A DNA stretch of 64,000 nt, from the NCBI GenBank assembly GCA_027618515.1, contig JAQCEV010000002.1:17029-81028 (forward strand). Reading direction: 5' to 3'. The notes below the pieces were generated by a model. It was not told where the DNA came from, made no database searches, and was given only the letters and a program-made list of their open reading frames with translations. The DNA is from Chloroflexota bacterium. GTDB taxonomy: Bacteria > Chloroflexota > Dehalococcoidia > Lucifugimonadales > Australimonadaceae. Positions 1 to 64,000 of this stretch are shown here, piece after piece (within the stretch, counting starts at the first letter, position 1; every line of letters begins with the position of its first letter). A program made the translations under genes and the position numbers.

Positions 1-456
1 CAAGGTCTTCCCCACGGCTACGCATTCGTGGTCAAGCGGTTATTCAACAACCAGCCTCGCCCGATCCTGCCGATCTTCGAGAACACTTGCTACCCGCCGA
101 ACCAGCCGACGGTGAAGCGCTCCTACAAGTTCGGTGAAGAGATCCGGAAGGCGATCGAGTCCTGGGACTCTGACCTGACGGTTGCGGTGGTCGCTTCCGG
201 CGGCATGAGCCACTTCGTGGTAGACGAAGAGATGGACTGGATGGTTCTTGACGCACTGAAAGCCAAGGACGCCGAGGCCCTGCAGTTGATCCCTCGCGAG
301 CGCTTGTACTCCGCAGCGTCCGAGACGCAGAACTGGATCGCGTTGGGCGGCGTTCTGCAGGACACTGACCTGGAGATGGAGTTGGTGGAATACGTTCCGG
401 TGTACCGCACGCCTGCAGCGACAGGTGGTGGTTGGGGATTCGCTCGCTGGCAGTAG
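1..456 (+). CDS. LigB-family (class III) extradiol ring-cleavage dioxygenase, C-terminal part; 5' end lies outside the window
   Basis: The frame is open from base 1. The C-terminal sequence ...VAVVASGGMSHFVVDEEMD...YVPVYRTPAATGGGWGFARW resembles the LigB/protocatechuate 4,5-dioxygenase beta family and the paralog at 51260-52255 (VAVAASGGLWH...DYVPVF). Confidence 0.6.
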   Translation, partial: QGLPHGYAFVVKRLFNNQPRPILPIFENTCYPPNQPTVKRSYKFGEEIRKAIESWDSDLTVAVVASGGMSHFVVDEEMDWMVLDALKAKDAEALQLIPRERLYSAASETQNWIALGGVLQDTDLEMELVEYVPVYRTPAATGGGWGFARWQ

Positions 457-607
457 GCTGGGCGAGTTTCAAATCGGAATAGCTATGAAGGGCTCGGCGC
501 AGTGCGCCGAGCCCTTCACTTTTCCCGATGCTAAGATACGCGACGCCTAGAGCCCCTGATCGCTGATGCAGGCAAACGGCTCGGCGTTTACTCGATAGAG
601 GTGCCGC

Positions 608-1510
608 ATGAAGATAGGTCTTGGCCTTCCTACGTCTTTCCCGTCCGATCAAGGACAACTGGTGATGGAGTGGGCCCGGCGCGCTGACGCTGCGGGCTTC
701 TCCAGCCTGTCTCTCCTCGATCGACTGGTGTACGACAACTTCGATCCGTTGATCACGTTGACGGCAGCAGCAGCCGTGACGGAGCGTATCCGCCTGATGA
801 CGGCGATCCTCCTCGTGCCGTTGCATAGCGCTGGGATACTGGCGAAAGAGACGGCCAGTCTGGACGCGCTTTCGAATGGACGACTGACGCTGGGTGTGGG
901 CGTGGGGAATCGCAAAGACGATTTCCTCGTTGCAGGCACCACTCACGGTGATCGAGGACGTAGATTCGATGACCAACTGGCGATGATGAAGCGCATCTGG
1001 GCTGGTGAGGATGCAGGAGACGGAGTTGGGCCAGTGGGGCCTGCTCCCGTGCAGGCCGGTGGCCCGCCCCTGATCTTCGGCGGCAGGAGTGAACGAGCGT
1101 TGCAGCGCATCGCGAAGTGGGGCCAGGGATATGTGACAGGCTCCGTATCGGATGTGCCTGGCGCGCGCGCGACGTTTGATATCGCCGAGCGTGTATGGCG
1201 TGAAGCGGGCAGGGCAGGCAAGCCGTTGTTTGTCGGTTCGCTGACGTGCGCGATAGGCGAAGCCGAGGCGCAGGCCACGGCAGATGCCGGGCAGCGCTAC
1301 TACTCCTACCAAGGGGGGCGCCCGGCCAATGCTCCCGGCCAACCAGGTAGTTCACCTGCCGCGAACGCGGCTACGACTCCATCAACCGCAGCAGCCATCT
1401 TGGAAAAGCTGAAAGAATGTGAGGCCGCCGGGATGGACGAGGTATTCGTTCGTCCTGCGGGCGTAACCAACCCCGACCAGGTGGATCGCCTGGCTGAGGC
1501 CGTACTTTGA
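608..1510 (+). CDS. LLM-class (luciferase-like) flavin/F420-dependent oxidoreductase
   Basis: 300 aa. MKIGLGLP...ADAAGFSSLSLLDRLVY...SLDALSNGRLTLGVGVG is a typical luciferase-like monooxygenase pattern. A GAGGTG SD precedes the ATG. Confidence 0.75.
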   Translation: MKIGLGLPTSFPSDQGQLVMEWARRADAAGFSSLSLLDRLVYDNFDPLITLTAAAAVTERIRLMTAILLVPLHSAGILAKETASLDALSNGRLTLGVGVGNRKDDFLVAGTTHGDRGRRFDDQLAMMKRIWAGEDAGDGVGPVGPAPVQAGGPPLIFGGRSERALQRIAKWGQGYVTGSVSDVPGARATFDIAERVWREAGRAGKPLFVGSLTCAIGEAEAQATADAGQRYYSYQGGRPANAPGQPGSSPAANAATTPSTAAAILEKLKECEAAGMDEVFVRPAGVTNPDQVDRLAEAVL

Positions 1511-2403
1511 AGATAGGCATCGGTACGCCAGGAACCAGCCACACGCTTTCGCCGGAGTTTGTGAAGGAGTACGCACGCAGGGCCGATGCTGCGGGCTTCT
1601 CGACGATCACGCACCTGGACAGGGTGGTGTATTCCAACCATGACACGCTGATCGCGCTAACGACGATGGCTGCGGTCACGACGCGCATCCGCCTACAGAC
1701 GTCCGTTCTGCTGACGCCTTTGCGCAGTGCAGCGTTGGTGGCGAAGCAGGCGGCGACGCTGGACGTGATCTCAGGCGGTCGGCTGACGTTAGGCATGGCG
1801 GTGGGCAGCCGACGTGAAGATTACTCGGTCGCGGGTACAGACCCGAGCGATCGCGGCAAACGCTTCGATGAGCAGTTGGCGTTGATGCACCGTATCTGGG
1901 CCGGGGAGGCGCCACTGGATGGCGTTCTGCCCATGGGGCCGACTCCGGTGCAACCAGGAGGCCCACAGGTGCTGATCGGTGGCAGGGTGCCCGTGGCGCT
2001 GCGCAGGGTTGCTAAGTGGAGCGCTGGCTACGTGACTGGTGCGGTGTTCAGCGCCGACACAGCAAGGGCGATCTACGAGCAAGTCGTCGTGAACTGGCAT
2101 GAGGCTGGCCGGGAGGGCACGCCTCGGTTCATGGGTACACTCGCGTGCGCCATAGGCGAAGAGCAAGCGCAGCGTACTGCCGAGAGTATCGACCACTACT
2201 ATCACTATCGTGGGCCTGTTCAGCGCGGAGGGCCTGCATCCGCGAACGTTGCGACATCAGATTCACGGAACAATATCCCTTCGAACATCGCTGCGATCAG
2301 GGAAGTGCTGAAGGCGTGCGAGGCGATAGGGATGGACGAGGTTGTGGTTCGGCCCGGGGTCGAGGAGATCGATCAGGTGGACAAGCTGTCCGAGCTTCTA
2401 TAG
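1507..2403 (+). CDS. LLM-class flavin/F420-dependent oxidoreductase (paralog of the preceding gene)
   Basis: 298 aa and collinear with the 608-1510 product (MKIGIGTPG...ADAAGFSTITHLDRVVY...GGRLTLGMAVG). The TTG start overlaps the upstream stop (TTGA), which suggests translational coupling. Confidence 0.75.
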   Translation: MKIGIGTPGTSHTLSPEFVKEYARRADAAGFSTITHLDRVVYSNHDTLIALTTMAAVTTRIRLQTSVLLTPLRSAALVAKQAATLDVISGGRLTLGMAVGSRREDYSVAGTDPSDRGKRFDEQLALMHRIWAGEAPLDGVLPMGPTPVQPGGPQVLIGGRVPVALRRVAKWSAGYVTGAVFSADTARAIYEQVVVNWHEAGREGTPRFMGTLACAIGEEQAQRTAESIDHYYHYRGPVQRGGPASANVATSDSRNNIPSNIAAIREVLKACEAIGMDEVVVRPGVEEIDQVDKLSELL

Positions 2404-2446
2404 GCAGAGAGAATCAAGCAAGAGCAGATCGGAACTGGAGGGCCCC

Positions 2447-2929
2447 ATGGACGAGCAAGCGAAGAAGACCGCGCTACGGATGATCCCATACGGACTGTAC
2501 GTTCTCACGACGAAGAGCAAGGACGGAAACGACCTTGGAGCTGCGACGGTGAACTGGGTGACACAGGCGTCGTTCGCCCCGCCGCTCGTGGCTGTGGGCG
2601 TGAAGGCTGATTCTGGCGCGCACCAGCACATCAAGGACACAGGCGTGTTCGCCGTGAACGTGCTGGGCAAGGATCAGTTGGACATGGCGTTCGCTTTCTT
2701 CAAGCCGACTGAGCGCGAAGGCAACACGCTGAACGGTCAGCCGTTCGAGGATTCACCGGCAGGGCTGCCGTTGCTGACCGCTACGCCTGCGTGGTGGGAG
2801 TGCAAGTTGGTGGATGAGATCGCTCAGGGAGACCACACGGTCTTCGTGGGTGAGGTAGTTGAGGCGGGAGTGCGCGCGGAGGATCAGATCGTGCTGATGC
2901 GCGACCACAACCTGAATTACGGCGGGTAG
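2447..2929 (+). CDS. Flavin reductase (FMN-binding split-barrel, HpaC/NtaB-like)
   Basis: ORF 2342-2929 trimmed to the ATG at 2447, which follows GGAACTGGAGGG. The sequence GLYVLTTKS.DGNDLGAATVNWVTQASFAPPLVAVGV...FAVNVL is typical of flavin reductase domain proteins. It sits directly after two LLM oxidoreductases, consistent with a two-component monooxygenase. Confidence 0.75.
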   Translation: MDEQAKKTALRMIPYGLYVLTTKSKDGNDLGAATVNWVTQASFAPPLVAVGVKADSGAHQHIKDTGVFAVNVLGKDQLDMAFAFFKPTEREGNTLNGQPFEDSPAGLPLLTATPAWWECKLVDEIAQGDHTVFVGEVVEAGVRAEDQIVLMRDHNLNYGG

Positions 2930-2955
2930 ACCAGCCGCTGATCTCGGAGATAGCA

Positions 2956-2983
2956 AACGGGCCCGGCAGAAGCCGGGCCCGTT
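2956..2983. terminator. Stem-loop between convergent genes (bidirectional terminator candidate)
   Basis: AACGGGCCCGGC-AGAA-GCCGGGCCCGTT forms a perfect 12-bp stem followed by CTTGTT. It lies between the + gene ending at 2929 and the - gene ending at 3006. Confidence 0.6.
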
Positions 2984-3005
2984 CTTGTTGCCGGAGAACG
3001 AGGAA

Positions 3006-3452
3006 CTAGAGAACGAGCGCCTTCGTGGGTACGAGGACGGCGGATGGGTCATCGCGCCAGAGTTCGGGCTGGACGTCGATGTACAACTCGACCTCGTTGC
3101 CGTCAGGGTCTTGGATGTAGAGGCTGTGCGTGACGCCGTGGTCCGACGCACCGACGATGGGAACCTTCGCCTCTTGGATCTGCTGGATAACCGCGATCAG
3201 TTCATCATCCGTGGTGCCGACCTTCAGGCCAAAGTGATACATGCCCACACGACGACCACTGGGGATAGGCTGAGCGGTTTCGCCGACCTCAAGCAAGAGC
3301 AGTTCATGGTGGGTTCGCCCCGCCGTAAACATGGCGGCGCCCTGTCGCTCACTCTTGATCTCGTTCCAGCCGAGGATGTCGCCGTAGAAATGGCGTGAGC
3401 GTTCCAGATTGCTGACGTAAAGGACTACGTGTCCGAGTTCTTTGATCTCCAT
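3006..3452 (-). CDS. VOC-family protein (glyoxalase / type I extradiol dioxygenase fold)
   Basis: 148 aa. LGHVVLYVSNLERSRHFYGDILGW...GMYHFGLKV...HSLYIQDPDGNEVELY is the classic vicinal-oxygen-chelate pattern. Confidence 0.7.
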   Translation of the reverse strand: MEIKELGHVVLYVSNLERSRHFYGDILGWNEIKSERQGAAMFTAGRTHHELLLLEVGETAQPIPSGRRVGMYHFGLKVGTTDDELIAVIQQIQEAKVPIVGASDHGVTHSLYIQDPDGNEVELYIDVQPELWRDDPSAVLVPTKALVL

Positions 3453-3528
3453 GGATACCTCTTTGAGAACTGGCGTGAGTACCGGCGGTTACAGACTCTA
3501 GTTTCGCACGACGTACAAGTCGGAAACA

Positions 3529-3562
3529 CAAAAGGGCCCGGCAGATCTGCCGGGCCCTTTTG
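3529..3562 (-). terminator. Perfect 34-nt palindrome/hairpin downstream of the Rieske oxygenase gene
   Basis: CAAAAGGGCCCGGCAGATCTGCCGGGCCCTTTTG. The A/T tracts on both sides are compatible with an intrinsic terminator in either direction. Confidence 0.6.
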
Positions 3563-3580
3563 AATGATGCGTTGGAACGC

Positions 3581-4942
3581 CTAGTGCGCTTTGCCGTCGC
3601 TGTACCAAGGCTGGTCGGCTGAGCCGAGGCCGCTGGTGTCTACGCCCCAAACTCGGGGGGCGGCTTTCAGGCCTTCCCACTCAGCGAGCTTGACTCCCTC
3701 ACCGGACAGGATCGCCTCTACGGTCGGCTCTCCTGCGACGGTGTCCTTGAACGGCCCACCAACTTCGTCGTAGCCGGGGTACATGTAGAACTCGCAGGGC
3801 AGAACGATGACTCCATTCTCGTCGTCGTTGCGGTGGACGTTCATGGGCTCTCCGCCCTCTTCCACTACGCGAGCCTGCTCGTCGAGCATGCGCCGGAACA
3901 TGATGACGCCGACGTCGGTCACGCCTAAGCGCTCCGTTGTTCGGTCGGAGATGGGGCCCTGGATGATCCAGGCAACTTGGTCTTGTGCGACCACATAGTC
4001 CCTGACGATTTTGCCATTCTCGTCGTAGAGCGAGCGCTCTTCGAACGGGACATCGATGTCGTGCTGGATCGTTTCACCGGGGTTGTACTGGCGGTAGTTG
4101 GTGATCAGGTGAAGCGTGGTCGTGTCGTCGATGGGTACGCGGAACTCCAATCCATGGCTGACGCGGAGGATGTTCGGGAACAGGATGGGGTGGCCGACAC
4201 GCCAATGGTCGCTTTCTTCGGTTTCGTCTCCGACGAGGCGACGCTTGATGACGCCATAGTCGGTGATCTCGAAGGCGATTTTTCGGTGTTCTGCGCCACG
4301 TGAGCTAAGCGCCGCGTTCCACGCATCACGCTCTTCAGTGGGCTTGATGCGATTCATCGTCCAGCCGCCCCAGTAGCGATGGAGCCACTGGAAGTGCAGC
4401 GGGTCAAGGGAGTTCTCCTGGCACTGGAGCCAGTTGCAGGGCAGTTCCATGGACCAGTGGTCGCGTTTGCCTTCCCAGGCGAGGACATCCCAGCGAGGGA
4501 TCAGAGGCGCGGGTTCAGGCCCCATGTACGCGAAGATGAGTCCACCCATCTCCTGCACCTTGTAGGCTTTGATCTTGACCTTCTCTTTGAAACGACTGCC
4601 GGCCGGCTCAGAGGGTTGGTCGACACAGTTGCCCTCCTCGTCGAACAGCCAACCGTGATAGGCGCAGCGGATGCCTTCGGGCTCAGGGACGCCGTAGGAG
4701 AGATTCGCTTTGCGGTGCGGGCACGATGGCTCGATGAGTCCGAGCTTGCCTGCGGTGCTTCTGAAGAGAACCAAGTCTTCGCCCAGAAGGCGGATCTCCT
4801 TGGTTGGCGTTTCATCATTGAGCGCGGAGCTCCCGGTTATGGGGTGCCAGTAGCGACGCATCAACTCGCCCATGGGCGTGCCTGGTCCTACTTGAGTGAG
4901 ACGTTCGTTCTGTGCTTGCGTCAGCATCGATCTGCCCTCCAT
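3581..4942 (-). CDS. Rieske [2Fe-2S] aromatic ring-hydroxylating oxygenase, alpha subunit (phthalate-dioxygenase-type)
   Basis: It has the Rieske motif CPHRKANL...CAYHGW and the mononuclear iron motif NSLDPLHFQWLH. The true start is probably the ATG at 4927 (MLTQAQ...), preceded by GGAGGG. Confidence 0.8.
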   Translation of the reverse strand: MEGRSMLTQAQNERLTQVGPGTPMGELMRRYWHPITGSSALNDETPTKEIRLLGEDLVLFRSTAGKLGLIEPSCPHRKANLSYGVPEPEGIRCAYHGWLFDEEGNCVDQPSEPAGSRFKEKVKIKAYKVQEMGGLIFAYMGPEPAPLIPRWDVLAWEGKRDHWSMELPCNWLQCQENSLDPLHFQWLHRYWGGWTMNRIKPTEERDAWNAALSSRGAEHRKIAFEITDYGVIKRRLVGDETEESDHWRVGHPILFPNILRVSHGLEFRVPIDDTTTLHLITNYRQYNPGETIQHDIDVPFEERSLYDENGKIVRDYVVAQDQVAWIIQGPISDRTTERLGVTDVGVIMFRRMLDEQARVVEEGGEPMNVHRNDDENGVIVLPCEFYMYPGYDEVGGPFKDTVAGEPTVEAILSGEGVKLAEWEGLKAAPRVWGVDTSGLGSADQPWYSDGKAH

Positions 4943-5044
4943 CGCTGGTTCTGGTCAGTAACACTCGGCCAGTTGCTGTGGTCAGTATCCATCGAACCGG
5001 AGCGCAATTGCAGCGCTCCGGTTCGATGCTGCGATCAGTTCAGG

Positions 5045-6163
5045 CTACTGAGAGGCGGTAGGAGCAGGCTTGAAGACATAGTCCAAGTCCGTGTACGCCG
5101 CTTCTGGCATGTCTGTCTTGAGGCCACGCTTGGCGAGCTCTTCCTCGAAGTACTCGCGTATCCACGGCTCTTCGTTGGGGTAGTTGATGTTGGACTCTTT
5201 GGCGTTGCCAGATTCGTCCTCGTCCTTCCCGATGAACTGCACCGGTGGGTGCAGTGCGAAGTAGCGCGCAGCCTTGGTGCCTAGGTTGAAGTGCTGGTGG
5301 AAGTACTGGTCAGGAGGGGTGATGGCGCTACCCGCGTGCCAAGGGTAAATCTTCTTCTCGCCACCTTCAGGCCACATGATGGAGTAGCCTTCACCGCCCG
5401 GGATGACGATCAGGCGACCAGGGCCATGTCGGTGGGCTTTCTTGTAACGGCCGGGGGGGAAGACTGACATGTGGGCGGACATCTCGGATCCAGGGACGTA
5501 CATGGCGATCGAGGAGCCACCGGCGCCACGGTCACCCAGCGAGACGAGCTTGTCCCACGCCAGCAGGTCAGGCCAGAAGTTGCCCTTCCATACTTTGGTG
5601 CCAACCTTCCCCCAGGCGCTGCCGAAATCCTTTTCGACGTCCTTGGCTTCGGAGAAGAACTCCTGGTCGGCGTCGTCGATCATGGAGCCGTTCACGTGCT
5701 CGTTGTTGAAGAAGAAATTCGGGTCGGTGATGACCGTCATGGCGAGCGGGAGGTAGTTGAAGTGGAGCAGCCGCACAGGCTTGTCGCTCATGTTGCGCAA
5801 CTCGCACCATGCGTTGCGAGGAACGACAAACGCTGATCGCTCGCCCCATTCAAAGTCCCGGTGGGCTTTGGAGATGTCTCCGTAGACCGAGGCGAACCCA
5901 CGCCCCTGCAAGACGTAGATGAGCTCATCGACGCCCAGCTTGAACGGTTTAAGGGATCCTCCAGCGGGAATCTCCTGAACACGGGCCTCAGTGACGCCGT
6001 TCATGTCGGTGAACTGAATGAACGCGGTGTCGCAGCCACGCAGGTCCCAGTGGGCCAGTTTGAGATCACGGAGATCGTCGACGTAGCAGTCTTTGTAGAG
6101 CGGAACGCCCTTGTCCGCTTGGTCTTCGAGCCACACGTCGTGGGTGAAGTAACTTCGAGCCAT
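5045..6163 (-). CDS. Bicupin dioxygenase (gentisate 1,2-dioxygenase / salicylate dioxygenase-like)
   Basis: ORF 5045-6235 trimmed to the ATG at 6163, preceded by GGAGGTAAGA. It has two cupin halves (GGSLKPFKLGVDELIYVLQGRG... and ...YKKAHRHGPGRLIVIPGGEG) as in the GDO family. Confidence 0.65.
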   Translation of the reverse strand: MARSYFTHDVWLEDQADKGVPLYKDCYVDDLRDLKLAHWDLRGCDTAFIQFTDMNGVTEARVQEIPAGGSLKPFKLGVDELIYVLQGRGFASVYGDISKAHRDFEWGERSAFVVPRNAWCELRNMSDKPVRLLHFNYLPLAMTVITDPNFFFNNEHVNGSMIDDADQEFFSEAKDVEKDFGSAWGKVGTKVWKGNFWPDLLAWDKLVSLGDRGAGGSSIAMYVPGSEMSAHMSVFPPGRYKKAHRHGPGRLIVIPGGEGYSIMWPEGGEKKIYPWHAGSAITPPDQYFHQHFNLGTKAARYFALHPPVQFIGKDEDESGNAKESNINYPNEEPWIREYFEEELAKRGLKTDMPEAAYTDLDYVFKPAPTASQ

Positions 6164-6293
6164 TCTTACCTCCAGATTTCCGTGGGACTTGGGCCACACG
6201 GGCACGGGGCATTCTACCCCGTTGTTCGGTTTCACAAAAGAACGCCCTCACGGGAATGCGAGAGCGTTCTTCGATGCGGTTCTTTAGCGCTTG

Positions 6294-6821
6294 CTAGTTC
6301 AATGCGATCTTGCCCCTGAACGTGGTGATGGTGGTAGCCGCCCAGATCAGGATGCCAGCGGCGAATCCAAGCTCTACGTCTTCGACCAGCCCGTACCAGA
6401 CGCCGACGGCGCCTGCCGCCAAGCCCCCTAGGACGAGCACAACAAGGCCGAGGGTTCCCGACGGTGTAGTGCCTGCGCTTGCTCCCCCCAATCCACGGTT
6501 GCCACTGAAGGTGAGGAAGGTGGCGGCACCCCAGGCAACCACGGCCACCAGCATGCTGATCTTGATTTCCTCGACGAAGGCCATCCAGGCGGCGGCGGCT
6601 CCGAGTGCGAGGAGGCCGACGACCAGGACTGTGAGCGCGCCAGTGCGAACGTCGTCGGAGAGATCGTCGGGCGGGATCAAGCTGCCACGGAACACGCCGA
6701 CTGTGGCAGTGGCCCACGCCGTGATACCAGCGAGGAACGCTAACTCAATGTCCTCCACGAAGCCATACCAGACGCCTACGGCGCCCCCAACGATGAGGAT
6801 AAGTATCGAGAGCAGATGCAT
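6294..6821 (-). CDS. Small integral membrane protein built from three internal repeats, function unknown
   Basis: ORF trimmed to the ATG at 6821, preceded by AAGGGAGA. Three ~55-aa units each contain GxxAxGAVGVWYG(F/L)VED(I/V)EL...W(A/G)A(T)T...F(R/S)G, predicted as helix-hairpin units. Confidence 0.55.
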   Translation of the reverse strand: MHLLSILILIVGGAVGVWYGFVEDIELAFLAGITAWATATVGVFRGSLIPPDDLSDDVRTGALTVLVVGLLALGAAAAWMAFVEEIKISMLVAVVAWGAATFLTFSGNRGLGGASAGTTPSGTLGLVVLVLGGLAAGAVGVWYGLVEDVELGFAAGILIWAATTITTFRGKIALN

Positions 6822-6998
6822 GAACAATTCTCCCTTTGGGACGATTCGCGTATCGTCCCAAGCCTGTAATGTGACACCAGTGCGATGGCGGGTATGAGGG
6901 GAAACCACCACACGATTGTTGGTCAGCCCCACGGTGCCTGTGCGCGACGTGCATTATCGTAATAGCCAGCGGCGTGTTTTTATACCCGCTGCTGAGCG

Positions 6999-8663
6999 AT
7001 GTCTCGTGCATGGAGACATCCCTACAAGGTAGTTTTGGCGAAAAACTGGCTGACTATTCAAGGACCGCAGAGTACCACCGGCATGGAGTGGGCCTGGGCC
7101 ATCGCACGCATAGTAGTCGTGCTGACGGTCGCAATAGGTGCATGGCTGTTCATGAACGGAAATCCCGCGCAACAGTATGTACTGGCGGCGGTGGGGTTCG
7201 TGTTGGTTTACGACATGGCCCTCGCGGTGCTCATCAAGCGCGGCAGGGTGGCTGGGGCATTCACGATCGGGTTCCTGCTTGACCACGTGGTGCTTCTCTC
7301 CGTGTGGTGGCTGACGGTTCGCCACGCGGAGGTTGACGCCCCGAACGACCTGTACCTCATCCTATTCCCAGTGCTTGTTATCGGCGTGGTGAGGGTTGGC
7401 TGGGCGCTGGGCGTGGCGTATACGGTACTGCTCATCGGTTGGATGGCGTGGGCTGATCTGCGCTATCAGGCAAGCGATAGTTATCCCGTTGACCAGTTGC
7501 CCATCAGGGTGGCGTTCCTCGTGTTGGTTGCGGCACTGGTGACGGCGCTCGTCTACAGACTCCAGCGCTCTCGCAGAGACGCGGAACGGCAATCCGAGAC
7601 CATGGCGGCCGTGCAACGCAGTATGACTGAAGGACTTGTGGTGTTCAGCGAGGGTGGTCGCGTTGAGTACTGCAATCCCATTGGAGCGTCCATCTGCGGC
7701 ACGACGCCTGAACTAGCGATCGGTCAGCACATCAGCTTCTTGTGTGGTACGGCGGTCGCCTCGGGGCAAACGGCGGCCTTCGCGGAATGCATCGGTGGTA
7801 TCGCGATGTCACCAGTGACAGATCCCGCGATCATGTATGTGGGTAACGACCGTCCAGAGTCCCGTCACTATGCGCTGACGACGTTTCCGATCGCGATGGC
7901 AACAGGTGCCTTCGCAGGAGTACTGATCCGTGATGTGACGGAGCAATGGGAGCTTGAGCAACGGCAGTTCGGGTTCGTGTCTATCGCCGCTCACGAACTG
8001 AGGACTCCGCTCACGGCTGTGATGGGGTTCAGCGAGCTGCTGCAAACCCGGAAGCCATCCGAGGAGAAGCATGCCGAGTGGGTGGGGTACATCAATGCGG
8101 AGTCCCACCGGCTGGCGGCAGTTCTGGACGAGATACTGAATGTGACGCGTATCCAGTCTGGGGACATCACGCTAAAGCTCGGTGAGGTGGATGTGCACGG
8201 GGTCATCGAGGACACGCTCAAGGAGATCGCGGCGATCGCTCCAGAGCGGGTGGTCACGTTGGATCTGGCCGCGGATCTCCCGGATGTGACCGGGGACGGT
8301 GAGAAGCTGAAGCAGGTGTTGCTTAATCTGATGAGCAACGCTTTGAAGTACAGCCCTGAGGGCGCGCCGATCGAAGTACAGGCGCGGTTCAATCAAGGTT
8401 CTGACGGACTGCGCATCAGCGTCACAGACCACGGGATGGGCATCGCGGAAAGAGATCGCCCGAAGTTGTTCACCAGCTTCACGCGTGTCCGGAACGAGCA
8501 AACGGAGTTGATCAGAGGCACTGGCCTTGGTCTCTACATATGCAAGAAATTGGTTGAGGCAATGGGCGGGGACATCTGGTTCGACAGTACGCTAGGCCAG
8601 GGGTCGACGTTCACTTTCACACTCCCCGCTGAGCCGCCGGTCGAGTTGGAGCAAGTCGCGTAG
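6999..8663 (+). CDS. Sensor histidine kinase (membrane N-terminus, PAS-like segment, HisKA + HATPase_c)
   Basis: H-box SIAAHELRTPLTAVMGF, N-box LLNLMSNALKYSP, and G-boxes DHGMGI and GTGLGLYICK. The start is uncertain (alternative ATG at 7083). No response regulator gene is adjacent. Confidence 0.8.
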   Translation: MSRAWRHPYKVVLAKNWLTIQGPQSTTGMEWAWAIARIVVVLTVAIGAWLFMNGNPAQQYVLAAVGFVLVYDMALAVLIKRGRVAGAFTIGFLLDHVVLLSVWWLTVRHAEVDAPNDLYLILFPVLVIGVVRVGWALGVAYTVLLIGWMAWADLRYQASDSYPVDQLPIRVAFLVLVAALVTALVYRLQRSRRDAERQSETMAAVQRSMTEGLVVFSEGGRVEYCNPIGASICGTTPELAIGQHISFLCGTAVASGQTAAFAECIGGIAMSPVTDPAIMYVGNDRPESRHYALTTFPIAMATGAFAGVLIRDVTEQWELEQRQFGFVSIAAHELRTPLTAVMGFSELLQTRKPSEEKHAEWVGYINAESHRLAAVLDEILNVTRIQSGDITLKLGEVDVHGVIEDTLKEIAAIAPERVVTLDLAADLPDVTGDGEKLKQVLLNLMSNALKYSPEGAPIEVQARFNQGSDGLRISVTDHGMGIAERDRPKLFTSFTRVRNEQTELIRGTGLGLYICKKLVEAMGGDIWFDSTLGQGSTFTFTLPAEPPVELEQVA

Positions 8664-8964
8664 ACGCGGCGCGCAGACCGATGCTCTCAAGAGCGCCAGG
8701 TAACTGCTTAGGCCGATGGCCAGAGTGACCGTGGGCCACTCCACTCTCCAACGTCGTTGCGCTGTCGCCACTTCATTCAATCTACGGTTTGGTCGCACGC
8801 CCGGCCGTTCGGTCGCACGCGCGTTCGACTAGCACGCGGTGTGCCAGCGGCGATCCATTCCACTCGCGGTCGAGAACGACGAGGGACGAGCGCTGTGGAG
8901 GCTGCAGCGGTACGCTGAGCCAACTCCCGCTGCACCGTGCCCCATGCGTGAACCCGCGCGCCGG

Positions 8965-9915
8965 CTACGTATCCAGTGTTTCCTTGGCGAAGATCTCTTC
9001 AACAGCCATGTGGCGCTTGGTGAGCCCTTGGTTGGCGTTGTAGCGGGCAAAGGTTTCGGTGACGTCTCGATTGGCGGCGACTCCGTACTTCCAGGGATCT
9101 CCCCAGTCATTGGTCTGCTCGACGAAACGCTCTCGAAGGTAGAGGACGCCGAAGCCTGAGCGGTCGTTCAGGATGTCCTGGTAGGCCAAGTCCTTGGCTT
9201 CTTCGAACGCGCCGTAGATCGAGCGGGCCAGGCCAGGGTTCTCGCGGTCGAGCTTGGCGCTCATGACGATGAGGTGCATTGGGGTGTACATGCCCGTTTC
9301 CTCAAAGAGCTTCCGGTCCTCCGCCATGTAGTCGAACAGGCGATGGACATCTGGACTGCTCTCTAGAGCAATCCAGGCATCGCCATCAGAGATGTCGGAA
9401 ATGATGGCGTCAACCTCCCCGTCCAGGAGGCGGTCCCAGGGGTTCTTTCGTTCGTCGGCGATGGTGACCGTCTGCGGAGCATCGTAACGAGGGAATACTT
9501 TCGACTCGCCGTTTGCGAGCCATGAAAGCTTGCTGGGGTCTACGCCGTGGCGCTCGGTCAGCAAGCCTTGGAGTAGGGTGGTTATCCCCGTTGGGTAGAA
9601 GTTAGTGGCGATGGTTTTGCCCTCGAGGTCGGAGGGCTTCTGGATCGCGTTGCTGACGAAAAGGTACTGGTACACGGGCTTTCGCTTGATGAAAAGAGGA
9701 AGCCCGATCAACTCCCATCCTTCCTCGATCGCCTGCGGCCAATAGCCCGTGTTGAGGTCGCACAGCCCGAAGTCGCCTCTACGTAGTGATTCAACGTCGC
9801 CCGTAATCATGGCTGGTGTGCGCTCGGGCTTGATGGTCCAACCGGGGATCTCCACACGTCCCTCCAGCAAGGGCATGGTGTGGTCGTATCGCATGATAGG
9901 GAATCGTAGATCCAT
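8965..9915 (-). CDS. 4,5-dihydroxyphthalate decarboxylase-like protein (NMT1/periplasmic-binding-protein-like fold)
   Basis: 316 aa. The N-terminus MRYDHTMPLLEGRVEIPGWTIKP resembles the ...YDRT.AL.DG.V.PEGI.L start I recall for PhtD-type decarboxylases. The call rests on remembered family patterns only. Confidence 0.5.
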   Translation of the reverse strand: MDLRFPIMRYDHTMPLLEGRVEIPGWTIKPERTPAMITGDVESLRRGDFGLCDLNTGYWPQAIEEGWELIGLPLFIKRKPVYQYLFVSNAIQKPSDLEGKTIATNFYPTGITTLLQGLLTERHGVDPSKLSWLANGESKVFPRYDAPQTVTIADERKNPWDRLLDGEVDAIISDISDGDAWIALESSPDVHRLFDYMAEDRKLFEETGMYTPMHLIVMSAKLDRENPGLARSIYGAFEEAKDLAYQDILNDRSGFGVLYLRERFVEQTNDWGDPWKYGVAANRDVTETFARYNANQGLTKRHMAVEEIFAKETLDT

Positions 9916-10033
9916 GGTTGAGGCTCCTCGAACCGTTGAGACGCTTGCCGTCGATGTTACGCGGGGTTATAGCAGCGCTGCATCGTTGGGGTCAACGGAG
10001 ATTTTGCCAGGCCAGCGCCTGCGGCAGACGCAA

Positions 10034-10071
10034 AGAGAGGAACCCCGGTTTGATAACCGGGGCTCCTCTCT
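10034..10071 (-). terminator. Hairpin downstream of the archaellin gene array
   Basis: AGAGAGGAACCCCGGTT-TGAT-AACCGGGGCTCCTCTCT forms a 17-bp stem with one mismatch. It lies ~25 nt after the stop at 10095 and is followed on the minus strand by TTTGCG. Confidence 0.55.
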
Positions 10072-10094
10072 GGTTTCGGTTGTAGCGCCAAGCG

Positions 10095-10677
10095 CTAGAG
10101 CATGTCGTTGATCTTGTCGATGGTCGGCGGGGTGGTACGTTCAATGACGATGCTCGCACCACCGTCGGGCGTTATCGCCATAACGAATGTATCGTCGGCA
10201 TCAAGCTTGGTCGTGAGGTGGCTGATGTCCACGGTCCGCGTCGTTCTTGCCCACAGCCGTCTGCGTCCAAGCGATGTCAATTACTTCTTGGAATTCATCG
10301 ATATAGCTTATCACCGTCGAGTGGGTCGCAGTTTCATCAGACAGCACTCCGTTTGCCGGGGCGCTGTCCGTCGTGGTGTTGAAGTTGATCGCTTCACCGC
10401 CCAAGGTATTGGCGAGAATGAACACGATCTGATCGATATCATTGTCGTCGTCAGTGTCCTTCCCTACGGCAGGACCTACGAGCTCCATGGAGCTCCGAGC
10501 CGACTCGACACCGGCGTAGACGGCCTGCTTGCCTTTCTCCGAGGAGAATATGCCGGCAGAGAGTACCGTGTAGGCGAACACCGACGCCACGACCACGAAA
10601 GCGATCATGATGATGGCCGTCTCCAGGCCGGTTATCCCGCGTTGGTCTCGCTTCAATTGGAACATTGCAGTGACCAT
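10095..10677 (-). pseudogene. Archaellin (archaeal flagellin FlaB/ArlB-like) copy A, disrupted by a frameshift/deletion
   Basis: ORF 10201-10677 has the archaellin N-terminus (KRDQRG|ITGLETAIIMIAFVVVASVFAYTVLSAGIFSSEKGK). The conserved C-terminus (...DGGASIVIERTTPPTIDKINDML) is in another frame (ORF 10095-10280). The frames switch near 10233-10242, where the paralogs carry LL(L)E.GEKMQ. Confidence 0.7.
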
Positions 10678-10711
10678 GAGTTTTCCTTTTTCCTGTTTCT
10701 TTCGGCCGCTG

Positions 10712-11770
10712 TTAATTCAGGTCCATCTCGGTGGCGAGGGCAGCAGGCAGTGTCCGCTCCAGAATCATGTCGGCGCCTTGTTCACGTACCAGCGAAATCC
10801 GGAATGTGGTGTCCGCCACCGGCATCGGGTTCGCAGCGATCGTGCTCACCGTGATCTGCATCTTCTCGCCAGGCTCAAGCAACGCGTCTCCGTCACCCTT
10901 ACCAAGCTCTGTACGGGTCCAGACCACATCCGTCGTACGCTGATCTTCATCCGCGTAGATGACCGTCAAGACGTGATTCTTCGTGGCCTCGTCAGAGAGC
11001 AGACCGTCCGAGTCAGTATCCGTCGACGTGGTCAGGTTGATCGCCTCACCGTTGAGTGCGTTCGCAACCACGAAGCTGATGGCTGTCACTTCCTTCGGTG
11101 CCTCAAGAAGATCGAGGGTGATAACTTCACCACCGTCGTCCACGGTTGCCTGCAGTCCCCAACAGGCAATCGCGCTGTCTGCTGTCGGAGTTGCGAGATC
11201 CAGCACCACTTGCTTCCAGGTAAGCGCCGTCAACGCAGGTAGGTCTATCGTCTCGATCGGGCTACCGCAACCGGCAGTGTCGTCAAGAACGATCGCGTAA
11301 TCGGCAGCGGCTGCGCCTCCTGACGACTTCACCCACACCTGCAGCGAGTAGTGCTGCGGGCTAGTCAAGTTGACTGCGGTGCTGTTCCGGTACGCCGCGA
11401 GACCCGTGGCGAAACCGGCGGCTATCGTGACATCCAGGGATGTCGCGCTTTCCTTGTAGTCCGACGTGTCGGACGCGATGGTCACGTTGGCGCTGGGAAT
11501 CCAGCTACCAGCGGACTCAAAGGTGTCGATGCTGGTAGCGGCGATGGACGTTGCCTTCACGCTACCAACCAATTCCATGGAACCACGAGCCTGCTCCAGG
11601 CCAGCGTGAACCGCTTCCTTGCCCTTTTCCGCCGAGAATATCCCGGCAGATAGGACCGTGTAAGCAAATACTGAAGCAACAACTACGAAGGCGATCAGAA
11701 TGATGGCTGTCTCAAGGCCAGTAATCCCTCGTTGATCGCGCCGAAGCACTCCCCAATTCATGTGCAGCAT
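10712..11770 (-). CDS. Archaellin (archaeal flagellin-like) copy B with a large inserted central domain
   Basis: 352 aa. The N-terminus is RRDQRG|ITGLETAIILIAFVVVASVFAYTVLSAGIFSAEKGKEAVHAGLEQARGSMELVG and the C-terminus is ...GADMILERTLP, shared with copies A and C. About 150 extra residues lie between them. AGGGGGA SD precedes the ATG. Confidence 0.8.
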   Translation of the reverse strand: MLHMNWGVLRRDQRGITGLETAIILIAFVVVASVFAYTVLSAGIFSAEKGKEAVHAGLEQARGSMELVGSVKATSIAATSIDTFESAGSWIPSANVTIASDTSDYKESATSLDVTIAAGFATGLAAYRNSTAVNLTSPQHYSLQVWVKSSGGAAAADYAIVLDDTAGCGSPIETIDLPALTALTWKQVVLDLATPTADSAIACWGLQATVDDGGEVITLDLLEAPKEVTAISFVVANALNGEAINLTTSTDTDSDGLLSDEATKNHVLTVIYADEDQRTTDVVWTRTELGKGDGDALLEPGEKMQITVSTIAANPMPVADTTFRISLVREQGADMILERTLPAALATEMDLN

Positions 11771-11804
11771 CGAATTCCCCCTATTCCAACAATACGAGCC
11801 CGGA

Positions 11805-12458
11805 CTAATTCAGGTACATGATGTCGTCAACCACACCGGGCGTTGTTCGCTCAATGACGAGCGCGCTGCCCCGGTCTGGTTTGATTTCGATCGTAAATGT
11901 CACGTCAGTGCCAACGGGAGTTGCCAATTTGGACACGTTCACGGCGATCTGCATCTTCTCGCCGGCTTCCAGCAGTAGGTCGCCGTCACCCTTCCCCACT
12001 TCGGTCACTGTCCACGCGACGTCGTCCACTCGCTGGTTCTTGTCGATGTAGGAAATGATGGTCGTGTGCGTCTCACCTGTTTCGTCTGACAGCGTCCCAT
12101 CGTTGTCAGAGTTCACGGTATTAGTGAGATCAATGGCTTCCCCATCCAGGGCGTTCGCCACGGTGAGGACTATCTGGTCGACCTGGTTGTCCTGAGCAGT
12201 GCTCCCCGTCGGTACTCCGGTGTCCTTGAGCACTATCCCGCCGCCGACCGTCATCGTTGCGCGGGCTTGCTCGATGCCCGAGTGGATGGCTTCTTTACCC
12301 TTCTCCGAGGAGAAGACTCCGGCCGACAATACGGTGTACGCAAACACTGAGGCGACCACGACAAACGCGATTAAGATGATCGCCGTCTCTAGGCCAGTGA
12401 TTCCCGCCTGATCAGCATTCATGCGCAACAGCCGTTGGTTGAAGCGTTTCACACCCAT
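11805..12458 (-). CDS. Archaellin (archaeal flagellin-like) copy C
   Basis: ...MNADQAG|ITGLETAIILIAFVVVASVFAYTVLSAGVFSSEKGKEAIHSGIEQARATM...GSALVIERTTPGVVDDIMYLN. The start is uncertain. The maximal ORF reaches 12488. Candidate starts are ATG 12458, GTG 12452 (best SD spacing after AAGGAG) and ATG 12422. Confidence 0.8.
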   Translation of the reverse strand: MGVKRFNQRLLRMNADQAGITGLETAIILIAFVVVASVFAYTVLSAGVFSSEKGKEAIHSGIEQARATMTVGGGIVLKDTGVPTGSTAQDNQVDQIVLTVANALDGEAIDLTNTVNSDNDGTLSDETGETHTTIISYIDKNQRVDDVAWTVTEVGKGDGDLLLEAGEKMQIAVNVSKLATPVGTDVTFTIEIKPDRGSALVIERTTPGVVDDIMYLN

Positions 12459-12694
12459 CTCCTTTTGCGTTGAAAGCCCGGTAATCATTCACGGGCCGCG
12501 ATCTATTTCGCAGTTAGCGTGGTCCGAATGGGGCAGCTTTGCCGATCCGCTCAAACACTCAATAGGTAGCGTAGGGGCAGGGTGCCTAGGGCAACAGGAA
12601 GTGAACCCCCACGTGGCATGGTGGTTTTCTGGGGGTGATATTGGGGGGAATCCCCCATACGAAGACAAGGGGGCTTGGTCTGCACAGGGCGCTT

Positions 12695-13300
12695 CTATCG
12701 AAGTGATGCAGCCAACGCCAGATCCTCGGGGTTATTGATGTTGAAGAATGACCTGGCGGTGGGGTCGGTAGCTATCCACTCACGTCGTTCGACCTCTCTG
12801 ACGTGCAACTGTGTCAGGAGAGCGCTGACCCGTCGTTCGCCCCTGCGGAGGGCATCGTCAGCGGCGATGGAGGCGGCAGCAGTGCGATAAGCAGCGTGGA
12901 GTGGTTGCTGCCTTCCTTCCACGATGGGGACGGCAGCGTCGTATCCATCGATTAGCGATGCCAATCTCGACATAAGGATGGGGTTGAGGAAGGGCATGTC
13001 GCAGCCGACAGCTACGACATGTTTGCTCCGGGTGTGGCTGAACGCTGTAGCCAGTGCACGGAGCGGCCCTTCGCCGGGAGCTTCATCCACGAGCACCTTC
13101 ACATTGGTCTGATCGATCGGAGGCAGGGGGTAGAGCGCAGAGCGGACGACGATGACCTGGTCCGCAATGGGCGCGACGGCGTCCAGTACGTGATGCAGCA
13201 GGGAGCGGCCGTTCAGGAGCAAGCTTGCTTTCGGGCTGCCCATGCGCGAGCCGTGCCCGCCCGCAAGGATCACTACGGTGATTCCCTGGGCGTTGGTCAT
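12695..13300 (-). CDS. mobA: Molybdenum cofactor guanylyltransferase (MobA-like nucleotidyltransferase)
   Basis: ORF trimmed to the ATG at 13300. It has VVILAGGHGSRMGSPKASLLLNG..LL.HVLD and ...GPL.AL...VAVGCDMPFL motifs typical of MobA. Confidence 0.75.
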   Translation of the reverse strand: MTNAQGITVVILAGGHGSRMGSPKASLLLNGRSLLHHVLDAVAPIADQVIVVRSALYPLPPIDQTNVKVLVDEAPGEGPLRALATAFSHTRSKHVVAVGCDMPFLNPILMSRLASLIDGYDAAVPIVEGRQQPLHAAYRTAAASIAADDALRRGERRVSALLTQLHVREVERREWIATDPTARSFFNINNPEDLALAASLR

Positions 13301-13491
13301 GGTCGCAGGCCGAACGTGGCCAACCCATGGATGGTCATGACGAACGCGGCCCAAACGAGGTGGTTCATGGGATCGATGCGCCTCTAATGTGGAAGTCCCG
13401 CCCTTAGGGGTGTTGGGGACACCTAAAGGACGGGACACTCTACCATGACAGCCTTTTGGCTACCGCAAGGATGGAGGGCGCTGCGGTCGCG

Positions 13492-14181
13492 CTAGGCCGG
13501 CTGAAGTGCGGCGTTGTACATGCTGACCGCATGGGTTCGAAGGCTGATGTTGGAGGGGCCGTCATTTCCGAGCTTTGAGTAGATGTTGTGGATGTGCCGG
13601 TCTGCGGTCGCCCATTGCACGCCTAGCTCATCGGCGATGCCCATGTTGGTGAGGCCGCGGGTCATGAGTTCCAGGACATCTATTTCACGATCGGTGAGCG
13701 ATGAGAATTCGGCGCTTGAAGGACGAACAGGTGACTCCATCAGCGAGCCTATGACGCGAGGGTCGATGACCACGTTGCCTGTCCCCACTGAAAGGACGAA
13801 TTGCTCCAAGTCTTGCCCGGAGTAGATGGAGTCTTTGAGGAACAAACCGAAGCCCTTGCGAGAGGTGGAGCAGAGTCGTTGTGCGTGTGCGACTGCTTCG
13901 CCTTCGAAATCGGTGCAGAGTAGCGCGATACCGGACGGGCCACCAGCCACTGATAAAGGCTCTAGTTCTGCCGCCAGTGCGGCGGTGAGTGAGCGGCAGC
14001 CAACGAGGAGGACTCCCCCAGTGGCGGTCTGCGCGGCGCTGGCAATGTTGGCGCTGTCGAGCAAGCCGGAGGCATCCCTAAGCTCTAGAGACGCGTGATC
14101 CTCAATCTCGCGTGCGAACGCAGAGCGCATGAACGGTTGCTCTTCGAGGATGACGATTCCGAGCTTGGTTTGGGTGGCCAT
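13492..14181 (-). CDS. LuxR/NarL-family transcription regulator with a degenerate (pseudo-)receiver domain
   Basis: ORF trimmed to the ATG at 14181, preceded by AAGGAA. The C-terminal GerE HTH is LTDREIDVLELMTRGLTNMGIADELGVQWATADRHIHNIYSKLG. The N-terminal REC-like region has EE in place of the acidic DD pair and VLLVGCRS where the phospho-acceptor Asp is expected. Confidence 0.7.
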   Translation of the reverse strand: MATQTKLGIVILEEQPFMRSAFAREIEDHASLELRDASGLLDSANIASAAQTATGGVLLVGCRSLTAALAAELEPLSVAGGPSGIALLCTDFEGEAVAHAQRLCSTSRKGFGLFLKDSIYSGQDLEQFVLSVGTGNVVIDPRVIGSLMESPVRPSSAEFSSLTDREIDVLELMTRGLTNMGIADELGVQWATADRHIHNIYSKLGNDGPSNISLRTHAVSMYNAALQPA

Positions 14182-14580
14182 TGATCGGTTCCTTTGCACT
14201 ATGCCTGTGAGGTGTACACACATGACTAGGGCCAAATGTGCAGGGTGTCACGGCATAGTGTTACGTACATGAACACCAGAAAGGTGACAGAACGGGAACA
14301 GTGGTGAAACAGTTGGGGAACATCGATACCGGCCGTTAGGAGCACTCGCCCAAGCCAGCAGGGCTATCCACTTGCGGCGCTATTCGAACACGCGTACAGA
14401 GAAAAAATGGAATGCCTACCGAGAATTTCAGTCAGTCAGGCCGACGGCATCCCGGAGGTGGCCGCAAGTGCGCGGCTTTGTTCGATTGGACACCGGCGTG
14501 GGGGTGATTGTCGGCTGTGCAGAGGCGACCTCCGGCCCCCTGCCGACACCCAGGGGGAGGAGGTCAGTACGGGCGGTGGG

Positions 14581-14844
14581 CTACCAGCGGGGTCCGCGGT
14601 CCTCGCGAGGCTTGGCCTCGTTGACGTTGAGCGCACGGCCCTGGAGTTCGATCCCGTTCACGCTGCGAATGGCCTCTTGTGCGGCTGAATCGTCAGGCAT
14701 GTCCACGAAGCCGAACCCACGAGACCTGTTGGTCTCGCGATCAGTCACGACCTGGGCGCTGGTTACTTCACCGTAGGGCGCGAACGCGTCGCGAAGTTCG
14801 TTATCGCTAGTGTTGAAACTAAGGTTTCCGACGAAGATTCTCAT
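14581..14844 (-). CDS. RRM-type RNA-binding protein
   Basis: 87 aa with RNP-2 (IFVGNL) and RNP-1 (RGFGFVDM) motifs and the overall Rbp-like layout. Confidence 0.85.
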   Translation of the reverse strand: MRIFVGNLSFNTSDNELRDAFAPYGEVTSAQVVTDRETNRSRGFGFVDMPDDSAAQEAIRSVNGIELQGRALNVNEAKPREDRGPRW

Positions 14845-15115
14845 TCGGTGCTCCTATGAAAGCGTTGTATTCCCTTGAGGGAGGAAGCACCAGCTGAGAG
14901 CCTAGTGTGTCGGACCGGCGAAGCAGAGAGGTTACTCACAAAACCCTTGGGAGGCGCATCGTATCACGTCACCTGCCCGTGGGGGAGCGCTGTCTGGTGG
15001 CGGAATCTGCGCCATCAATTGCTAGCGTGACGCTAGTCGGGCATGCGGTGAGGCCTACGATAGGCCATAGATGGCCGCTCGCGAGGCAGACAAGCATGTA
15101 CAGAGCCCTCCGTCG

Positions 15116-17311
15116 CTAGGGTTCGACGAGATTCAACGTTGACCGAATCTGCCTGAGAACTGCGGCATCGTTGGTCAGCTCCAATGCTTCAAGCAGATCA
15201 GCGCGAGCTTCGCCATGTTGTCCCCGTGCGAGATACGACTTGGCCCGCAGGTGCAACACTACGGCCGCCCCGGCGGTGCCACGTGCGGCGGCAAATGCCT
15301 CGGTCAGGACAGGAATCGCATCGGCTGGTCTACCAACTCGAAATAGCGCTGCGCCAAGGGCGCGCTTGGCCTGCCATCGATCTGGCAGGAGGGTCACGGT
15401 GCGTTGGAACGCTTCGATCGCTTCACCAGATGACGTGCCCATCAATTCCGATCGCATGAGGAGTTCCACCCCCAGCAAGGCATTGGTGCTGGCATCGTAT
15501 GGGTTCACAGCGACAGCTTCGCGGAGCAACGCTACGGTGGATTCTGTGATCTGGAGCCGGGCGTCTAGGCTGATCCCTGAAATACGCGTTACGGTCAGCA
15601 TGTTCACAACAGAAGCGCGGTACGCATCTACGCTGGGCGCTCGCTCGACCGCATCGAGCAGCAGATCGAACGCCCGTGCATCGTCGCCAAGGGCGAGGGA
15701 GTCTTGCGCCCGGTTCGCGTTGAGGTCGGCGAGGACTGGCCGGATGGCGCTTGTCCATACCAAGCTCGCGAGAATCCCTGCTCCGGCCAGCCCGACCGCT
15801 AACGCAAGTGCGATGGCTAGGACCGACCCGCGCGTCGGCTGGACTCGTGAGAGTATCTTGGGCGCACCGATTGCGATCAGGACGCCAAGGATCGCCCAGT
15901 GAACGAGGGAATCCGACACCTGTGCGACGCCTCCCATCTGTTCGACCGCTCTGCCGGTGAGAGCGGCAAACAACCCAGCGAGAAGCAATCGCTGCGGCCA
16001 GTCGCTCCGGGGACTTCCACGGAGGAGCAACCATCCGCACGCGGCCAGTGGCAACAGCAACACAGCGGAGGACAGCAGCAGCCCCAACAATCCGAGTTCC
16101 ACCCACGAGTGGACGAACCAATTGTGAGCGTTCTTGGTGAGGATGAGGCTGTCTGATGGCTCGTGGGTGTCGCCCAGTGGGTAGACGTAGACGAAGGAGT
16201 CAGGGCCGTAGCCAAGAGTGTGAATGACGACGTTCGTAGGTGTTGTTTGATCCGGGGCGAACCACGGGCGATCCAGCGAGATGTCTATTGCATCACGCCA
16301 GATATTCAGGCGACCGCTGATTCCGTTAGCCGTGCTGCCAGGCACCGAGCCCGCACGGTCCAACGTGGTACCTAGCGCCCATGAGTGGCTCCCAGGTAGC
16401 TGTATTACGGACAGCAGAACTAGCGTGAGCACAGTCGCCCCGGCCAACGTTGCGGCGTAACGTCGTCGCAGTGCAGGTGGTAGCAGCAGAGCAGCGGCCA
16501 CGACAAAAATCACCGTTGCGACTGCCGCGCCCACCCACGGGCCACGAGCGAGGGTGAGAGCCAGCGCAGTGCTGGGGATGGCCAGCCCTACCGCGGCGAG
16601 CGGCACGCCTAGGCGGGCGCTCCGACCCTGGACGATACCCACGCATACATACATCGTGATAGGGAGTCCCATCACGAGGAAAGCTCCGAAGAAGATGGGG
16701 TTGCCGAATGATCCGACGACGCGGGAGGCGTTCAAGGCATCTAGCCCCCAGGGAGCAACGCCGACCGTCTGCGCGATCCCGTAGAGTGACGTCAGTACGG
16801 TCGCGGTAGCGATCGCCCTTAGGAGACGGTCGATGGTTGATGGCGTTCGAGCGCGGTAGGCGATGGCGAGGAACACGACCACGACGGATGCAAAACTGAT
16901 CAGCGAATAGCCATCGCGCCCCTCTTCGAAGCCACGTGTTGCGACGGCGTCGAACGGCGAGAGCACCGCCGACGTCGCAACGACCGTGAGTAGTCCGATC
17001 GCTAGGAGAATCACCCCGCGGGGAGGATAGCTCGCCAGCCAAGCCCGGAGCCGGGCCCGCCAGGCGCCGACTCGAAGGGAAGGCTCAGACGCGAGGGCCA
17101 GAGCCATGTCGGTCAGAGCCATTCCAGCTATGGCCGCCGCCAAGACTCGCATGACAGCGACCTTCGCTACGTCGGACACGGTAAACCAAGAGGGGGGGCC
17201 AAATGTCAGAGGAACCAGAACGATAGCCGCTAACCACGACTCCTCGATAGCGCGGCCGAGGATCCGACGCGAATGCACTAGGCGGTCTCTCTGGCTGATC
17301 TCAGCGGTCAT
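15116..17311 (-). CDS. Polytopic membrane protein with O-antigen ligase/polymerase (Wzy_C-like) domain and C-terminal TPR repeats
   Basis: 731 aa with many hydrophobic helices and the ...NAHNWFVHSWVELGLLGLLL motif typical of O-antigen ligase-like proteins. The C-terminal ~200 aa show TPR-like periodicity (..AL.LGDDARAFDLLLDAVERAP...). Confidence 0.65.
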   Translation of the reverse strand: MTAEISQRDRLVHSRRILGRAIEESWLAAIVLVPLTFGPPSWFTVSDVAKVAVMRVLAAAIAGMALTDMALALASEPSLRVGAWRARLRAWLASYPPRGVILLAIGLLTVVATSAVLSPFDAVATRGFEEGRDGYSLISFASVVVVFLAIAYRARTPSTIDRLLRAIATATVLTSLYGIAQTVGVAPWGLDALNASRVVGSFGNPIFFGAFLVMGLPITMYVCVGIVQGRSARLGVPLAAVGLAIPSTALALTLARGPWVGAAVATVIFVVAAALLLPPALRRRYAATLAGATVLTLVLLSVIQLPGSHSWALGTTLDRAGSVPGSTANGISGRLNIWRDAIDISLDRPWFAPDQTTPTNVVIHTLGYGPDSFVYVYPLGDTHEPSDSLILTKNAHNWFVHSWVELGLLGLLLSSAVLLLPLAACGWLLLRGSPRSDWPQRLLLAGLFAALTGRAVEQMGGVAQVSDSLVHWAILGVLIAIGAPKILSRVQPTRGSVLAIALALAVGLAGAGILASLVWTSAIRPVLADLNANRAQDSLALGDDARAFDLLLDAVERAPSVDAYRASVVNMLTVTRISGISLDARLQITESTVALLREAVAVNPYDASTNALLGVELLMRSELMGTSSGEAIEAFQRTVTLLPDRWQAKRALGAALFRVGRPADAIPVLTEAFAAARGTAGAAVVLHLRAKSYLARGQHGEARADLLEALELTNDAAVLRQIRSTLNLVEP

Positions 17312-17687
17312 CGTCGCCTCGCCTGAAGCGCCGTAGGCGGGTGAAAGCGATTGCGCATCCTAGCGAAGGCGCGGTCGCTCCTCGTATCCGCGTAAATCAT
17401 GGGCACCACTATCTGTGAGATTCTTCATGGCATTCAACCATGTTCACGGGAACTCAGCGGCTATCGAGGTCACGAGAATTCGCGGATTCAGCGCACAGCT
17501 ACGCGATTCGATCTCTGGACAGGGCAGTTTCGGAGGCGCTTCACCGGATGACAGCGCGATGTGGATCGGGAATCCAGCATGGGGCGCGACGAACGACTCG
17601 ATGCCAAGCCCGCTCGCTCGCAGCGATCATTAGTCGTTACTGGGGCTACGCAGTCGGCGGCACCGGGGCACGCATGTTGGGCTAGCG

Positions 17688-17721
17688 AAACGCCCCATGA
17701 CCATTCGGCCATGGGGCGTTT
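17688..17721 (-). terminator. Strong hairpin downstream of the UbiD operon
   Basis: AAACGCCCCATG-(10 nt)-CATGGGGCGTTT forms a perfect 12-bp stem. A second perfect hairpin, CTCTGGATC-A-GATCCAGAG, lies at 17748-17766 just after the UbiD stop. Confidence 0.5.
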
Positions 17722-17774
17722 GCAGGACAGGACTCGGGAGGAGTGAGCTCTGGATCAGATCCAGAGTGGGGGAC

Positions 17775-19247
17775 CTAGGACAGACCGTATTCCTTCCAGC
17801 GGGACGCTACCCGGGCCATGAGATCCATGCTGGGTTTCGCGATGGGCGGCAGCGGGTGGTTGTACTTCTTGAAGCCGAAGGTGGCGTCGATGCCCATTCC
17901 GTGGGTTGGGGGGATGAACTCGACCGTGCCTGGGAATGGAATCGCCTCCGGGTACTCAGCGCCGATCCACATGTGGTCTTCCGGGGTAACTGACGAGACG
18001 ATCCGCCAGAGAACGTCATTCCAGTCACGGACGTCGCAGTCCTCGTCGACGACGATGACCCAGCGATAGCGCATGTGTTCGTAGGCTGCGTCGATGATCT
18101 GCTTGGGTTGCTCAACAGCGGTGATTTGGGCGCGAATGATCAGGAATCCGGATCGTCCCGCATCAGGGAAGAACACTTCTTTGATGTTCGTGTAGCCGGA
18201 CTTGCTGACAAGCGTGTTGAGCAATGTGTTGGACCGCATCAGGGGCCGTGGGTAGTCTTCGATGCGACCACACGTGAGGCCGAATGAGACGGGGTTGCTG
18301 CGGTGGGTGATGGCTGTGATCTTCACCATGAATGACAGGGGACACTGGTTGTAGAACCCGGTCGATTCCCCGTGAGGGCCGTCATTCACGCGCTCGAATG
18401 GGACGACTTCGCCCTCAAGGATGATCTCGGCGTTCGCAGGAACCATCAGGTCGTTGGTCTCGCACTTCACGAGGTCGACGGGACGTCCAGCCCATGCGCC
18501 TGCAGCTTCGTACTCCATGTAGCCGTTTTCGTCCGCAGGGATGGCCGTGCCAGCCGACAGGGTCAGCAGTGGGTCCATCCCCAAGACGATGGCGCATGGT
18601 GTCGGGAGGCCGTTCTTTTCGTTGTCCAAGATGTGAGCGGCGCCGTTGCGGTCGCCGATCCCACCATAGCCGGAACCGAGGGGGGCATCAGCGCCAACTT
18701 CCCAGTTGCCCATGATTTCGACGGTGGTCGTGTTTTTGTCGAGGATCATGGAACGGTACTGGCCCATGTTCAGGTTCCCGTTCTTGGGGTCACGGGTGAC
18801 GAATCCGGCGGTCGTCGAGATGTATCTCCCGCCGTCGAGCTCATGCCACTTGGGCGTAGGGAAGATATCTAGGTCGACGTCCTCGCCGAGGATCTTGACG
18901 TCCTTCACGGGGCCAGTGGGAACCTCGGTGGATTTCAGCCTGTTCTGCATCCCATCCTGGATGATGTCGCGCAAGGATTCCCAGTTCGGATCGCCGTTGA
19001 GGGCGACCCCCAGTTGATCCTCGCGGTACATCACGTTCGCGACGAAAGGCATTCCGGGGTAATCCTTCACGTTCTCGAACCAGAGGCCTGGGCCATCCTT
19101 GACCAGGGATCGATAGGCTATGCCGCCGATCTCCTCGTCCCAATCGACCTCCGTGCTAACGCGCTTCAACATCCCCTGATCTTCCAGGAGTTTGAGGTAA
19201 CCGCGGAGGTCATCGTAGCCAACTGTCTTCCGTATCTCGCTTGTCAT
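17775..19247 (-). CDS. UbiD-family prenyl-FMN-dependent (de)carboxylase, apparently intact
   Basis: ORF 17775-19379 trimmed to the ATG at 19247, preceded by AGGAGA. It aligns along its full length with the UbiD layout: LRGYLKLLEDQG.L, WFENVKDYPG, FPTPKWHELDGGRY, the catalytic loop ERVNDGPHGESTGFY, and the C-terminus ...ARVASRWKEYGLS. Confidence 0.85.
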   Translation of the reverse strand: MTSEIRKTVGYDDLRGYLKLLEDQGMLKRVSTEVDWDEEIGGIAYRSLVKDGPGLWFENVKDYPGMPFVANVMYREDQLGVALNGDPNWESLRDIIQDGMQNRLKSTEVPTGPVKDVKILGEDVDLDIFPTPKWHELDGGRYISTTAGFVTRDPKNGNLNMGQYRSMILDKNTTTVEIMGNWEVGADAPLGSGYGGIGDRNGAAHILDNEKNGLPTPCAIVLGMDPLLTLSAGTAIPADENGYMEYEAAGAWAGRPVDLVKCETNDLMVPANAEIILEGEVVPFERVNDGPHGESTGFYNQCPLSFMVKITAITHRSNPVSFGLTCGRIEDYPRPLMRSNTLLNTLVSKSGYTNIKEVFFPDAGRSGFLIIRAQITAVEQPKQIIDAAYEHMRYRWVIVVDEDCDVRDWNDVLWRIVSSVTPEDHMWIGAEYPEAIPFPGTVEFIPPTHGMGIDATFGFKKYNHPLPPIAKPSMDLMARVASRWKEYGLS

Positions 19248-19284
19248 GCCTGTCTCCTGTAAGTCTCTTTCGGCGTCACTATCA

Positions 19285-20085
19285 CTAGTCGAGGCCGTAG
19301 AGGTATTTGATGAAATCGCGGCCTTCACTCGTGAATGATTCCGCGCGTTTGAGTAGAGGTTCAAGGTCGGCGGGGTCACCGTAGCCGGCGTTCAAGCCAG
19401 CAACGGCAGCTTTCTCTACGAATTCAGGGCTGGCGACGGTTGCCTTGAAGGCCGCGCGCCACGCCTGGAGGATTTCCGGTGGTGTGTCATCGGACAGGAT
19501 GAACATGCGGATGAAGTCTTCCGCAGCTTCACCAACCTGGAACGCGTCCTGCTGCTCCTGTGTTGCGCTGACGATATCAAAGATGTTCGGCGGCTGCGTG
19601 GCTCCGAGGGCGTCAAGCCATTCCTGGGAGATCGGGATGTCCCACCAGTAGAGCGGCACGATGCTGTCGTTCTCAAGCCACTCAGGGAACAGGCCCTGAA
19701 CCAGCGAGAAGTCGCATGCGGGAGTTCCATCGAGCTCGCCGCGATCAACAGCCGCCTGCATCTCCGAGGTACCGCCGTAGCCGGTGATCACTTTCATGGG
19801 GCCACCGAGGTATACACGCTCGGGGTTGTGGGGGTCGACGGTCACGCATTGGACCTTCCCCGGGCCTTTACGTCCGCGATTGGGACGCTGCCACGTCTCG
19901 CCAGCGTCGTCGCTGGTCCATACCCCGTCACCTCGCGTTCCCGCGAATGCGCGTCCAGACGGCGACACGGCGACGTCAGTGACGGACCATCCCGCCAAGC
20001 TGGACGAAGTTACGTCCCATTTCCCTGCGTCGCTCCGTACCGTAACGACGCCTGCGTCCGTTGCGAGCAACAAGTCTTCCGCCAT
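19285..20085 (-). CDS. Chimeric ORF: BNR/Asp-box beta-propeller N-terminal fragment fused to the C-terminal half of a TctC-like solute-binding protein
   Basis: ORF trimmed to the ATG at 20085, preceded by AGGAGA. Residues 1-95 (LLLATDAGV...GDGVWTSDDAGETW...VTVDPHNPERVYLGG) look like the first blades of a BNR/YVTN propeller. From residue 96 (PMKVITGYGGTSEMQAAVDRGELDG...DDTPPEILQAWRAAFKATVASPEFVEKAAVAGL) it looks like the second lobe of a tripartite-tricarboxylate-type binding protein. No signal peptide is present. Confidence 0.5.
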   Translation of the reverse strand: MAEDLLLATDAGVVTVRSDAGKWDVTSSSLAGWSVTDVAVSPSGRAFAGTRGDGVWTSDDAGETWQRPNRGRKGPGKVQCVTVDPHNPERVYLGGPMKVITGYGGTSEMQAAVDRGELDGTPACDFSLVQGLFPEWLENDSIVPLYWWDIPISQEWLDALGATQPPNIFDIVSATQEQQDAFQVGEAAEDFIRMFILSDDTPPEILQAWRAAFKATVASPEFVEKAAVAGLNAGYGDPADLEPLLKRAESFTSEGRDFIKYLYGLD

Positions 20086-20304
20086 GTGCGATCTCCTCAT
20101 CGGTTGCGAGTGGGTTTGCGGACGGGTGATATACCACATCGCCCGCATAGTCAATTATTTCGTAGCTGCTTGCGCCTGAACACGAATGCTTTTGCGCGAG
20201 CGGCGTGGAGGACTTACGAAGTTGACGCGGTATACCTGCAAAGATAGTCTGCATCCGCTTCTAGCAGTAGAAGCGCACCCCCGAAGCTTCCGAAGGAGGA
20301 TCGC

Positions 20305-21648
20305 TTGGCTGACGCACAACACCGGGTCGCTTACACCGACATGCGTGAGTTCATCGAATTGCTTGATGCGAAGGGGCTCGTTCACCGGGTGACCGCCGAG
20401 GTCGATCCCGTACACGAGCTTGGCGCCATCACGGCCAGGTCATTGGATCGCCACGGGCCCGCGATCATCTTCGAGAACGTCAAGGGCTACCCGAACAAGC
20501 CGATGGTGGTCAATCTGCTGTCGACGCCGGAACAGGTGGCGTTGGCTTTCGGAACTGAGCCTACAGAAGAGCAGGTGCAGGGGGCCGTGGTGCGAGGAAT
20601 GGACCATCGCCTCCCGTCCTTGGAGGTTGAGACCGGCCCGTGTAAGGACGTCATCTTGATGGGTGATGACGCCGACCTCAACTTCATTCCCACGCCTGTG
20701 TGGCATGAGCACGATGGCGGTCAGTTCCTGGCAACCACGGCAGGAATCGTCACCCGCGACCCGCTGCCGGGGATACTGAACGTCGGGCTTTACCGGACGA
20801 TGATCAAGGACAAGCACACGATGAGCTTGGCCGGCGGCATCCGAGGACGCGCCTCGTCGACCGGCCCCGGCGGCGGTGACCACATCTTGGACAACGAGGC
20901 TGTGGGCAAGCCGACCCCCATCGCGGTCATCATGGGCACCGACCCGCTGGTGACACTCGCTGCGGGGAGCCCGGTGCGGCCCAACGGCGGCGAGCTTGAA
21001 GGCTCCATGGAGTACGAAGCGGCAGACGGCTGGCGCGGTGAGGGCACCAAGCTCGTGAAGTGCGAAACCAGCGACCTGCTGGTGCCGGCGGACGCCGAGG
21101 TGGTGATCGAGGGCTTCGTCGTTCCTAACGAACGCACGAGCGAGGGGCCATGGAAGGCCGATAAGGTAGCGGCCGAGGGTGTTGTGCTGGATCGTACCGC
21201 CGTCTACGAGCTGGGTTTGAAAGTAGAAAACATTACTCCTGTGAGTCTCGAAGACAAAACGCGTTTGGTTGCGTTGAAACAGGTTGTCACCCAACTAACT
21301 ACCAAAGCTCTTTTAGACGCCTCGGAGAGTTCAGCTCAAGAGGAAGTGACCACGATGGTAGCTAAAATGCTCATGGCATGGGGGAGCGGGAATACGGGCC
21401 TCGAAAACGCGTTGGCGAGCCGATTCGACACCGCCCCACTGAAGAACGGCCTCTGTCCCAAGTGCAGCCAAACGCTCGATTGGACACCTGAGACAAAGGC
21501 CATTGACACCAAAACGATGGCGATGGTAACGGTTTATCACAGCGCGTCGCTCAAATTCAAGGACAACGAGTTCCCACCCGTCAACAAGGTGAGCCGTGAG
21601 CTGACCGCGAAGGTTGCGGCCCGCTGGGACGAGTTGGGATTGCCGTAG
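20305..21648 (+). CDS. UbiD-family paralog with its catalytic loop and C-terminal domain replaced by unrelated sequence
   Basis: The TTG start follows GAAGGAGGA. Residues 1-283 are collinear with the UbiD at 17775-19247 up to ...VVPNERTSEGPW. The last ~25 aa (FPPVNKVSRELTAKVAARWDELGLP) match the UbiD C-terminus. The ~139 codons between them (21154-21570) do not match. Confidence 0.7.
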   Translation: MADAQHRVAYTDMREFIELLDAKGLVHRVTAEVDPVHELGAITARSLDRHGPAIIFENVKGYPNKPMVVNLLSTPEQVALAFGTEPTEEQVQGAVVRGMDHRLPSLEVETGPCKDVILMGDDADLNFIPTPVWHEHDGGQFLATTAGIVTRDPLPGILNVGLYRTMIKDKHTMSLAGGIRGRASSTGPGGGDHILDNEAVGKPTPIAVIMGTDPLVTLAAGSPVRPNGGELEGSMEYEAADGWRGEGTKLVKCETSDLLVPADAEVVIEGFVVPNERTSEGPWKADKVAAEGVVLDRTAVYELGLKVENITPVSLEDKTRLVALKQVVTQLTTKALLDASESSAQEEVTTMVAKMLMAWGSGNTGLENALASRFDTAPLKNGLCPKCSQTLDWTPETKAIDTKTMAMVTVYHSASLKFKDNEFPPVNKVSRELTAKVAARWDELGLP

Positions 21649-21659
21649 GGCAGGGAGTC

Positions 21660-22088
21660 ATGTCAACAGATCTAGGCAAACAACTTCCAGACGACCTGTT
21701 TCATCAGCTTTCAGAAGTAGATCAGTCAGAGCAGGGAGGCAAAGCCATCCCCATCTGCACGGTGGACGCCGACGGTTGGGCACACCCTGCTTTGCTAAGC
21801 TACGGTGAAGTGGGCGCGCGAGACCGGTCTACGCTCAGGGTCATGACGTTCGATGGCACCAAAACCACCGAGAACCTTCGGGGGAACGGTCGGTTGACGA
21901 TACTGTTCATCGACGACACGATGACGTATTACGTGAAAGGCGTAGCTAAGGAGATCCCCGCTGCTCGAGTGGGCGGCGGGCCAGGGCACGCCTACATGGA
22001 TATCGCGATCTCTCACGTGCTCTCGGATGCTCCAGGCGCGGGGGAAGAGGGAGCGAGGATCACCTCGGGAATCATGTTCAAGTGGTAG
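21660..22088 (+). CDS. Pyridoxamine 5'-phosphate oxidase-like FMN-binding split-barrel protein
   Basis: 142 aa. The pattern ...ICTVDADGWAHPALLSYGEV......LRVMTFDGTKTTENLRGNGRLTILFID...YYVKG fits PNPOx-like family proteins. It lies between the UbiD-like gene and ubiX. Confidence 0.55.
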   Translation: MSTDLGKQLPDDLFHQLSEVDQSEQGGKAIPICTVDADGWAHPALLSYGEVGARDRSTLRVMTFDGTKTTENLRGNGRLTILFIDDTMTYYVKGVAKEIPAARVGGGPGHAYMDIAISHVLSDAPGAGEEGARITSGIMFKW

Positions 22089-22092
22089 CAGA

Positions 22093-22674
22093 ATGCGAAA
22101 AATAATCGTCGGCATCAGCGGCTCATCGTCGCCGATCTACGGGATACAGACGCTCAAGACACTCAGTGCGATGCCGGATATCGAGACCCACCTGATCTTG
22201 TCGGAAGGTGCACACCTCTCGATCGCCTACGAGGCTCCAGAATGGCCTATCGCCGACATCGAGGCCATGGCCGACGTGGTGCACGACCCACGCAACATGG
22301 CAGCGGCGGTTTCAAGTGGCTCGTTCAAGACTGACGGTATGGTCATCGTGCCATGCTCGATGAAGAGCCTCGCTGCGTTGGCGCACTCGTACAACAGTGA
22401 CCTGATCGTCCGTGCGGCTGACGTATGCCTGAAGGAGCGCCGACGGCTTGTGGTGGTCGCCAGGGAGACGCCGTTGCACCGAGGCCACCTAGTCAACATG
22501 CTCGCCGTTACGGACATGGGAGGCATCATCTTGCCGCCGATCCCCGGTTTCTACTCACAGCCCAAGACGATCATGGACCTGGTCCATCACACCGTGGGTA
22601 AGATACTCGATCTTTTGGACATCGAGAACGACGAGTTCAAACGGTGGACGGGCGAGCCTCTATCGGACGAGTGA
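22093..22674 (+). CDS. ubiX: Flavin prenyltransferase UbiX
   Basis: ORF trimmed to the ATG at 22093. It carries MRKIIVGISGSSSPIYGI..LK.L, MVIVPCSMKSLAALAHSYNSDLIVRAADVCLKERRRLVVVARETPLH and GGIILPPIPGFY, all hallmark UbiX/Pad1 motifs. Confidence 0.9.
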   Translation: MRKIIVGISGSSSPIYGIQTLKTLSAMPDIETHLILSEGAHLSIAYEAPEWPIADIEAMADVVHDPRNMAAAVSSGSFKTDGMVIVPCSMKSLAALAHSYNSDLIVRAADVCLKERRRLVVVARETPLHRGHLVNMLAVTDMGGIILPPIPGFYSQPKTIMDLVHHTVGKILDLLDIENDEFKRWTGEPLSDE

Positions 22675-22809
22675 GTCCGGTGAGAGCGGGCCTAGATCTC
22701 TCTTGGAAACAAGCGCTGATAAGTAAACTGACCAGTCCGTTTAGATGTGATTTAGAGGCAACCGCATCTCAAGCAGCGGCAATCTCAACGTTCAGGTAGG
22801 TAATAGAGT

Positions 22810-22884
22810 TGGAGCGGGAGACCGGATTCGAACCGGCGACAACCTGCTTGGAAGGCAGGAGCTCTACCACTGAGCTACTCCCGC
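22810..22884 (-). tRNA. tRNA-Gly (anticodon UCC), CCA encoded
   Basis: The minus strand reads GCGGGAG-TA-GCTC-AGTGGTA-GAGC-T-CCTGC-CTTCCAA-GCAGG-TTGTC-GCCGG-TTCGAAT-CCGGT-CTCCCGC-T-CCA. It folds into a full cloverleaf with all four stems paired, and the anticodon loop carries TCC. Confidence 0.9.
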
Positions 22885-22896
22885 TCGAGGGAGCGA

Positions 22897-23112
22897 TTAG
22901 GCCGCTGACGCGGCTTTGGGGCCAACGGTCGCGAGCAGGGCTCCCGACGCAAAGACTATCTCATTCACGGCATCATCAAACGCCGTCGTTAGGGCTGCCG
23001 AGGGCTTACGGATGCCGGTGATCTTCCTGACGAATTGCACTGCGGCCGCGCGGATCTCTGCTTCCGCAACGATCTCTTCTTCAGTTCTCAGGATACGGAT
23101 GCTACGGCACAC
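22897..23112 (-). CDS. DUF2277-family small protein
   Basis: 71 aa. MCRSIRIL...EIRAAAVQFVRKITGIRKPSAA...AFDDAVNEI matches my recollection of the conserved DUF2277 N-terminus (MCRNI..L....EIRAAALQ.VRK.SG..KPS). Confidence 0.6.
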   Translation of the reverse strand: MCRSIRILRTEEEIVAEAEIRAAAVQFVRKITGIRKPSAALTTAFDDAVNEIVFASGALLATVGPKAASAA

Positions 23113-23133
23113 GGCACACCCCCGCCTGGCAGT

Positions 23134-23595
23134 CTAGTCAGCTACTTCGAACACGGCATCGATGGACACTACTCCATCGAATGGGTTGCGTCCAACGCCC
23201 ATGGAGGAGCGAGCGTGCTTGCCTGCTTCGCCGTAAAGCTCCACGAGCAAGTCCGAGCACCCGTTGACCACTTGGGCGTAGCCGTTGAAGTCCGGCGTTG
23301 CCTGAACCATCCCGAAGATCTTGACCACGTGGGTGACCTTGTCGAGGTCGCCGACGATGCTCTTCACGTTGGTGAGCATCCGTAGGCACGTGCGTCGCGC
23401 GGCTTCGTAGGCGTCTTCGATGGTGCAGTCGGCACCCATCACGCCTGTGATGTTGGAGTCGTTGGAGCGGGGGCCAACTGCGGACGTAAAGACCAGATTG
23501 CCTGCGCGGTAGCCGACCAGGTAGCTGCCTGAAGGGGCAACGTGCTCCGGTAGGGTCAGTCCAAGTTCGGCTAGTTTGTCTTCAACTTTTGACAT
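23134..23595 (-). CDS. RidA/YjgF/UK114-family protein
   Basis: 153 aa with the typical RidA-family layout: ...LGLTLPE....G.Y......GNLVFTSA...G.....DAYEAARRTCLRMLTNVKS..GDLDKVTHVVKIFGMV....F......V.NG.S.L....G..G.HARS..GV...P....V.ID. Confidence 0.8.
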   Translation of the reverse strand: MSKVEDKLAELGLTLPEHVAPSGSYLVGYRAGNLVFTSAVGPRSNDSNITGVMGADCTIEDAYEAARRTCLRMLTNVKSIVGDLDKVTHVVKIFGMVQATPDFNGYAQVVNGCSDLLVELYGEAGKHARSSMGVGRNPFDGVVSIDAVFEVAD

Positions 23596-23680
23596 GTCAC
23601 ACTCGTTGCACTGGCGTTGGTGTAGCGTTCGAGGGCCGTAGGGAGCCCTCTGCGCTTTGGGGCATTATATGGGTGTCCGG

Positions 23681-24964
23681 CTAGGGAGGCGAGGGGTCGT
23701 TAGCTGCGATCGGACTAGCTTTGGTTTCCTTGCCAAACAAGAAGACCGTAGTCGCCCCTACGATGAGCATGCCTGAGACCACAGTGAAGGCGAGACCAAA
23801 GCTGTAGCGGTCAGCCAAGGTGCCGATGAACAACGGGCCGATGATCTGGCCCAGATTCATGAATAGTCCCCACACACCTAGGAAAGCCCCTCGCTTTTCC
23901 TCCGGCGCAAGGTCCATAGCGTAGACCTGCATGGTGCCCCAGCCGAATGCCTCGGAGAGTCCGAATGCCATCACCGCTACGACGGCGACCATGAATGTAG
24001 CGCCGAGGGTCATGGCATAGACCGCCGATGCGGTGACGAGCAACCCAAATAACAGGGATCGCTTCCGACCATAGCGGTCGGTAATGATGCCTGCGGGCAT
24101 AGTAGCGACGAGGGCGACTCCGCCGGCGATGGCGAGGAGCAGGCCTATCTGAACCTCGCTCAGGCCTGCTACTTCTTTGAAATGGGGTGGGAATAGCGTG
24201 CGGAACACACCAGTTCCACCGCCCACCATGCTGACGGTGAACGTGCCAATGGCCAAGGCTAGGAACGCTCGCGTTCTGAACATGGCAATATCGATACGCC
24301 GCTTGGTGCCAGGTGCTCTCGCGGGCTTGTCAGCGCGCTCGCGTCGCGTTTCCTTTATCCACAGGACGGTGACGATGATGACGATGACTTTGGTGGTCGC
24401 GATGAAAAAGAAGATGTACTTGAGGCCGAATACCACGCCGATGAGGCCAGCAGCAGCAGGGCCCAAGAGCAGGCCGATCCGCGCCGAAATCTCCCGCACT
24501 GCGACGACGCGACCGCGTGTCTCCAGACGGGTGGAGTCTGCCATGAGCACGTTCGCGCTGGTCATCCAGACTGAGATTCCGATGCCGCCGACGATCTCAA
24601 GCAATAGGAACGGCAGATAGCTGTCCACGAAGAAATCGCTGGTCATCGCGATGACGTGGAGCAGTGATCCGATGATGACGAATGGCTTGCGCCCAAAACG
24701 GTCGGTCAGGTAGCCGGTGAGGGGGCCTGTTACGAGTCGAGGCATGGCGCTGACGGATGAGATCACCGCTACGAGCAGGAACGTGCCACCGGTCTCATAA
24801 GCGAACAGGGGGCGGACGAGCCAGAGTCCACCGGTGCCGAACGCCCAGAAGAAGTACATGAGGAAGACCGGAAACGTTTCCGGTCTGGTGAGGTCTTGGA
24901 TGAAGCGGCTTTTTGATTTCAAATAGTGGCCAAATAGGCGAGGGGCGCGGTCGGATGCTACCAC
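23681..24964 (-). CDS. MFS transporter (12-TMS type)
   Basis: 427 aa and highly hydrophobic, with MFS signature loops (GYLTDRFGRKP, ITDRYGRKRS). The GTG start is preceded by GAGGGA. Confidence 0.8.
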   Translation of the reverse strand: MVASDRAPRLFGHYLKSKSRFIQDLTRPETFPVFLMYFFWAFGTGGLWLVRPLFAYETGGTFLLVAVISSVSAMPRLVTGPLTGYLTDRFGRKPFVIIGSLLHVIAMTSDFFVDSYLPFLLLEIVGGIGISVWMTSANVLMADSTRLETRGRVVAVREISARIGLLLGPAAAGLIGVVFGLKYIFFFIATTKVIVIIVTVLWIKETRRERADKPARAPGTKRRIDIAMFRTRAFLALAIGTFTVSMVGGGTGVFRTLFPPHFKEVAGLSEVQIGLLLAIAGGVALVATMPAGIITDRYGRKRSLLFGLLVTASAVYAMTLGATFMVAVVAVMAFGLSEAFGWGTMQVYAMDLAPEEKRGAFLGVWGLFMNLGQIIGPLFIGTLADRYSFGLAFTVVSGMLIVGATTVFLFGKETKASPIAANDPSPP

Positions 24965-25004
24965 CTTTGTCCCTCATGCTTTAGGGCCAGAATAGAATGA
25001 CCTC

Positions 25005-25790
25005 ATGCCGACGCTAGATCCAGCGCCTAAATGGGAGCGCTTCTACCCTGACCGCGTGGTCGGGGCACATGTGCTCGTGTTCGACGAGGTGGACTCGACC
25101 ATGGACGTTGCGCGGGAGAGCGCACGCGCAGGCGCTCCCCATGGGGCGGTCGTGCGCGCGGCAACCCAGCGCTCTGGACGTGGCCGGTTCGCGCGGCGAT
25201 GGGAGAGCGGGCCAGGTGATTCGCTGCTGACGTCTGTGGTGTTACGCATGCCTCCGGTGGACGTGGGCGCGCCGTTGTCGGTGGCAGGGTCGCTCGCGGT
25301 CCATGACGCGGTGGCGGAGCTACTCGCCGTACCCTGCGGGATCAAGTGGCCGAACGACGTGCAGGTGGGCGGCAAGAAGATCGCGGGCGTGCTCGTTGAG
25401 TCGCAGATCACCACCGACGGTACCGGGTTCGCCATTCTGGGCATCGGGCTCAACGTCAATCTGACCCCAGACGCATTTGCGGGGATCGGCGAGACGGCAA
25501 CAAGCTTGGCGATCGAGAGCGGGGGGCCGATGGATCTGGATCACGTTGAAGAGACGTTGCTCAGGCACCTCGACAAGGCGCTAGCGGATCTTGTTGTGGG
25601 AACCGCGTTGATCGTCGAACGGTGGCGCACACACCTCTCAACGTTGGGGACGCAGATCGCCGTACACATGAGAGACGGCGTCGTCGAGGGGGAGGCGGTG
25701 GACGTTGATGAGCAGGGAGCGTTGCTACTTCGCGATTCCCGAGGTACTGTCCATCGGCTGCTTGAAGGAGACGTCACTCTTCGGGCCTAG
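25005..25790 (+). CDS. birA: Biotin--[acetyl-CoA-carboxylase] ligase (BirA, group I without HTH)
   Basis: It has the GRGRFARRWESGPG motif (GRGR.GR.W.S..G) and the KWPNDV..GGKKIAGVLVE motif. Confidence 0.8.
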   Translation: MPTLDPAPKWERFYPDRVVGAHVLVFDEVDSTMDVARESARAGAPHGAVVRAATQRSGRGRFARRWESGPGDSLLTSVVLRMPPVDVGAPLSVAGSLAVHDAVAELLAVPCGIKWPNDVQVGGKKIAGVLVESQITTDGTGFAILGIGLNVNLTPDAFAGIGETATSLAIESGGPMDLDHVEETLLRHLDKALADLVVGTALIVERWRTHLSTLGTQIAVHMRDGVVEGEAVDVDEQGALLLRDSRGTVHRLLEGDVTLRA

Positions 25791-25815
25791 GCGTATCGTC
25801 TGCTAAAATCACGCT

Positions 25816-25838
25816 TGCCGCTGTTCATGAGCGGCAAT
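25816..25838 (+). terminator. Small hairpin after birA
   Basis: TTGCCGCT-GTTCATG-AGCGGCAA forms an 8-bp stem followed by TTGG. The T-tract is weak. Confidence 0.4.
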
Positions 25839-25878
25839 TGGCTAGTTCCAACGCTCAATAATTGACTGGTGTACCCCT

Positions 25879-27297
25879 GTGAAGACCGCGCGCGACTATT
25901 CGCCAGACCTATGGCGTCGGCTCGTCATCATCCACAAACGCCTCGAGAGTTTCCTCGATCGCCGTGGCTACGACGTGGCAACGACACCGATCCTCGAAAG
26001 CACCGATCTGTTCCTCCGAAAGTCGGGGGGAGAGCTCGCGTCCCAGATGTACAGCTTCACCGATCCGTCGGGGCGGCAAGTGAGTCTCCGACCGGAGCTC
26101 ACGTCATCCGTGGTGCGGCAGTTCATCGACGGCAATCTCAAGGGACCCATGCCGCAGCGTTGGCAGTACTACGGAACGGTTTTCCGGTACGAGGCTAGCG
26201 CTGAGGGCGTGGATGCTCCTGAGGACTTGGAGTTTCAGCAACTGGGCGCCGAGATTCTTGGCTCCGCCTCAGAGTTCGCTGACGCTGAAGTGCTGGCGAC
26301 CGCAGTGCAGGGCCTAACGACACTCGGGGTCACCGGGCACAAACTGCGTGTCGGCCACATGGGCGTCGTGAACGCGATGCTTGAGGCGTTGGGACTGTCT
26401 GAGCGAGCACGAGTATTCGTGGTGAACAGCCTTGATGACCTGCGCGCTGGTGAAGCTGGGGTGGAGATCGTTCGGCAGCGGGCGACCGACCTGGGATTGC
26501 TGGGCGAAGAACGAACCAAGGCGCTTTCGGAGTTGGCGCGGAGCATGGCCCCCGAAGACGCAGAAGGCATGGTCGAGGGGTTCTTGGCACCGGGCGTCAT
26601 GGGGCTTTCAGGGCAACGCACACCGGAAGAGGTATTCAGGCGTTACCTACGGAAGCTCAAGGAAGCCGGGGTGCCAGAACTCGTCGATGCAGCGATCCGC
26701 TTCTCCGCCGAACTGGTGGCGCTTAGTGGTCCGGCCGATGAAGTCCGCAAGAAGCTGGGCGACCTAATCAAACGTTTCGACCTGGAAGCCGCCGTGCTCG
26801 CGCCCATCGACAAACTGCTGAAGGCGTTGGGCCAGTACGACCTCAAAGGCGTGCCGGTGATCCTTGATCTAGGCATGGCCCGCGGGATCGCTTACTACAC
26901 GGGTGTCGTCTTCGATATCGACCACGCCAAGGTCAAGGGACGGCCCAGTCTTGGCGGCGGTGGGCGGTACGACGGTCTCGTGCGAGCGCTGGGCGCCAAG
27001 AAGGACGTACCCGCGCTCGGATTCGCCTATGCGGTGGATCGGATAGCGGAGGTTCTGCCGTCGGACTACGGCAGCGACCAGGACACGGGGGCCGTTCGCG
27101 TACTGGTGACGGCACAAGAATCTCAACGCAGCCAGGCGGTTGCGACCGCAGAACGACTGCGGGCGCAGGGCATCCCTGCTGAATTAGACCTGAGTGACCG
27201 CGGCGACGCCGAGGTGGCGAAGTACGCGGAGCAACGCGGTATCCAGACAGTGATGAGAGTGGGGGCAGATGGCGGAGTCTCTGAGACAGCAATCTAA
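25879..27297 (+). CDS. hisZ: HisRS-like protein, probable ATP phosphoribosyltransferase regulatory subunit (HisZ-like) with a retained anticodon-binding-like C-terminal domain
   Basis: It has the class II aaRS fold pattern (LRPELTSSVVRQF, GGGGRYDGLV). The motif 2 region reads FRYEASAEGVDAPEDLEFQQLGAEILG, lacking the PQ.GR.REF of catalytic HisRS. It lies directly upstream of hisG and starts at a GTG. Confidence 0.65.
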   Translation: MKTARDYSPDLWRRLVIIHKRLESFLDRRGYDVATTPILESTDLFLRKSGGELASQMYSFTDPSGRQVSLRPELTSSVVRQFIDGNLKGPMPQRWQYYGTVFRYEASAEGVDAPEDLEFQQLGAEILGSASEFADAEVLATAVQGLTTLGVTGHKLRVGHMGVVNAMLEALGLSERARVFVVNSLDDLRAGEAGVEIVRQRATDLGLLGEERTKALSELARSMAPEDAEGMVEGFLAPGVMGLSGQRTPEEVFRRYLRKLKEAGVPELVDAAIRFSAELVALSGPADEVRKKLGDLIKRFDLEAAVLAPIDKLLKALGQYDLKGVPVILDLGMARGIAYYTGVVFDIDHAKVKGRPSLGGGGRYDGLVRALGAKKDVPALGFAYAVDRIAEVLPSDYGSDQDTGAVRVLVTAQESQRSQAVATAERLRAQGIPAELDLSDRGDAEVAKYAEQRGIQTVMRVGADGGVSETAI

Positions 27298-28312
27298 CGG
27301 GGACCGCCTGAATGGCGGTCTACGCCTGGCGATCCCCAGTGACGGGGAGATGTTCGAGCCGACCCAACGCTTCTTGCAGCGTTGCGGCATGGGTATCAAT
27401 CGGCCTAGCCCGCGCCGCTACACGGCGTCGGTTCCGTCCGTACAAGGACTGGAGGTCATCTTCCAGCGCACGGCGGACATCACCTCGAAAGTCGAGGACG
27501 GCAACGCCGACCTGGGCATGGTGGGCCGCGACCGATTCCAAGAGAGCCGGATAGAGGGCGGCGACACGATTCTCATCATTCCCGAACTTGGGTTCGGCGG
27601 ATGTGAGTTGGTGGTGGCGACCCCGGACGCTTGGATGGACGTCGATTCCATGGCTGACCTGGCCGACCTAGCGGTCGAATTCAGGGAGAGCGGTCGCGAG
27701 TTACGCGTGGCAACCAAGTACCCGCGGCTAGTCAGTCGTTTCTTTTTCAGTCACGGCGTCAACTACTTCTCCATCGCTCCGGTTACGGGCACCCTTGAGG
27801 CGTCTGTGGCTATGGGCTACGCAGATCTGATCGTCGATATCACAGCCTCAGGCGTGACGCTTCGCGAGAACAGGCTCAAGCGCTTGGAGGATGGCACGGT
27901 GTTGGCCTCCGAAGGCGCGCTGATCGGCAACAAGAAATTGTTGCGGGAGAACCCCGAGCGGCTGGAAGGTGCTCGAGAACTCATCGAACGCATCGAGGCG
28001 CACCAGAATGCTGGTGGCTTCCAGCGCATCTCGGCCAACATCGAAGGTGATTCGGAAGAATCGGTCGCCGCAAAGGTGCTGGAGCGCCCGGAGTGCGCTG
28101 GCCTTCAGGGGCCGACGATCGCCCGAGTATTCACGCCTGACGGCCGCAAGTGGTACTCCGTCACCGTGTTCGTCGACAAGGTGTCCCTCACCAGTATCGT
28201 GGACTTCTTCCGCGCGATTGGTGGAACATCGGTCACCGTGTCCGAAGCGAGCTATGTGTTTGGCCAGGAGAGCACCAGCTACGCGAGGCTGTTGGCCGAG
28301 CTCGGGCTCTAG
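27269..28312 (+). CDS. hisG: ATP phosphoribosyltransferase (long form with C-terminal regulatory domain)
   Basis: It has LRLAIPSDGEM.E....FL..CG, TADITSKVEDGNADLGMVGRD and ADLIVDITASGVTLRENRLK, plus a C-terminal HisG_C-like segment. The start is uncertain because the ATG at 27269 overlaps the hisZ-like end by 29 nt. Confidence 0.8.
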   Translation: MAESLRQQSNGDRLNGGLRLAIPSDGEMFEPTQRFLQRCGMGINRPSPRRYTASVPSVQGLEVIFQRTADITSKVEDGNADLGMVGRDRFQESRIEGGDTILIIPELGFGGCELVVATPDAWMDVDSMADLADLAVEFRESGRELRVATKYPRLVSRFFFSHGVNYFSIAPVTGTLEASVAMGYADLIVDITASGVTLRENRLKRLEDGTVLASEGALIGNKKLLRENPERLEGARELIERIEAHQNAGGFQRISANIEGDSEESVAAKVLERPECAGLQGPTIARVFTPDGRKWYSVTVFVDKVSLTSIVDFFRAIGGTSVTVSEASYVFGQESTSYARLLAELGL

Positions 28313-28314
28313 CC

Positions 28315-29670
28315 ATGCGTATCGTCGAAGGACTCCAAGCGGGGCTGGCGTTGCTAGCTCGTACGCCTGGATACGACGAACCAGAGCTTTCCCCCACCGC
28401 AACGAAGCGCACCGCTGACCTGTTCGGAGAGCCGCTGACGGCCACCCAGGCCGTGCGGCGGATACTTGATGACGTTCGCCTTCGTGGTGATGATGGTGTC
28501 CGAGAGTACGCACGCCGGATCGACCGCGTTGAGTTGGAGGAGCTAGAGATACCCAGGGATCGCTGGCGTGAAGCGCTGGCGTCGATCCCAGTCGAGCTCG
28601 CAGATGCACTACGGGTCGCTGCTGACCGCGTTCGCGACTACCACGAGAAATGCATGCCGCTGGAATGGCGCGACGACGAAGCTGGCTACGGTCAGCGGCT
28701 CGTGCCGATCGAGCGAGTGGGCCTCTATGTGCCAGGTGGCATCGCCGAATATCCGTCGACGGTCCTGATGTCGGCCATCCCCGCGAAAGTCGCTGGTGTG
28801 CCGGAAGTCATCCTCTGCACACCCTCACCAAGCCCCGCCACTTTGGCCGCTGCCGAGATCGCAGACGTAGATCGCCTATTTGAGATCGGCGGAGCACAGG
28901 CGATAGGCGCGATGGCGTTTGGGACAAGCACTGTGCCGAAGGTCGACAAGATCTGTGGCCCTGGCAACATCTTCGTGTCCATCGCGAAACGCGAGGTGTA
29001 CGGGCACGTGGACATCGATGGGCTCTACGGCCCGACCGAGACCGTGGTCATCGCTGATGACACGGCGGATGCTTCCCTAGCGGCGGCGGATCTGCTGGCA
29101 CAAGCGGAACACGATGAGATGGCGTCACCCGTGCTCATAACCACGAGCATGGATATGGCGCAACGAGTGAGCGCAGAGGTAGATCGACAACTTGCGCTCC
29201 TCGATCGCAAGGCCGTGGCTTCTGCCGCGATAGAGGGGCAGGGGATGGCCGTGGTCGTCTCGACCGTCGAGGAAGCGATCGAACTCTCGGACGCGTTCGC
29301 GCCAGAACACCTGTGCCTGCTAGTGGAGCGCGCAGATTCCTATGTTGAGCTTGTTCACAACGCCGGCGGGATATTCGTCGGTGAGTATTCACCGGAGGTC
29401 ATGGGAGACTATGTCGCCGGCCCAAGCCACGCAATGCCGACAGCAGGGACGTCGCGGTACGCCTCCAGCCTGGGCGTGCATCATTTCCTGAAGCACGTGC
29501 CGGTGATTCGGCTCAGTACTGCGTCTATGGGCAGCCTTGGGCCTGCGGCGGCGGCTATCGCACGCGCCGAAGGCCTCACGGGGCATGCCAGGGCAGTCGA
29601 GATGCGTCTCGAAGGCGCCGGTACCGCAGTCGATAAGGATTTCTTCGCGGAGACCCCCGATGGCCAGTAG
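28315..29670 (+). CDS. hisD: Histidinol dehydrogenase
   Basis: ORF trimmed to the ATG at 28315, 2 nt after the hisG stop. It carries YVPGG.A.YPSTVLM..IPAKVAGV, GGAQAI.AMA.GT...PKVDKI.GPGN.FV and QAEHD motifs. Confidence 0.9.
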   Translation: MRIVEGLQAGLALLARTPGYDEPELSPTATKRTADLFGEPLTATQAVRRILDDVRLRGDDGVREYARRIDRVELEELEIPRDRWREALASIPVELADALRVAADRVRDYHEKCMPLEWRDDEAGYGQRLVPIERVGLYVPGGIAEYPSTVLMSAIPAKVAGVPEVILCTPSPSPATLAAAEIADVDRLFEIGGAQAIGAMAFGTSTVPKVDKICGPGNIFVSIAKREVYGHVDIDGLYGPTETVVIADDTADASLAAADLLAQAEHDEMASPVLITTSMDMAQRVSAEVDRQLALLDRKAVASAAIEGQGMAVVVSTVEEAIELSDAFAPEHLCLLVERADSYVELVHNAGGIFVGEYSPEVMGDYVAGPSHAMPTAGTSRYASSLGVHHFLKHVPVIRLSTASMGSLGPAAAAIARAEGLTGHARAVEMRLEGAGTAVDKDFFAETPDGQ

Positions 29671-30772
29671 CAACGCGGGCAGGAAAGGGCCGCTCGATTT
29701 CGTGCGGCCTCACCTGCTGACGCTCGCGCCATACGAAGCGGTCGATCCACCTGACGTACTTGCCAAGAAGGCAGGGATGCCTGAATCACAGACCGCCAAG
29801 CTGAACGGGAACGAGAATCCCTACGGCCCTTCGCCACGTGTAGCAGAGATGATGGCAGCGGTGAACCGCATGCACATCTACCCTGATCCAGCGCAGGTGG
29901 CCATGCGAACCGCGCTAGGCGAATTCCTGGGCGTCCCCAAGGATCAGATCGTCGTGGGTAACGGTAGCGACGAAATCATCGATCTGGTGTTCCGGTGCGT
30001 CCTGGATCAGGGCGATGCGGTCATCAACTGCGAACCGACTTTTGGCATGTACGAGTTCACCGCTCACGTGTGTGGTGGACGAACCATCACCATTGAGCGA
30101 GACGAGCACTTCGCAGTTGATGTTGACGCCGTGCTTGCGGCGGTTGATGAGCGCACCAAGATCGTCGCTATCGCTTCGCCCAACAACCCGTCGGGTAATT
30201 GCACGCCTCTTGAAGATATCGAACGACTGCTGGCAGCGGACATCCTCGTGTTGATGGACGAGGCATACATTGAATTCGGTGGCACCAGCGTAGCAACTTG
30301 GGTTGCGCGACATCCCAATCTGATAGTTTTGCGTACGTTTAGCAAATGGGGTGGGCTTGCTGGCCTACGTATTGGGTACGGCATCATGGCTGCAGAGCTC
30401 GCCGATCTGCTCCTTCGTGCGAAGCCTCCTTACAACGTGAATCAGGCTTCAGAGGCCGCGATGCTCGCTACCCTCTCTGATATTGACACGCTGAATCAAC
30501 GGGCTGATTTGATCGTGCTTGAACGCGAGAAAATGCTCGCCGCATTGGCCGAGATGCCAGGCGTGGATCCGTTGCCATCGGAGGCGAACTTCCTGCTCTG
30601 TCGCATGCCTGAGGGACGCGGCAAAGCGGTATACGAAAGCCTCGCTCGGCAAGGAGTGTTCGTGAGATACTACTCGCGAGCCTCGCTGGCCGATTACCTG
30701 CGGATCAGCATCGGGACCCCCGAGCAGACGACGCAGGTGATTGAGGCCATGATTCAAGCCCTCGCAGAGTAA
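29660..30772 (+). CDS. hisC: Histidinol-phosphate aminotransferase
   Basis: ORF trimmed to the ATG at 29660, which overlaps the hisD stop. It carries KLNGNENPYGPSP, SPNNPSGN, DEAYIEF and RTFSKWGGLAGLRIGY (PLP-lysine motif). Confidence 0.85.
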   Translation: MASSNAGRKGPLDFVRPHLLTLAPYEAVDPPDVLAKKAGMPESQTAKLNGNENPYGPSPRVAEMMAAVNRMHIYPDPAQVAMRTALGEFLGVPKDQIVVGNGSDEIIDLVFRCVLDQGDAVINCEPTFGMYEFTAHVCGGRTITIERDEHFAVDVDAVLAAVDERTKIVAIASPNNPSGNCTPLEDIERLLAADILVLMDEAYIEFGGTSVATWVARHPNLIVLRTFSKWGGLAGLRIGYGIMAAELADLLLRAKPPYNVNQASEAAMLATLSDIDTLNQRADLIVLEREKMLAALAEMPGVDPLPSEANFLLCRMPEGRGKAVYESLARQGVFVRYYSRASLADYLRISIGTPEQTTQVIEAMIQALAE

Positions 30773-30779
30773 CCCCGCC

Positions 30780-31382
30780 ATGGCAAACCGCACCGGAACC
30801 TACGCACGTACCACGGGCGAAACTGACGTTCGCGTCACTATCCGCCTGGATGGCACCGGCGTCGCGAAGATTGCGACCGGGAATGGCATGCTCGACCACA
30901 TGCTCTCTCAACTCGCACGACATGGCCTGCTAGACCTAGAGGTCAAGGCCGATGGCGATTCGGCGTTGACGGGCTGGCACCACACCGTCGAAGACACAGG
31001 CATCGCGCTAGGACGAGCGTTCGCCGACGCGGTCGGCGACGGCAAGGGCATCCGACGCATGGGACACGCCATCGTACCGCTGGACGAGGCGCTATCGAGG
31101 GTCGTGCTCGACATCAGCGGCCGACCATACGCGACGGTCGATTTGGGTGTAAGCGGCGAGGACATCGATGGCTTGCCTGGCGATCTGGTGCGTCACTTCT
31201 TGGAGTCGTTCGCGACCGAAGCGCGTATCTCGCTGCACGCGACGGTGCTTGCAGGGGTGAATCCGCACCACAAGATCGAGGCCACGTTCAAAGCGCTCGC
31301 ACGAGCCCTACGCGACGCGGTCGAGATCGACGACCGCGCCAACGGCCAGGTGCCGTCGACCAAAGGCACGATCAGCAGCTAA
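30780..31382 (+). CDS. hisB: Imidazoleglycerol-phosphate dehydratase
   Basis: It carries RTTGETDVRVTI.LDG, TG.GMLDHML.QLARHG..DL.V.A.GD and HHTVEDTGIALG motifs. Confidence 0.9.
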   Translation: MANRTGTYARTTGETDVRVTIRLDGTGVAKIATGNGMLDHMLSQLARHGLLDLEVKADGDSALTGWHHTVEDTGIALGRAFADAVGDGKGIRRMGHAIVPLDEALSRVVLDISGRPYATVDLGVSGEDIDGLPGDLVRHFLESFATEARISLHATVLAGVNPHHKIEATFKALARALRDAVEIDDRANGQVPSTKGTISS

Positions 31383-31400
31383 TGCGCGGCTGGGGTCAGC

Positions 31401-31652
31401 TTACGTCTGGCTAATCACTGTTTCGTAAGACTCGATGACTGTGTTTGCGAGCAAGCGTTCGCACATGGAGTCGACTTGCGCCTTCGCTGTGGGCTCGTCC
31501 GCAGCGTCCAGGGCGAGCGTGAGGTACTTACCGACCCGCACTGCCTCCACCGACTCGAAACCTAGCGTGTGTAGGCTTCCAAGCACGGCATTACCTTGTG
31601 GGTCGTTCACCGTGGGTTTCAGTGTGACGTGAACCTGTGCGCTGAATCGCAT
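31401..31652 (-). CDS. purS: Phosphoribosylformylglycinamidine synthase subunit PurS
   Basis: ORF trimmed to the ATG at 31652, 1 nt after the upstream stop. The 83-aa product V.V.LKP.V.DPQG.AV...L..LGF..V..VRVGKY..L is the typical PurS pattern. Confidence 0.85.
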   Translation of the reverse strand: MRFSAQVHVTLKPTVNDPQGNAVLGSLHTLGFESVEAVRVGKYLTLALDAADEPTAKAQVDSMCERLLANTVIESYETVISQT

Positions 31653-31653
31653 C

Positions 31654-32904
31654 CTAATTCCCCGAATGGTCGAGTGTGCCTGCTTCGGGCAGGGTGGTGT
31701 CCGCACCACAAGTCTGGCCCTCGAAGGACACTCCGTTGTTCCGATGGTCATCCACGAACCGCTGCATGCCTGGGCGATCGACACCTGGATAGGTTTCCGT
31801 CCATCCCCAAGACGTGAGAGTGACGGAGCCTTCTGCCACGCTGGCGTAGGGCTGGGCGATGAAGCAGCCGGGGTAGCCGAGCTGGGCTTCTAGGTAGCTA
31901 GTGAGGTCGGCAAGCTGAGCTTCGTCGGTCAGACTGTGGTTCACAACGATGGCGCCCTGCTCAAGGTTACGGACGACTGCCTCGTTGGCTTGCTGCTCCG
32001 TGTAGATACCCCAGTCGACTCCTGCGGCATAGCTAGGACCGGACGTGGGAGGATCGCTGGGGTAGGCGGTGTAGCTGGTGCCATCTTCTAGCACGCTGCT
32101 AGGTTGAACTGCAACTGCTGTACCTACTCTGGGTGTGTCGCCCGTAGCATCGGCACCATTTTGGCTATGCGTCATCAGGCCAGCGAAGGATGGCAGAGCG
32201 ATACCCAGGATCAACGTCGCGGCTACGAGGCCACCGAGGATTCCATAGATCGTACGCTTACGTGCCCTACGTGCGGTGGATCGGCGTCGACGCTGCTCCC
32301 GCTGGATCGTCCGGCGTGATGGGGCAGGCTCACGGATACGTGGCACCCTGGGCGCCTTCGGCGGGGTTTCCGTCTGGCCATCGCGATCGAAATCCGGCTC
32401 GTCGTCATCTTCCGCTTCGACGACGGCTGCCGCCACCACGGGGTTTTCGTCCGCCTGTTCAGTCGCAGCGGCCTCAGTAGCGATCGCCTCAGGTGCGTCC
32501 GCGACTGGCTTGTCGGGTTCGGGAGCGCTGGCCTCCGGCGCGGGCTCATCTTCAGTAGCGATCGCCTCAGGCGCATCCGCTACTGGTTCATCGGGTTCTG
32601 GAGCGTTGGCCTCTGGTGCGGCCGTCTCTTCAGTGGCGGTAGCCCCAGGCGCATTCGCGACCGGCTCATCGGGTTCTGGAGCGTCGGCCTCTAGTGCGGC
32701 CGTCTCTTCAATAGCGGTCGCGTCGGGAGCATCTGCGACTGGCTCGTCGGCTTCTGGAGCGCTGGCCTCTGGTGCGTCCGTCTCTTCGGCAGCAGTAGCC
32801 TCAGGTGCGTCCACTGCCGGCTGATCGGCCTCAGGAACGCTCGCTTCAGGAGCAAATTCCTCTTCGGTAGCTTGCTGCTCTTCTTCCGGATTCTTTTCAG
32901 TCAC
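31654..32904 (-). CDS. Membrane-anchored DUF3105-like protein with a long acidic Ala/Pro/Glu-rich tandem-repeat N-terminus
   Basis: 416 aa. The N-terminal ~150 aa form five 26-aa repeats (PE(A/P)DEPVADAPEA.A.E...APEA.A). These are followed by a basic stretch (RRRRSTARRARKR), one TM helix (IYGILGGLVAATLILGIAL) and a C-terminal domain with ...PPTSGPSY...WGIYTEQ....AVVRNLEQGAIVVNH, reminiscent of DUF3105. Confidence 0.6.
   Translation of the reverse strand: MTEKNPEEEQQATEEEFAPEASVPEADQPAVDAPEATAAEETDAPEASAPEADEPVADAPDATAIEETAALEADAPEPDEPVANAPGATATEETAAPEANAPEPDEPVADAPEAIATEDEPAPEASAPEPDKPVADAPEAIATEAAATEQADENPVVAAAVVEAEDDDEPDFDRDGQTETPPKAPRVPRIREPAPSRRTIQREQRRRRSTARRARKRTIYGILGGLVAATLILGIALPSFAGLMTHSQNGADATGDTPRVGTAVAVQPSSVLEDGTSYTAYPSDPPTSGPSYAAGVDWGIYTEQQANEAVVRNLEQGAIVVNHSLTDEAQLADLTSYLEAQLGYPGCFIAQPYASVAEGSVTLTSWGWTETYPGVDRPGMQRFVDDHRNNGVSFEGQTCGADTTLPEAGTLDHSGN
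32449..32838. repeat. Five tandem 78-bp (26-codon) imperfect repeats inside the 31654-32904 CDS
   Basis: The motif TCA(G/A)T(A/G)GCG... recurs at 32474, 32552, 32630, 32708 and 32786, exactly 78 nt apart each time. Confidence 0.85.
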
Positions 32905-32938
32905 GCGACCACTCCGAGGCCAAATGGCACATTGATTA

Positions 32939-33862
32939 CTACGGTAGCGCCTGGCCCGTTAGTCTTCTATACGCTTCGAGGTACCGTTCCCGCGTCTTCT
33001 CGATGATGTCGTCGGGAAGAGCAGGCGCGGGAGGGGTGCGATCCCATGGCTGCGTCAGCAGCCAGTCACGCACGAACTGCTTGTCATAGTTGGGTTGCGA
33101 CTTGCCCGGCGCGTACTGGGTACCTTCCCAGAAACGACTCGAATCAGGTGTTAGCACCTCATCGATGAGGATCACCTCACGGTCGCGGATACCGAACTCG
33201 AATTTGGTGTCGGCGATGATGATCCCGCGTTCGGCGGCAACATCATGGGCGTACTGGAAGATGGCGAACGAGAGATCGCGAAGCTTCACAGCGAGGTCTG
33301 CGCCGACCATCGCCGAGACCTCGTCGATGGTCATCGGCTCGTCGTGGCCGACCTCTGCCTTCGTGGTAGGTGTGAACAGCAGTTCAGGGAGCTTGCTGCC
33401 GTCTACCAGGCCTGGAGGAACGGGGATACCGAAGATGGTCCCTGTCTGGTTGTAGTCCACGAGTGCGGAGCCTGTCAGGTATGCGCGGACGACGCACTCA
33501 ACGTCGATGCGCTCGGCTCGCTTGATTACCGTGGCCTGCCGTGCGATTTCAGGCGGGAGTGTCTTGATGATCGGGTGGTTCACCAGATCACCGAGGCCTT
33601 CGGGATCGTCCGCTAGCGCGATGAAATGGTTCGGAACGATCTGCCCGGTCTGGTCGAACCAGAACTTGGACATCTGGGACAGCACACGTCCCTTGTCCGG
33701 TACGCCGTTGGGGAGCACGACGTCGAAGGCTGAGATGCGATCCGTGGCGACCATGAGCAGCATCCCGTCACCCATGTCGTAGGTGTCGCGAACTTTGCCC
33801 TGGTAGAGCTTATTGGGGAGGTTAGTCTCAAGCAGTGGCACCGGCGTACTCCTTGGATGCAA
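32939..33862 (-). CDS. purC: Phosphoribosylaminoimidazole-succinocarboxamide (SAICAR) synthase
   Basis: It carries LYQGKVRDTYD......LMVATDRISAFD and ADTKFEFG motifs. The ATG at 33862 overlaps the purB end by 35 nt, so the start may be slightly downstream. Confidence 0.9.
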   Translation of the reverse strand: MHPRSTPVPLLETNLPNKLYQGKVRDTYDMGDGMLLMVATDRISAFDVVLPNGVPDKGRVLSQMSKFWFDQTGQIVPNHFIALADDPEGLGDLVNHPIIKTLPPEIARQATVIKRAERIDVECVVRAYLTGSALVDYNQTGTIFGIPVPPGLVDGSKLPELLFTPTTKAEVGHDEPMTIDEVSAMVGADLAVKLRDLSFAIFQYAHDVAAERGIIIADTKFEFGIRDREVILIDEVLTPDSSRFWEGTQYAPGKSQPNYDKQFVRDWLLTQPWDRTPPAPALPDDIIEKTRERYLEAYRRLTGQALP

Positions 33863-35156
33863 AGCCTAATCGGCTGAATGTTCGTCCGACGTGTCGTAGG
33901 TAGTAACCGTAATCGAACAACCCTGCGACCTCGTCGGCACCGAGCCGTGACGTCACGTCGGGGTCTGATTTTACTGACTCTCGGAAATCTTCGTTCTTGT
34001 CCCAGGCGGCCAACGCGTGGCGCTGCACTAGTTCGTACGCTGAGGTGCGGTCTAGTCCACTCTCCACGAGAGCCAGAAGCACCCGCTCGGAGAAGACTAT
34101 TCCCTTGGTGAGTTCCAGGTTGCGCATCATGTTCTCAGGGAACACGAGCATGCCCTCGACGACCCGGGTGAACGTATCGAGGATGTAGTCGATGGCGAGG
34201 GCGGAGTCCGGGAGGATCATGCGCTCTGCGGAGGAATGCGAGATGTCGCGCTCGTGCCAGAGCGGCACGTTGTCGAGCGCAGTCTGGCTGTGCCCGCGGA
34301 CGAGTCGGGCGAGACCGCAGATACGTTCGGAGAGCTCAGGGTTGCGCTTGTGGGGCATCGACGATGAGCCTGTGCTCACGAACCCGGGAGTGCCGAATGG
34401 CTCCTCCACCTCGCGTACCTCTGTGCGCTGGAGGGCGCGGACCTCGGTCGCGAACTTCTCGAGCGATGCGCCGATCAGCGCGAGGGTCTGTACGAACTGC
34501 GCGTGGCGGTCGCGTTGCAGTATCTGGTTGGACACGGGAGCGGGGTCTAGGCCAACTTGCTCGCAAACGGACTCTTCGATGTCCGGAGGGATGCTGGCGT
34601 AGCTGCCCACGGGCCCCGAGATCTTGCCAACGGACACCATCTCACGGGTGAGGGCCAAGCGCTTCTTGTGACGGCGCATCTCGTCCCACCAAAGTGCTAG
34701 CTTGAGGCCGAAGGCCATCGGCTCGGCGTGGATCCCGTGGGAGCGTCCGATGCAGGGGGTCGCAGAGAGTTCCTCAGCTCGGATCTTGAGAACGCCCATG
34801 CAACGGTCGATTCCGGCGTCGATCTCGTCGACGGCCTGCACGAGCTGGAGGCTAAGGGCGGTGTCTTTGACGTCGTTGGACGTCAGACCGTGGTGGATCC
34901 AGCGCCCCTCAGCACCAAGGCTAGGCGTGACGGAGCGCGTGAAGGAGACGACATCGTGGCGAGTCTCCTCAAACCACTTGTCGTAGAGGACACGGTCGAA
35001 CTTGGCGTTGCGGATCTTGTCGGCGTCCTCTTGCGGAACGACACCGAGTTCAGCCCAGGCGACGCTAGCGGCGATCTCAATCTTGAGCCAAAGGTCAAAC
35101 ATGTTGTCCTCTGACCAGATTTCTTTCATACGCTTGCGCTCGTAGCGGTAATACAT
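33828..35156 (-). CDS. purB: Adenylosuccinate lyase
   Basis: 442 aa with the fumarate-lyase family signature GSSSMPHKRNP and the N-terminus YRYERKRMKEIWSE...F..WL.IE. Confidence 0.9.
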   Translation of the reverse strand: MYYRYERKRMKEIWSEDNMFDLWLKIEIAASVAWAELGVVPQEDADKIRNAKFDRVLYDKWFEETRHDVVSFTRSVTPSLGAEGRWIHHGLTSNDVKDTALSLQLVQAVDEIDAGIDRCMGVLKIRAEELSATPCIGRSHGIHAEPMAFGLKLALWWDEMRRHKKRLALTREMVSVGKISGPVGSYASIPPDIEESVCEQVGLDPAPVSNQILQRDRHAQFVQTLALIGASLEKFATEVRALQRTEVREVEEPFGTPGFVSTGSSSMPHKRNPELSERICGLARLVRGHSQTALDNVPLWHERDISHSSAERMILPDSALAIDYILDTFTRVVEGMLVFPENMMRNLELTKGIVFSERVLLALVESGLDRTSAYELVQRHALAAWDKNEDFRESVKSDPDVTSRLGADEVAGLFDYGYYLRHVGRTFSRLGFASKEYAGATA

Positions 35157-35363
35157 CAGGAATTCTCCCTGTCTTGCTGCTCCGAATAGTCAGGCAAAAC
35201 CGTGAAGCCGATCTGCCGCGGTCAGTGATCGCTTGGGGAACGCACTGAACAGCAGCGTCGCACGAGTGCGATCTGCTGAAGTTCCGTCGAAATCACAAAG
35301 AATGACCATTCGGTCGTGGGCCCGGCTCTGGCGACTGATTTGGGGTGGCGTCGGTGAACCGAT

Positions 35364-35822
35364 TCAACGGTCACGCAACCGCTGTCGGTACTCCTCAACA
35401 GCCTGTCGAATCTTAGCATATTTGATGCCCAAAATCTGAGCCGCGAGGAGGGCTGAATTGCGGGCTCCCCAGGCGCCAAGCGCGACCGTTGCGACCGGGA
35501 TGCCAGGGGGCATCATGACGATCGAATGCAGCGCGTCAACGCCATTCAGATCGCTGGAGGTCAGCGGCACGCCGATGACGGGAAGCGTAGTGTGCGACGC
35601 GACAACACCAGGAAGGGCAGCGGCGCCTCCGGCGGCGGCGATGATCACTTCGATGCCACGAGCTTCGGCGCCAAGCACCCAAGCGCGAACCTTGTCCGGG
35701 TCGCGGTGTGCGGATGCGGCGACGAGTTCGGCTTCTACCCCGAGGTCTGTGAGTGTCTTCAGCGTGTCTTCCATGACCGGTTGGTCGCTGGTGCTGCCGA
35801 CGATGATTCCTACCTGTGGCAC
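35364..35822 (-). CDS. purE: N5-carboxyaminoimidazole ribonucleotide mutase
   Basis: It carries VGIIVGSTSD..VM, SAHR.PD and IIAAAGGAAALPGVVAS.T.LPVIGVP motifs. Confidence 0.9.
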   Translation of the reverse strand: MPQVGIIVGSTSDQPVMEDTLKTLTDLGVEAELVAASAHRDPDKVRAWVLGAEARGIEVIIAAAGGAAALPGVVASHTTLPVIGVPLTSSDLNGVDALHSIVMMPPGIPVATVALGAWGARNSALLAAQILGIKYAKIRQAVEEYRQRLRDR

Positions 35823-35973
35823 GGTCTTTTGCTCCTGATGATGATGGTGAACCGCTTACAGTAAGCAGGCGCAAGCGGGAACAAGTTTAGAAGGTCAGTA
35901 TGAGGGTATTGGTTGGCGAGAGCATGAGTCAACAAGGTGCGAGCAGTGGTGCACTGCGCGTTAGAATCTCGCC

Positions 35974-36930
35974 ATGGCCATCAATCTCCATGTCGGCGCT
36001 CCAGCGAGCGCCTCGATCGAACGGCAGGTCGCATTCATCGCCCGCGCTGAAACGCTGGGGTTCAGCGGCGCTGGCGTGGCTGATGATGCTCGGTTCGTGG
36101 ATCCGTTCGAGACGCTAACGGCCGCCGCGAGCGAAACCTCCCGGATCTGGCTGTACCCCGCAGTGACCAACCCTGTGACGCGGTCTGCCGCAGCGCAAGC
36201 GAAATCTATCCAGGCGCTGAGCGAGGTTGCACCGGGGCGCGTGAAGTTGGCCATCGGCGCTGGCGACGCGGCTCTAGCCACCGGGACGCGCCCTTCGAAG
36301 CTACGCGATCTGAAGAAGGCAGTCGTCGACATCCGCGAGATACTTGGGGAGGGATCGATCGCGCTGTTCGATCGGGTGCCAGTGGGAACCCCCAGCGAAC
36401 TGCTGCCCCCGCCAGTCATGATGGCCGCAAGCGGCCCGCGGACTCTGGAGGCAGCGGGAGCTGTCGCCGACGAAGTGTTGGTAACGTCCGGGCTATCGCT
36501 TGAGGCACGCGAGGCGGTGACGGAGGCGATAGCTGAGGGCGCGATACAGGCACGCAGACGCGTCCGACAGGTGCCCATCCCGTACTACACGCTCGTCTCG
36601 GTTCACGAAGACCGAGAAACTGCAATCGAGCGGGCGAGGCCGTGGATCCATTTCTGGCTGAAGCAACGCATGTTCCGGCTTAGCATGAGAGCAATGGGTA
36701 TTCCAGCCCCGGCATTCCCCACGCCGGAAAGTATCCCTACGCAGTTCATGCGACGCCTGGCAAACACTCTCGTGCTTGCAGGCACGCCGCACGAGGTCGC
36801 GGCGAAGGTGGCGCGCCTCGATGAAGACGGCGTAAGCACATTGTTCTGCATGCTGCCTGGCGGGCCCAAGATGCACGAGGAGAGCTTGGGGCTGATAGCG
36901 GACCACCTGCTGCCGGTAGGGCAACGGTAG
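35974..36930 (+). CDS. LLM-class (luciferase-like) F420/flavin-dependent oxidoreductase
   Basis: 318 aa. ...AETLGFSGAGVADD....DPF..L.AAA..TSRI.L..AVTNP.TR..A..A..I..L.E.APGR..LAIGAGD is the typical LLM/F420-dependent pattern. Confidence 0.7.
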   Translation: MAINLHVGAPASASIERQVAFIARAETLGFSGAGVADDARFVDPFETLTAAASETSRIWLYPAVTNPVTRSAAAQAKSIQALSEVAPGRVKLAIGAGDAALATGTRPSKLRDLKKAVVDIREILGEGSIALFDRVPVGTPSELLPPPVMMAASGPRTLEAAGAVADEVLVTSGLSLEAREAVTEAIAEGAIQARRRVRQVPIPYYTLVSVHEDRETAIERARPWIHFWLKQRMFRLSMRAMGIPAPAFPTPESIPTQFMRRLANTLVLAGTPHEVAAKVARLDEDGVSTLFCMLPGGPKMHEESLGLIADHLLPVGQR

Positions 36931-36949
36931 ATCGGATGCGCGTATCGTC

Positions 36950-36982
36950 GCATCACATAGGCATCACATAGGCATCACATAG
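36950..36982. repeat. Three perfect tandem copies of the 11-mer GCATCACATAG in the LLM/egtB intergenic region
   Basis: Read directly: GCATCACATAG GCATCACATAG GCATCACATAG at 36950-36982. It starts 20 nt after the stop at 36930 and ends ~94 nt upstream of the egtB ATG. Confidence 0.95.
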
Positions 36983-37075
36983 GGGGTGGCGATTCAGATT
37001 GAGATTTCAATTGAACTGGGAGCCACCGCAAGCATAAGCTGACGCTGGCCCGACCGACGCTCACCTAGGAGACTC

Positions 37076-38366
37076 ATGAGCACAACGCACAGCAACGCCT
37101 CCGATGTCGCATCCATGGTGGAGACCTACACCGCGACTCGCAAGGCTTCTGAAGAGTTCGCAGCGCCTCTGGCCATCGAAGATTACATGCTTCAGGCCAT
37201 GGACGATGTGAGCCCTACCAAGTGGCACCTAGCCCACGTCTCATGGTTCTTCGAGACGTTCTTGCTCAAGCCCTACCTGGGTGGCTACAAGCCCATCGAG
37301 GAACGGTACGAGTACCTGTTCAACTCCTACTACAACACCGTTGGTCCCCAGTACCACCGGCCATCACGCGGGCTGATCTCGCGGCCGACGGTGGCGGAGG
37401 TCTACGCGTACCGGAAGCACGTTGACGACAACATGCTCGCGCTGTTCGAACAAGCGAGCCCGAGCTTGGCGGCCGAAATCGCGCCGCTGGTTCGACTGGG
37501 CGTGAATCACGAGCAGCAGCACCAAGAGCTGATGGTGACCGACCTGAAGTACAACCTGGCGATCAACCCCTTCAAGCCTGCGTACCATGACCGTGAGATC
37601 CCCCGAGGCGTTGCTACCCCTCCCCTGGGGTGGGTCGAACATCCGGGCGGGATCGTCCAAACGGGGTGGGAGGGCGATAGCTTCGCTTTCGACCACGAGT
37701 CGCCTCGGCACGACACGCTGCTGCACCCCCACCGCATCGCGTCGAGGCTGGTCACCAACGGCGAGTACCTCGCGTTCATCGCGGACGGCGGGTACGAGCG
37801 ATACGAACTCTGGTTGTCACAAGGGTGGGCGAAGCTCAACGGTGAGGGCTGGAAAGCACCACTCTACTGGGAGCAGATCGATGGTGCGTGGTGGCACTAC
37901 ACGCTGTCAGGCATGCAGAAGGTGGATGAGCACGCGCCAGTGGTTCACGTGAGTTACTTTGAGGCGGACGCCTTCGCAGGTTGGGCAGGCAAACGACTTC
38001 CTTCAGAGGACGAATGGGAGCACCACGCGGAGAAGCTAGCGATAGAGGGCAACTTCGCTGACGATCGCCTGTTCCACCCAGTCCCGCTAGACACAGGGAG
38101 TGGACTACCTGCGGGCGAACTCTCGCAGATGTATGGCGACGTGTGGGAGTGGACGGGTTCAGCGTTCCTGCCTTACCACGGATTCACGCCTCTGGAAGGC
38201 GGCCCGGGGGAATACAACGGCAAGTTCATGATGAGCCAGATGGTGCTTCGGGGGCGGATCCGTAGCCACACCCCAGAATCACATGCGCTCAACCTACCGC
38301 AACTTCTTCTACCCGCCTGACCGCTGGCAGTTCAAAGGATTCCGCCTGGCGGAAGATCTTCGCTAG
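37076..38366 (+). pseudogene. egtB: Ergothioneine biosynthesis sulfoxide synthase EgtB (DinB_2 + FGE-sulfatase domains) with an apparent +1 frameshift near the 3' end
   Basis: The DinB-like N-terminus has PTKWHLAHVSWFFETF and VNHEQQHQEL. The annotated ORF ends at 38320 with the non-conserved tail [23 protein letters not shown]. After the G5 run at 38250-38254 the next frame reads [37 protein letters not shown], the conserved EgtB C-terminus, with its stop at 38364-38366. Confidence 0.8.
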
Positions 38367-39622
38367 ACGTCGAAGTTGGCGATGTCGGTGCGGTGCTGGG
38401 CGCCTTCGAACGCGATGGCGTCCGCCGCTTGGTAGGCGAGGGTACGCGCCTCAGCGATGGTGGCCGCATGGCCGACGGCAGCGAGCACTCGACCGCCACT
38501 GGTGACGGTCTGACCGTCCAGTTCGGCGGTTGCCGCATGAAACACGATGGTGGATTCAGGACCGTCGGCAAGGCCTGTGATGGGCTTGCCGGTGGCGTAC
38601 ACGCTTGGGTAACCCGCAGACGCGAGCACGACCGCTACGGTGGCCTCGGCTGACCAGCGTAGGTCGAGTTCGGCGACGTGCCCATCGATGACGGCATCGA
38701 TGACGTCCAGTAGGTCATTTTCCATGCGAGGCATGATGAGTTGGCACTCGGGATCGCCGAAGCGTGAGTTGAACTCCACGAGCGATGGGCCTTCATCGGT
38801 TAGCATCAAGCCACCGTAGAGGACTCCCTCAAACGGCGTACCTTCAGCCGCGAGTTGGCGGATGACCGGCTCGATCAAGAGTTCACGCACCTCTTGCTCC
38901 ATAGCGTCGTCCCACCAGGGCGGTGGGCTGTAGCCGCCCATGCCTCCGGTGTTCGGGCCCTTGTCGCCGTCATAGATGCGCTTGTAATCGCAAGCTGCGA
39001 CCAATGGAGTGAGGGATTTGCCGTCGGTGAACGTGAACACGCTGACTTCTTGCCCCTCCATCAACTCTTCGATCACCACTTCCACGCCAGCATCACCGTA
39101 CGCCCTGTTCAGCATGATGTTGTCGAGAGCGGAGAGAGCGATGGCCACCGTCTGCGCGACCACGACGCCTTTACCCGCAGCCAGGCCCTCTGCCTTGATC
39201 ACGATCGGGGCGCCATGCTCACGGACGTACTCGGTGGCCTCTTCGTGATCGGAGAACACCTCGAAGTGTGCCGTGGGAGCGCCAGCCGAATCCATGATCC
39301 GCTTGGAGAAGGATTTGGACCACTCGATGCGCGCTGCGGCTTTGGTTGGCCCGAAGACGCGGATGCCTGCTTCACGGCATGCGTCCACCATCCCTGCCGC
39401 GAGGGGCGCTTCAGGGCCGACAACAACGAGGTCGATGGAATTCGAACGGGCAGCCGTGATCACGCCTTCAACATCCTCAGCGGCAACGTCGAGGCACGTG
39501 GCGAGTTGAGCTATCCCGGCGTTGCCGGGAGCAGCGAACAATTCAGGAGCGCGAGGGGACTGCGCCAGTTTCCAAACCAGCGCATGCTCGCGCGCTCCGC
39601 TCCCGACTACTAGGACTCGCAC
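38363..39622 (-). CDS. purD: Phosphoribosylamine--glycine ligase
   Basis: 419 aa. It begins [23 protein letters not shown], shows the ATP-grasp pattern, and ends ...GGRVLAVVG.... Its stop shares the CTAG with the restored egtB stop (convergent overlap). Confidence 0.9.
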
Positions 39623-39626
39623 GTGT

Positions 39627-41321
39627 TTACTCCCACTCTATGGTGCCTGGCGGCTTGCTCGTGATGTCGTACACCACGCGGTTGATGGCGGGGACTTCGT
39701 TGACGATGCGGCTCGATATGCGGGCCAGGGTATCGTAGGGCAGGCGAGCCCAGTCAGCGGTCATCGCGTCTTCGCTGGTCACGGCGCGGAGGGCAACAAC
39801 GTGCTGGTACGTACGCTGGTCCCCCATGACGCCGACAGTCTGCGTATTTGTCAGCACCGCGAAGCTCTGCCATAGATTGTCATACAGGCCATCAGCCTTG
39901 ATCTCGTCCATGACTATCCAGTCGGCGGCGCGGAGCGTCTCCAGCTTGTCCCAGGTGATATCGCCGATCACGCGGATGGCGAGGCCTGGTCCGGGGAAGG
40001 GCTGGCGATTCAGGATCTGGGGGGGAAGGCCCAACTCTGCCCCTGCGAGACGAACCTCGTCCTTGAAGAGGTAGCGTAGCGGCTCAACCAGCTTCATGCG
40101 CATCCGCTCGGGCAAGCCACCAACGTTGTGGTGGGTCTTGATCTTGTGGGCGGCCGTGCTCTCACTCGTCTGGCTCTCGATAACGTCGGGGTACAGCGTG
40201 CCTTGGGCGAGGAAGTCGACCTCTCCCATGGCACCAGCCTCAATTTCGAAAACGTTGATGAATTCGTTGCCGATGATCTTCCGCTTCTGCTCTGGGTCAG
40301 TGACGCCCGCCAAGGCAGTCATGAAGCGCTCGGTGGCGTCGACGTATATCAGTTTGAGGCCGAGATTCTGCTCGAAGACCTCACGTACGCGTTCCGGCTC
40401 TTCACGACGCAGCAGCCCATTGTTCACAAAGATGCAGGTGAGCTGGTCGCCGATGGCCTCGTGAACCAGCTTGGCGGTGACGGCTGAGTCGACACCACCG
40501 GACAGCGCGCAGATGACTTTGCCTGTACCCACTTGCTCGCGGATTCGCGCTATGGACTCAGAGACGAAGTTGTTGGGCGTCCAAGAGCCGTTCAGCCCGC
40601 AGACCTTGTACGCGAAGTTGCGGAGCATCTCTACGCCCTGGGGGGTGTGCGCGACCTCCGGGTGGAACTGAATGCCGTATATCCCGTCGTCATTGGCCAT
40701 CGCGGCAATAGGGGAATTCTCACTGAACGCGATGGCCCGGAAACCCTGAGGCATCACGTCGATCCGATCGCCATGGCTCATCCAAACGGGTAGCTCGTCC
40801 TCTAGGCCATCCAGCAAAACCGACTGGTCGTTCCGGTGCAGCACGGCGAACCCGTACTCCCGCTCAGCCGCCTGGGCGACGTGGCCGCCAAGCTGGTGAG
40901 CGATGAGCTGCATGCCGTAGCAGATGCCCAGGACTGGCACCCCTGCATCGAAAACCCAAGCGGGGGCCGTCGGCGCGCCTTCTTCATACACGCTGGAAGG
41001 GCCACCAGACAGAATGATGCCTGCCAGGTTCATGTCACGAACGGCATCGCGAGTCGCGTCTGGCGGCACGATCTCGCAGTAGACGTTCAGTTCGCGGACT
41101 CGCCGGGCGATCAGCCGACTGTACTGTGAACCGAAGTCGATGATGGCGATGGCGTCACGTTTGGGTGGGACATCTGAGTCAACGGTCGCTTGGCCAGCCG
41201 TGCCAGCGGTGCGCCGAACCTCTTCGCTGGCGATCTCAAGGTACGTAGAAACCTCGACGTCGCCTGTCGTCGACACTCGGTGGGTCGGATCGGCGGGCGT
41301 CGTTTCCTGTTCATCGGGCAT
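39627..41321 (-). CDS. guaA: GMP synthase (glutamine-hydrolysing), fused GATase + ATP-PPase
   Basis: It carries [31 protein letters not shown] and C-terminal ...KPPGTIEWE motifs. As called it has a ~55-aa N-terminal extension before the GATase domain, so the start is uncertain. Confidence 0.9.
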
Positions 41322-41374
41322 CGTTCATCCTCTTGATTGGGGTCGCCGGAGTGTAGCCCAGCGAGGGACGCCTC

Positions 41375-42238
41375 TCAAGCAGCAGTATTCGCCTCGACTG
41401 TATTCAGGAAGTCCAGGACCACCTGGTTGAACGCAGACGAGTCCTCGAAGTGAGGCCAATGACCCGCGCCAGCAAATACGTGCAGCTCAGCATGCGGCAG
41501 AGTGGCCACAGCGCGTTCAGGATGAGATGCCGGAAAGAGAGGGTCACGCTCGCCTGCAGTAACCAGTGACGGAATTTCGATCTTTGCCAAGCCCTCAAGG
41601 AACATCACCGAGCCTTTCACGCCCCGTAACGACACTCCTGCACGTAGCGCGGCCAGCATCTGCTTAGTTACACCTGGTTGGAGGCTGGCCTCGTAAAGAG
41701 CCTGAACGAGGTCTTCGGGGATGTCGTCGTTCTTGATCAAGAGCTTGAGCATGGAGCGAACGCGTCGCTCCGTTGGTCTGAAAAAGAATTCGCCGACTCC
41801 TGGCAGAGTTAGTAGGCGTTGCGACCACGCGATCTCCCGACCGAGCCCCGCGCTCCCCACGAACGTGAGCGAGCGTACGCGGCTTGGATGTGCGATCGCG
41901 AAGTGGCCAGCGATCAGCCCACCGAGCGAGTTCCCGGCCACATGCGCCGCCTCTAGCCCGACGGCGTCCATGAACGCGCTCAGGAAACGCACACCTTCCG
42001 CAGGTGTGGTTCGATTCGATCGTCCGGTGCCTTGAGGGCTCCACAGGTCAGGCGCAAAGACCGGGCGTGACTGGGCCAACGCTTCCATGTTGCGGGTCCA
42101 AACGATCGATGACCCCCCAAGTCCGTGAAGCAGCACGACAGGAGTTTGCGATCCGGATGGGTGAGAAGCAGCGTACCGGTAGGAAACCAAGCCCTGCGTG
42201 GTCTGAACGGTGCGTGGCTCTGCGGGCGTGAATGCCAT
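41375..42238 (-). CDS. Alpha/beta-fold hydrolase (meta-cleavage-product hydrolase-like)
   Basis: ORF trimmed to the ATG at 42238. It carries VVLLHGLGGS, the nucleophile elbow GNSLGG, and a C-terminal ...GHWPHFE histidine motif. Confidence 0.75.
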   Translation of the reverse strand: MAFTPAEPRTVQTTQGLVSYRYAASHPSGSQTPVVLLHGLGGSSIVWTRNMEALAQSRPVFAPDLWSPQGTGRSNRTTPAEGVRFLSAFMDAVGLEAAHVAGNSLGGLIAGHFAIAHPSRVRSLTFVGSAGLGREIAWSQRLLTLPGVGEFFFRPTERRVRSMLKLLIKNDDIPEDLVQALYEASLQPGVTKQMLAALRAGVSLRGVKGSVMFLEGLAKIEIPSLVTAGERDPLFPASHPERAVATLPHAELHVFAGAGHWPHFEDSSAFNQVVLDFLNTVEANTAA

Positions 42239-42349
42239 GGAGTGATTGTACGGGTGAACACGGGCCCAATGCAGGGGTGCTGAAGGGGCCAGTGCTATAC
42301 TTCGCGAACCGTATTCCGCTCTCAAATCTGCCGCTAGATCGGCTTTATC

Positions 42350-43012
42350 ATGCCGCTCGTAACTGATAATCTCAACAACCGCTCTATCGCCTCGATCCTT
42401 CTGCGCGAGAGCGGCGTGATCGCGTACCCAACCGACACGCTATACGGGCTGGGCGCGATCGTGTTCAACCGCAGCGCGGTATCAACCGTATTCGTCATCA
42501 AGGGCAGGCAACGCGACCAAGGACTTCCGGTGCTCGTCGCGTCTGAGAGTCAATTGCGTGAGGTCGCCGCCGACGTCTCCGATGAGGCGATGGCGTTAGC
42601 CAAGAAGTTCTGGCCAGGTGCGCTCACGTTGGTCATGAAGCGCCATCCCGATCTGCCATTGAACGTTACGGGCGGCGGCGACACCGTCGCCGTGCGGTTG
42701 CCAGACCACCCATGCCCACAATCCTTAATCTCCGCGTGCGGATCACCCATCACGGGTACCAGCGCCAACAAGCACGGTGGCCTCGATCCCACCAGCGCAG
42801 CCGAGGTCCAGCGCCAACTTGGCAGCAGGCTCAGCCTTGTGCTGGATGGCGGCCCATCGCCGTTGGGCGTGGCATCAACCGTCATCGATGTCACGATGTC
42901 GCTGCCGCGCGTCCTGCGTCAAGGCGCAATCAGCATCGAAGAGCTGCGTACCGTATGCCCGATCGCGGAACCCGACCCGATGCCCACCAGCCCCGAATCG
43001 AGAGGTAGCTAA
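42350..43012 (+). CDS. tsaC: L-threonylcarbamoyladenylate synthase (YrdC/TsaC/Sua5 N-domain type)
   Basis: It carries YPTDTLYGLGA, KGR.RDQGLPVLV, FWPGALTLV, VAVRLPDHP and PITGTSAN motifs. Confidence 0.8.
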   Translation: MPLVTDNLNNRSIASILLRESGVIAYPTDTLYGLGAIVFNRSAVSTVFVIKGRQRDQGLPVLVASESQLREVAADVSDEAMALAKKFWPGALTLVMKRHPDLPLNVTGGGDTVAVRLPDHPCPQSLISACGSPITGTSANKHGGLDPTSAAEVQRQLGSRLSLVLDGGPSPLGVASTVIDVTMSLPRVLRQGAISIEELRTVCPIAEPDPMPTSPESRGS

Positions 43013-43017
43013 CGACA

Positions 43018-44052
43018 ATGGCCGACGTTTGGGATCCGATAACGCCTCTGATTGAGCGTCGCGCTCCGGTGGAGGAAGCTCTCCGAGAGCACGTCGAGCG
43101 CGCGTCAGTGAGTGGTTTGCCGCTCTACCGGATGATGCAGTACCAACTTGGCTGGGTTGACCGCGACGGCCTCGATGTACCGCATGAACCGCCGCAACGC
43201 ACGCTTGGCAGCCTTTGCGTAGAGGCCGCGTCGCTGTCAGCATCCGCTCCTTCCGACGCAGCTTACGCAGGTGCGGCCATCGAGCTGTTCAGCGAGTCGG
43301 TGGAAGTCCACGAGCAGATGCAAACAGGTGAGGCGGGAAGTGACGAACTCCCTGCGGTGTGGTGGGTTTGGGGCCCTGCGCAGGCGATCAACGTGGGCGA
43401 CGGATTGCACGCTCTCGCCAGATTGGCGCTGCTGCAACTCCAGGAGAAGGGGCAATCCCCCGAATCCACGCTTGCGACCATGAGCGTTCTGGATGATCTG
43501 GCACTGAAATACTACGAGGGCCAGTACATCGAACTGACCTACCAGGAGCGCGTGGACATAACCACCGCTCAATACTCGACCATGGTTCGCTCGAAGCGGG
43601 GTGCGCTGTTGGGCGGCACGCTAGCCCTAGGTGCGCGTGTTGCCGGGATCGACGACTCGACCGTCAAGTCGCTCTGGGACCTAGGTGCGAGTGTCGGAGA
43701 AGCGGCCCAGGTGCGCGCGGACGTAGCGACGCTCTGGGATAGAAGCGCGAAACCTGAGGGTAGGGTGCTCAACAAGAGCAAGCTGCATCCCGTGGTGCAG
43801 GTGCTGGAGTCGGGGACATTAGCCCAGAAGCGCGAGATCGGCGGCATCTATTTCAAGCGTGTCATGGAAGCGGCTGATGTCGAGCACCTTGCCGACGTAC
43901 TTGCGAACGCAGGTGCCCGCGAGCGGTCCGAGGAGCGCATAACGGAGTTGATGGCTGAGGTGGAAGGCAAGATCGAACTGATCTCTGCCTCGCCCGAAGC
44001 GAGAGATCGTTGGACCGAGGTAGTGGAAGGGCTTATCAACAGCCAGCGCTAG
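43018..44052 (+). CDS. Polyprenyl synthetase-fold protein lacking both Asp-rich motifs
   Basis: It has the trans-isoprenyl diphosphate synthase layout (AAIELFSES.EVH......WG...AINVGDGLHALA; GQYIEL......T..QY..MVRSKRGALLGG.LALGA). The first DDxxD is HEQMQ and the second is RADVA. Confidence 0.6.
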   Translation: MADVWDPITPLIERRAPVEEALREHVERASVSGLPLYRMMQYQLGWVDRDGLDVPHEPPQRTLGSLCVEAASLSASAPSDAAYAGAAIELFSESVEVHEQMQTGEAGSDELPAVWWVWGPAQAINVGDGLHALARLALLQLQEKGQSPESTLATMSVLDDLALKYYEGQYIELTYQERVDITTAQYSTMVRSKRGALLGGTLALGARVAGIDDSTVKSLWDLGASVGEAAQVRADVATLWDRSAKPEGRVLNKSKLHPVVQVLESGTLAQKREIGGIYFKRVMEAADVEHLADVLANAGARERSEERITELMAEVEGKIELISASPEARDRWTEVVEGLINSQR

Positions 44053-44083
44053 GCACACCCGAGAATAGCTGATAGAGGACACC

Positions 44084-45274
44084 ATGGCGAAGCAGACCGT
44101 GAGAGACATCGACTGGGCGGGCAAGCGTGCTCTGGTGCGCGTAGATTTCAACGTTCCGTTCGAGCGTGGCACGAACCACATCTCGGACGACATCCGCATC
44201 AGAGAGGCCATCCCGACGATCAATCACCTCCGCGAGGCCGGTGCCAGCGTCGTGCTTTGCACGCACCTCGGTCGCCCCGGAGGCAAGCCCGACGCTGAGC
44301 TTCAGCTTGCGCCCATCGCCGAACGACTCGCGTCGCTACTCGCAACGACCGTCGACTACGTGCACGACGCTCCTGGTGATGATGCGCTGGCTAAGGCGAA
44401 CGCGTTGCAGGCATGGCAGGTGCTGCTCGTCGAAAACATCCGATTCTGGGAAGGCGAAGAGGCGAACGATCCTGCGTTCGCGCAAGCCATCGGTAGGTTG
44501 GGTGATGTTTACGTCAACGACGCCTTCGGTACTGCGCACCGCGCCCACGCCTCCACAGAAGGGGTCGCCCATGTGCTACCGGGCGTAGCAGGGCTGCTCA
44601 TGGAGAAAGAGATCACGTTCCTCGGGGGTGTGCTTCAGGAGCCGAGGCGTCCTCTGGCGGCACTACTGGGCGGTGCAAAGGTCAGCGACAAGATCAAGGT
44701 GCTTGAGCGCCTCATCGACCACGCAGACGCGTTGTTCGTCGGCGGTGGTATGGCCGCAACGTTCTTGAAAGCCAAGGGGCTCGGCATCGGCAAGTCGTTG
44801 TTGGAGCCAGACCTGGTGGACTTCTGTGCTGACGTTTTGATCCGCTGCGAGGCCGCAGGAACCACGCTTACATTGCCCACCGATGTGGTCATCGCACAAA
44901 CGCTGGAGGCGGATGTCCCCACCCGCACCGTCGCGGCTGATGCCGTGCCAGACGACTGGATGATCCTAGACATCGGCCCCGAATCGGCTGATCTGTTCGC
45001 TAAACAACTGAGCGCCATGGGCACGGTCGTCTGGAATGGACCGATGGGCGTTTTCGAGGTTCCACCGTTCCACACGGGAACTCGCATCGTCGCTGAGGGC
45101 CTAGCCGCTGGCACCGCAGTCACCGTCATCGGGGGAGGGTCGACCGCAGAAGCGGTCGACGCGCTGGGGCTAGCCGACGAGATGACCCACATATCCACCG
45201 GTGGTGGTGCGTCGCTGGAGTTTTTGGAAGGCAAGGTTCTCCCGGGTGTCGCCGCACTGCAGGACAAGCCGTGA
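44084..45274 (+). CDS. pgk: Phosphoglycerate kinase
   Basis: 396 aa carrying RVDFNVP, THLGRP, NDAFGTAHRAHAST, GGAKVSDKI and ISTGGGASLEFLEGK motifs. Confidence 0.95.
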   Translation: MAKQTVRDIDWAGKRALVRVDFNVPFERGTNHISDDIRIREAIPTINHLREAGASVVLCTHLGRPGGKPDAELQLAPIAERLASLLATTVDYVHDAPGDDALAKANALQAWQVLLVENIRFWEGEEANDPAFAQAIGRLGDVYVNDAFGTAHRAHASTEGVAHVLPGVAGLLMEKEITFLGGVLQEPRRPLAALLGGAKVSDKIKVLERLIDHADALFVGGGMAATFLKAKGLGIGKSLLEPDLVDFCADVLIRCEAAGTTLTLPTDVVIAQTLEADVPTRTVAADAVPDDWMILDIGPESADLFAKQLSAMGTVVWNGPMGVFEVPPFHTGTRIVAEGLAAGTAVTVIGGGSTAEAVDALGLADEMTHISTGGGASLEFLEGKVLPGVAALQDKP

Positions 45275-46479
45275 TCGATTCCCCCATCATGCCCGGAATC
45301 GTTCGGAAGAACGACCGGAAGATCGTCATGGTGGTGCTCGGTGGCATCGGCAGCGCGGCTGATCCCGTGTTGGGGCGGACCGCGCTAGAAGCAGCACGCG
45401 TCCCGAATCTCGACCACATCGCTCGCCAGAGTTCCGGAGGGCTCGTTATCCCCGTTGCGCCCGGCATCTCGCCAGGAAGCGCAACCGGTAACCTAGCTCT
45501 CCTAGGCTACGACCCGCTCACCTATCTGTTTGGCCGCGGTGCGCTGGAGGCATTAGGGGCAGGATTAGCCGTGGAGGTTGGTGACATCGCCGTCCGTGGC
45601 AACCTCGCAATGGTTGACGGCAAAGGGGTCGTTACCGACCGACGTGCGGACGGGATACCCACAGCAGCGGCCGCTCCCCTCGTCGAAAAGCTGAAGACGA
45701 TCAAGGTCAAAGGAGTCGAGGTCGAGGTCGCGCAAAGCGCTGGCCATCGGTTCGTGTTGCGCCTGCGAGGGAATGGGCTAAGCGCGGAAGTGACTGACAC
45801 TGATCCACTCAAAGTGGGATTGCCCGTCATCACGTCTTCTGCTACCGGCACGAATGGTGCGCTAACCGCGACGCTGATCAACGATTTCACGGCACAGGCC
45901 AACGCACTGCTAAGCGACGAGCCTGTAGCGAACGCTGTGCTTCTGCGCGGGGCGACCGGTAAGCCCGATCTCAAATCGTTCAACGAGTCATACCAGTTGA
46001 GCGCTGCAGGTATCTCCTCGTTCCCCCTTCACCTCGGCATCGCAGCGGCGACAGGGATGGCCGTTTATCCAGTAGAGCACACCTTCGCCGCGCACTTGGC
46101 TGCCGTGCGTGAACATTGGGACGAACACGATTTCTTCTGGATCCACTATCAGGAGCCGACATCGACTGCAGGCGTAGGCGATTTCAACGAGAAGAGACGT
46201 GCGCTCGAGAAGGTTGACGTGCATGTTCGTGAACTGCTCGACCTGAACCCCGATGTGCTGGTAGTGGCAGGCGACATGGCTAACCCCACGGGCCACGATG
46301 GCCACTCCTGGCACGCTGTACCGTTCGTGATACGCTCAGCCGGTACGCTCGGGGACAGCGGTGTTGAACGCTTCAACAAGCGGGATCTACGGGCCGGGTC
46401 GTTGGGGCAGTTCGAAGCCAAGCACGCGATGATGCTGACCCTTGCCCACGCAGGAAAACTCAGACAATTTGGGGCTTGA
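45271..46479 (+). CDS. Archaeal-type cofactor-independent phosphoglycerate mutase (ApgM)-like protein with substituted metal-ligand positions
   Basis: It is collinear with the ApgM family (..PNLDHIA..G..G.......G..PGS..G.LALLGYDP; ...GD.ANP.GHDGHS.H.VPF). However it reads LGGIGS for LDGLGD, GSATGN for GSDTAH, EPTSTAGVGD for APDEAGHEGD, and GDMANP for GDHSTP. The GTG start overlaps the pgk stop (GTGA). Confidence 0.6.
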   Translation: MIDSPIMPGIVRKNDRKIVMVVLGGIGSAADPVLGRTALEAARVPNLDHIARQSSGGLVIPVAPGISPGSATGNLALLGYDPLTYLFGRGALEALGAGLAVEVGDIAVRGNLAMVDGKGVVTDRRADGIPTAAAAPLVEKLKTIKVKGVEVEVAQSAGHRFVLRLRGNGLSAEVTDTDPLKVGLPVITSSATGTNGALTATLINDFTAQANALLSDEPVANAVLLRGATGKPDLKSFNESYQLSAAGISSFPLHLGIAAATGMAVYPVEHTFAAHLAAVREHWDEHDFFWIHYQEPTSTAGVGDFNEKRRALEKVDVHVRELLDLNPDVLVVAGDMANPTGHDGHSWHAVPFVIRSAGTLGDSGVERFNKRDLRAGSLGQFEAKHAMMLTLAHAGKLRQFGA

Positions 46480-46482
46480 TCC

Positions 46483-47244
46483 ATGGCGAAACCTTTCGTA
46501 GCTGGTAACTGGAAGATGAACACCTCCATCTCGGAGGCGATCAAGCTCGCAAGAGCGTTGCGCCCGGCGCTATCGGGGATCGACGGAGTGACGCGGGTCA
46601 TCTGCCCTCCGTTCATCTCGTTGGCCGGCGTATCTGCGGAGTTCGTTGGCTCAGATATCAAGGTCGGCGCGCAGAACATGCACTCCGAACCGAAAGGCGC
46701 CTTCACTGGAGAGATCGCCGGGGCCATGCTCAAGGACGTCTGCGACTACGTGATCCTCGGTCACTCCGAGCGACGCCAGCTTCTGGGTGAGCAAGATGAT
46801 TTCATCAACGCCAAGGTTCGCGCTGCGTTGGAGATCGGCCTAACACCGATTCTGTGCGTGGGTGAAACGCTAGATCAGCGGGAGGCGGGCAACGCCGGAA
46901 CCGTGGTTGAGGGACAACTCCAGGGTGGACTCCGTGATGTCAGCGCTGAGGACATCGGCCGTTCAGTGGTGGCCTATGAGCCTGTATGGGCTATCGGCAC
47001 TGGACGGGCAGCGACCCCGGAGATGGCGCAGGAGATGATGGGGCTTATCCGGTACGAAGTCGCGCGCTTATCGCACATCGAGATCGCCGGTAACGTGCCG
47101 CTTCTGTACGGCGGTAGCGTTAATGCGGAGAATGCTGCCGAGCTCGCGGAACAGCGAGACCTCGACGGCGCTCTCGTCGGCGGTGCAAGCCTCAAGGCCG
47201 ACGATTTCGCCGCGATCGCCAAAGCCTTCGCCACGCGCGCCTAG
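46483..47244 (+). CDS. tpiA: Triosephosphate isomerase
   Basis: It carries VAGNWKMN, GAQN......GAFTGE, ILGHSERR, CVGE and AYEPVWAIGTG motifs. Confidence 0.95.
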   Translation: MAKPFVAGNWKMNTSISEAIKLARALRPALSGIDGVTRVICPPFISLAGVSAEFVGSDIKVGAQNMHSEPKGAFTGEIAGAMLKDVCDYVILGHSERRQLLGEQDDFINAKVRAALEIGLTPILCVGETLDQREAGNAGTVVEGQLQGGLRDVSAEDIGRSVVAYEPVWAIGTGRAATPEMAQEMMGLIRYEVARLSHIEIAGNVPLLYGGSVNAENAAELAEQRDLDGALVGGASLKADDFAAIAKAFATRA

Positions 47245-47257
47245 CTCGACACCACGG

Positions 47258-48193
47258 ATGAGCGCTCCTAGCAAGCCCGTCGTGCTATTCGTCGTCGGCC
47301 CAACGGCGTCGGGCAAGACAGACGCCGCATTGGCGATCGTCGACGCATTGCGGGGATGCGGTCGTCCTGCGGAGATCGTCAACGCAGACTCACGCCAGGT
47401 CTACCGGGGCATGTCCATTGGCACCGCCAAGCCCTCGTCAGACGAACTAGCGCGCGCTCCACACCACCTGGTCGACGTAGTTGACCCGTCCGACGGATTC
47501 AGCCTCGCGGAGTTCCTACGCCTCGCTCGTGCCGCCATAGCGGAGATCCTCGCGCGTGGCGCGACGCCGATCGTCGTGGGGGGCACCGGGCAATACGCGT
47601 GGGGACTCGCTGAAGGCTGGCAGGCGCCTGAGGTGGCGCCGAACCCTGAGATTCGTGCTCGACTGGAAGCCGAGGCCACTGCGTTAGGCGTAGCCGTGCT
47701 CTTTCAGAGGCTGCAAGCCGCAGACCCGGAAGCCGCGACGTTGATGGACTCTCGAAACGTGCGCAGGCTGGTCAGGGCGCTTGAGGTCATCGAGATCACG
47801 GGACGACCGTTCTCAGAGCAGCGCACGAAAGAGGAGCCCCCGTTTGAGTCTCGCATGCTGGCTCTCAGCTTCTCGCGGGCTGACCTCTACGAGCGCATCG
47901 ACGCGCGAGTCGACAGTATGTTGGCCAGTGGCTGGGTTCACGAGGTCGAGTCACTACTCGCGGCTGGCTACACGTCGGACCTGCCTGCGTTTTCGAGCGC
48001 TGGATATCGTGAGGTCGCGCAACTCTTGGCTGGCGTTCTCTCGATGGAGCAAGTGGCAGAGAAGGCGAAGACGGCGACTCACCGCTTGGCACGCTCACAG
48101 GCCAACTGGTTTCGCGCAGGCGATGAGCGAATCTCCTGGCACCGCACCAGCGAGGAGATCGTGCAGGAGGCTGTTCAGGCATGCTGCTCTTGA
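47258..48193 (+). CDS. miaA: tRNA dimethylallyltransferase
   Basis: ORF trimmed to the ATG at 47258. It has the P-loop VVGPTASGKT, plus NADS.QVYRGM.IGTAKP, PHHL.D and VGGTGQY motifs. Confidence 0.9.
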   Translation: MSAPSKPVVLFVVGPTASGKTDAALAIVDALRGCGRPAEIVNADSRQVYRGMSIGTAKPSSDELARAPHHLVDVVDPSDGFSLAEFLRLARAAIAEILARGATPIVVGGTGQYAWGLAEGWQAPEVAPNPEIRARLEAEATALGVAVLFQRLQAADPEAATLMDSRNVRRLVRALEVIEITGRPFSEQRTKEEPPFESRMLALSFSRADLYERIDARVDSMLASGWVHEVESLLAAGYTSDLPAFSSAGYREVAQLLAGVLSMEQVAEKAKTATHRLARSQANWFRAGDERISWHRTSEEIVQEAVQACCS

Positions 48194-48298
48194 CTGTGCC
48201 GAGGCGCTCGTGCACCCTTTCGAATGACTTCCCTGCCTCGCTAAGCCAGCGCAGGGCGCGACCGTCGGCGGACGACGGGAACACAAATCCTGAGGTAG

Positions 48299-48979
48299 GT
48301 GAGCATGGCAGGTTATCTCGATCCCAATGATGAAATGGTTCAGGCGTTCTCAAAGCTAGGCACGACGCCTGTTAGTGACGCTCTAGACCGACTTGGCCTC
48401 GGTGGTCAGGTCTTCGGCGTGAAGCCAGTCGACCGCGATTTCACGCTCTGCGGCCGGGCATTCACGGTGCGCAACGAGCCCATGACAGCGGGTCACAAGG
48501 GCGAGAGCGTCGGTGACTACATCGACGAGGTTCCCGTTGGGGGCGTCGTGGTGATTGACAACGCAGCAAGGTTGGACGCCACGGTCTGGGGAGACATCCT
48601 CACGATCATGGCCGACCGCAACAAGCTGGGCGGAACCGTGATCAACGGAGTGTGCCGGGACTCCCAGCGCGCATTGATCCTCGATTACCCCATCTTTTCG
48701 CGTGGCACGTACATGCGCACCGGCAAGGACCGCGTCCGTGCCGACGCCTACAACGAGCCTGTCTCACTGGGTGAGGTTCGCGTGTTGCCGGGCGACCTGA
48801 TCCTTGGTGACGGGGACGGTATCGTGGTCATCGCCAAGGAGCACGAAGAAGCCGTGCTCAAGGCAGCGCAAGAGATCGACGTGGCCGAAGAGCGTATCCG
48901 CGAAGAGATCGCCAAGGGCGGTCGACTCGACGAGGCCCGCGAGAAGTTCAAGTACCACCAGCTCCAGAGCCGCCAGTAG
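48299..48979 (+). CDS. RraA-family protein / 4-hydroxy-4-methyl-2-oxoglutarate (HMG/CHA) aldolase-like
   Basis: It carries T..VSDALDRLG, GDYIDEV..GGVVVID, VWGDILT......G..G.VING..RD and GD.DG.VVI patterns of the RraA/demethylmenaquinone methyltransferase-like family. Candidate starts are GTG 48299 and ATG 48305. Confidence 0.75.
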   Translation: MSMAGYLDPNDEMVQAFSKLGTTPVSDALDRLGLGGQVFGVKPVDRDFTLCGRAFTVRNEPMTAGHKGESVGDYIDEVPVGGVVVIDNAARLDATVWGDILTIMADRNKLGGTVINGVCRDSQRALILDYPIFSRGTYMRTGKDRVRADAYNEPVSLGEVRVLPGDLILGDGDGIVVIAKEHEEAVLKAAQEIDVAEERIREEIAKGGRLDEAREKFKYHQLQSRQ

Positions 48980-49001
48980 GCTCTGGCCCAAAGTCTGACA
49001 T

Positions 49002-49040
49002 GCAAAAAGGGGTGTTCCATTCGGGGCGCCCTTTTTTGCA
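49002..49040 (+). terminator. Intrinsic-terminator-like hairpin after the RraA-family gene
   Basis: GCAAAAAGGGG...(loop)...CCCTTTTTTGC forms a GC/A-rich stem followed by a T6 tract. Confidence 0.5.
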
Positions 49041-49107
49041 TACCCTACGGCTGAGCGACACTACGAGTGCGCGCCGCTATGGTTAGTCGATACCGGGAAG
49101 GAATCGT

Positions 49108-50505
49108 GTGTTGCGACAGCTGACTCTCCCAAAGGCAATCAGTTGGGGCATCCTCACGCTAGTCATCGTGAGTTTGCTCCTGGGTTTGCCCAATACCATC
49201 AACGTGTTTCGATTCGCCAGCGATAGCGGGCAGATATCGGAATTCGCCTCAGCGGCAGCGATCAGATTGCTGGGGGCGGCCTCCGTTGCGGTTGGATTCG
49301 CCATAACGCTCAAAATGCCTCGCAACGCAGTGGGATGGCTCTTCCTCGCCTCCGGGCTCGGATTCACCGCCTATTCAATGGTCATCGACGGGGCTGTCGT
49401 TGCCGTCATGGTTGACATTCGCGATGATTCCGTGTGGCCGTCGCTCCTCGGTTCCACATCATTCGTATCGATGGGCGCTCTTGTACTGGTGTTGGTGACA
49501 CTTCAGCTGTTTCCAGACGGCCGGCTCCCAAGCGCGAGCAGGACGTGGGTTGGCCTGCTCGCGTTCACGGTGTTCGCGGGTGCGGCCTCCGCGATGGACT
49601 TCGGATCCCGCGAAACCATCGATGTTGCGCTCCTTGGTCATTACCAGAACGGGTGGCAATTTTTCACCCTTAGCGACGGAGCTCAATCTGCTCTACAGGG
49701 AGGGGTTGCAGTGCTATCAGTCGTCGCATTCGCCGCGACAACTACCTCCGTTGTAGTGCGATATAGGCGAGGAACAAGCGAGTTGAAGCAGCAGGTCAAG
49801 TGGGTCGCACTTGCAGCCGGGCTCGTAGCCATCGCTGTCACAATCGATACGCTGTCTCCGCCTCATGCACTGATTACCACTGCGGACGGGCTGGCCGTAG
49901 CGTTGGTACCCATCGCCGCAGGTGTAGCGATCCTCAAATACCGACTCTACGATGTGGACCTCATCATCAGCAGGACGCTGGTGTACGCGCCGCTCACAGC
50001 CACGCTAGCAGGCACCTACACCGCAGCGATCGTGTTCTTCAGGCTCGTCTTCGTCGACGTCTTCGACTTCGACTCTGACGCGGCTGTCGCGACGACAACG
50101 CTAGCGGTAGCGGCGATGTTCGTCCCGGTGAAGAATCGATTCCAGCGTTGGGTCGACCGCTTCTTCAAGGACGATGAGCGTCGCAAGTTGACCGCACTGG
50201 GTGCAGAGCTTTCAAAAGCCGCCGACATGCTGGATGTTCCAACGCTCGTTGCCCGCTTTGAAGCGAGGGTGTCCGCCATGAGCGATGGCCCGGTTCGCGT
50301 CGCTCTGGCCAATGGTGTTGCGGGGGTCGGCATCCTGGACGGTGCCGCGTCGATCCCCATGGTCGTGGGCGGCACTCAAGTCGGCAGAGTAGAAGTTGGG
50401 AGCCCCGTCAATCGGGCGCCACTGAGGGCGACCGAGCTTGCTGCCATCGAGGACGCCGCGCAATCTTTGGCGCGCTTGATCAAGCTGCGCCGGGCGGGTA
50501 TCTAG
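49108..50505 (+). CDS. Polytopic membrane protein resembling the sensor portion of a histidine kinase but lacking a transmitter domain
   Basis: 465 aa with ~8-10 hydrophobic helices, LFPDGRLPS, VVRYRRGTSELKQQVKWVALA and ILKYRLYDVDLIISRTLVY motifs, all typical of N-terminal regions of actinobacterial-type sensor kinases. The C-terminal ~120 aa are soluble with no H-box or ATPase motifs. The start is a GTG. Confidence 0.5.
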   Translation: MLRQLTLPKAISWGILTLVIVSLLLGLPNTINVFRFASDSGQISEFASAAAIRLLGAASVAVGFAITLKMPRNAVGWLFLASGLGFTAYSMVIDGAVVAVMVDIRDDSVWPSLLGSTSFVSMGALVLVLVTLQLFPDGRLPSASRTWVGLLAFTVFAGAASAMDFGSRETIDVALLGHYQNGWQFFTLSDGAQSALQGGVAVLSVVAFAATTTSVVVRYRRGTSELKQQVKWVALAAGLVAIAVTIDTLSPPHALITTADGLAVALVPIAAGVAILKYRLYDVDLIISRTLVYAPLTATLAGTYTAAIVFFRLVFVDVFDFDSDAAVATTTLAVAAMFVPVKNRFQRWVDRFFKDDERRKLTALGAELSKAADMLDVPTLVARFEARVSAMSDGPVRVALANGVAGVGILDGAASIPMVVGGTQVGRVEVGSPVNRAPLRATELAAIEDAAQSLARLIKLRRAGI

Positions 50506-51254
50506 CCGCCTAGCAACGAGGTCAAGTCTCCTGGTCCCTCGGGAGTCGACGCCCCGTAGGTAGTTCGCATATGCGCTTCGAAACGCTCATCGGCCAAGAA
50601 TGGAACCAAGAAGTTGCCCGGCGGCAATATAACGGCGATGGGTTCATCCACCTCGGCGTCGCCTGCATACATGATCTCTTCAGGCAGCCAGCCGCGACGC
50701 TCTATGAACTCCCGCCGGAAATCTCCCGACTTATCGTCCCGGTACTTGGCGGTGAACCCGATAGCTCTACCGTCCGCGTTCTCCAAGGTGTTCGAGACGA
50801 TGTCGTCGATGTCCACGTTCGCGGCCTTCAAGATCGCACGTATGCCTCCGTCGAATGCAGCCGAGAAGATCGTCAGCGTGGCTCCGCTGTCCCGTGCTGC
50901 CAGCGCGGGCACAAGTAAGCGTTGGTCTATGAGGTGCGCGTGCTCGCGCCCATGCGCGGGGGCCACGCGCTCAACCAGATGGATGGGAGCTCCTTCGAGC
51001 ATGTCGTGGTTGAACGGCTCGTACAAGCTAGCGATTCCAATCTCTCCCGAGTAGAAGCGCTTCTTCGCCCGGCTAAGTGCCACCCGTCCTCGAGCGAATC
51101 GAGCGAATGCGCCCACGCGGTCGATACGACCACTGAGAATCGCCTTGAAATGCCCCTTGAGAATCGCTACAGCGATCCGGCGCATGACAGAGGTGTCGTC
51201 GACCATGTCGCACAACCTGCCGTTCCAGTCGAGGACAACGTGCTTGATAGCCAT
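50502..51254 (-). CDS. HAD-superfamily-like hydrolase (subfamily IB-like), atypical motif I
   Basis: ORF trimmed to the ATG at 51254. Motif I reads VVLDWNGRL (DxN instead of DxD). Later ...TIFSAAF.. and YAGDAEVDEP resemble HAD motifs II-IV. It lies 5 nt downstream of the LigB-like gene. Confidence 0.45.
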   Translation of the reverse strand: MAIKHVVLDWNGRLCDMVDDTSVMRRIAVAILKGHFKAILSGRIDRVGAFARFARGRVALSRAKKRFYSGEIGIASLYEPFNHDMLEGAPIHLVERVAPAHGREHAHLIDQRLLVPALAARDSGATLTIFSAAFDGGIRAILKAANVDIDDIVSNTLENADGRAIGFTAKYRDDKSGDFRREFIERRGWLPEEIMYAGDAEVDEPIAVILPPGNFLVPFLADERFEAHMRTTYGASTPEGPGDLTSLLGG

Positions 51255-51259
51255 TCTTG

Positions 51260-52255
51260 CTACAAAACCTCGCAGTACGCGAAAGCATTGCCGGCGGGCG
51301 ACGCGAAGACCGGCACATAATCCACGATGGTCGTCGGGCGTCCCTCGCTGACTGCGGCGGCCGCCACCCACGCACACGTCTCGCGCGTGCCTAGCGCTGG
51401 ACCACCAGGCGACGGCATCCCCGTGATCGCGCGAGCCTTCAGGCTCGTGTCCTGGCTCGTGTCGTCGTCAGGGATCACGTAATTGTCGAAGTACTCGGCC
51501 ATTCCCCTGGCGTCCCCATGCTTCAGCATATCGAGCATCGTCTCATCGAACTCCGTGTTCAGCCATGCCCCAGGCATCCCCGGCGTGTGCCAGAGCCCAC
51601 CAGACGCCGCAACCGCGACCCGCAGATCCCCGGGGAATGCGTCGATAGCCTCGCGCACAGCCTTCCCGAACTGGTAACACCGCATCGCCGTGGGCTGCGG
51701 TGCGAAGTAAAGATTCATCATTATCGGAACGATGGGCAGCGTGAAATCGGTCAGTTCCTCGGCTGTCCGAACAACGCCGCCAGCAAGCCCACGATCTTCT
51801 TTGGGCATGTCCATGCAGAACGCGGGGTCGAAGCCCCGCTGCATCACGCCTGACAGCAACGACACCGCCAACTCGCGGTGTCCGTTGAACCAAGCGCCCC
51901 CCTCGGCATTTCGACCAACCCGGTTCTGGTAGAGCTCACGCCCAGGGTGCGGCCACCCCTTGCGGAAGCGATCGCCTACGAAGATGGCGAACGCTGGGTA
52001 GTTATTGAAATCGAAACACTCAAGCTGGTCATCGCTGAACACGACCAGAACATCGGCCTTGACCTCGGTGAGCTTCTCGCGGAGCACGCGGAAGCTGTCG
52101 TGGATACGAGCGCCCTTGGCGAGGTTCGTCTCCTGGTCATCGATCTGCACGTCACTGCGGATGGGCCTGTTGGCGCGCACCTCTTCCCACCTGGCGGGAT
52201 CCAGCGAGGTGGTGCCCCCGTGAGAGTGGAAGAAAGTACCAACGAGCTTGGCCAT
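51260..52255 (-). CDS. LigB-family (class III) extradiol dioxygenase (protocatechuate 4,5- / gallate dioxygenase-like)
   Basis: 331 aa. It carries GTFFHSHGG, ADVLVVFSDDQLECF, RVAVAASGGLWHTPG and C-terminal DYVPVFASPAGNAFAY motifs, consistent with the catalytic LigB subunit family. Confidence 0.7.
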   Translation of the reverse strand: MAKLVGTFFHSHGGTTSLDPARWEEVRANRPIRSDVQIDDQETNLAKGARIHDSFRVLREKLTEVKADVLVVFSDDQLECFDFNNYPAFAIFVGDRFRKGWPHPGRELYQNRVGRNAEGGAWFNGHRELAVSLLSGVMQRGFDPAFCMDMPKEDRGLAGGVVRTAEELTDFTLPIVPIMMNLYFAPQPTAMRCYQFGKAVREAIDAFPGDLRVAVAASGGLWHTPGMPGAWLNTEFDETMLDMLKHGDARGMAEYFDNYVIPDDDTSQDTSLKARAITGMPSPGGPALGTRETCAWVAAAAVSEGRPTTIVDYVPVFASPAGNAFAYCEVL

Positions 52256-52512
52256 GCGTTCTCTTCTCCAGTGCGTGCAGCGTGCGCCCGCGCAGCGTGA
52301 GCCATTGATAGCCGAGCGACGGCGTTAGCGCAAGCGAAGCCCCTGTCTCGCTGGTGTGAGCGTGTCCGCGCACCCAATCGTTATCCCGCGATCACGTACC
52401 AAATGATTTGTAGATTGGGTGTGCGCACCGATGCCACGCGCCGACGACTGTCCGACGATGTGAATGTCCGGCCCGCTTCCCCGAATCCGAGCACCTGACA
52501 AGTGAGGTCCAG

Positions 52513-52878
52513 TTGATGAACAACGCACCTACCACCGAACGATTCGTTCAAGCCGTTCCCATTGATGTCAGCAACCTGGAGGCGGCAACCGCCTTCTGGA
52601 CCGCTGTTACTGGAGGCACCTTCGAGGCGTCCCTCAACTCTAATTGCCGAGAATCGGTACTCCGGTGCGGAACCTATCTCATGTTGCGCCAAGTCTCAGA
52701 GGAAGCCCCTGCCAAGAAGCCGGTACACGTAGACATCCCTGTCCCCAACGTTAGTCATGCGCTTAATAGTGTCCGTTCGCTAGGTGGGCACAAGGTCGGC
52801 AGAAGCACGTGTGGTGAACATGACCGTGTGTTCTGCCTCGACCCAGACGGCAACGACTTCTGCCTAGTGGCTGCCTAG
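52513..52878 (+). CDS. Small VOC/glyoxalase-like protein (weak call)
   Basis: 121 aa. ...PIDVSNLEAATAFWTAVTGG.F and ...FCLDPDGNDFCLV resemble the first and last beta-strands of VOC proteins. Candidate starts are TTG 52513 and ATG 52516, after GTGAGGT. Confidence 0.45.
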   Translation: MMNNAPTTERFVQAVPIDVSNLEAATAFWTAVTGGTFEASLNSNCRESVLRCGTYLMLRQVSEEAPAKKPVHVDIPVPNVSHALNSVRSLGGHKVGRSTCGEHDRVFCLDPDGNDFCLVAA

Positions 52879-52893
52879 GATTCCCCCGTTATC

Positions 52894-53642
52894 ATGGCCC
52901 CTCACCATGTTCGGGGGAAGCCTACCTTGCTGAAGGATCGAACCGCAGTCGTCACGGGCGGAAGTCGTGGCATCGGATTCCAGATCGCTAAGATTTTCAT
53001 CGAGCAGGGTGCTCGCGTGCTGGCGGTCTCTCGCTCAGCTGACAAGTTGGCAGGGGCGAAGGCGGCCCTCCCGTCGCTGGAGACGATCGCTGCCGACGCA
53101 GCAGCCCCGGATCAAATCGATTCACTAGTGGCCTGGGTACAGGAGCGCTGTGGATCCCTGGATATCTTGGTCAACAACGCAGGGATAATGGACACCGACG
53201 AAGCGGATCTCACAACAGGAGAGGACTCGGCATTCGTTGACACCGTGCACACCAATCTGTTCGTCCCTACTTCTGCACGAAGCGATTCCTACCGCTCCTG
53301 CTGCAAGGCACAGACCCGCGTGTCATCAACGTTGGGTCACGCTCGGGGATCCTCACGCCAAACCTCCGGAGCGCGTATGGCATATCCAAGGTCGGCCTGC
53401 ATGGGCTGACGATTGCGACCGCTCGCGAATTGGAGGGTAGGGTAGCGGTGAACGCACTATCTCCGGGCCATGTACTCACTGATCTCGCCCCTGACGGCCC
53501 CGGCGACCCACGCTCATCAGCTGATGCAGCCCTTGAGATGGTGACGATGCCATCGAGCATCGTAGGCATGTTGTTCCACGCCACGCCGGGTGATGGGGCA
53601 GCGCCCGCCACCGCAGTTGAGCGGGCCTGGAGTGAGTTTTAG
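52894..53642 (+). pseudogene. Short-chain dehydrogenase/reductase (SDR) with an apparent -1 frameshift
   Basis: ORF 52894-53409 carries TGGSRGIG and NNAG, then loses similarity after VHTNLFVP. From 53268 the other frame reads YFCTKRFLPLLLQGTDPRVINVGSRSGILTPNLRSAYGISKVGLHGLTIATARELEGRVAVNALSPGHVLTDL..., with the catalytic Ser and YxxxK, and ends at 53642. The switch is at the CCC run 53265-53267. Confidence 0.75.
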
Positions 53643-53747
53643 CTCACCGCCACATGGCGTCCGAATGCTTGACCCTTCCGAGGCAGACCGGTACCTTTTA
53701 CCGAAAGTGATTCGTCCTCTGAGTCTTCGCATAGGAGAGAGACCGCC

Positions 53748-54863
53748 ATGCAAACTTCCATCCCTTGTGTTCTGATGCGGGGAGGGACCTCCAAAGGTCC
53801 ATTCTTCCTTGCCTCTGACTTGCCGTCTGATCCCGCCGTCAGGGATCGGGTGCTGCTCGCAGCCATGGGCTCACCCGACAATCGCCAGATCGACGGTGTC
53901 GGAGGGGCCGACCCGCTCACCAGCAAAGTCGCCATCGTTGGTCCTCCCACGCGAGCGGATTGCGACGTTGACTACCTGTTCGCGCAGGTGGTCGTCGACG
54001 AGGCTGTCGTGGACGTCTCGCCAAACTGCGGCAACATGCTCGCAGGCATCGGCGGATTCGCCATTGAGCACGGCTTCATTGCGGCCGAGGATGGCGAGAC
54101 TGTCGTTCGCATCCACATGGTCAATTCCGGCGACAGAGCTATCGCGCGCATACCGACGCCCGGCAGAGAGGTCGAGTATGAAGGCGACGCTCGGATCGAC
54201 GGCGTCCCGGGCACGTCTGCCCCGATCATGATCGACGTTGAGGACACCGCAGGGTCGTTCTGCGGGGCACTCTTGCCCACAGGCAACCCGGTGGACGTCA
54301 TCGACGGCATCGAATGCACCCTGATGGACAACGGCATGCCCGTGGTTGCCATGCGTGCCGCCGATCTCGACCGCACGGGCTACGAGACGCGCGACGAACT
54401 CAACGCTGACACTGAACTCAAGGAACGCATAGAGTCCATCCGCCTCAAAGCGGGCCACCTGATGAACCTAGGCGACGTTACCGATATGGTCACGCCCAAG
54501 ATGTTCCTCCTGGCCAAGCCCAAAGACGGCGGTGCGCTCTGCACGCGATCATTCATCCCGAAGGTCGCCCACGCCTCCGTTGGCGTACTCGCCGCAGTCA
54601 CGATCGCGACGGCGTGCGTCATCCCCGGTACGACGGCGGACGGCCTGGCCACGGTTCCTGAAGGCAGCCGCAAGATGATCAAACTAGAGCACCCGACCGG
54701 CGACTTCGCCGTTGAGATCGAGATATCCGGCCCCGTCGATGACCCGAAGATCGAGCGCGCCGCGCTTCTGCGGACGGCACGCAAACTGTTCGAAGGCAAG
54801 ATTCTCATCCCCGGTCGCGTGTGGGACGGCAAAGGCGCTGCCCTGGAATCCGCGACGGCATAG
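53748..54863 (+). CDS. PrpF-family isomerase (4-oxalomesaconate tautomerase GalD / LigU-like)
   Basis: 371 aa. IPCVLMRGGTSKGPFF, SPD.RQIDG.GGADPLTSKVAIV, SPNCGNMLAGIG.FA and TLMDNGMPVV are hallmark PrpF/AcnD-accessory family motifs. Confidence 0.8.
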   Translation: MQTSIPCVLMRGGTSKGPFFLASDLPSDPAVRDRVLLAAMGSPDNRQIDGVGGADPLTSKVAIVGPPTRADCDVDYLFAQVVVDEAVVDVSPNCGNMLAGIGGFAIEHGFIAAEDGETVVRIHMVNSGDRAIARIPTPGREVEYEGDARIDGVPGTSAPIMIDVEDTAGSFCGALLPTGNPVDVIDGIECTLMDNGMPVVAMRAADLDRTGYETRDELNADTELKERIESIRLKAGHLMNLGDVTDMVTPKMFLLAKPKDGGALCTRSFIPKVAHASVGVLAAVTIATACVIPGTTADGLATVPEGSRKMIKLEHPTGDFAVEIEISGPVDDPKIERAALLRTARKLFEGKILIPGRVWDGKGAALESATA

Positions 54864-54874
54864 GCAACTGAAAC

Positions 54875-55750
54875 ATGACAACACCCAAGATGATCGCTGG
54901 ACCGGATCAGAACCCGGTCAAACCATCACTCGTGCTGCCTGAAGGAGCATGTGATTCCCACTGTCACATCTTCGGGCCAGGGAATATCTTCCCGTACCAC
55001 CCGAACCGATCCTACACGCCCCCTGACGCCGGTAAGGAGACCCTCAAAGCGCTCCACGACCACCTCGGCATCTCCCGCGCCGTGATCGTCCACGCGTCCT
55101 GTCACGGCACGTTCATGGACGCCACGCTGGATGCTATCGCGAGCTCCAACGGCAATTACCGTGGCACCGCGATGGTGGAGAAGGATGTTTCGGGCGCGGA
55201 ACTCCGCAGGCTCCATGAAGGCGGGATCCGCGCCGTTCGGTTCAACTTCGTGAAGCACTTAGAGAGCGTGCCCGACCCGGAAGAGGTCAGGCGTATGGCG
55301 GATCGCGTGAAAGAGATGGGCTGGCACCTCGTTGTGCACCTCGACGCAGTCGACATCGACGAGCTTTCTCCTTTGCTCCTCGACCTCCCCGTGCCGTTCC
55401 TGATCGACCACATGGCCCGCGTCAAGGCTTCGGAGGGCATTGACCAACCTGCCTTCAAAACGTTGCTAGACCTGATGGGTCACGACAACGCCTGGGTGAA
55501 GATCTGCGGCGGTGAGCGAGTCTCGTCGCAAGACGCGCCGTTCCACGACGCCATACCGTTCGCTCAAGCCCTCATCGCTGCGGCCCCGACGAGGGTGTTG
55601 TGGGGGACGGACTTCCCACACCCGAACGTGCGGATCATGCCCAACGATGGCGAGTTGGTGAATCTGTTTGGGGAGTACACGTCAGACCCGGCTGTACAGA
55701 AGAAAATCCTGGTAGAGAACCCCAGCACGCTCTACTTTGATGTCAATTAG
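54875..55750 (+). CDS. ligI: Amidohydrolase_2 family, 2-pyrone-4,6-dicarboxylate hydrolase (LigI)-like
   Basis: It carries ACDSHCHIFGP, RAVIVHAS, IRAVRFNF, GWHLVVH, IDHMAR and WGTDFPHPN motifs, as in LigI-type lactonases. Confidence 0.7.
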   Translation: MTTPKMIAGPDQNPVKPSLVLPEGACDSHCHIFGPGNIFPYHPNRSYTPPDAGKETLKALHDHLGISRAVIVHASCHGTFMDATLDAIASSNGNYRGTAMVEKDVSGAELRRLHEGGIRAVRFNFVKHLESVPDPEEVRRMADRVKEMGWHLVVHLDAVDIDELSPLLLDLPVPFLIDHMARVKASEGIDQPAFKTLLDLMGHDNAWVKICGGERVSSQDAPFHDAIPFAQALIAAAPTRVLWGTDFPHPNVRIMPNDGELVNLFGEYTSDPAVQKKILVENPSTLYFDVN

Positions 55751-55780
55751 CGTAAGCTTAGCTTTCATAGACCTGTCAGT

Positions 55781-55817
55781 GAACGGCTGGAGCGATAATC
55801 GTTCCAGCCGTTCTTTC
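55781..55817 (+). terminator. Intrinsic terminator after the LigI-like gene
   Basis: GAACGGCTGGA-(11 nt)-TCCAGCCGTTC forms a perfect 11-bp stem followed by TTTC. Confidence 0.65.
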
Positions 55818-55859
55818 GCATTGGACATATAACGCTAAACCCGCGATGCTCCCTTCACG

Positions 55860-57329
55860 ATGACTCCGCTGACGCTGTCCGCCAGTTCCGTATCGCGTAT
55901 TTCCCGCCTGCACGCAGTACGGTGGGGGTCACTCATCGTTCTTGGGATAGCAGTGGGCGCTCTCGGCCTAGCGATCCCCGCTCGCGCCGCGTCCGACACG
56001 GTGGTGGTGATTGAGCTGGATACCATCATCCATCCCATCGCAGAGCGGTACTTGGAGCGCGCGCTCCAGCAGGCAGCCGATGACGGCGCAGCAGCTATCG
56101 TGATCAAGATCGATACTCCCGGTGGACTGCTCACATCCACCCGTGAGATCGTCACCCATCTGTTCGAATCGCCCGTGCCAGTCATCGTCTATGTGTCGCC
56201 GGCAGGAGCCCGCGCTGCATCCGCAGGCACGTTCATCACGGCAGCCGGGCATATCGCGGCGATGGCGCCTGGCACCAACATCGGCGCCGCCAGTCCCATC
56301 TCAGGCGACGGCAGCGATATCTCGGACACGCTCAAGGACAAGATTTTCGAGGACACCGCTGCCGAGATACGCGCGATCGCGCAGCGGCGTGGTCGCCCCG
56401 TGGAACCACTAGAGGCAACGGTGCTCAGAGCCAAGGCTTACACCGCACAGGAGGCTCTAGAGCTAGGCATCATCGACCACATCGCAGAGAGCGTGTCTCA
56501 CCTGTTGCAGTTGGTAGATGGCACGGAAGTGCGTGTGCAGGGAGTCATGGGCGAGGAACCCGTTGTTCTCCACACCGCTGGCAAAGCTCTCGTGAACGTC
56601 CACCTGGGGTTCTTCGACAAACTTTTGTCCTTGATCGCCGATCCGAACATCGCGTTTTTGTTGATCTCGCTGGGCGGACTCGGCATCTACTTTGAGCTCA
56701 TGAGCCCAGGCAGCATCTTCCCCGGCGTGGCGGGCCTGCTAGCGCTAGGACTTGGCTTCGTGGCCCTCGGGAACCTGCCTGGGAACTGGGTCGGCGCAGC
56801 GCTGATCCTTTTGGCGTTTGCACTCGCCGTCGCGGAGGTGAATGTCGATGGATTCGGAGTTCTGGGGATGATGGGGGTCGTTAGCTTTGTAGCTGGCGGA
56901 GTGCTCCTGTTCGGTCACTTTGGTACGCCCGCGCCGCTGTTCCCTGACATCTCCGTAAGTTTCAAGGTGCTCGGGCCGGCGGCGGTCATCGTCACTGGCG
57001 CTAGCGCGGCATTGGCCGTCGCGTCGTATAGAGGACGGCGACGGATGAAAGCCGGTGGGCGGCGCCCAACGACGACGCTGCTCATCGGTGCGCAGGGGGT
57101 CGTGGAGGCGGCTCTCGACCCGATAGGTACGGCACACGTCCATGGTGAGACCTGGAGCGCGCGCACAGCCTCAGGCGAGCACGTTGGTGTTGGTTCCCCC
57201 GTAGTAGTCACCCGAGAGGACGGCGCGATGCTCACAGTTCGCGTCGCGAGTGAGAAGGGATCAGCGTCGGTCCCAGACGAAGGCCCAGCACACAGTCCGG
57301 AAGAACATGCAGAAGGCGGCATCGCCTAG
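55860..57329 (+). CDS. NfeD-family membrane-bound ClpP-class serine protease
   Basis: It has a signal/anchor, then IDTPGGLL.S.REIV......PVPVIVYV.P.GARAASAG.FI..A....AMAPGTNIGAA.PI, central TM helices and a C-terminal NfeD OB-fold (GTAHVHGETWSART...VGS.VVV). Confidence 0.85.
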   Translation: MTPLTLSASSVSRISRLHAVRWGSLIVLGIAVGALGLAIPARAASDTVVVIELDTIIHPIAERYLERALQQAADDGAAAIVIKIDTPGGLLTSTREIVTHLFESPVPVIVYVSPAGARAASAGTFITAAGHIAAMAPGTNIGAASPISGDGSDISDTLKDKIFEDTAAEIRAIAQRRGRPVEPLEATVLRAKAYTAQEALELGIIDHIAESVSHLLQLVDGTEVRVQGVMGEEPVVLHTAGKALVNVHLGFFDKLLSLIADPNIAFLLISLGGLGIYFELMSPGSIFPGVAGLLALGLGFVALGNLPGNWVGAALILLAFALAVAEVNVDGFGVLGMMGVVSFVAGGVLLFGHFGTPAPLFPDISVSFKVLGPAAVIVTGASAALAVASYRGRRRMKAGGRRPTTTLLIGAQGVVEAALDPIGTAHVHGETWSARTASGEHVGVGSPVVVTREDGAMLTVRVASEKGSASVPDEGPAHSPEEHAEGGIA

Positions 57330-57338
57330 GAGGAACTC

Positions 57339-58214
57339 ATGGCAGTTTGGGGACTCAATGTCATCAAGCAGTACGAACGACTTGTTCTGTTCACGTTCGG
57401 GAGCTTCACGGAAGTTCGGCAGCCGGGTATCCGTTGGATATGGCCCTTCATCAACAACGGTTCCACCACGGTCGACCTCCGCGAGGTACCGGTAGCTATT
57501 CCGAGCCAGACGAGCATCACGCGCGACAACGCGCCGATCAATATCGACTTCTTCGTCTACATGCGCGTGATGGAAGATCGGCCTGAGGACACCATCCTGA
57601 ACATCAGCGATTACCGCAGCGCAGCGCAGGCCCTCGCAATGACCACTCTGCGTGCGGTGGTCGGTGAGATGGACCTGGACGATGTGCTCTCGAAGCGTGA
57701 GCGCATCAACGGCGCCCTCCAAACGAAGCTTGATGAAGTCACCGCCAACTGGGGTGTCAAGGTCACGCGCGTAGAGATTAAAGAGGTCGAGCCGCCTCGG
57801 GATGTCCAGGATGCTATGAACCGTCAACTCTCGGCCGAACGCACCCGGCGTGCTGCTGTGACCGAAGCCGAGGGTCAGCGTGACGCTGAGATCAACAGGG
57901 CTGAGGGTGAGCGACGCTCCTCCATCTTGCGCGCAGAAGGAACCAAGCAGGCCGCTATCCTGGAAGCTGAAGGCGAACAGCAGGCTCAGATCCTGCGCGC
58001 CGACGGCTTCAGCGACGCCATGACTAGGATCAACGCTGTGGCATCCCAGGCCGATCCACGCACCATGAGCCTTCAATACTTCGAGACGCTCAAAGAAATG
58101 GGTGCGGGCGCTTCTACGAAGTTCATATTCCCTCTGGAGTTCACTTCACTCCTACAGCCGTTCATGAATAACATGGCATCATCGACCGACGGAGGCTCCG
58201 ACAGCAACTCGTGA
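57339..58214 (+). CDS. SPFH/Band 7 (stomatin-like) protein
   Basis: It carries V.QYERLV.F.FG, TRDNAPI.ID and RVEIKEVEPP.DVQDAM..Q..AER.RRA motifs. The classic NfeD-stomatin gene pair is present. Confidence 0.9.
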   Translation: MAVWGLNVIKQYERLVLFTFGSFTEVRQPGIRWIWPFINNGSTTVDLREVPVAIPSQTSITRDNAPINIDFFVYMRVMEDRPEDTILNISDYRSAAQALAMTTLRAVVGEMDLDDVLSKRERINGALQTKLDEVTANWGVKVTRVEIKEVEPPRDVQDAMNRQLSAERTRRAAVTEAEGQRDAEINRAEGERRSSILRAEGTKQAAILEAEGEQQAQILRADGFSDAMTRINAVASQADPRTMSLQYFETLKEMGAGASTKFIFPLEFTSLLQPFMNNMASSTDGGSDSNS

Positions 58215-58942
58215 CCCGATCCTTGCTAAGTTTCGTTTCTATCCGCATGCCGCGGCCCTTCGGGGTCGCGGTGTTTGGGTTACTCCTGCTCGTCTTTGCA
58301 GCATGTAACAGCGAACCAGCGACTCAGGCGCCCCCTTCGGCAGAGGTGCTACGCGACCAAACAGTCGAAACGCTCCGAGGGCTTAGCAGCGTTAGCTTTG
58401 AGATCACTCATCCCAATGGGGGGACGGATATGGGCGGCGGCCTGATGCTGAACACGGTGGAAGGGGTCGCACTATTCCCTAGCAGCGCGCGCATGAGCGC
58501 TAAGGGTGTGGTTCAGCGGATCGCCGTCAGCTTCGGCATCGTGCAGACGAATAGCACCACCTACTTTAGTGGGCCCATCGGTGACACGTGGCGCGTTGTC
58601 CCACCGGAGTCGTTGCCCTTCGACTTCATAGGTATGAACACCAGCGTGGCCACGGCCCTCGCGAATGCCTCTGACATAACGGTCGCTCTAGGCGGACAGG
58701 TGAACGGGAAGCAAACGTTTCTACTCTCAGGCGCGATCGTGTCTGATGACCTGCAGGGGCTCGTGCCTGCGGCCGATTCAGGTTTACCGTTGACGATCGA
58801 AGCTTGGATAGGCCAAGAAGACGGCCTGCCTTGGAAAGTGGTCTTGACCGGTACCCTCATCGGCTCTGACCCGGAGACCATGGTTCGGCAGCTTGATCTT
58901 GGCGACTTCGACGAGCCAGTAACGGTCGAAGCGCCGATCTAG
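58211..58942 (+). CDS. Lipoprotein, possibly LppX/LprAFG-like
   Basis: It has the lipobox LLLVFAAC after a hydrophobic signal. The mature part has a beta-rich pattern with ...LLSGAIVSDDLQGLVP....LPLTIEAWIGQEDGLPWKVVLTG, reminiscent of the LprG/LppX fold. The GTG start overlaps the upstream stop, with an alternative ATG at 58247. Confidence 0.5.
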   Translation: MTRSLLSFVSIRMPRPFGVAVFGLLLLVFAACNSEPATQAPPSAEVLRDQTVETLRGLSSVSFEITHPNGGTDMGGGLMLNTVEGVALFPSSARMSAKGVVQRIAVSFGIVQTNSTTYFSGPIGDTWRVVPPESLPFDFIGMNTSVATALANASDITVALGGQVNGKQTFLLSGAIVSDDLQGLVPAADSGLPLTIEAWIGQEDGLPWKVVLTGTLIGSDPETMVRQLDLGDFDEPVTVEAPI

Positions 58943-59087
58943 CTGCGGCTCTTCGAGTGGTCTATGGCGGCCATGGATCATCTTTCGGCTGCTCATTCCC
59001 CTTCGGGCAATATATGTATGACAAATAGCTGTCGCATAATCGCCATGCTCGCCGTATCCTGTTCTCTAGCTCCAATGACTCCATCTG

Positions 59088-59109
59088 ATTCCCGGGCATG
59101 CCCGGGAAT
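59088..59109. repeat. Perfect 22-bp palindrome ATTCCCGGGCATGCCCGGGAAT
   Basis: Read directly from the sequence. Its half-site CCCGGGAATG recurs at 59399-59408. Confidence 0.95.
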
Positions 59110-59191
59110 GCATCATGCACTCAGGAGCGGATGGGCAGAAATGGGCAGAAGTGGTCAACATCAAGAGGCGCGACCGCCAGAGCAGCGCCCT

Positions 59192-59400
59192 TCCCGGAGC
59201 GGCTAAGCGATCTTTAGTCCAAGCGGCGAAGCCAAGTGACAAAAACATCTAGGGGCGAGCCCCGACCAGCAACACGACAGAACCCACCAACGAGCCCAAA
59301 ATCCCGGAGCGGCCGAGCGACCTTTAGTCCCCAGCGGCGAAGCCACGAGATCCGAGGGCGAGCCCCAACCACCTCCACGATAGAACCCGCCAACGAACCC
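59192..59400. repeat. Two imperfect ~100-110-bp tandem direct repeats in a non-coding region
   Basis: Unit 1 (59192-59301) is TCCCGGAGCGGCTAAGCGATCTTTAGTCCAAGCGGCGAAGCCA...GGGGCGAGCCCCGACC...GAACCCACCAACGAGCCC. Unit 2 (59302-59400) is TCCCGGAGCGGCCGAGCGACCTTTAGTCCCCAGCGGCGAAGCCA...GAGGGCGAGCCCCAACC...GAACCCGCCAACGAACCC. Confidence 0.85.
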
Positions 59401-59520
59401 GGGAATGAAACAAAATGTTACAAAATGCAACACATCAAGACGCAGCGCTGGCTGCGGCACACAGCCGTCCTAGGCTGCACCAACGACTGTCCAACTGCCT
59501 AGTGAGTCAACGCCCGTAGA

Positions 59521-60993
59521 ATGACTGTCATGCCCCGTCTCTCAGCAACAGGTGTACTCGTAACGGTCTGTCTCGGTGTCTTCCTGGCATCGCTAGACCA
59601 GACATCGGTAGTGACCGCGCTGCCCGAGATCATGCTGGATATGGGCATCTCCATCGACCGCCTAGACGACATGGCGTGGGTGGTGACCGCGTATCTGCTC
59701 GGCTTCATCGTCGCCATGCCCCTGTTGGGCAGAGCAGGGGATGTTTTCGGCTACCGGCGCCTCTACCTGAGCGCTGTGCTCCTCTTCGGAGTGGGTTCCA
59801 CGCTGGTCGCGCTGGCGGACGGCCTTGGCTGGCTCATCGCGGCGCGAGTAGTGCAGGCCATAGGCGGAGGCGCGTTGATCCCAGGCGCGATCGCCCTCGC
59901 CAGCGAACGACTACCCGGTGCGCGGAGGGCGATGGTATTCGGCATCGTCGGCGCGGCCGCCGAGACCGGCGCCGTGCTTGGCCCTCTGTACGGTGGCGTG
60001 CTCATCGAACTTCTGGGGTGGCGCTGGATCTTCTGGACGAACCTTCCGGTGGTCGGTCTGCTGTTGCTCGCGATGCTCGCCGTCCCGGAGATCAAGGGTA
60101 CCGGTGGGCGGCTCGACCTCAAGGGAGGTTTGCTCCTGGCAGGAAGCCTCGCGCTAGTAACGGGAGCGCTCTCGCAGCGTTCGCTGTTCACCTTAGACGA
60201 AGTCCTACCTTTCGCGATTGCTATCGGCGCTGTAGCTGCTATCGCCTTGTTGGTTTACGTGGAGGCGCGAGCCGAGGCTCCGGTGATCGCGAAAGCCCTA
60301 TTCGCATCGCGCCGTTTCGCCGCCGCGATGTCGGCCCAGTTGCTCGTGGGGGCCGCCCTCATATTGGCGTTGGTCACCGTGCCCCTGATGACGGACACTG
60401 TTCTAGGGCAAAACCCGTTAGAAGGCGGCCTGCGCCTGATGCGATTCACCGGCGCAATCCCCTTCGGTGCGCTCCTGGGCGGGTTCGTGGTTCGCTGGGT
60501 TGGCGTTCGAACGCCAACTGTGATCGGGCTGCTGTTAGGCGCGCTGGGGTTCGTCCTCATGGGCACCTGGGACGAAAATATCGCCGACCCCGCGCTCACG
60601 ATCCATCTGGCAACCGGCGGTTTCGGGTTCGGACTGGTTATCGCCCCGCTGGTCCTGTCTGTGGTCGAATCGGCATCGGAGAGCTACCGAGGCACGGCAG
60701 CCGCGTGGGTGACGGTCTCGCGCATGCTTGGGATGACCCTAGGGCTTGCCGCGCTGTCCGCGTGGGGGATGGGTGAGTTTCAGGTGCTGACTTCCGCCCT
60801 AGAGTTCCCGCTACGATGCGCCGGAGAAGCGTCTGACGCCTACCAGGCCCGCATCACCGCGTACCAAGACGGAGTGACGGGCGCGTCGTTCGACGTATTC
60901 AAAGCGTTCTTCCGCATCGGAGCAGCGCTCACGCTAGCGGCCATCGTGCCGTCGCTGTTCATCAACGATCGCCACTCCTCTAGCCAAGCTTGA
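59521..60993 (+). CDS. MFS transporter, DHA2/EmrB-like (14-TMS type)
   Basis: 490 aa. FLASLDQTSVVTALPEI, AYLLGF.VAMPLLGR.GD.FG.RR and RVVQAIGGGALIP are typical drug:H+ antiporter-2 family motifs. Confidence 0.85.
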   Translation: MTVMPRLSATGVLVTVCLGVFLASLDQTSVVTALPEIMLDMGISIDRLDDMAWVVTAYLLGFIVAMPLLGRAGDVFGYRRLYLSAVLLFGVGSTLVALADGLGWLIAARVVQAIGGGALIPGAIALASERLPGARRAMVFGIVGAAAETGAVLGPLYGGVLIELLGWRWIFWTNLPVVGLLLLAMLAVPEIKGTGGRLDLKGGLLLAGSLALVTGALSQRSLFTLDEVLPFAIAIGAVAAIALLVYVEARAEAPVIAKALFASRRFAAAMSAQLLVGAALILALVTVPLMTDTVLGQNPLEGGLRLMRFTGAIPFGALLGGFVVRWVGVRTPTVIGLLLGALGFVLMGTWDENIADPALTIHLATGGFGFGLVIAPLVLSVVESASESYRGTAAAWVTVSRMLGMTLGLAALSAWGMGEFQVLTSALEFPLRCAGEASDAYQARITAYQDGVTGASFDVFKAFFRIGAALTLAAIVPSLFINDRHSSSQA

Positions 60994-61705
60994 CGATGTC
61001 CGATTCGGCGAACGGCGAGCGCACGCGGATACCGATGCTCGGCTTCGCGTAGAGTTCAGGAGGGATGCCTATATCAGCCAAGTAGAGTTCACCGATGGCT
61101 GCGTGGGCGTCAGGGTTGCGGAGGCCCGTTTTCGGCAACCCGAGGGTCAGCGTCGCATCCGCAATGATCGCAGGGTCATACACCACGCCTGAGCCCGCGT
61201 CCACGCCGCTGGGGACATCTAGCGCCAGCACAGGGCACTTCTCATCGTTAGCCGCGCGGATGAGCGACGCAACCGCGCCCCGGGGCGGGCCGCTGAGGCT
61301 GTACCCAACCAACGCATCGATGATGAGGTCCGCCTCAGGCAGATCAACAAGCCCGCTCACCAGGGTCATCGGCACCTCAAGCCCGTCCAGTATCTCCAGT
61401 TGCCTGCCGGGCACCTCGCCAAAACCGTCCAGCCCGGCTGACGTGAACAACTCAACGCGGGCACCCCAATTGTGGAGGTTCCGGGCACAAACCATGCCGC
61501 CGCCGCCATTACCCCCAGATCCGACCAGCACAAGTACCTTCTTGCCCTTGGCATCGTTGTCCAAGAAGCGAGACAGAGCCAACCGTGCCAACGCACGTCC
61601 AGCGTTCTCCATCATCTGCTCAAGAGAGATCCGAAAGGGGCCGATCATGAGGCGGTCAACCTCACGCATCTGCTCTGTGGTAATGAACGGGACGTTGTCG
61701 TTCAA
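60980..61705 (-). CDS. nnrE: NAD(P)H-hydrate epimerase (YjeF N-terminal domain)
   Basis: It carries MENAGRALA, VLVLVGSGGNGGGGMVCARNL and IIDALVGYSLSGPPRG motifs. It overlaps the MFS gene by 14 nt in convergent orientation. Confidence 0.8.
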   Translation of the reverse strand: MNDNVPFITTEQMREVDRLMIGPFRISLEQMMENAGRALARLALSRFLDNDAKGKKVLVLVGSGGNGGGGMVCARNLHNWGARVELFTSAGLDGFGEVPGRQLEILDGLEVPMTLVSGLVDLPEADLIIDALVGYSLSGPPRGAVASLIRAANDEKCPVLALDVPSGVDAGSGVVYDPAIIADATLTLGLPKTGLRNPDAHAAIGELYLADIGIPPELYAKPSIGIRVRSPFAESDIVKLG

Positions 61706-61722
61706 GTCACACCGCCTGCGCG

Positions 61723-63354
61723 CTAGATGCCGCCGAGAAGCCGAAGGATGCCTGCTTCCGCATCCTCTCCAAGATGTACCCGGACCAGGCGTCGTTTCTT
61801 GTCCAGCAGGGCCTGATAGTCACCCATCGCCTGCGCTGCGAACAGCGTGCCGAAACCATACGCTTCACCTGGCATGGCGAGATCTTCTTCGTCCACGGTG
61901 AACTGCAAGTACAAGCCGGTGCTCGGTCCACCTTTGTGCAATTGACCCGTGGAATGCAAGAAACGCGGGCCGTAGGCCATGGAGGTCGCGATCTTGTAGC
62001 GCTCCGCGACGAGCTTCCGTAGCAAGCCGGCAGCAGAATCGATCCCCTCAGATGGTTCAGCGTAGGCCATGATCGCGAGGTAGTCACCGCGCGAAGCGTT
62101 CGCGAGCAGATCCTGAAGGTCCCCAGCAGGCGCGGGATCAGGCAGATGGCCTTCGTCCAAGAACTCCGCCAGTAGGCGACCAGTGGAATCCTTTGCCGCT
62201 TGCACATCGGGTTGGTCGAACGGGTGAATGTCTAAGAGCGCTCCAGCCACCGCTGTCGCCAATTCCCACCGGAAGAACTCGCCTCCAATATCGTAAGCAT
62301 CGGCGATATCCAACCGAACCACCGGGTGACCGGCAGCCGCAAGCCGCTCGGACGCCACGTCCGCCTGTGCGTTGTCGTCGCCTTCCACCCTGAGGAACAC
62401 GAACGCCCTGTCGTCTCCGTAGGACTCGGTCTCGAGCAACGGCTCCCCCACGATGGGAACGATTCCTGTCCCCTGCTTGCCAGTACTCTCAGCAATCAGC
62501 TGCTCTGCCCACAGTCCGAAGCTGGCCACCCGGGATGACGCAATCAACGTTAGCTTGTCGCGTCCTTCTTTGGCGGCGGCGGCCATATAAGCGCCAAGCC
62601 ACGCTCCTGAATCCCCTTCGAGGCTGATCGGCCCAGGCGATTTCGCCGCGACCGCTTCGGCCCGCGCGAGCAGCCGTCCGATATCCACGCCGATGAGCGT
62701 TGCAGGCACCAACCCGAAGAATGACAACACGGAATAGCGCCCGCCCATGTCAGTGGGGTTCAGGAAAACACGCCTGAATCCGTGTTCATCCGCGAGGGAT
62801 ACGAGCGATGTACCAGGGTCGGTGATGGCGATGAAGTGTGAGCCAGCATCGGCCTCACCAACAGTGTCTGCGACCACCTTCCTGAAGTGCTTATAGAACG
62901 AATTGGGTTCTATCGTGCCACCGGATTTGGAAGAGACGATGAACAACGTTCGGGCAGGGTCGATTTGTCGAGTCACCGACCGCAACGTTGAGGGAGAAGT
63001 CGAGTCAAGTACCATCAGCGTGGGGTAGCCACCGGTGCTGCCAATCACTTGTCTAATGACCTCGGGGCCGAGACTGCTCCCCCCCATCCCCAGCAACACC
63101 ACATGATTGAAGAAAGAATCCTTGATCTCATTGGCGAACGCAGTGAGGTTGGCGACTTGCCCTGCCATTTCTTTAATGACGTGCAGCCAACCAAGTCGAT
63201 CCTCGATCTCCGTCGGGTCTTCGCGCCAGACGGTGTGATCCGCGGCCCATATGCGGGCAACGATGTCGTCACGCTCCAATCGCGCAATCAGCTCGTTCAC
63301 CGGTGTGGCGAATGCACCCAGCAGGTCAGAAGGTTGGCGTGTCCCTTCGGTCAT
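61723..63354 (-). CDS. pgi: Glucose-6-phosphate isomerase
   Basis: 543 aa of the type often fused to transaldolase. It carries VVLLGMGGSSLGPEV, LFIVSSKSGGT.E and GRYSVLS.FGLVP motifs. Its ATG overlaps the tkt stop (ATGA). Confidence 0.85.
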   Translation of the reverse strand: MTEGTRQPSDLLGAFATPVNELIARLERDDIVARIWAADHTVWREDPTEIEDRLGWLHVIKEMAGQVANLTAFANEIKDSFFNHVVLLGMGGSSLGPEVIRQVIGSTGGYPTLMVLDSTSPSTLRSVTRQIDPARTLFIVSSKSGGTIEPNSFYKHFRKVVADTVGEADAGSHFIAITDPGTSLVSLADEHGFRRVFLNPTDMGGRYSVLSFFGLVPATLIGVDIGRLLARAEAVAAKSPGPISLEGDSGAWLGAYMAAAAKEGRDKLTLIASSRVASFGLWAEQLIAESTGKQGTGIVPIVGEPLLETESYGDDRAFVFLRVEGDDNAQADVASERLAAAGHPVVRLDIADAYDIGGEFFRWELATAVAGALLDIHPFDQPDVQAAKDSTGRLLAEFLDEGHLPDPAPAGDLQDLLANASRGDYLAIMAYAEPSEGIDSAAGLLRKLVAERYKIATSMAYGPRFLHSTGQLHKGGPSTGLYLQFTVDEEDLAMPGEAYGFGTLFAAQAMGDYQALLDKKRRLVRVHLGEDAEAGILRLLGGI

Positions 63355-64000
63355 CAGCTAACTCGACTGAGGAGCTTGCGCGCTTCCTCCGCGACTCGTT
63401 CAGCAGTGAGGCCGAACTCTTTGTAGATCGTGCCAAAAGGCGCGGATGCGCCGAAGTGGTCGATCCCGATGGCTGTACCGCCGAGGCCAATGTACCTGTC
63501 CCATCCCAACGTGACGCCTGCCTCGATGGAAACACGCGCCGATACGTTGGGGGGCAAGATCGCGTCACGGTATGCCTGGGGTTGAGCGTCGAATAGGTCC
63601 AAGGAAGGCATGGACACGACTCGTACGTTTGTGCCCTCGGCGGCAAGCGCTTTCCCTGCCTCAAGCGCGATGGGTACCTCGGACCCGGTGCCCATCAGGA
63701 TCACTTCAGGCGTCGGTGACGACTGCCAGAGGACATAGGCTCCGCGATGCACGCCGGAGGCTGCTCCGTACTCGGCTTGGTCGATGATAGGCAAGCCCTG
63801 TCGCGTGAACACCAAGGCAGTCGGGCCGTCGGTTCGTTCGATCGCAGACTTCCACGCTTGGGCAGTCTCAGTGCCGTCAGCGGGTCGAATCACGTTGAGG
63901 TTCGGCACCGTCCGCAGGCTCATAAGGTGCTCGATGGGCTGGTGGGTCGGGCCATCTTCACCCACGCCGACCGAATCGTGGGTGAAAACGTAGATCACAC
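63354..64000 (-). CDS. tkt: Transketolase, C-terminal part (5' end outside the window)
   Basis: It carries THDS.GVGEDGPTHQPIEHL..LR..PN..V.RPAD..E and the C-terminal transketolase domain. The frame remains open to the window edge. Confidence 0.9.
   Translation of the reverse strand, partial: VIYVFTHDSVGVGEDGPTHQPIEHLMSLRTVPNLNVIRPADGTETAQAWKSAIERTDGPTALVFTRQGLPIIDQAEYGAASGVHRGAYVLWQSSPTPEVILMGTGSEVPIALEAGKALAAEGTNVRVVSMPSLDLFDAQPQAYRDAILPPNVSARVSIEAGVTLGWDRYIGLGGTAIGIDHFGASAPFGTIYKEFGLTAERVAEEARKLLSRVS

Follow-up and report, generated by a model that had tools for sequence, protein, structure and literature searches.

UbiD-family enzymes, such as E. coli UbiD, A. niger Fdc1, AroY and VdcC, are prFMN-dependent (de)carboxylases in which catalysis involves a Glu-Arg-Glu/Asp network, and their oligomerisation domain forms half of the active site and is required for any UbiD assembly. 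Most bacterial pseudogenes give themselves away by a frameshift, a stop codon or truncation. In Fdc1, Glu282 serves as the acid-base residue and the E282Q variant is inactive (PMC5818171). In Acinetobacter baylyi, the process named SPDIR exchanges a genomic stretch for ectopic DNA, the joints showing little homology or none and the length changing (bioRxiv 10.1101/2023.11.22.568220).

In the window, by which we mean the whole 64-kb stretch of DNA analysed here, the ORF at 20305–21648 (+) was confirmed to encode 447 aa from a TTG start, and it joins both ends of a UbiD gene to an interior unrelated to UbiD. The features of the locus are as follows.

17775..19247, minus strand: intact UbiD paralog, 490 aa, with Pfam UbiD_N, UbiD and UbiD_C
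19285..20085, minus strand: in-frame fusion ORF, 266 aa, from a 1465-bp deletion with its junction at 19812/19813
20305..20307, plus strand: TTG start codon, derived from ATG (A at position 1 in relatives, T in the window)
20305..21150, plus strand: retained 5' UbiD part, codons 1–282, with UbiD_N and the first ~80% of the prFMN-binding (Rift-related) domain, ending ...NERTSEGP
21151..21539, plus strand: orphan patch, 389 bp, codons 283–412, replacing 485 bp (codons 283–444) of the intact allele
21214..21378, plus strand: low-GC3 core of the patch (GC3 0.455, GC 0.455, codon-usage z = −2.95)
21540..21648, plus strand: retained UbiD 3' end, comprising the C-terminal helix ...ASLKFKDNEFPPVNKVSRELTAKVAARWDELGLP and the stop codon, within a gapless block of 96.9% identity with the related locus L002 that begins at 21540
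21660..22088, plus strand: intact gene for a PNPOx-like flavin-binding protein (Pfam PNPOx_N, DUF447_N), gapless against relatives
22093..22674, plus strand: intact gene for a UbiX-type flavin prenyltransferase (Pfam Flavoprotein PF02441, E = 7e-39)

Like the UbiD enzymes, the chimeric product has residues 1–282 of the family type and a C-terminal helix, and its gene is clustered with UbiX and a second UbiD. Pfam assigned UbiD_N to residues 17–88 (PF20695, E = 9.3e-21) and UbiD (PF01977, Rift-related) to residues 109–283, the latter covering profile positions 6–168 of 206. Residues 2–282 and 414–446 were aligned to the intact paralog at 17775–19247 (45% identity, E = 3e-86, and 46% identity, E = 7e-6, respectively), with no alignment between residues 282 and 414. 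R164 and E280 are still present, and the ribosome-binding site upstream of the ORF is kept. In the public record the protein bears the name 'UbiD family decarboxylase'.

Unlike the UbiD enzymes, the chimera lacks the catalytic acid (Fdc1 Glu282 / UbiD Asp), the last strands of the prFMN domain (the last ~38 profile positions), the hinge helix and the whole oligomerisation domain, and it scores below the NCBIfam UbiD cut-off (TIGR00148: 163.7 bits against 244.85, the intact paralog also being just below at 240.6). In contrast to the paralog, it gave no UbiD_C match (PF20696) at E ≤ 0.1. The H-G-E-S-T-G-F-Y loop, found in 26/26 homologues, is W-K-A-D-K-V here, and none of the motifs near-invariant among homologues across the replaced span (HGESTGFY, ITHR, EDYPRQLLRS and WRWIIVVDEDCNVRDW) is matched by the patch. 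The intact ortholog P0002, for comparison, matched the PDB UbiD structure 5m1c with E = 1.5e-55. Alignment-based AlphaFold modelling gave pLDDT of ~75–95 for residues 1–281, 22–37 for the patch and 86–88 for the helix at 431–443, with no confident fold for residues 282–427, and the single-sequence model of the patch alone was unusable (pLDDT 38). From these losses we infer that the chimeric product cannot act as a UbiD decarboxylase.

Close relatives (97–98% DNA identity) carry an intact UbiD gene of 479 aa at the same position. In two of them, P0002 and P0127, the protein has HGESTGFY and UbiD_C and is 99% identical to the chimera over residues 1–283, and contigs with the same gene order number at least 9 and come from several samples; the intact allele is the ancestral state and the norm. 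By blastn against the related loci L002–L004, the junctions could be placed exactly, as sharp breaks at 21150/21151 and 21539/21540, with flanks of 97–98% identity (97.9% for 20305..21150 against L002 9506–10846) and no match for 21151–21539 between them. The patch thus exchanges 162 codons for 389 bp, and the net loss of 96 bp keeps the reading frame. The original prediction, in which unrelated sequence with a core of low GC3 takes the place of the catalytic loop and C-terminal domain without breaking the frame, was borne out by Pfam, alignments and GC3, but its boundaries (21154–21570, 139 codons for ~190) needed revision, the end coordinate of 21570 lying ~30 nt too far by ortholog comparison. 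It had also proposed searching related genomes for the same architecture; this search yielded relatives with intact UbiD and limited the patch allele to one population, and all related loci had canonical UbiD sequence at the patch site, with no alternative cassette.

The allele was recovered in other assemblies. A Logan contig (SRR2027816) was 100% identical over 19612–21940 and ENA scaffold_626 had 1 mismatch over 15285–24085, while contig JAQBWR010000180.1 of NCBI GCA_027625325.1 has its first base 35 nt into the patch, reads on through the right junction and shows 2 SNPs, of which one falls within the patch, placing the right junction in two SNP-distinct genotypes. The patch allele is, as far as these assemblies indicate, a real strain variant and not an assembly artefact, and the assembly chimera that had been offered as one candidate is contradicted by the Logan and ENA copies and by the SNP-distinct fourth assembly. 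A literature search on the run and sample accessions of the window gave nothing direct; the samples presumably belong to BioProject PRJNA279271, for which papers describe Caspian Sea depth-profile metagenomes.

Third-position composition sets the patch core apart. The hand-counted GC3 of the earlier note was exactly reproduced (0.806 for codons 1–283, 0.626 for codons 284–422 and 0.455, or 25/55, for 21214–21378), and the core value, against a host mean of 0.71, lies at the ~0.5th percentile among 55-codon windows taken over the ORFs of the whole stretch. The synonymous-codon log-likelihood of the core relative to host genes is likewise extreme (z = −2.95, 0.07th percentile), whereas over its full length the patch departs only slightly from host codon usage (z = −1.56) and its 3' third has a host-like GC3 of 0.7–0.8. 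From composition alone, clearly atypical only in the core, we infer a foreign origin of the patch. Stop codons number 0 in the UbiD frame and 3–11 in the other five frames, and only 0.18% of shuffled patches are open; an open frame as long as the patch is not expected by chance. With 71% purine at codon position 1, the patch in the UbiD frame looks like coding sequence.

No relative of the patch was found by exhaustive phmmer (HMMER) search of 1.84 billion cluster representatives of ~15 billion proteins, a collection that includes assemblies of this very population (the window's protein is sourced there from NCBI, ENA and Logan); it returned the window's own protein, tail-only matches and a spurious repeat protein, P0122. 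A word-index protein search with the patch also gave no match, the self protein likewise missing from its result. Nothing related to the patch was obtained in scans of viral, genome and metagenome loci, in phage and plasmid DNA and tblastn searches, in PHROGs and NCBIfam families or in Pfam, nor by blastn, tblastn and tblastx within the 64-kb window or L002–L004 (21 kb of a relative). Rfam gave no RNA family over the region, and no meaningful flanking repeats were seen at the patch. Two metagenome matches, L005 and L006, were set aside as chance, being 32 aa long, seeded by 'KNGLCPKC' and antisense to the only sizeable ORF at the site. A GGGGCCA heptamer is common to the vicinity of two junctions and was judged a coincidence of Gly-Pro codons.

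Several origins for the patch were considered and rejected. The segment is not a divergent but homologous UbiD C-terminal domain, one of the outcomes that the original prediction had named as its refutation: profiles gave no UbiD_C match, no near-invariant motif is present, and when the patch was aligned with the 162 aa that it replaced, its Smith-Waterman score fell below all 2000 shuffles. A frameshifted or inverted remnant of the original UbiD was dismissed on the stop-rich five other frames and on tblastn with the paralog, which found nothing in the region. An RNA or mobile element was rejected with Rfam empty and the flanking repeats not meaningful, and an intein or mobile intron with 485 bp of host sequence lost and both Pfam and Rfam empty. 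Derivation from the 1465 bp deleted nearby was also rejected, as those bases were covered by the blastn, tblastn and tblastx searches.

Beyond the patch, the window lineage shows further changes in UbiD. The A at position 1 of the start codon, present in 9/9 intact close alleles and in both outgroups, is T in the window, and the other derived changes are E22A, D64N, T155P and G241D, of which T155 and G241 are conserved in 23/26 homologues. In total, 5 non-synonymous and 4 synonymous changes were counted (sister lineage, 0:4) against a polymorphism of 14:87 among intact UbiD alleles (Fisher p = 0.007); this excess rests on 9 substitutions, and against the window-derived changes in neighbouring genes (4:15) it is not significant (p = 0.10). 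The single SNP found inside the patch is non-synonymous (M407T). This pattern shows a UbiD lineage apparently under relaxed constraint, with a weakened start codon.

A second lesion lies 1.3 kb upstream at the same locus. The 1465-bp deletion joins window positions 19812 and 19813, corresponding to L002 8043 and 9509, with a 3-bp GTA microhomology, and yields a fusion of residues 1–93 of a BNR-repeat protein with residues 222–396 of a TctC-like protein (97% and 99% protein identity to the two parent genes, respectively); it is missing from the near-identical contigs L017 and L019. The intact UbiD paralog, downstream of this in-frame deletion, is 100% identical in protein sequence between strains with and without the lesions, and differs from L002 by 0 non-synonymous and 17 synonymous changes. 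Downstream of the patch, the PNPOx-like gene starts 11 nt past the chimeric stop codon and is followed by UbiX, called at 193 aa in L002, L003 and L007.

The reading we favour, with a probability of roughly 0.72, is that a recent illegitimate-recombination patch inactivated one of the two UbiD genes in this Chloroflexota population and that the gene is now decaying. A double illegitimate (non-homologous) recombination would have swapped 485 bp for 389 bp of compositionally foreign, coding-like DNA, probably of foreign origin, leaving a chimeric UbiD gene that is most likely non-functional and beginning to decay; in-frame lesions of this kind may persist as they would spare the downstream genes polar effects. 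Since the two stretches differ by 96 bp and the UbiD frame runs through the patch without a stop, gene prediction continues to list a 447-aa 'UbiD family decarboxylase'. The earlier suggestion of a foreign cassette recombined into the gene holds insofar as foreign DNA is favoured by the intact sister strains and the crisp junctions, but a mobile 'cassette' is not, and no donor was found.

Among known systems, the patch allele resembles the products of SPDIR and of homology-facilitated illegitimate recombination in being a clustered replacement of different length, and by this likeness a similar mechanism may be proposed; SPDIR patches are reported as tens of bases, against 389 bp here, and at the joints of this patch the comparison covered the recipient side. 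It resembles ORF-keeping pseudogenes as a derived allele of one lineage that has lost essential residues and domains, with a non-synonymous excess, a weak start codon and deleted neighbours, and differs from most bacterial pseudogenes in its intact frame and its functional name. C-terminal cassette exchange in the polymorphic toxins Rhs and CdiA likewise shows a conserved N-terminal part followed by an unrelated segment of lower GC; unlike Rhs/CdiA, the other strains have no alternative cassettes, the downstream side has gained no immunity-like gene, the gene keeps its original 3' end, and the protein belongs to a cytoplasmic enzyme family and is no toxin.

An unlikely variant is an intragenomic origin, in which ectopic or template-switch repair copied the patch from elsewhere in this genome or in a closely related one. 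The host-like GC3 of the 3' third and the mild whole-patch deviation in codon usage would agree with this, and the portion of the genome searched was 64 kb; against it, nothing similar occurs in that window or in 21 kb of a relative, no resembling protein exists among the ~15 billion, own-population assemblies included, and the core departs strongly from the host in GC3 and codon usage.

Also doubtful is a functional neo-protein, in which the UbiD prFMN-binding module and a new helical, Cys-containing module together might carry a cofactor, have a regulatory role or pair non-catalytically with the intact paralog. In its favour, the frame is kept across 130 codons with a coding-like signature, the ribosome-binding site and the confidently modelled C-terminal helix are retained, the right junction occurs in two SNP-distinct genotypes, two UbiD paralogs in one cluster could make a hetero-complex, and 'phenylphosphate carboxylase subunit beta' is the source name of some homologues. 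On the other hand, the exhaustive search found the module solely in the window's own protein, the prFMN domain is truncated, the oligomerisation domain is gone, the patch is modelled at low pLDDT (22–37, or 38 alone), the start codon is weakened and conserved positions are replaced, the sole SNP within the patch is non-synonymous, and adjacent genes are damaged as well. The novel functional UbiD-fold fusion put forward by the original prediction is thus disfavoured, with the allele in one population only, a patch without homologue and constraint relaxed.

Selection keeping the chimeric ORF, either as a new prFMN-binding protein with an orphan Cys-containing helical module or through polarity-constrained gene decay, is quite improbable, although three observations that speak against simple decay lead to it. 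The patch has no stop and keeps the frame across both junctions (~1 in 18 for a randomly captured coding fragment), the neighbouring deletion is in frame too (1 in 3), and at least two SNP-distinct genotypes carry the allele, which was therefore not quickly purged. The two in-frame lesions could be a sign that the product is under selection, as opposed to chance or polarity avoidance.

It is highly improbable that mis-assembly or chimeric library molecules produced the patch with its junctions and that no cell contains them: the window is from a metagenome-assembled genome, its full-length copies may all stem from one sequencing run or sample, the patch composition is unlike its surroundings and the fourth-assembly contigs end near both lesions, but three different assembly pipelines gave the same sequence over both junctions, the fourth assembly has the right junction with SNPs, one inside the patch, a de Bruijn-graph mis-join would require shared sequence and the patch and the intact allele have none in common at the junctions, a chimeric fragment would require two independent joins inside 389 bp, and no vector, plasmid or phage (spike-in-like) match was found.

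The illegitimate-recombination reading makes this locus a clean natural case of a patch replacement of several hundred bases with no flanking homology, caught early while the intact allele still circulates among sister strains; its value is that of a case study, and it opens no new question. If true, in-frame lesions that spare UbiX and the intact paralog would be a natural instance of polarity-constrained gene decay. An open frame and two N-terminal Pfam domains suffice to mask such a pseudogene. The chimeric gene annotated as 'UbiD family decarboxylase' is very probably dead, and a metabolic reconstruction of this organism should include a single UbiD instead of two.

The original prediction held that the catalytic loop and C-terminal domain of one UbiD gene had been replaced in frame, and this was confirmed by BLASTP, by Pfam and by comparison with intact alleles of relatives. 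The two UbiD genes of the window are as follows.

20305-21648, plus strand: chimeric UbiD ORF, 447 aa, TTG start
17775-19247, minus strand: intact UbiD paralog, with UbiD_N, UbiD Rift-related and UbiD_C (Pfam)

The predicted collinearity at both ends around an unrelated middle was borne out by BLASTP, in which residues 2-282 and 414-446 of the chimeric product aligned to the paralog (45% identity, E = 3e-86, and 46% identity, E = 7e-6, respectively) and nothing aligned between residues 282 and 414. In Pfam, the product matched UbiD_N; its match to the UbiD Rift-related domain was limited to profile positions 6-168 of 206, UbiD_C was not found, and the middle segment had no Pfam match. The protein is on record as NCBI MDA0797195.1 (exact 447 aa, 'MAG: UbiD family decarboxylase [Chloroflexi bacterium]', 89-kb contig).

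A whole-protein search retrieved P0002, a 479-aa UbiD of close relatives that is 99% identical to the chimeric protein over residues 1-283 and carries both the canonical ...EGPHGESTGFYGEN... loop and the UbiD_C domain. The contigs encoding it (L002-L004) have the gene order of the window, and blastn against L002 gave three blocks.

Window 11768-19812: L002 1-8043, 97.0% identity
Window 19810-21150: L002 9506-10846, 97.9% identity
Window 21540-31648: L002 11332-21440, 96.9% identity, gapless

L002 10847-11331 (485 bp, 162 codons) is thus swapped for window 21151-21539 (389 bp, codons 283-412; the patch), with crisp junctions, and the frame is kept because the lengths differ by 96 bp; L002 8044-9508 (1465 bp) is absent from the window. 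The intact allele (P0002 or the near-identical P0127) was found on at least nine contigs from several samples, with the same neighbours in every contig where these are covered, indicating that the window's allele is derived and recent. Within the same UbiD clade, P0009 (449 aa, 3.49-Mb contig) has an Arg/Gly/Pro-rich, apparently out-of-frame stretch instead of much of the C-terminal domain, followed by a short return to the UbiD frame, which is due either to indel errors in sequencing or to another, independent disruption in that gene. In more distant relatives (contigs L022 and L023, which encode P0004, an 80%-identical homologue), a Rieske/LigXa-like oxygenase, a TctA transporter and three Pfam-less genes lie between two UbiD genes and an amidohydrolase_2 gene follows, suggesting a role of that cluster in aromatic-acid uptake and catabolism.

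The best-supported reading is that double-ended illegitimate recombination replaced part of one UbiD paralog with unknown coding DNA; among the three explanations first proposed, recombination of foreign DNA into the gene is favoured. The computed GC3 reproduced the earlier hand counts exactly (0.806 for codons 1-283, 0.626 for the 139-codon segment and 0.455 for its core, 21214-21378). Among 55-codon GC3 windows of the window, the core ranks at about the 0.5th percentile, and its synonymous-codon log-likelihood falls at the 0.07th percentile (z = -2.95); as a whole, the patch deviates only mildly in codon usage (z = -1.56), and GC3 of its 3' third is host-like. Since the patch is open in the UbiD frame only (0 stops, versus 3-11 in each of the other five frames; just 0.18% of shuffles were open) and its first codon position resembles that of real genes (71% purine, only 12% T), the simplest reading is that it would be a piece of some other protein-coding gene that was picked up in frame. 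Among described mechanisms, the nearest candidate is short-patch double illegitimate recombination (bioRxiv 10.1101/2023.11.22.568220).

No relative of the patch was detectable when 1.84 billion cluster representatives were scanned exhaustively with HMMER; the scan returned only the window's own protein, matches limited to the retained C-terminal tail and one spurious repeat protein. No genuine match came from locus scans of viral, genome and metagenome collections, two metagenome matches being discounted as antisense to the sole sizeable ORF there, and searches of phage and plasmid DNA (DNA and tblastn), PHROGs, NCBIfam and Rfam likewise yielded nothing. The 139-aa segment gave zero matches as query in a word-index protein search; negatives of this search on short queries call for caution, because it missed even the window's own protein (P0001), which whole-protein and exhaustive searches both recovered. 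A mobile element was rejected, as no flanking repeats support it, and sequence searches rejected a frameshifted, inverted or locally copied origin.

An assembly chimera, also proposed originally, is disfavoured. Direct assembly of run SRR2027816 in Logan gave a contig that matches window 19612-21940 at 100% identity and covers all three junctions, and ENA scaffold_626 (ERZ23495042, sample SAMN03444948) has one mismatch over window 15285-24085. L011 (NCBI GCA_027625325.1) begins at window 21505, 35 nt within the patch, and crosses the right junction with 2 SNPs in 3.6 kb, one of them in the patch (21524 T>C, M407T). Moreover, no sequence is common to the patch junctions and the intact allele, which would have left a de Bruijn-graph mis-join nothing to act on. 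The samples probably come from the Caspian Sea depth-profile metagenomes (PMC9726936), judging from their labels and that paper. In the second assembly or sample, contig L011 starts inside the patch, and L017 and L019 both end at L002 coordinate 8534, within the region deleted in the window; low coverage, strain mixtures or further rearrangement are candidate causes of these ends.

A novel UbiD fusion protein is unlikely. In Fdc1, Glu282 is the acid-base residue (E282Q is inactive, E282D active; PMC5818171), and the UbiD active site sits where the prFMN-binding domain (1-333, UbiD numbering) meets the oligomerisation domain (334-465), which is followed by a C-terminal helix (PMC8379154). R164 and E280 are still present in the chimeric product; missing from it are the acid, the final ~38 profile positions of the prFMN domain, the hinge and all of the oligomerisation domain. 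Its TIGR00148 score is 163.7 bits (cut-off 244.85), and it cannot function as a UbiD decarboxylase. Run with a 27-sequence alignment, AlphaFold gave pLDDT of about 75-95 for residues 1-281 and 86-88 for the C-terminal helix (431-443), with no confident fold for residues 282-427 (22-37); a single-sequence model was uninformative. That the patch is a diverged UbiD C-domain was rejected, since it matches none of the replaced span, near-invariant in 26 homologues (HGESTGFY, ITHR, YGLIC, EDYPRQLLRS, FPEVGR, WRWIIVVDEDCNVRDW), and in Smith-Waterman alignment to the 162 residues that it replaces it scored below all 2000 shuffles.

Substitutions in codons 1-282 were polarised against outgroups and nine intact alleles. 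Five non-synonymous changes fall on the window lineage (start codon ATG>TTG, E22A, D64N, T155P and G241D; T155 and G241 are conserved in 23/26 homologues), together with four synonymous ones. The TTG at 20305-20307, ATG in all intact alleles and outgroups, is a derived weakening of the start codon. Non-synonymous to synonymous ratios were as follows.

Window lineage: 5:4
Sister lineage: 0:4
Variation among intact alleles: 14:87
Window-derived changes in neighbouring genes: 4:15

The excess differs from variation among intact alleles (Fisher's test, p = 0.007); as a decay signal it is suggestive but not conclusive, because p = 0.10 against neighbouring genes. The paralog differs from L002 by 17 synonymous and no non-synonymous changes.

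The 1465-bp deletion forms a second lesion nearby.

19285-20085, minus strand: fusion ORF from the deletion, junction 19812/19813, 3-bp microhomology

What the deletion leaves is the first 93 residues of a BNR-repeat protein followed in frame by the C-terminal 175 (222-396) of a TctC-like protein. L019 (GCA_027625325.1) and L017 (sample SAMN03444961) match the window at 99.7-99.97% identity as far as 19812 and then run on into the undeleted gene, indicating that the deletion is polymorphic in the population, that patch and deletion are separate events and that the patch is probably the older. Elsewhere in the window, two adjacent minus-strand genes, 10712-11770 (E = 1e-16) and 11805-12488 (E = 8e-22), carry the archaeal-type flagellin domain PF01917; both are also present in L002, and the source is named as a Chloroflexota genome. 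A tRNA-Gly gene (anticodon TCC; 22810-22884, minus strand) is found just downstream of UbiX.

The illegitimate recombination in the UbiD gene would have left a non-functional allele with its frame still open and decay beginning, in a locus undergoing reduction; the other UbiD paralog, a PNPOx-like gene and UbiX remain intact. Both lesions preserve the frame and have a retained gene shortly downstream (UbiX for the patch, the intact paralog for the deletion), which suggests, speculatively, that frame-preserving lesions may be those that survived by avoiding polarity. The event itself is of an ordinary kind, a disrupted mosaic allele, and is a neat and well-resolved instance of it.
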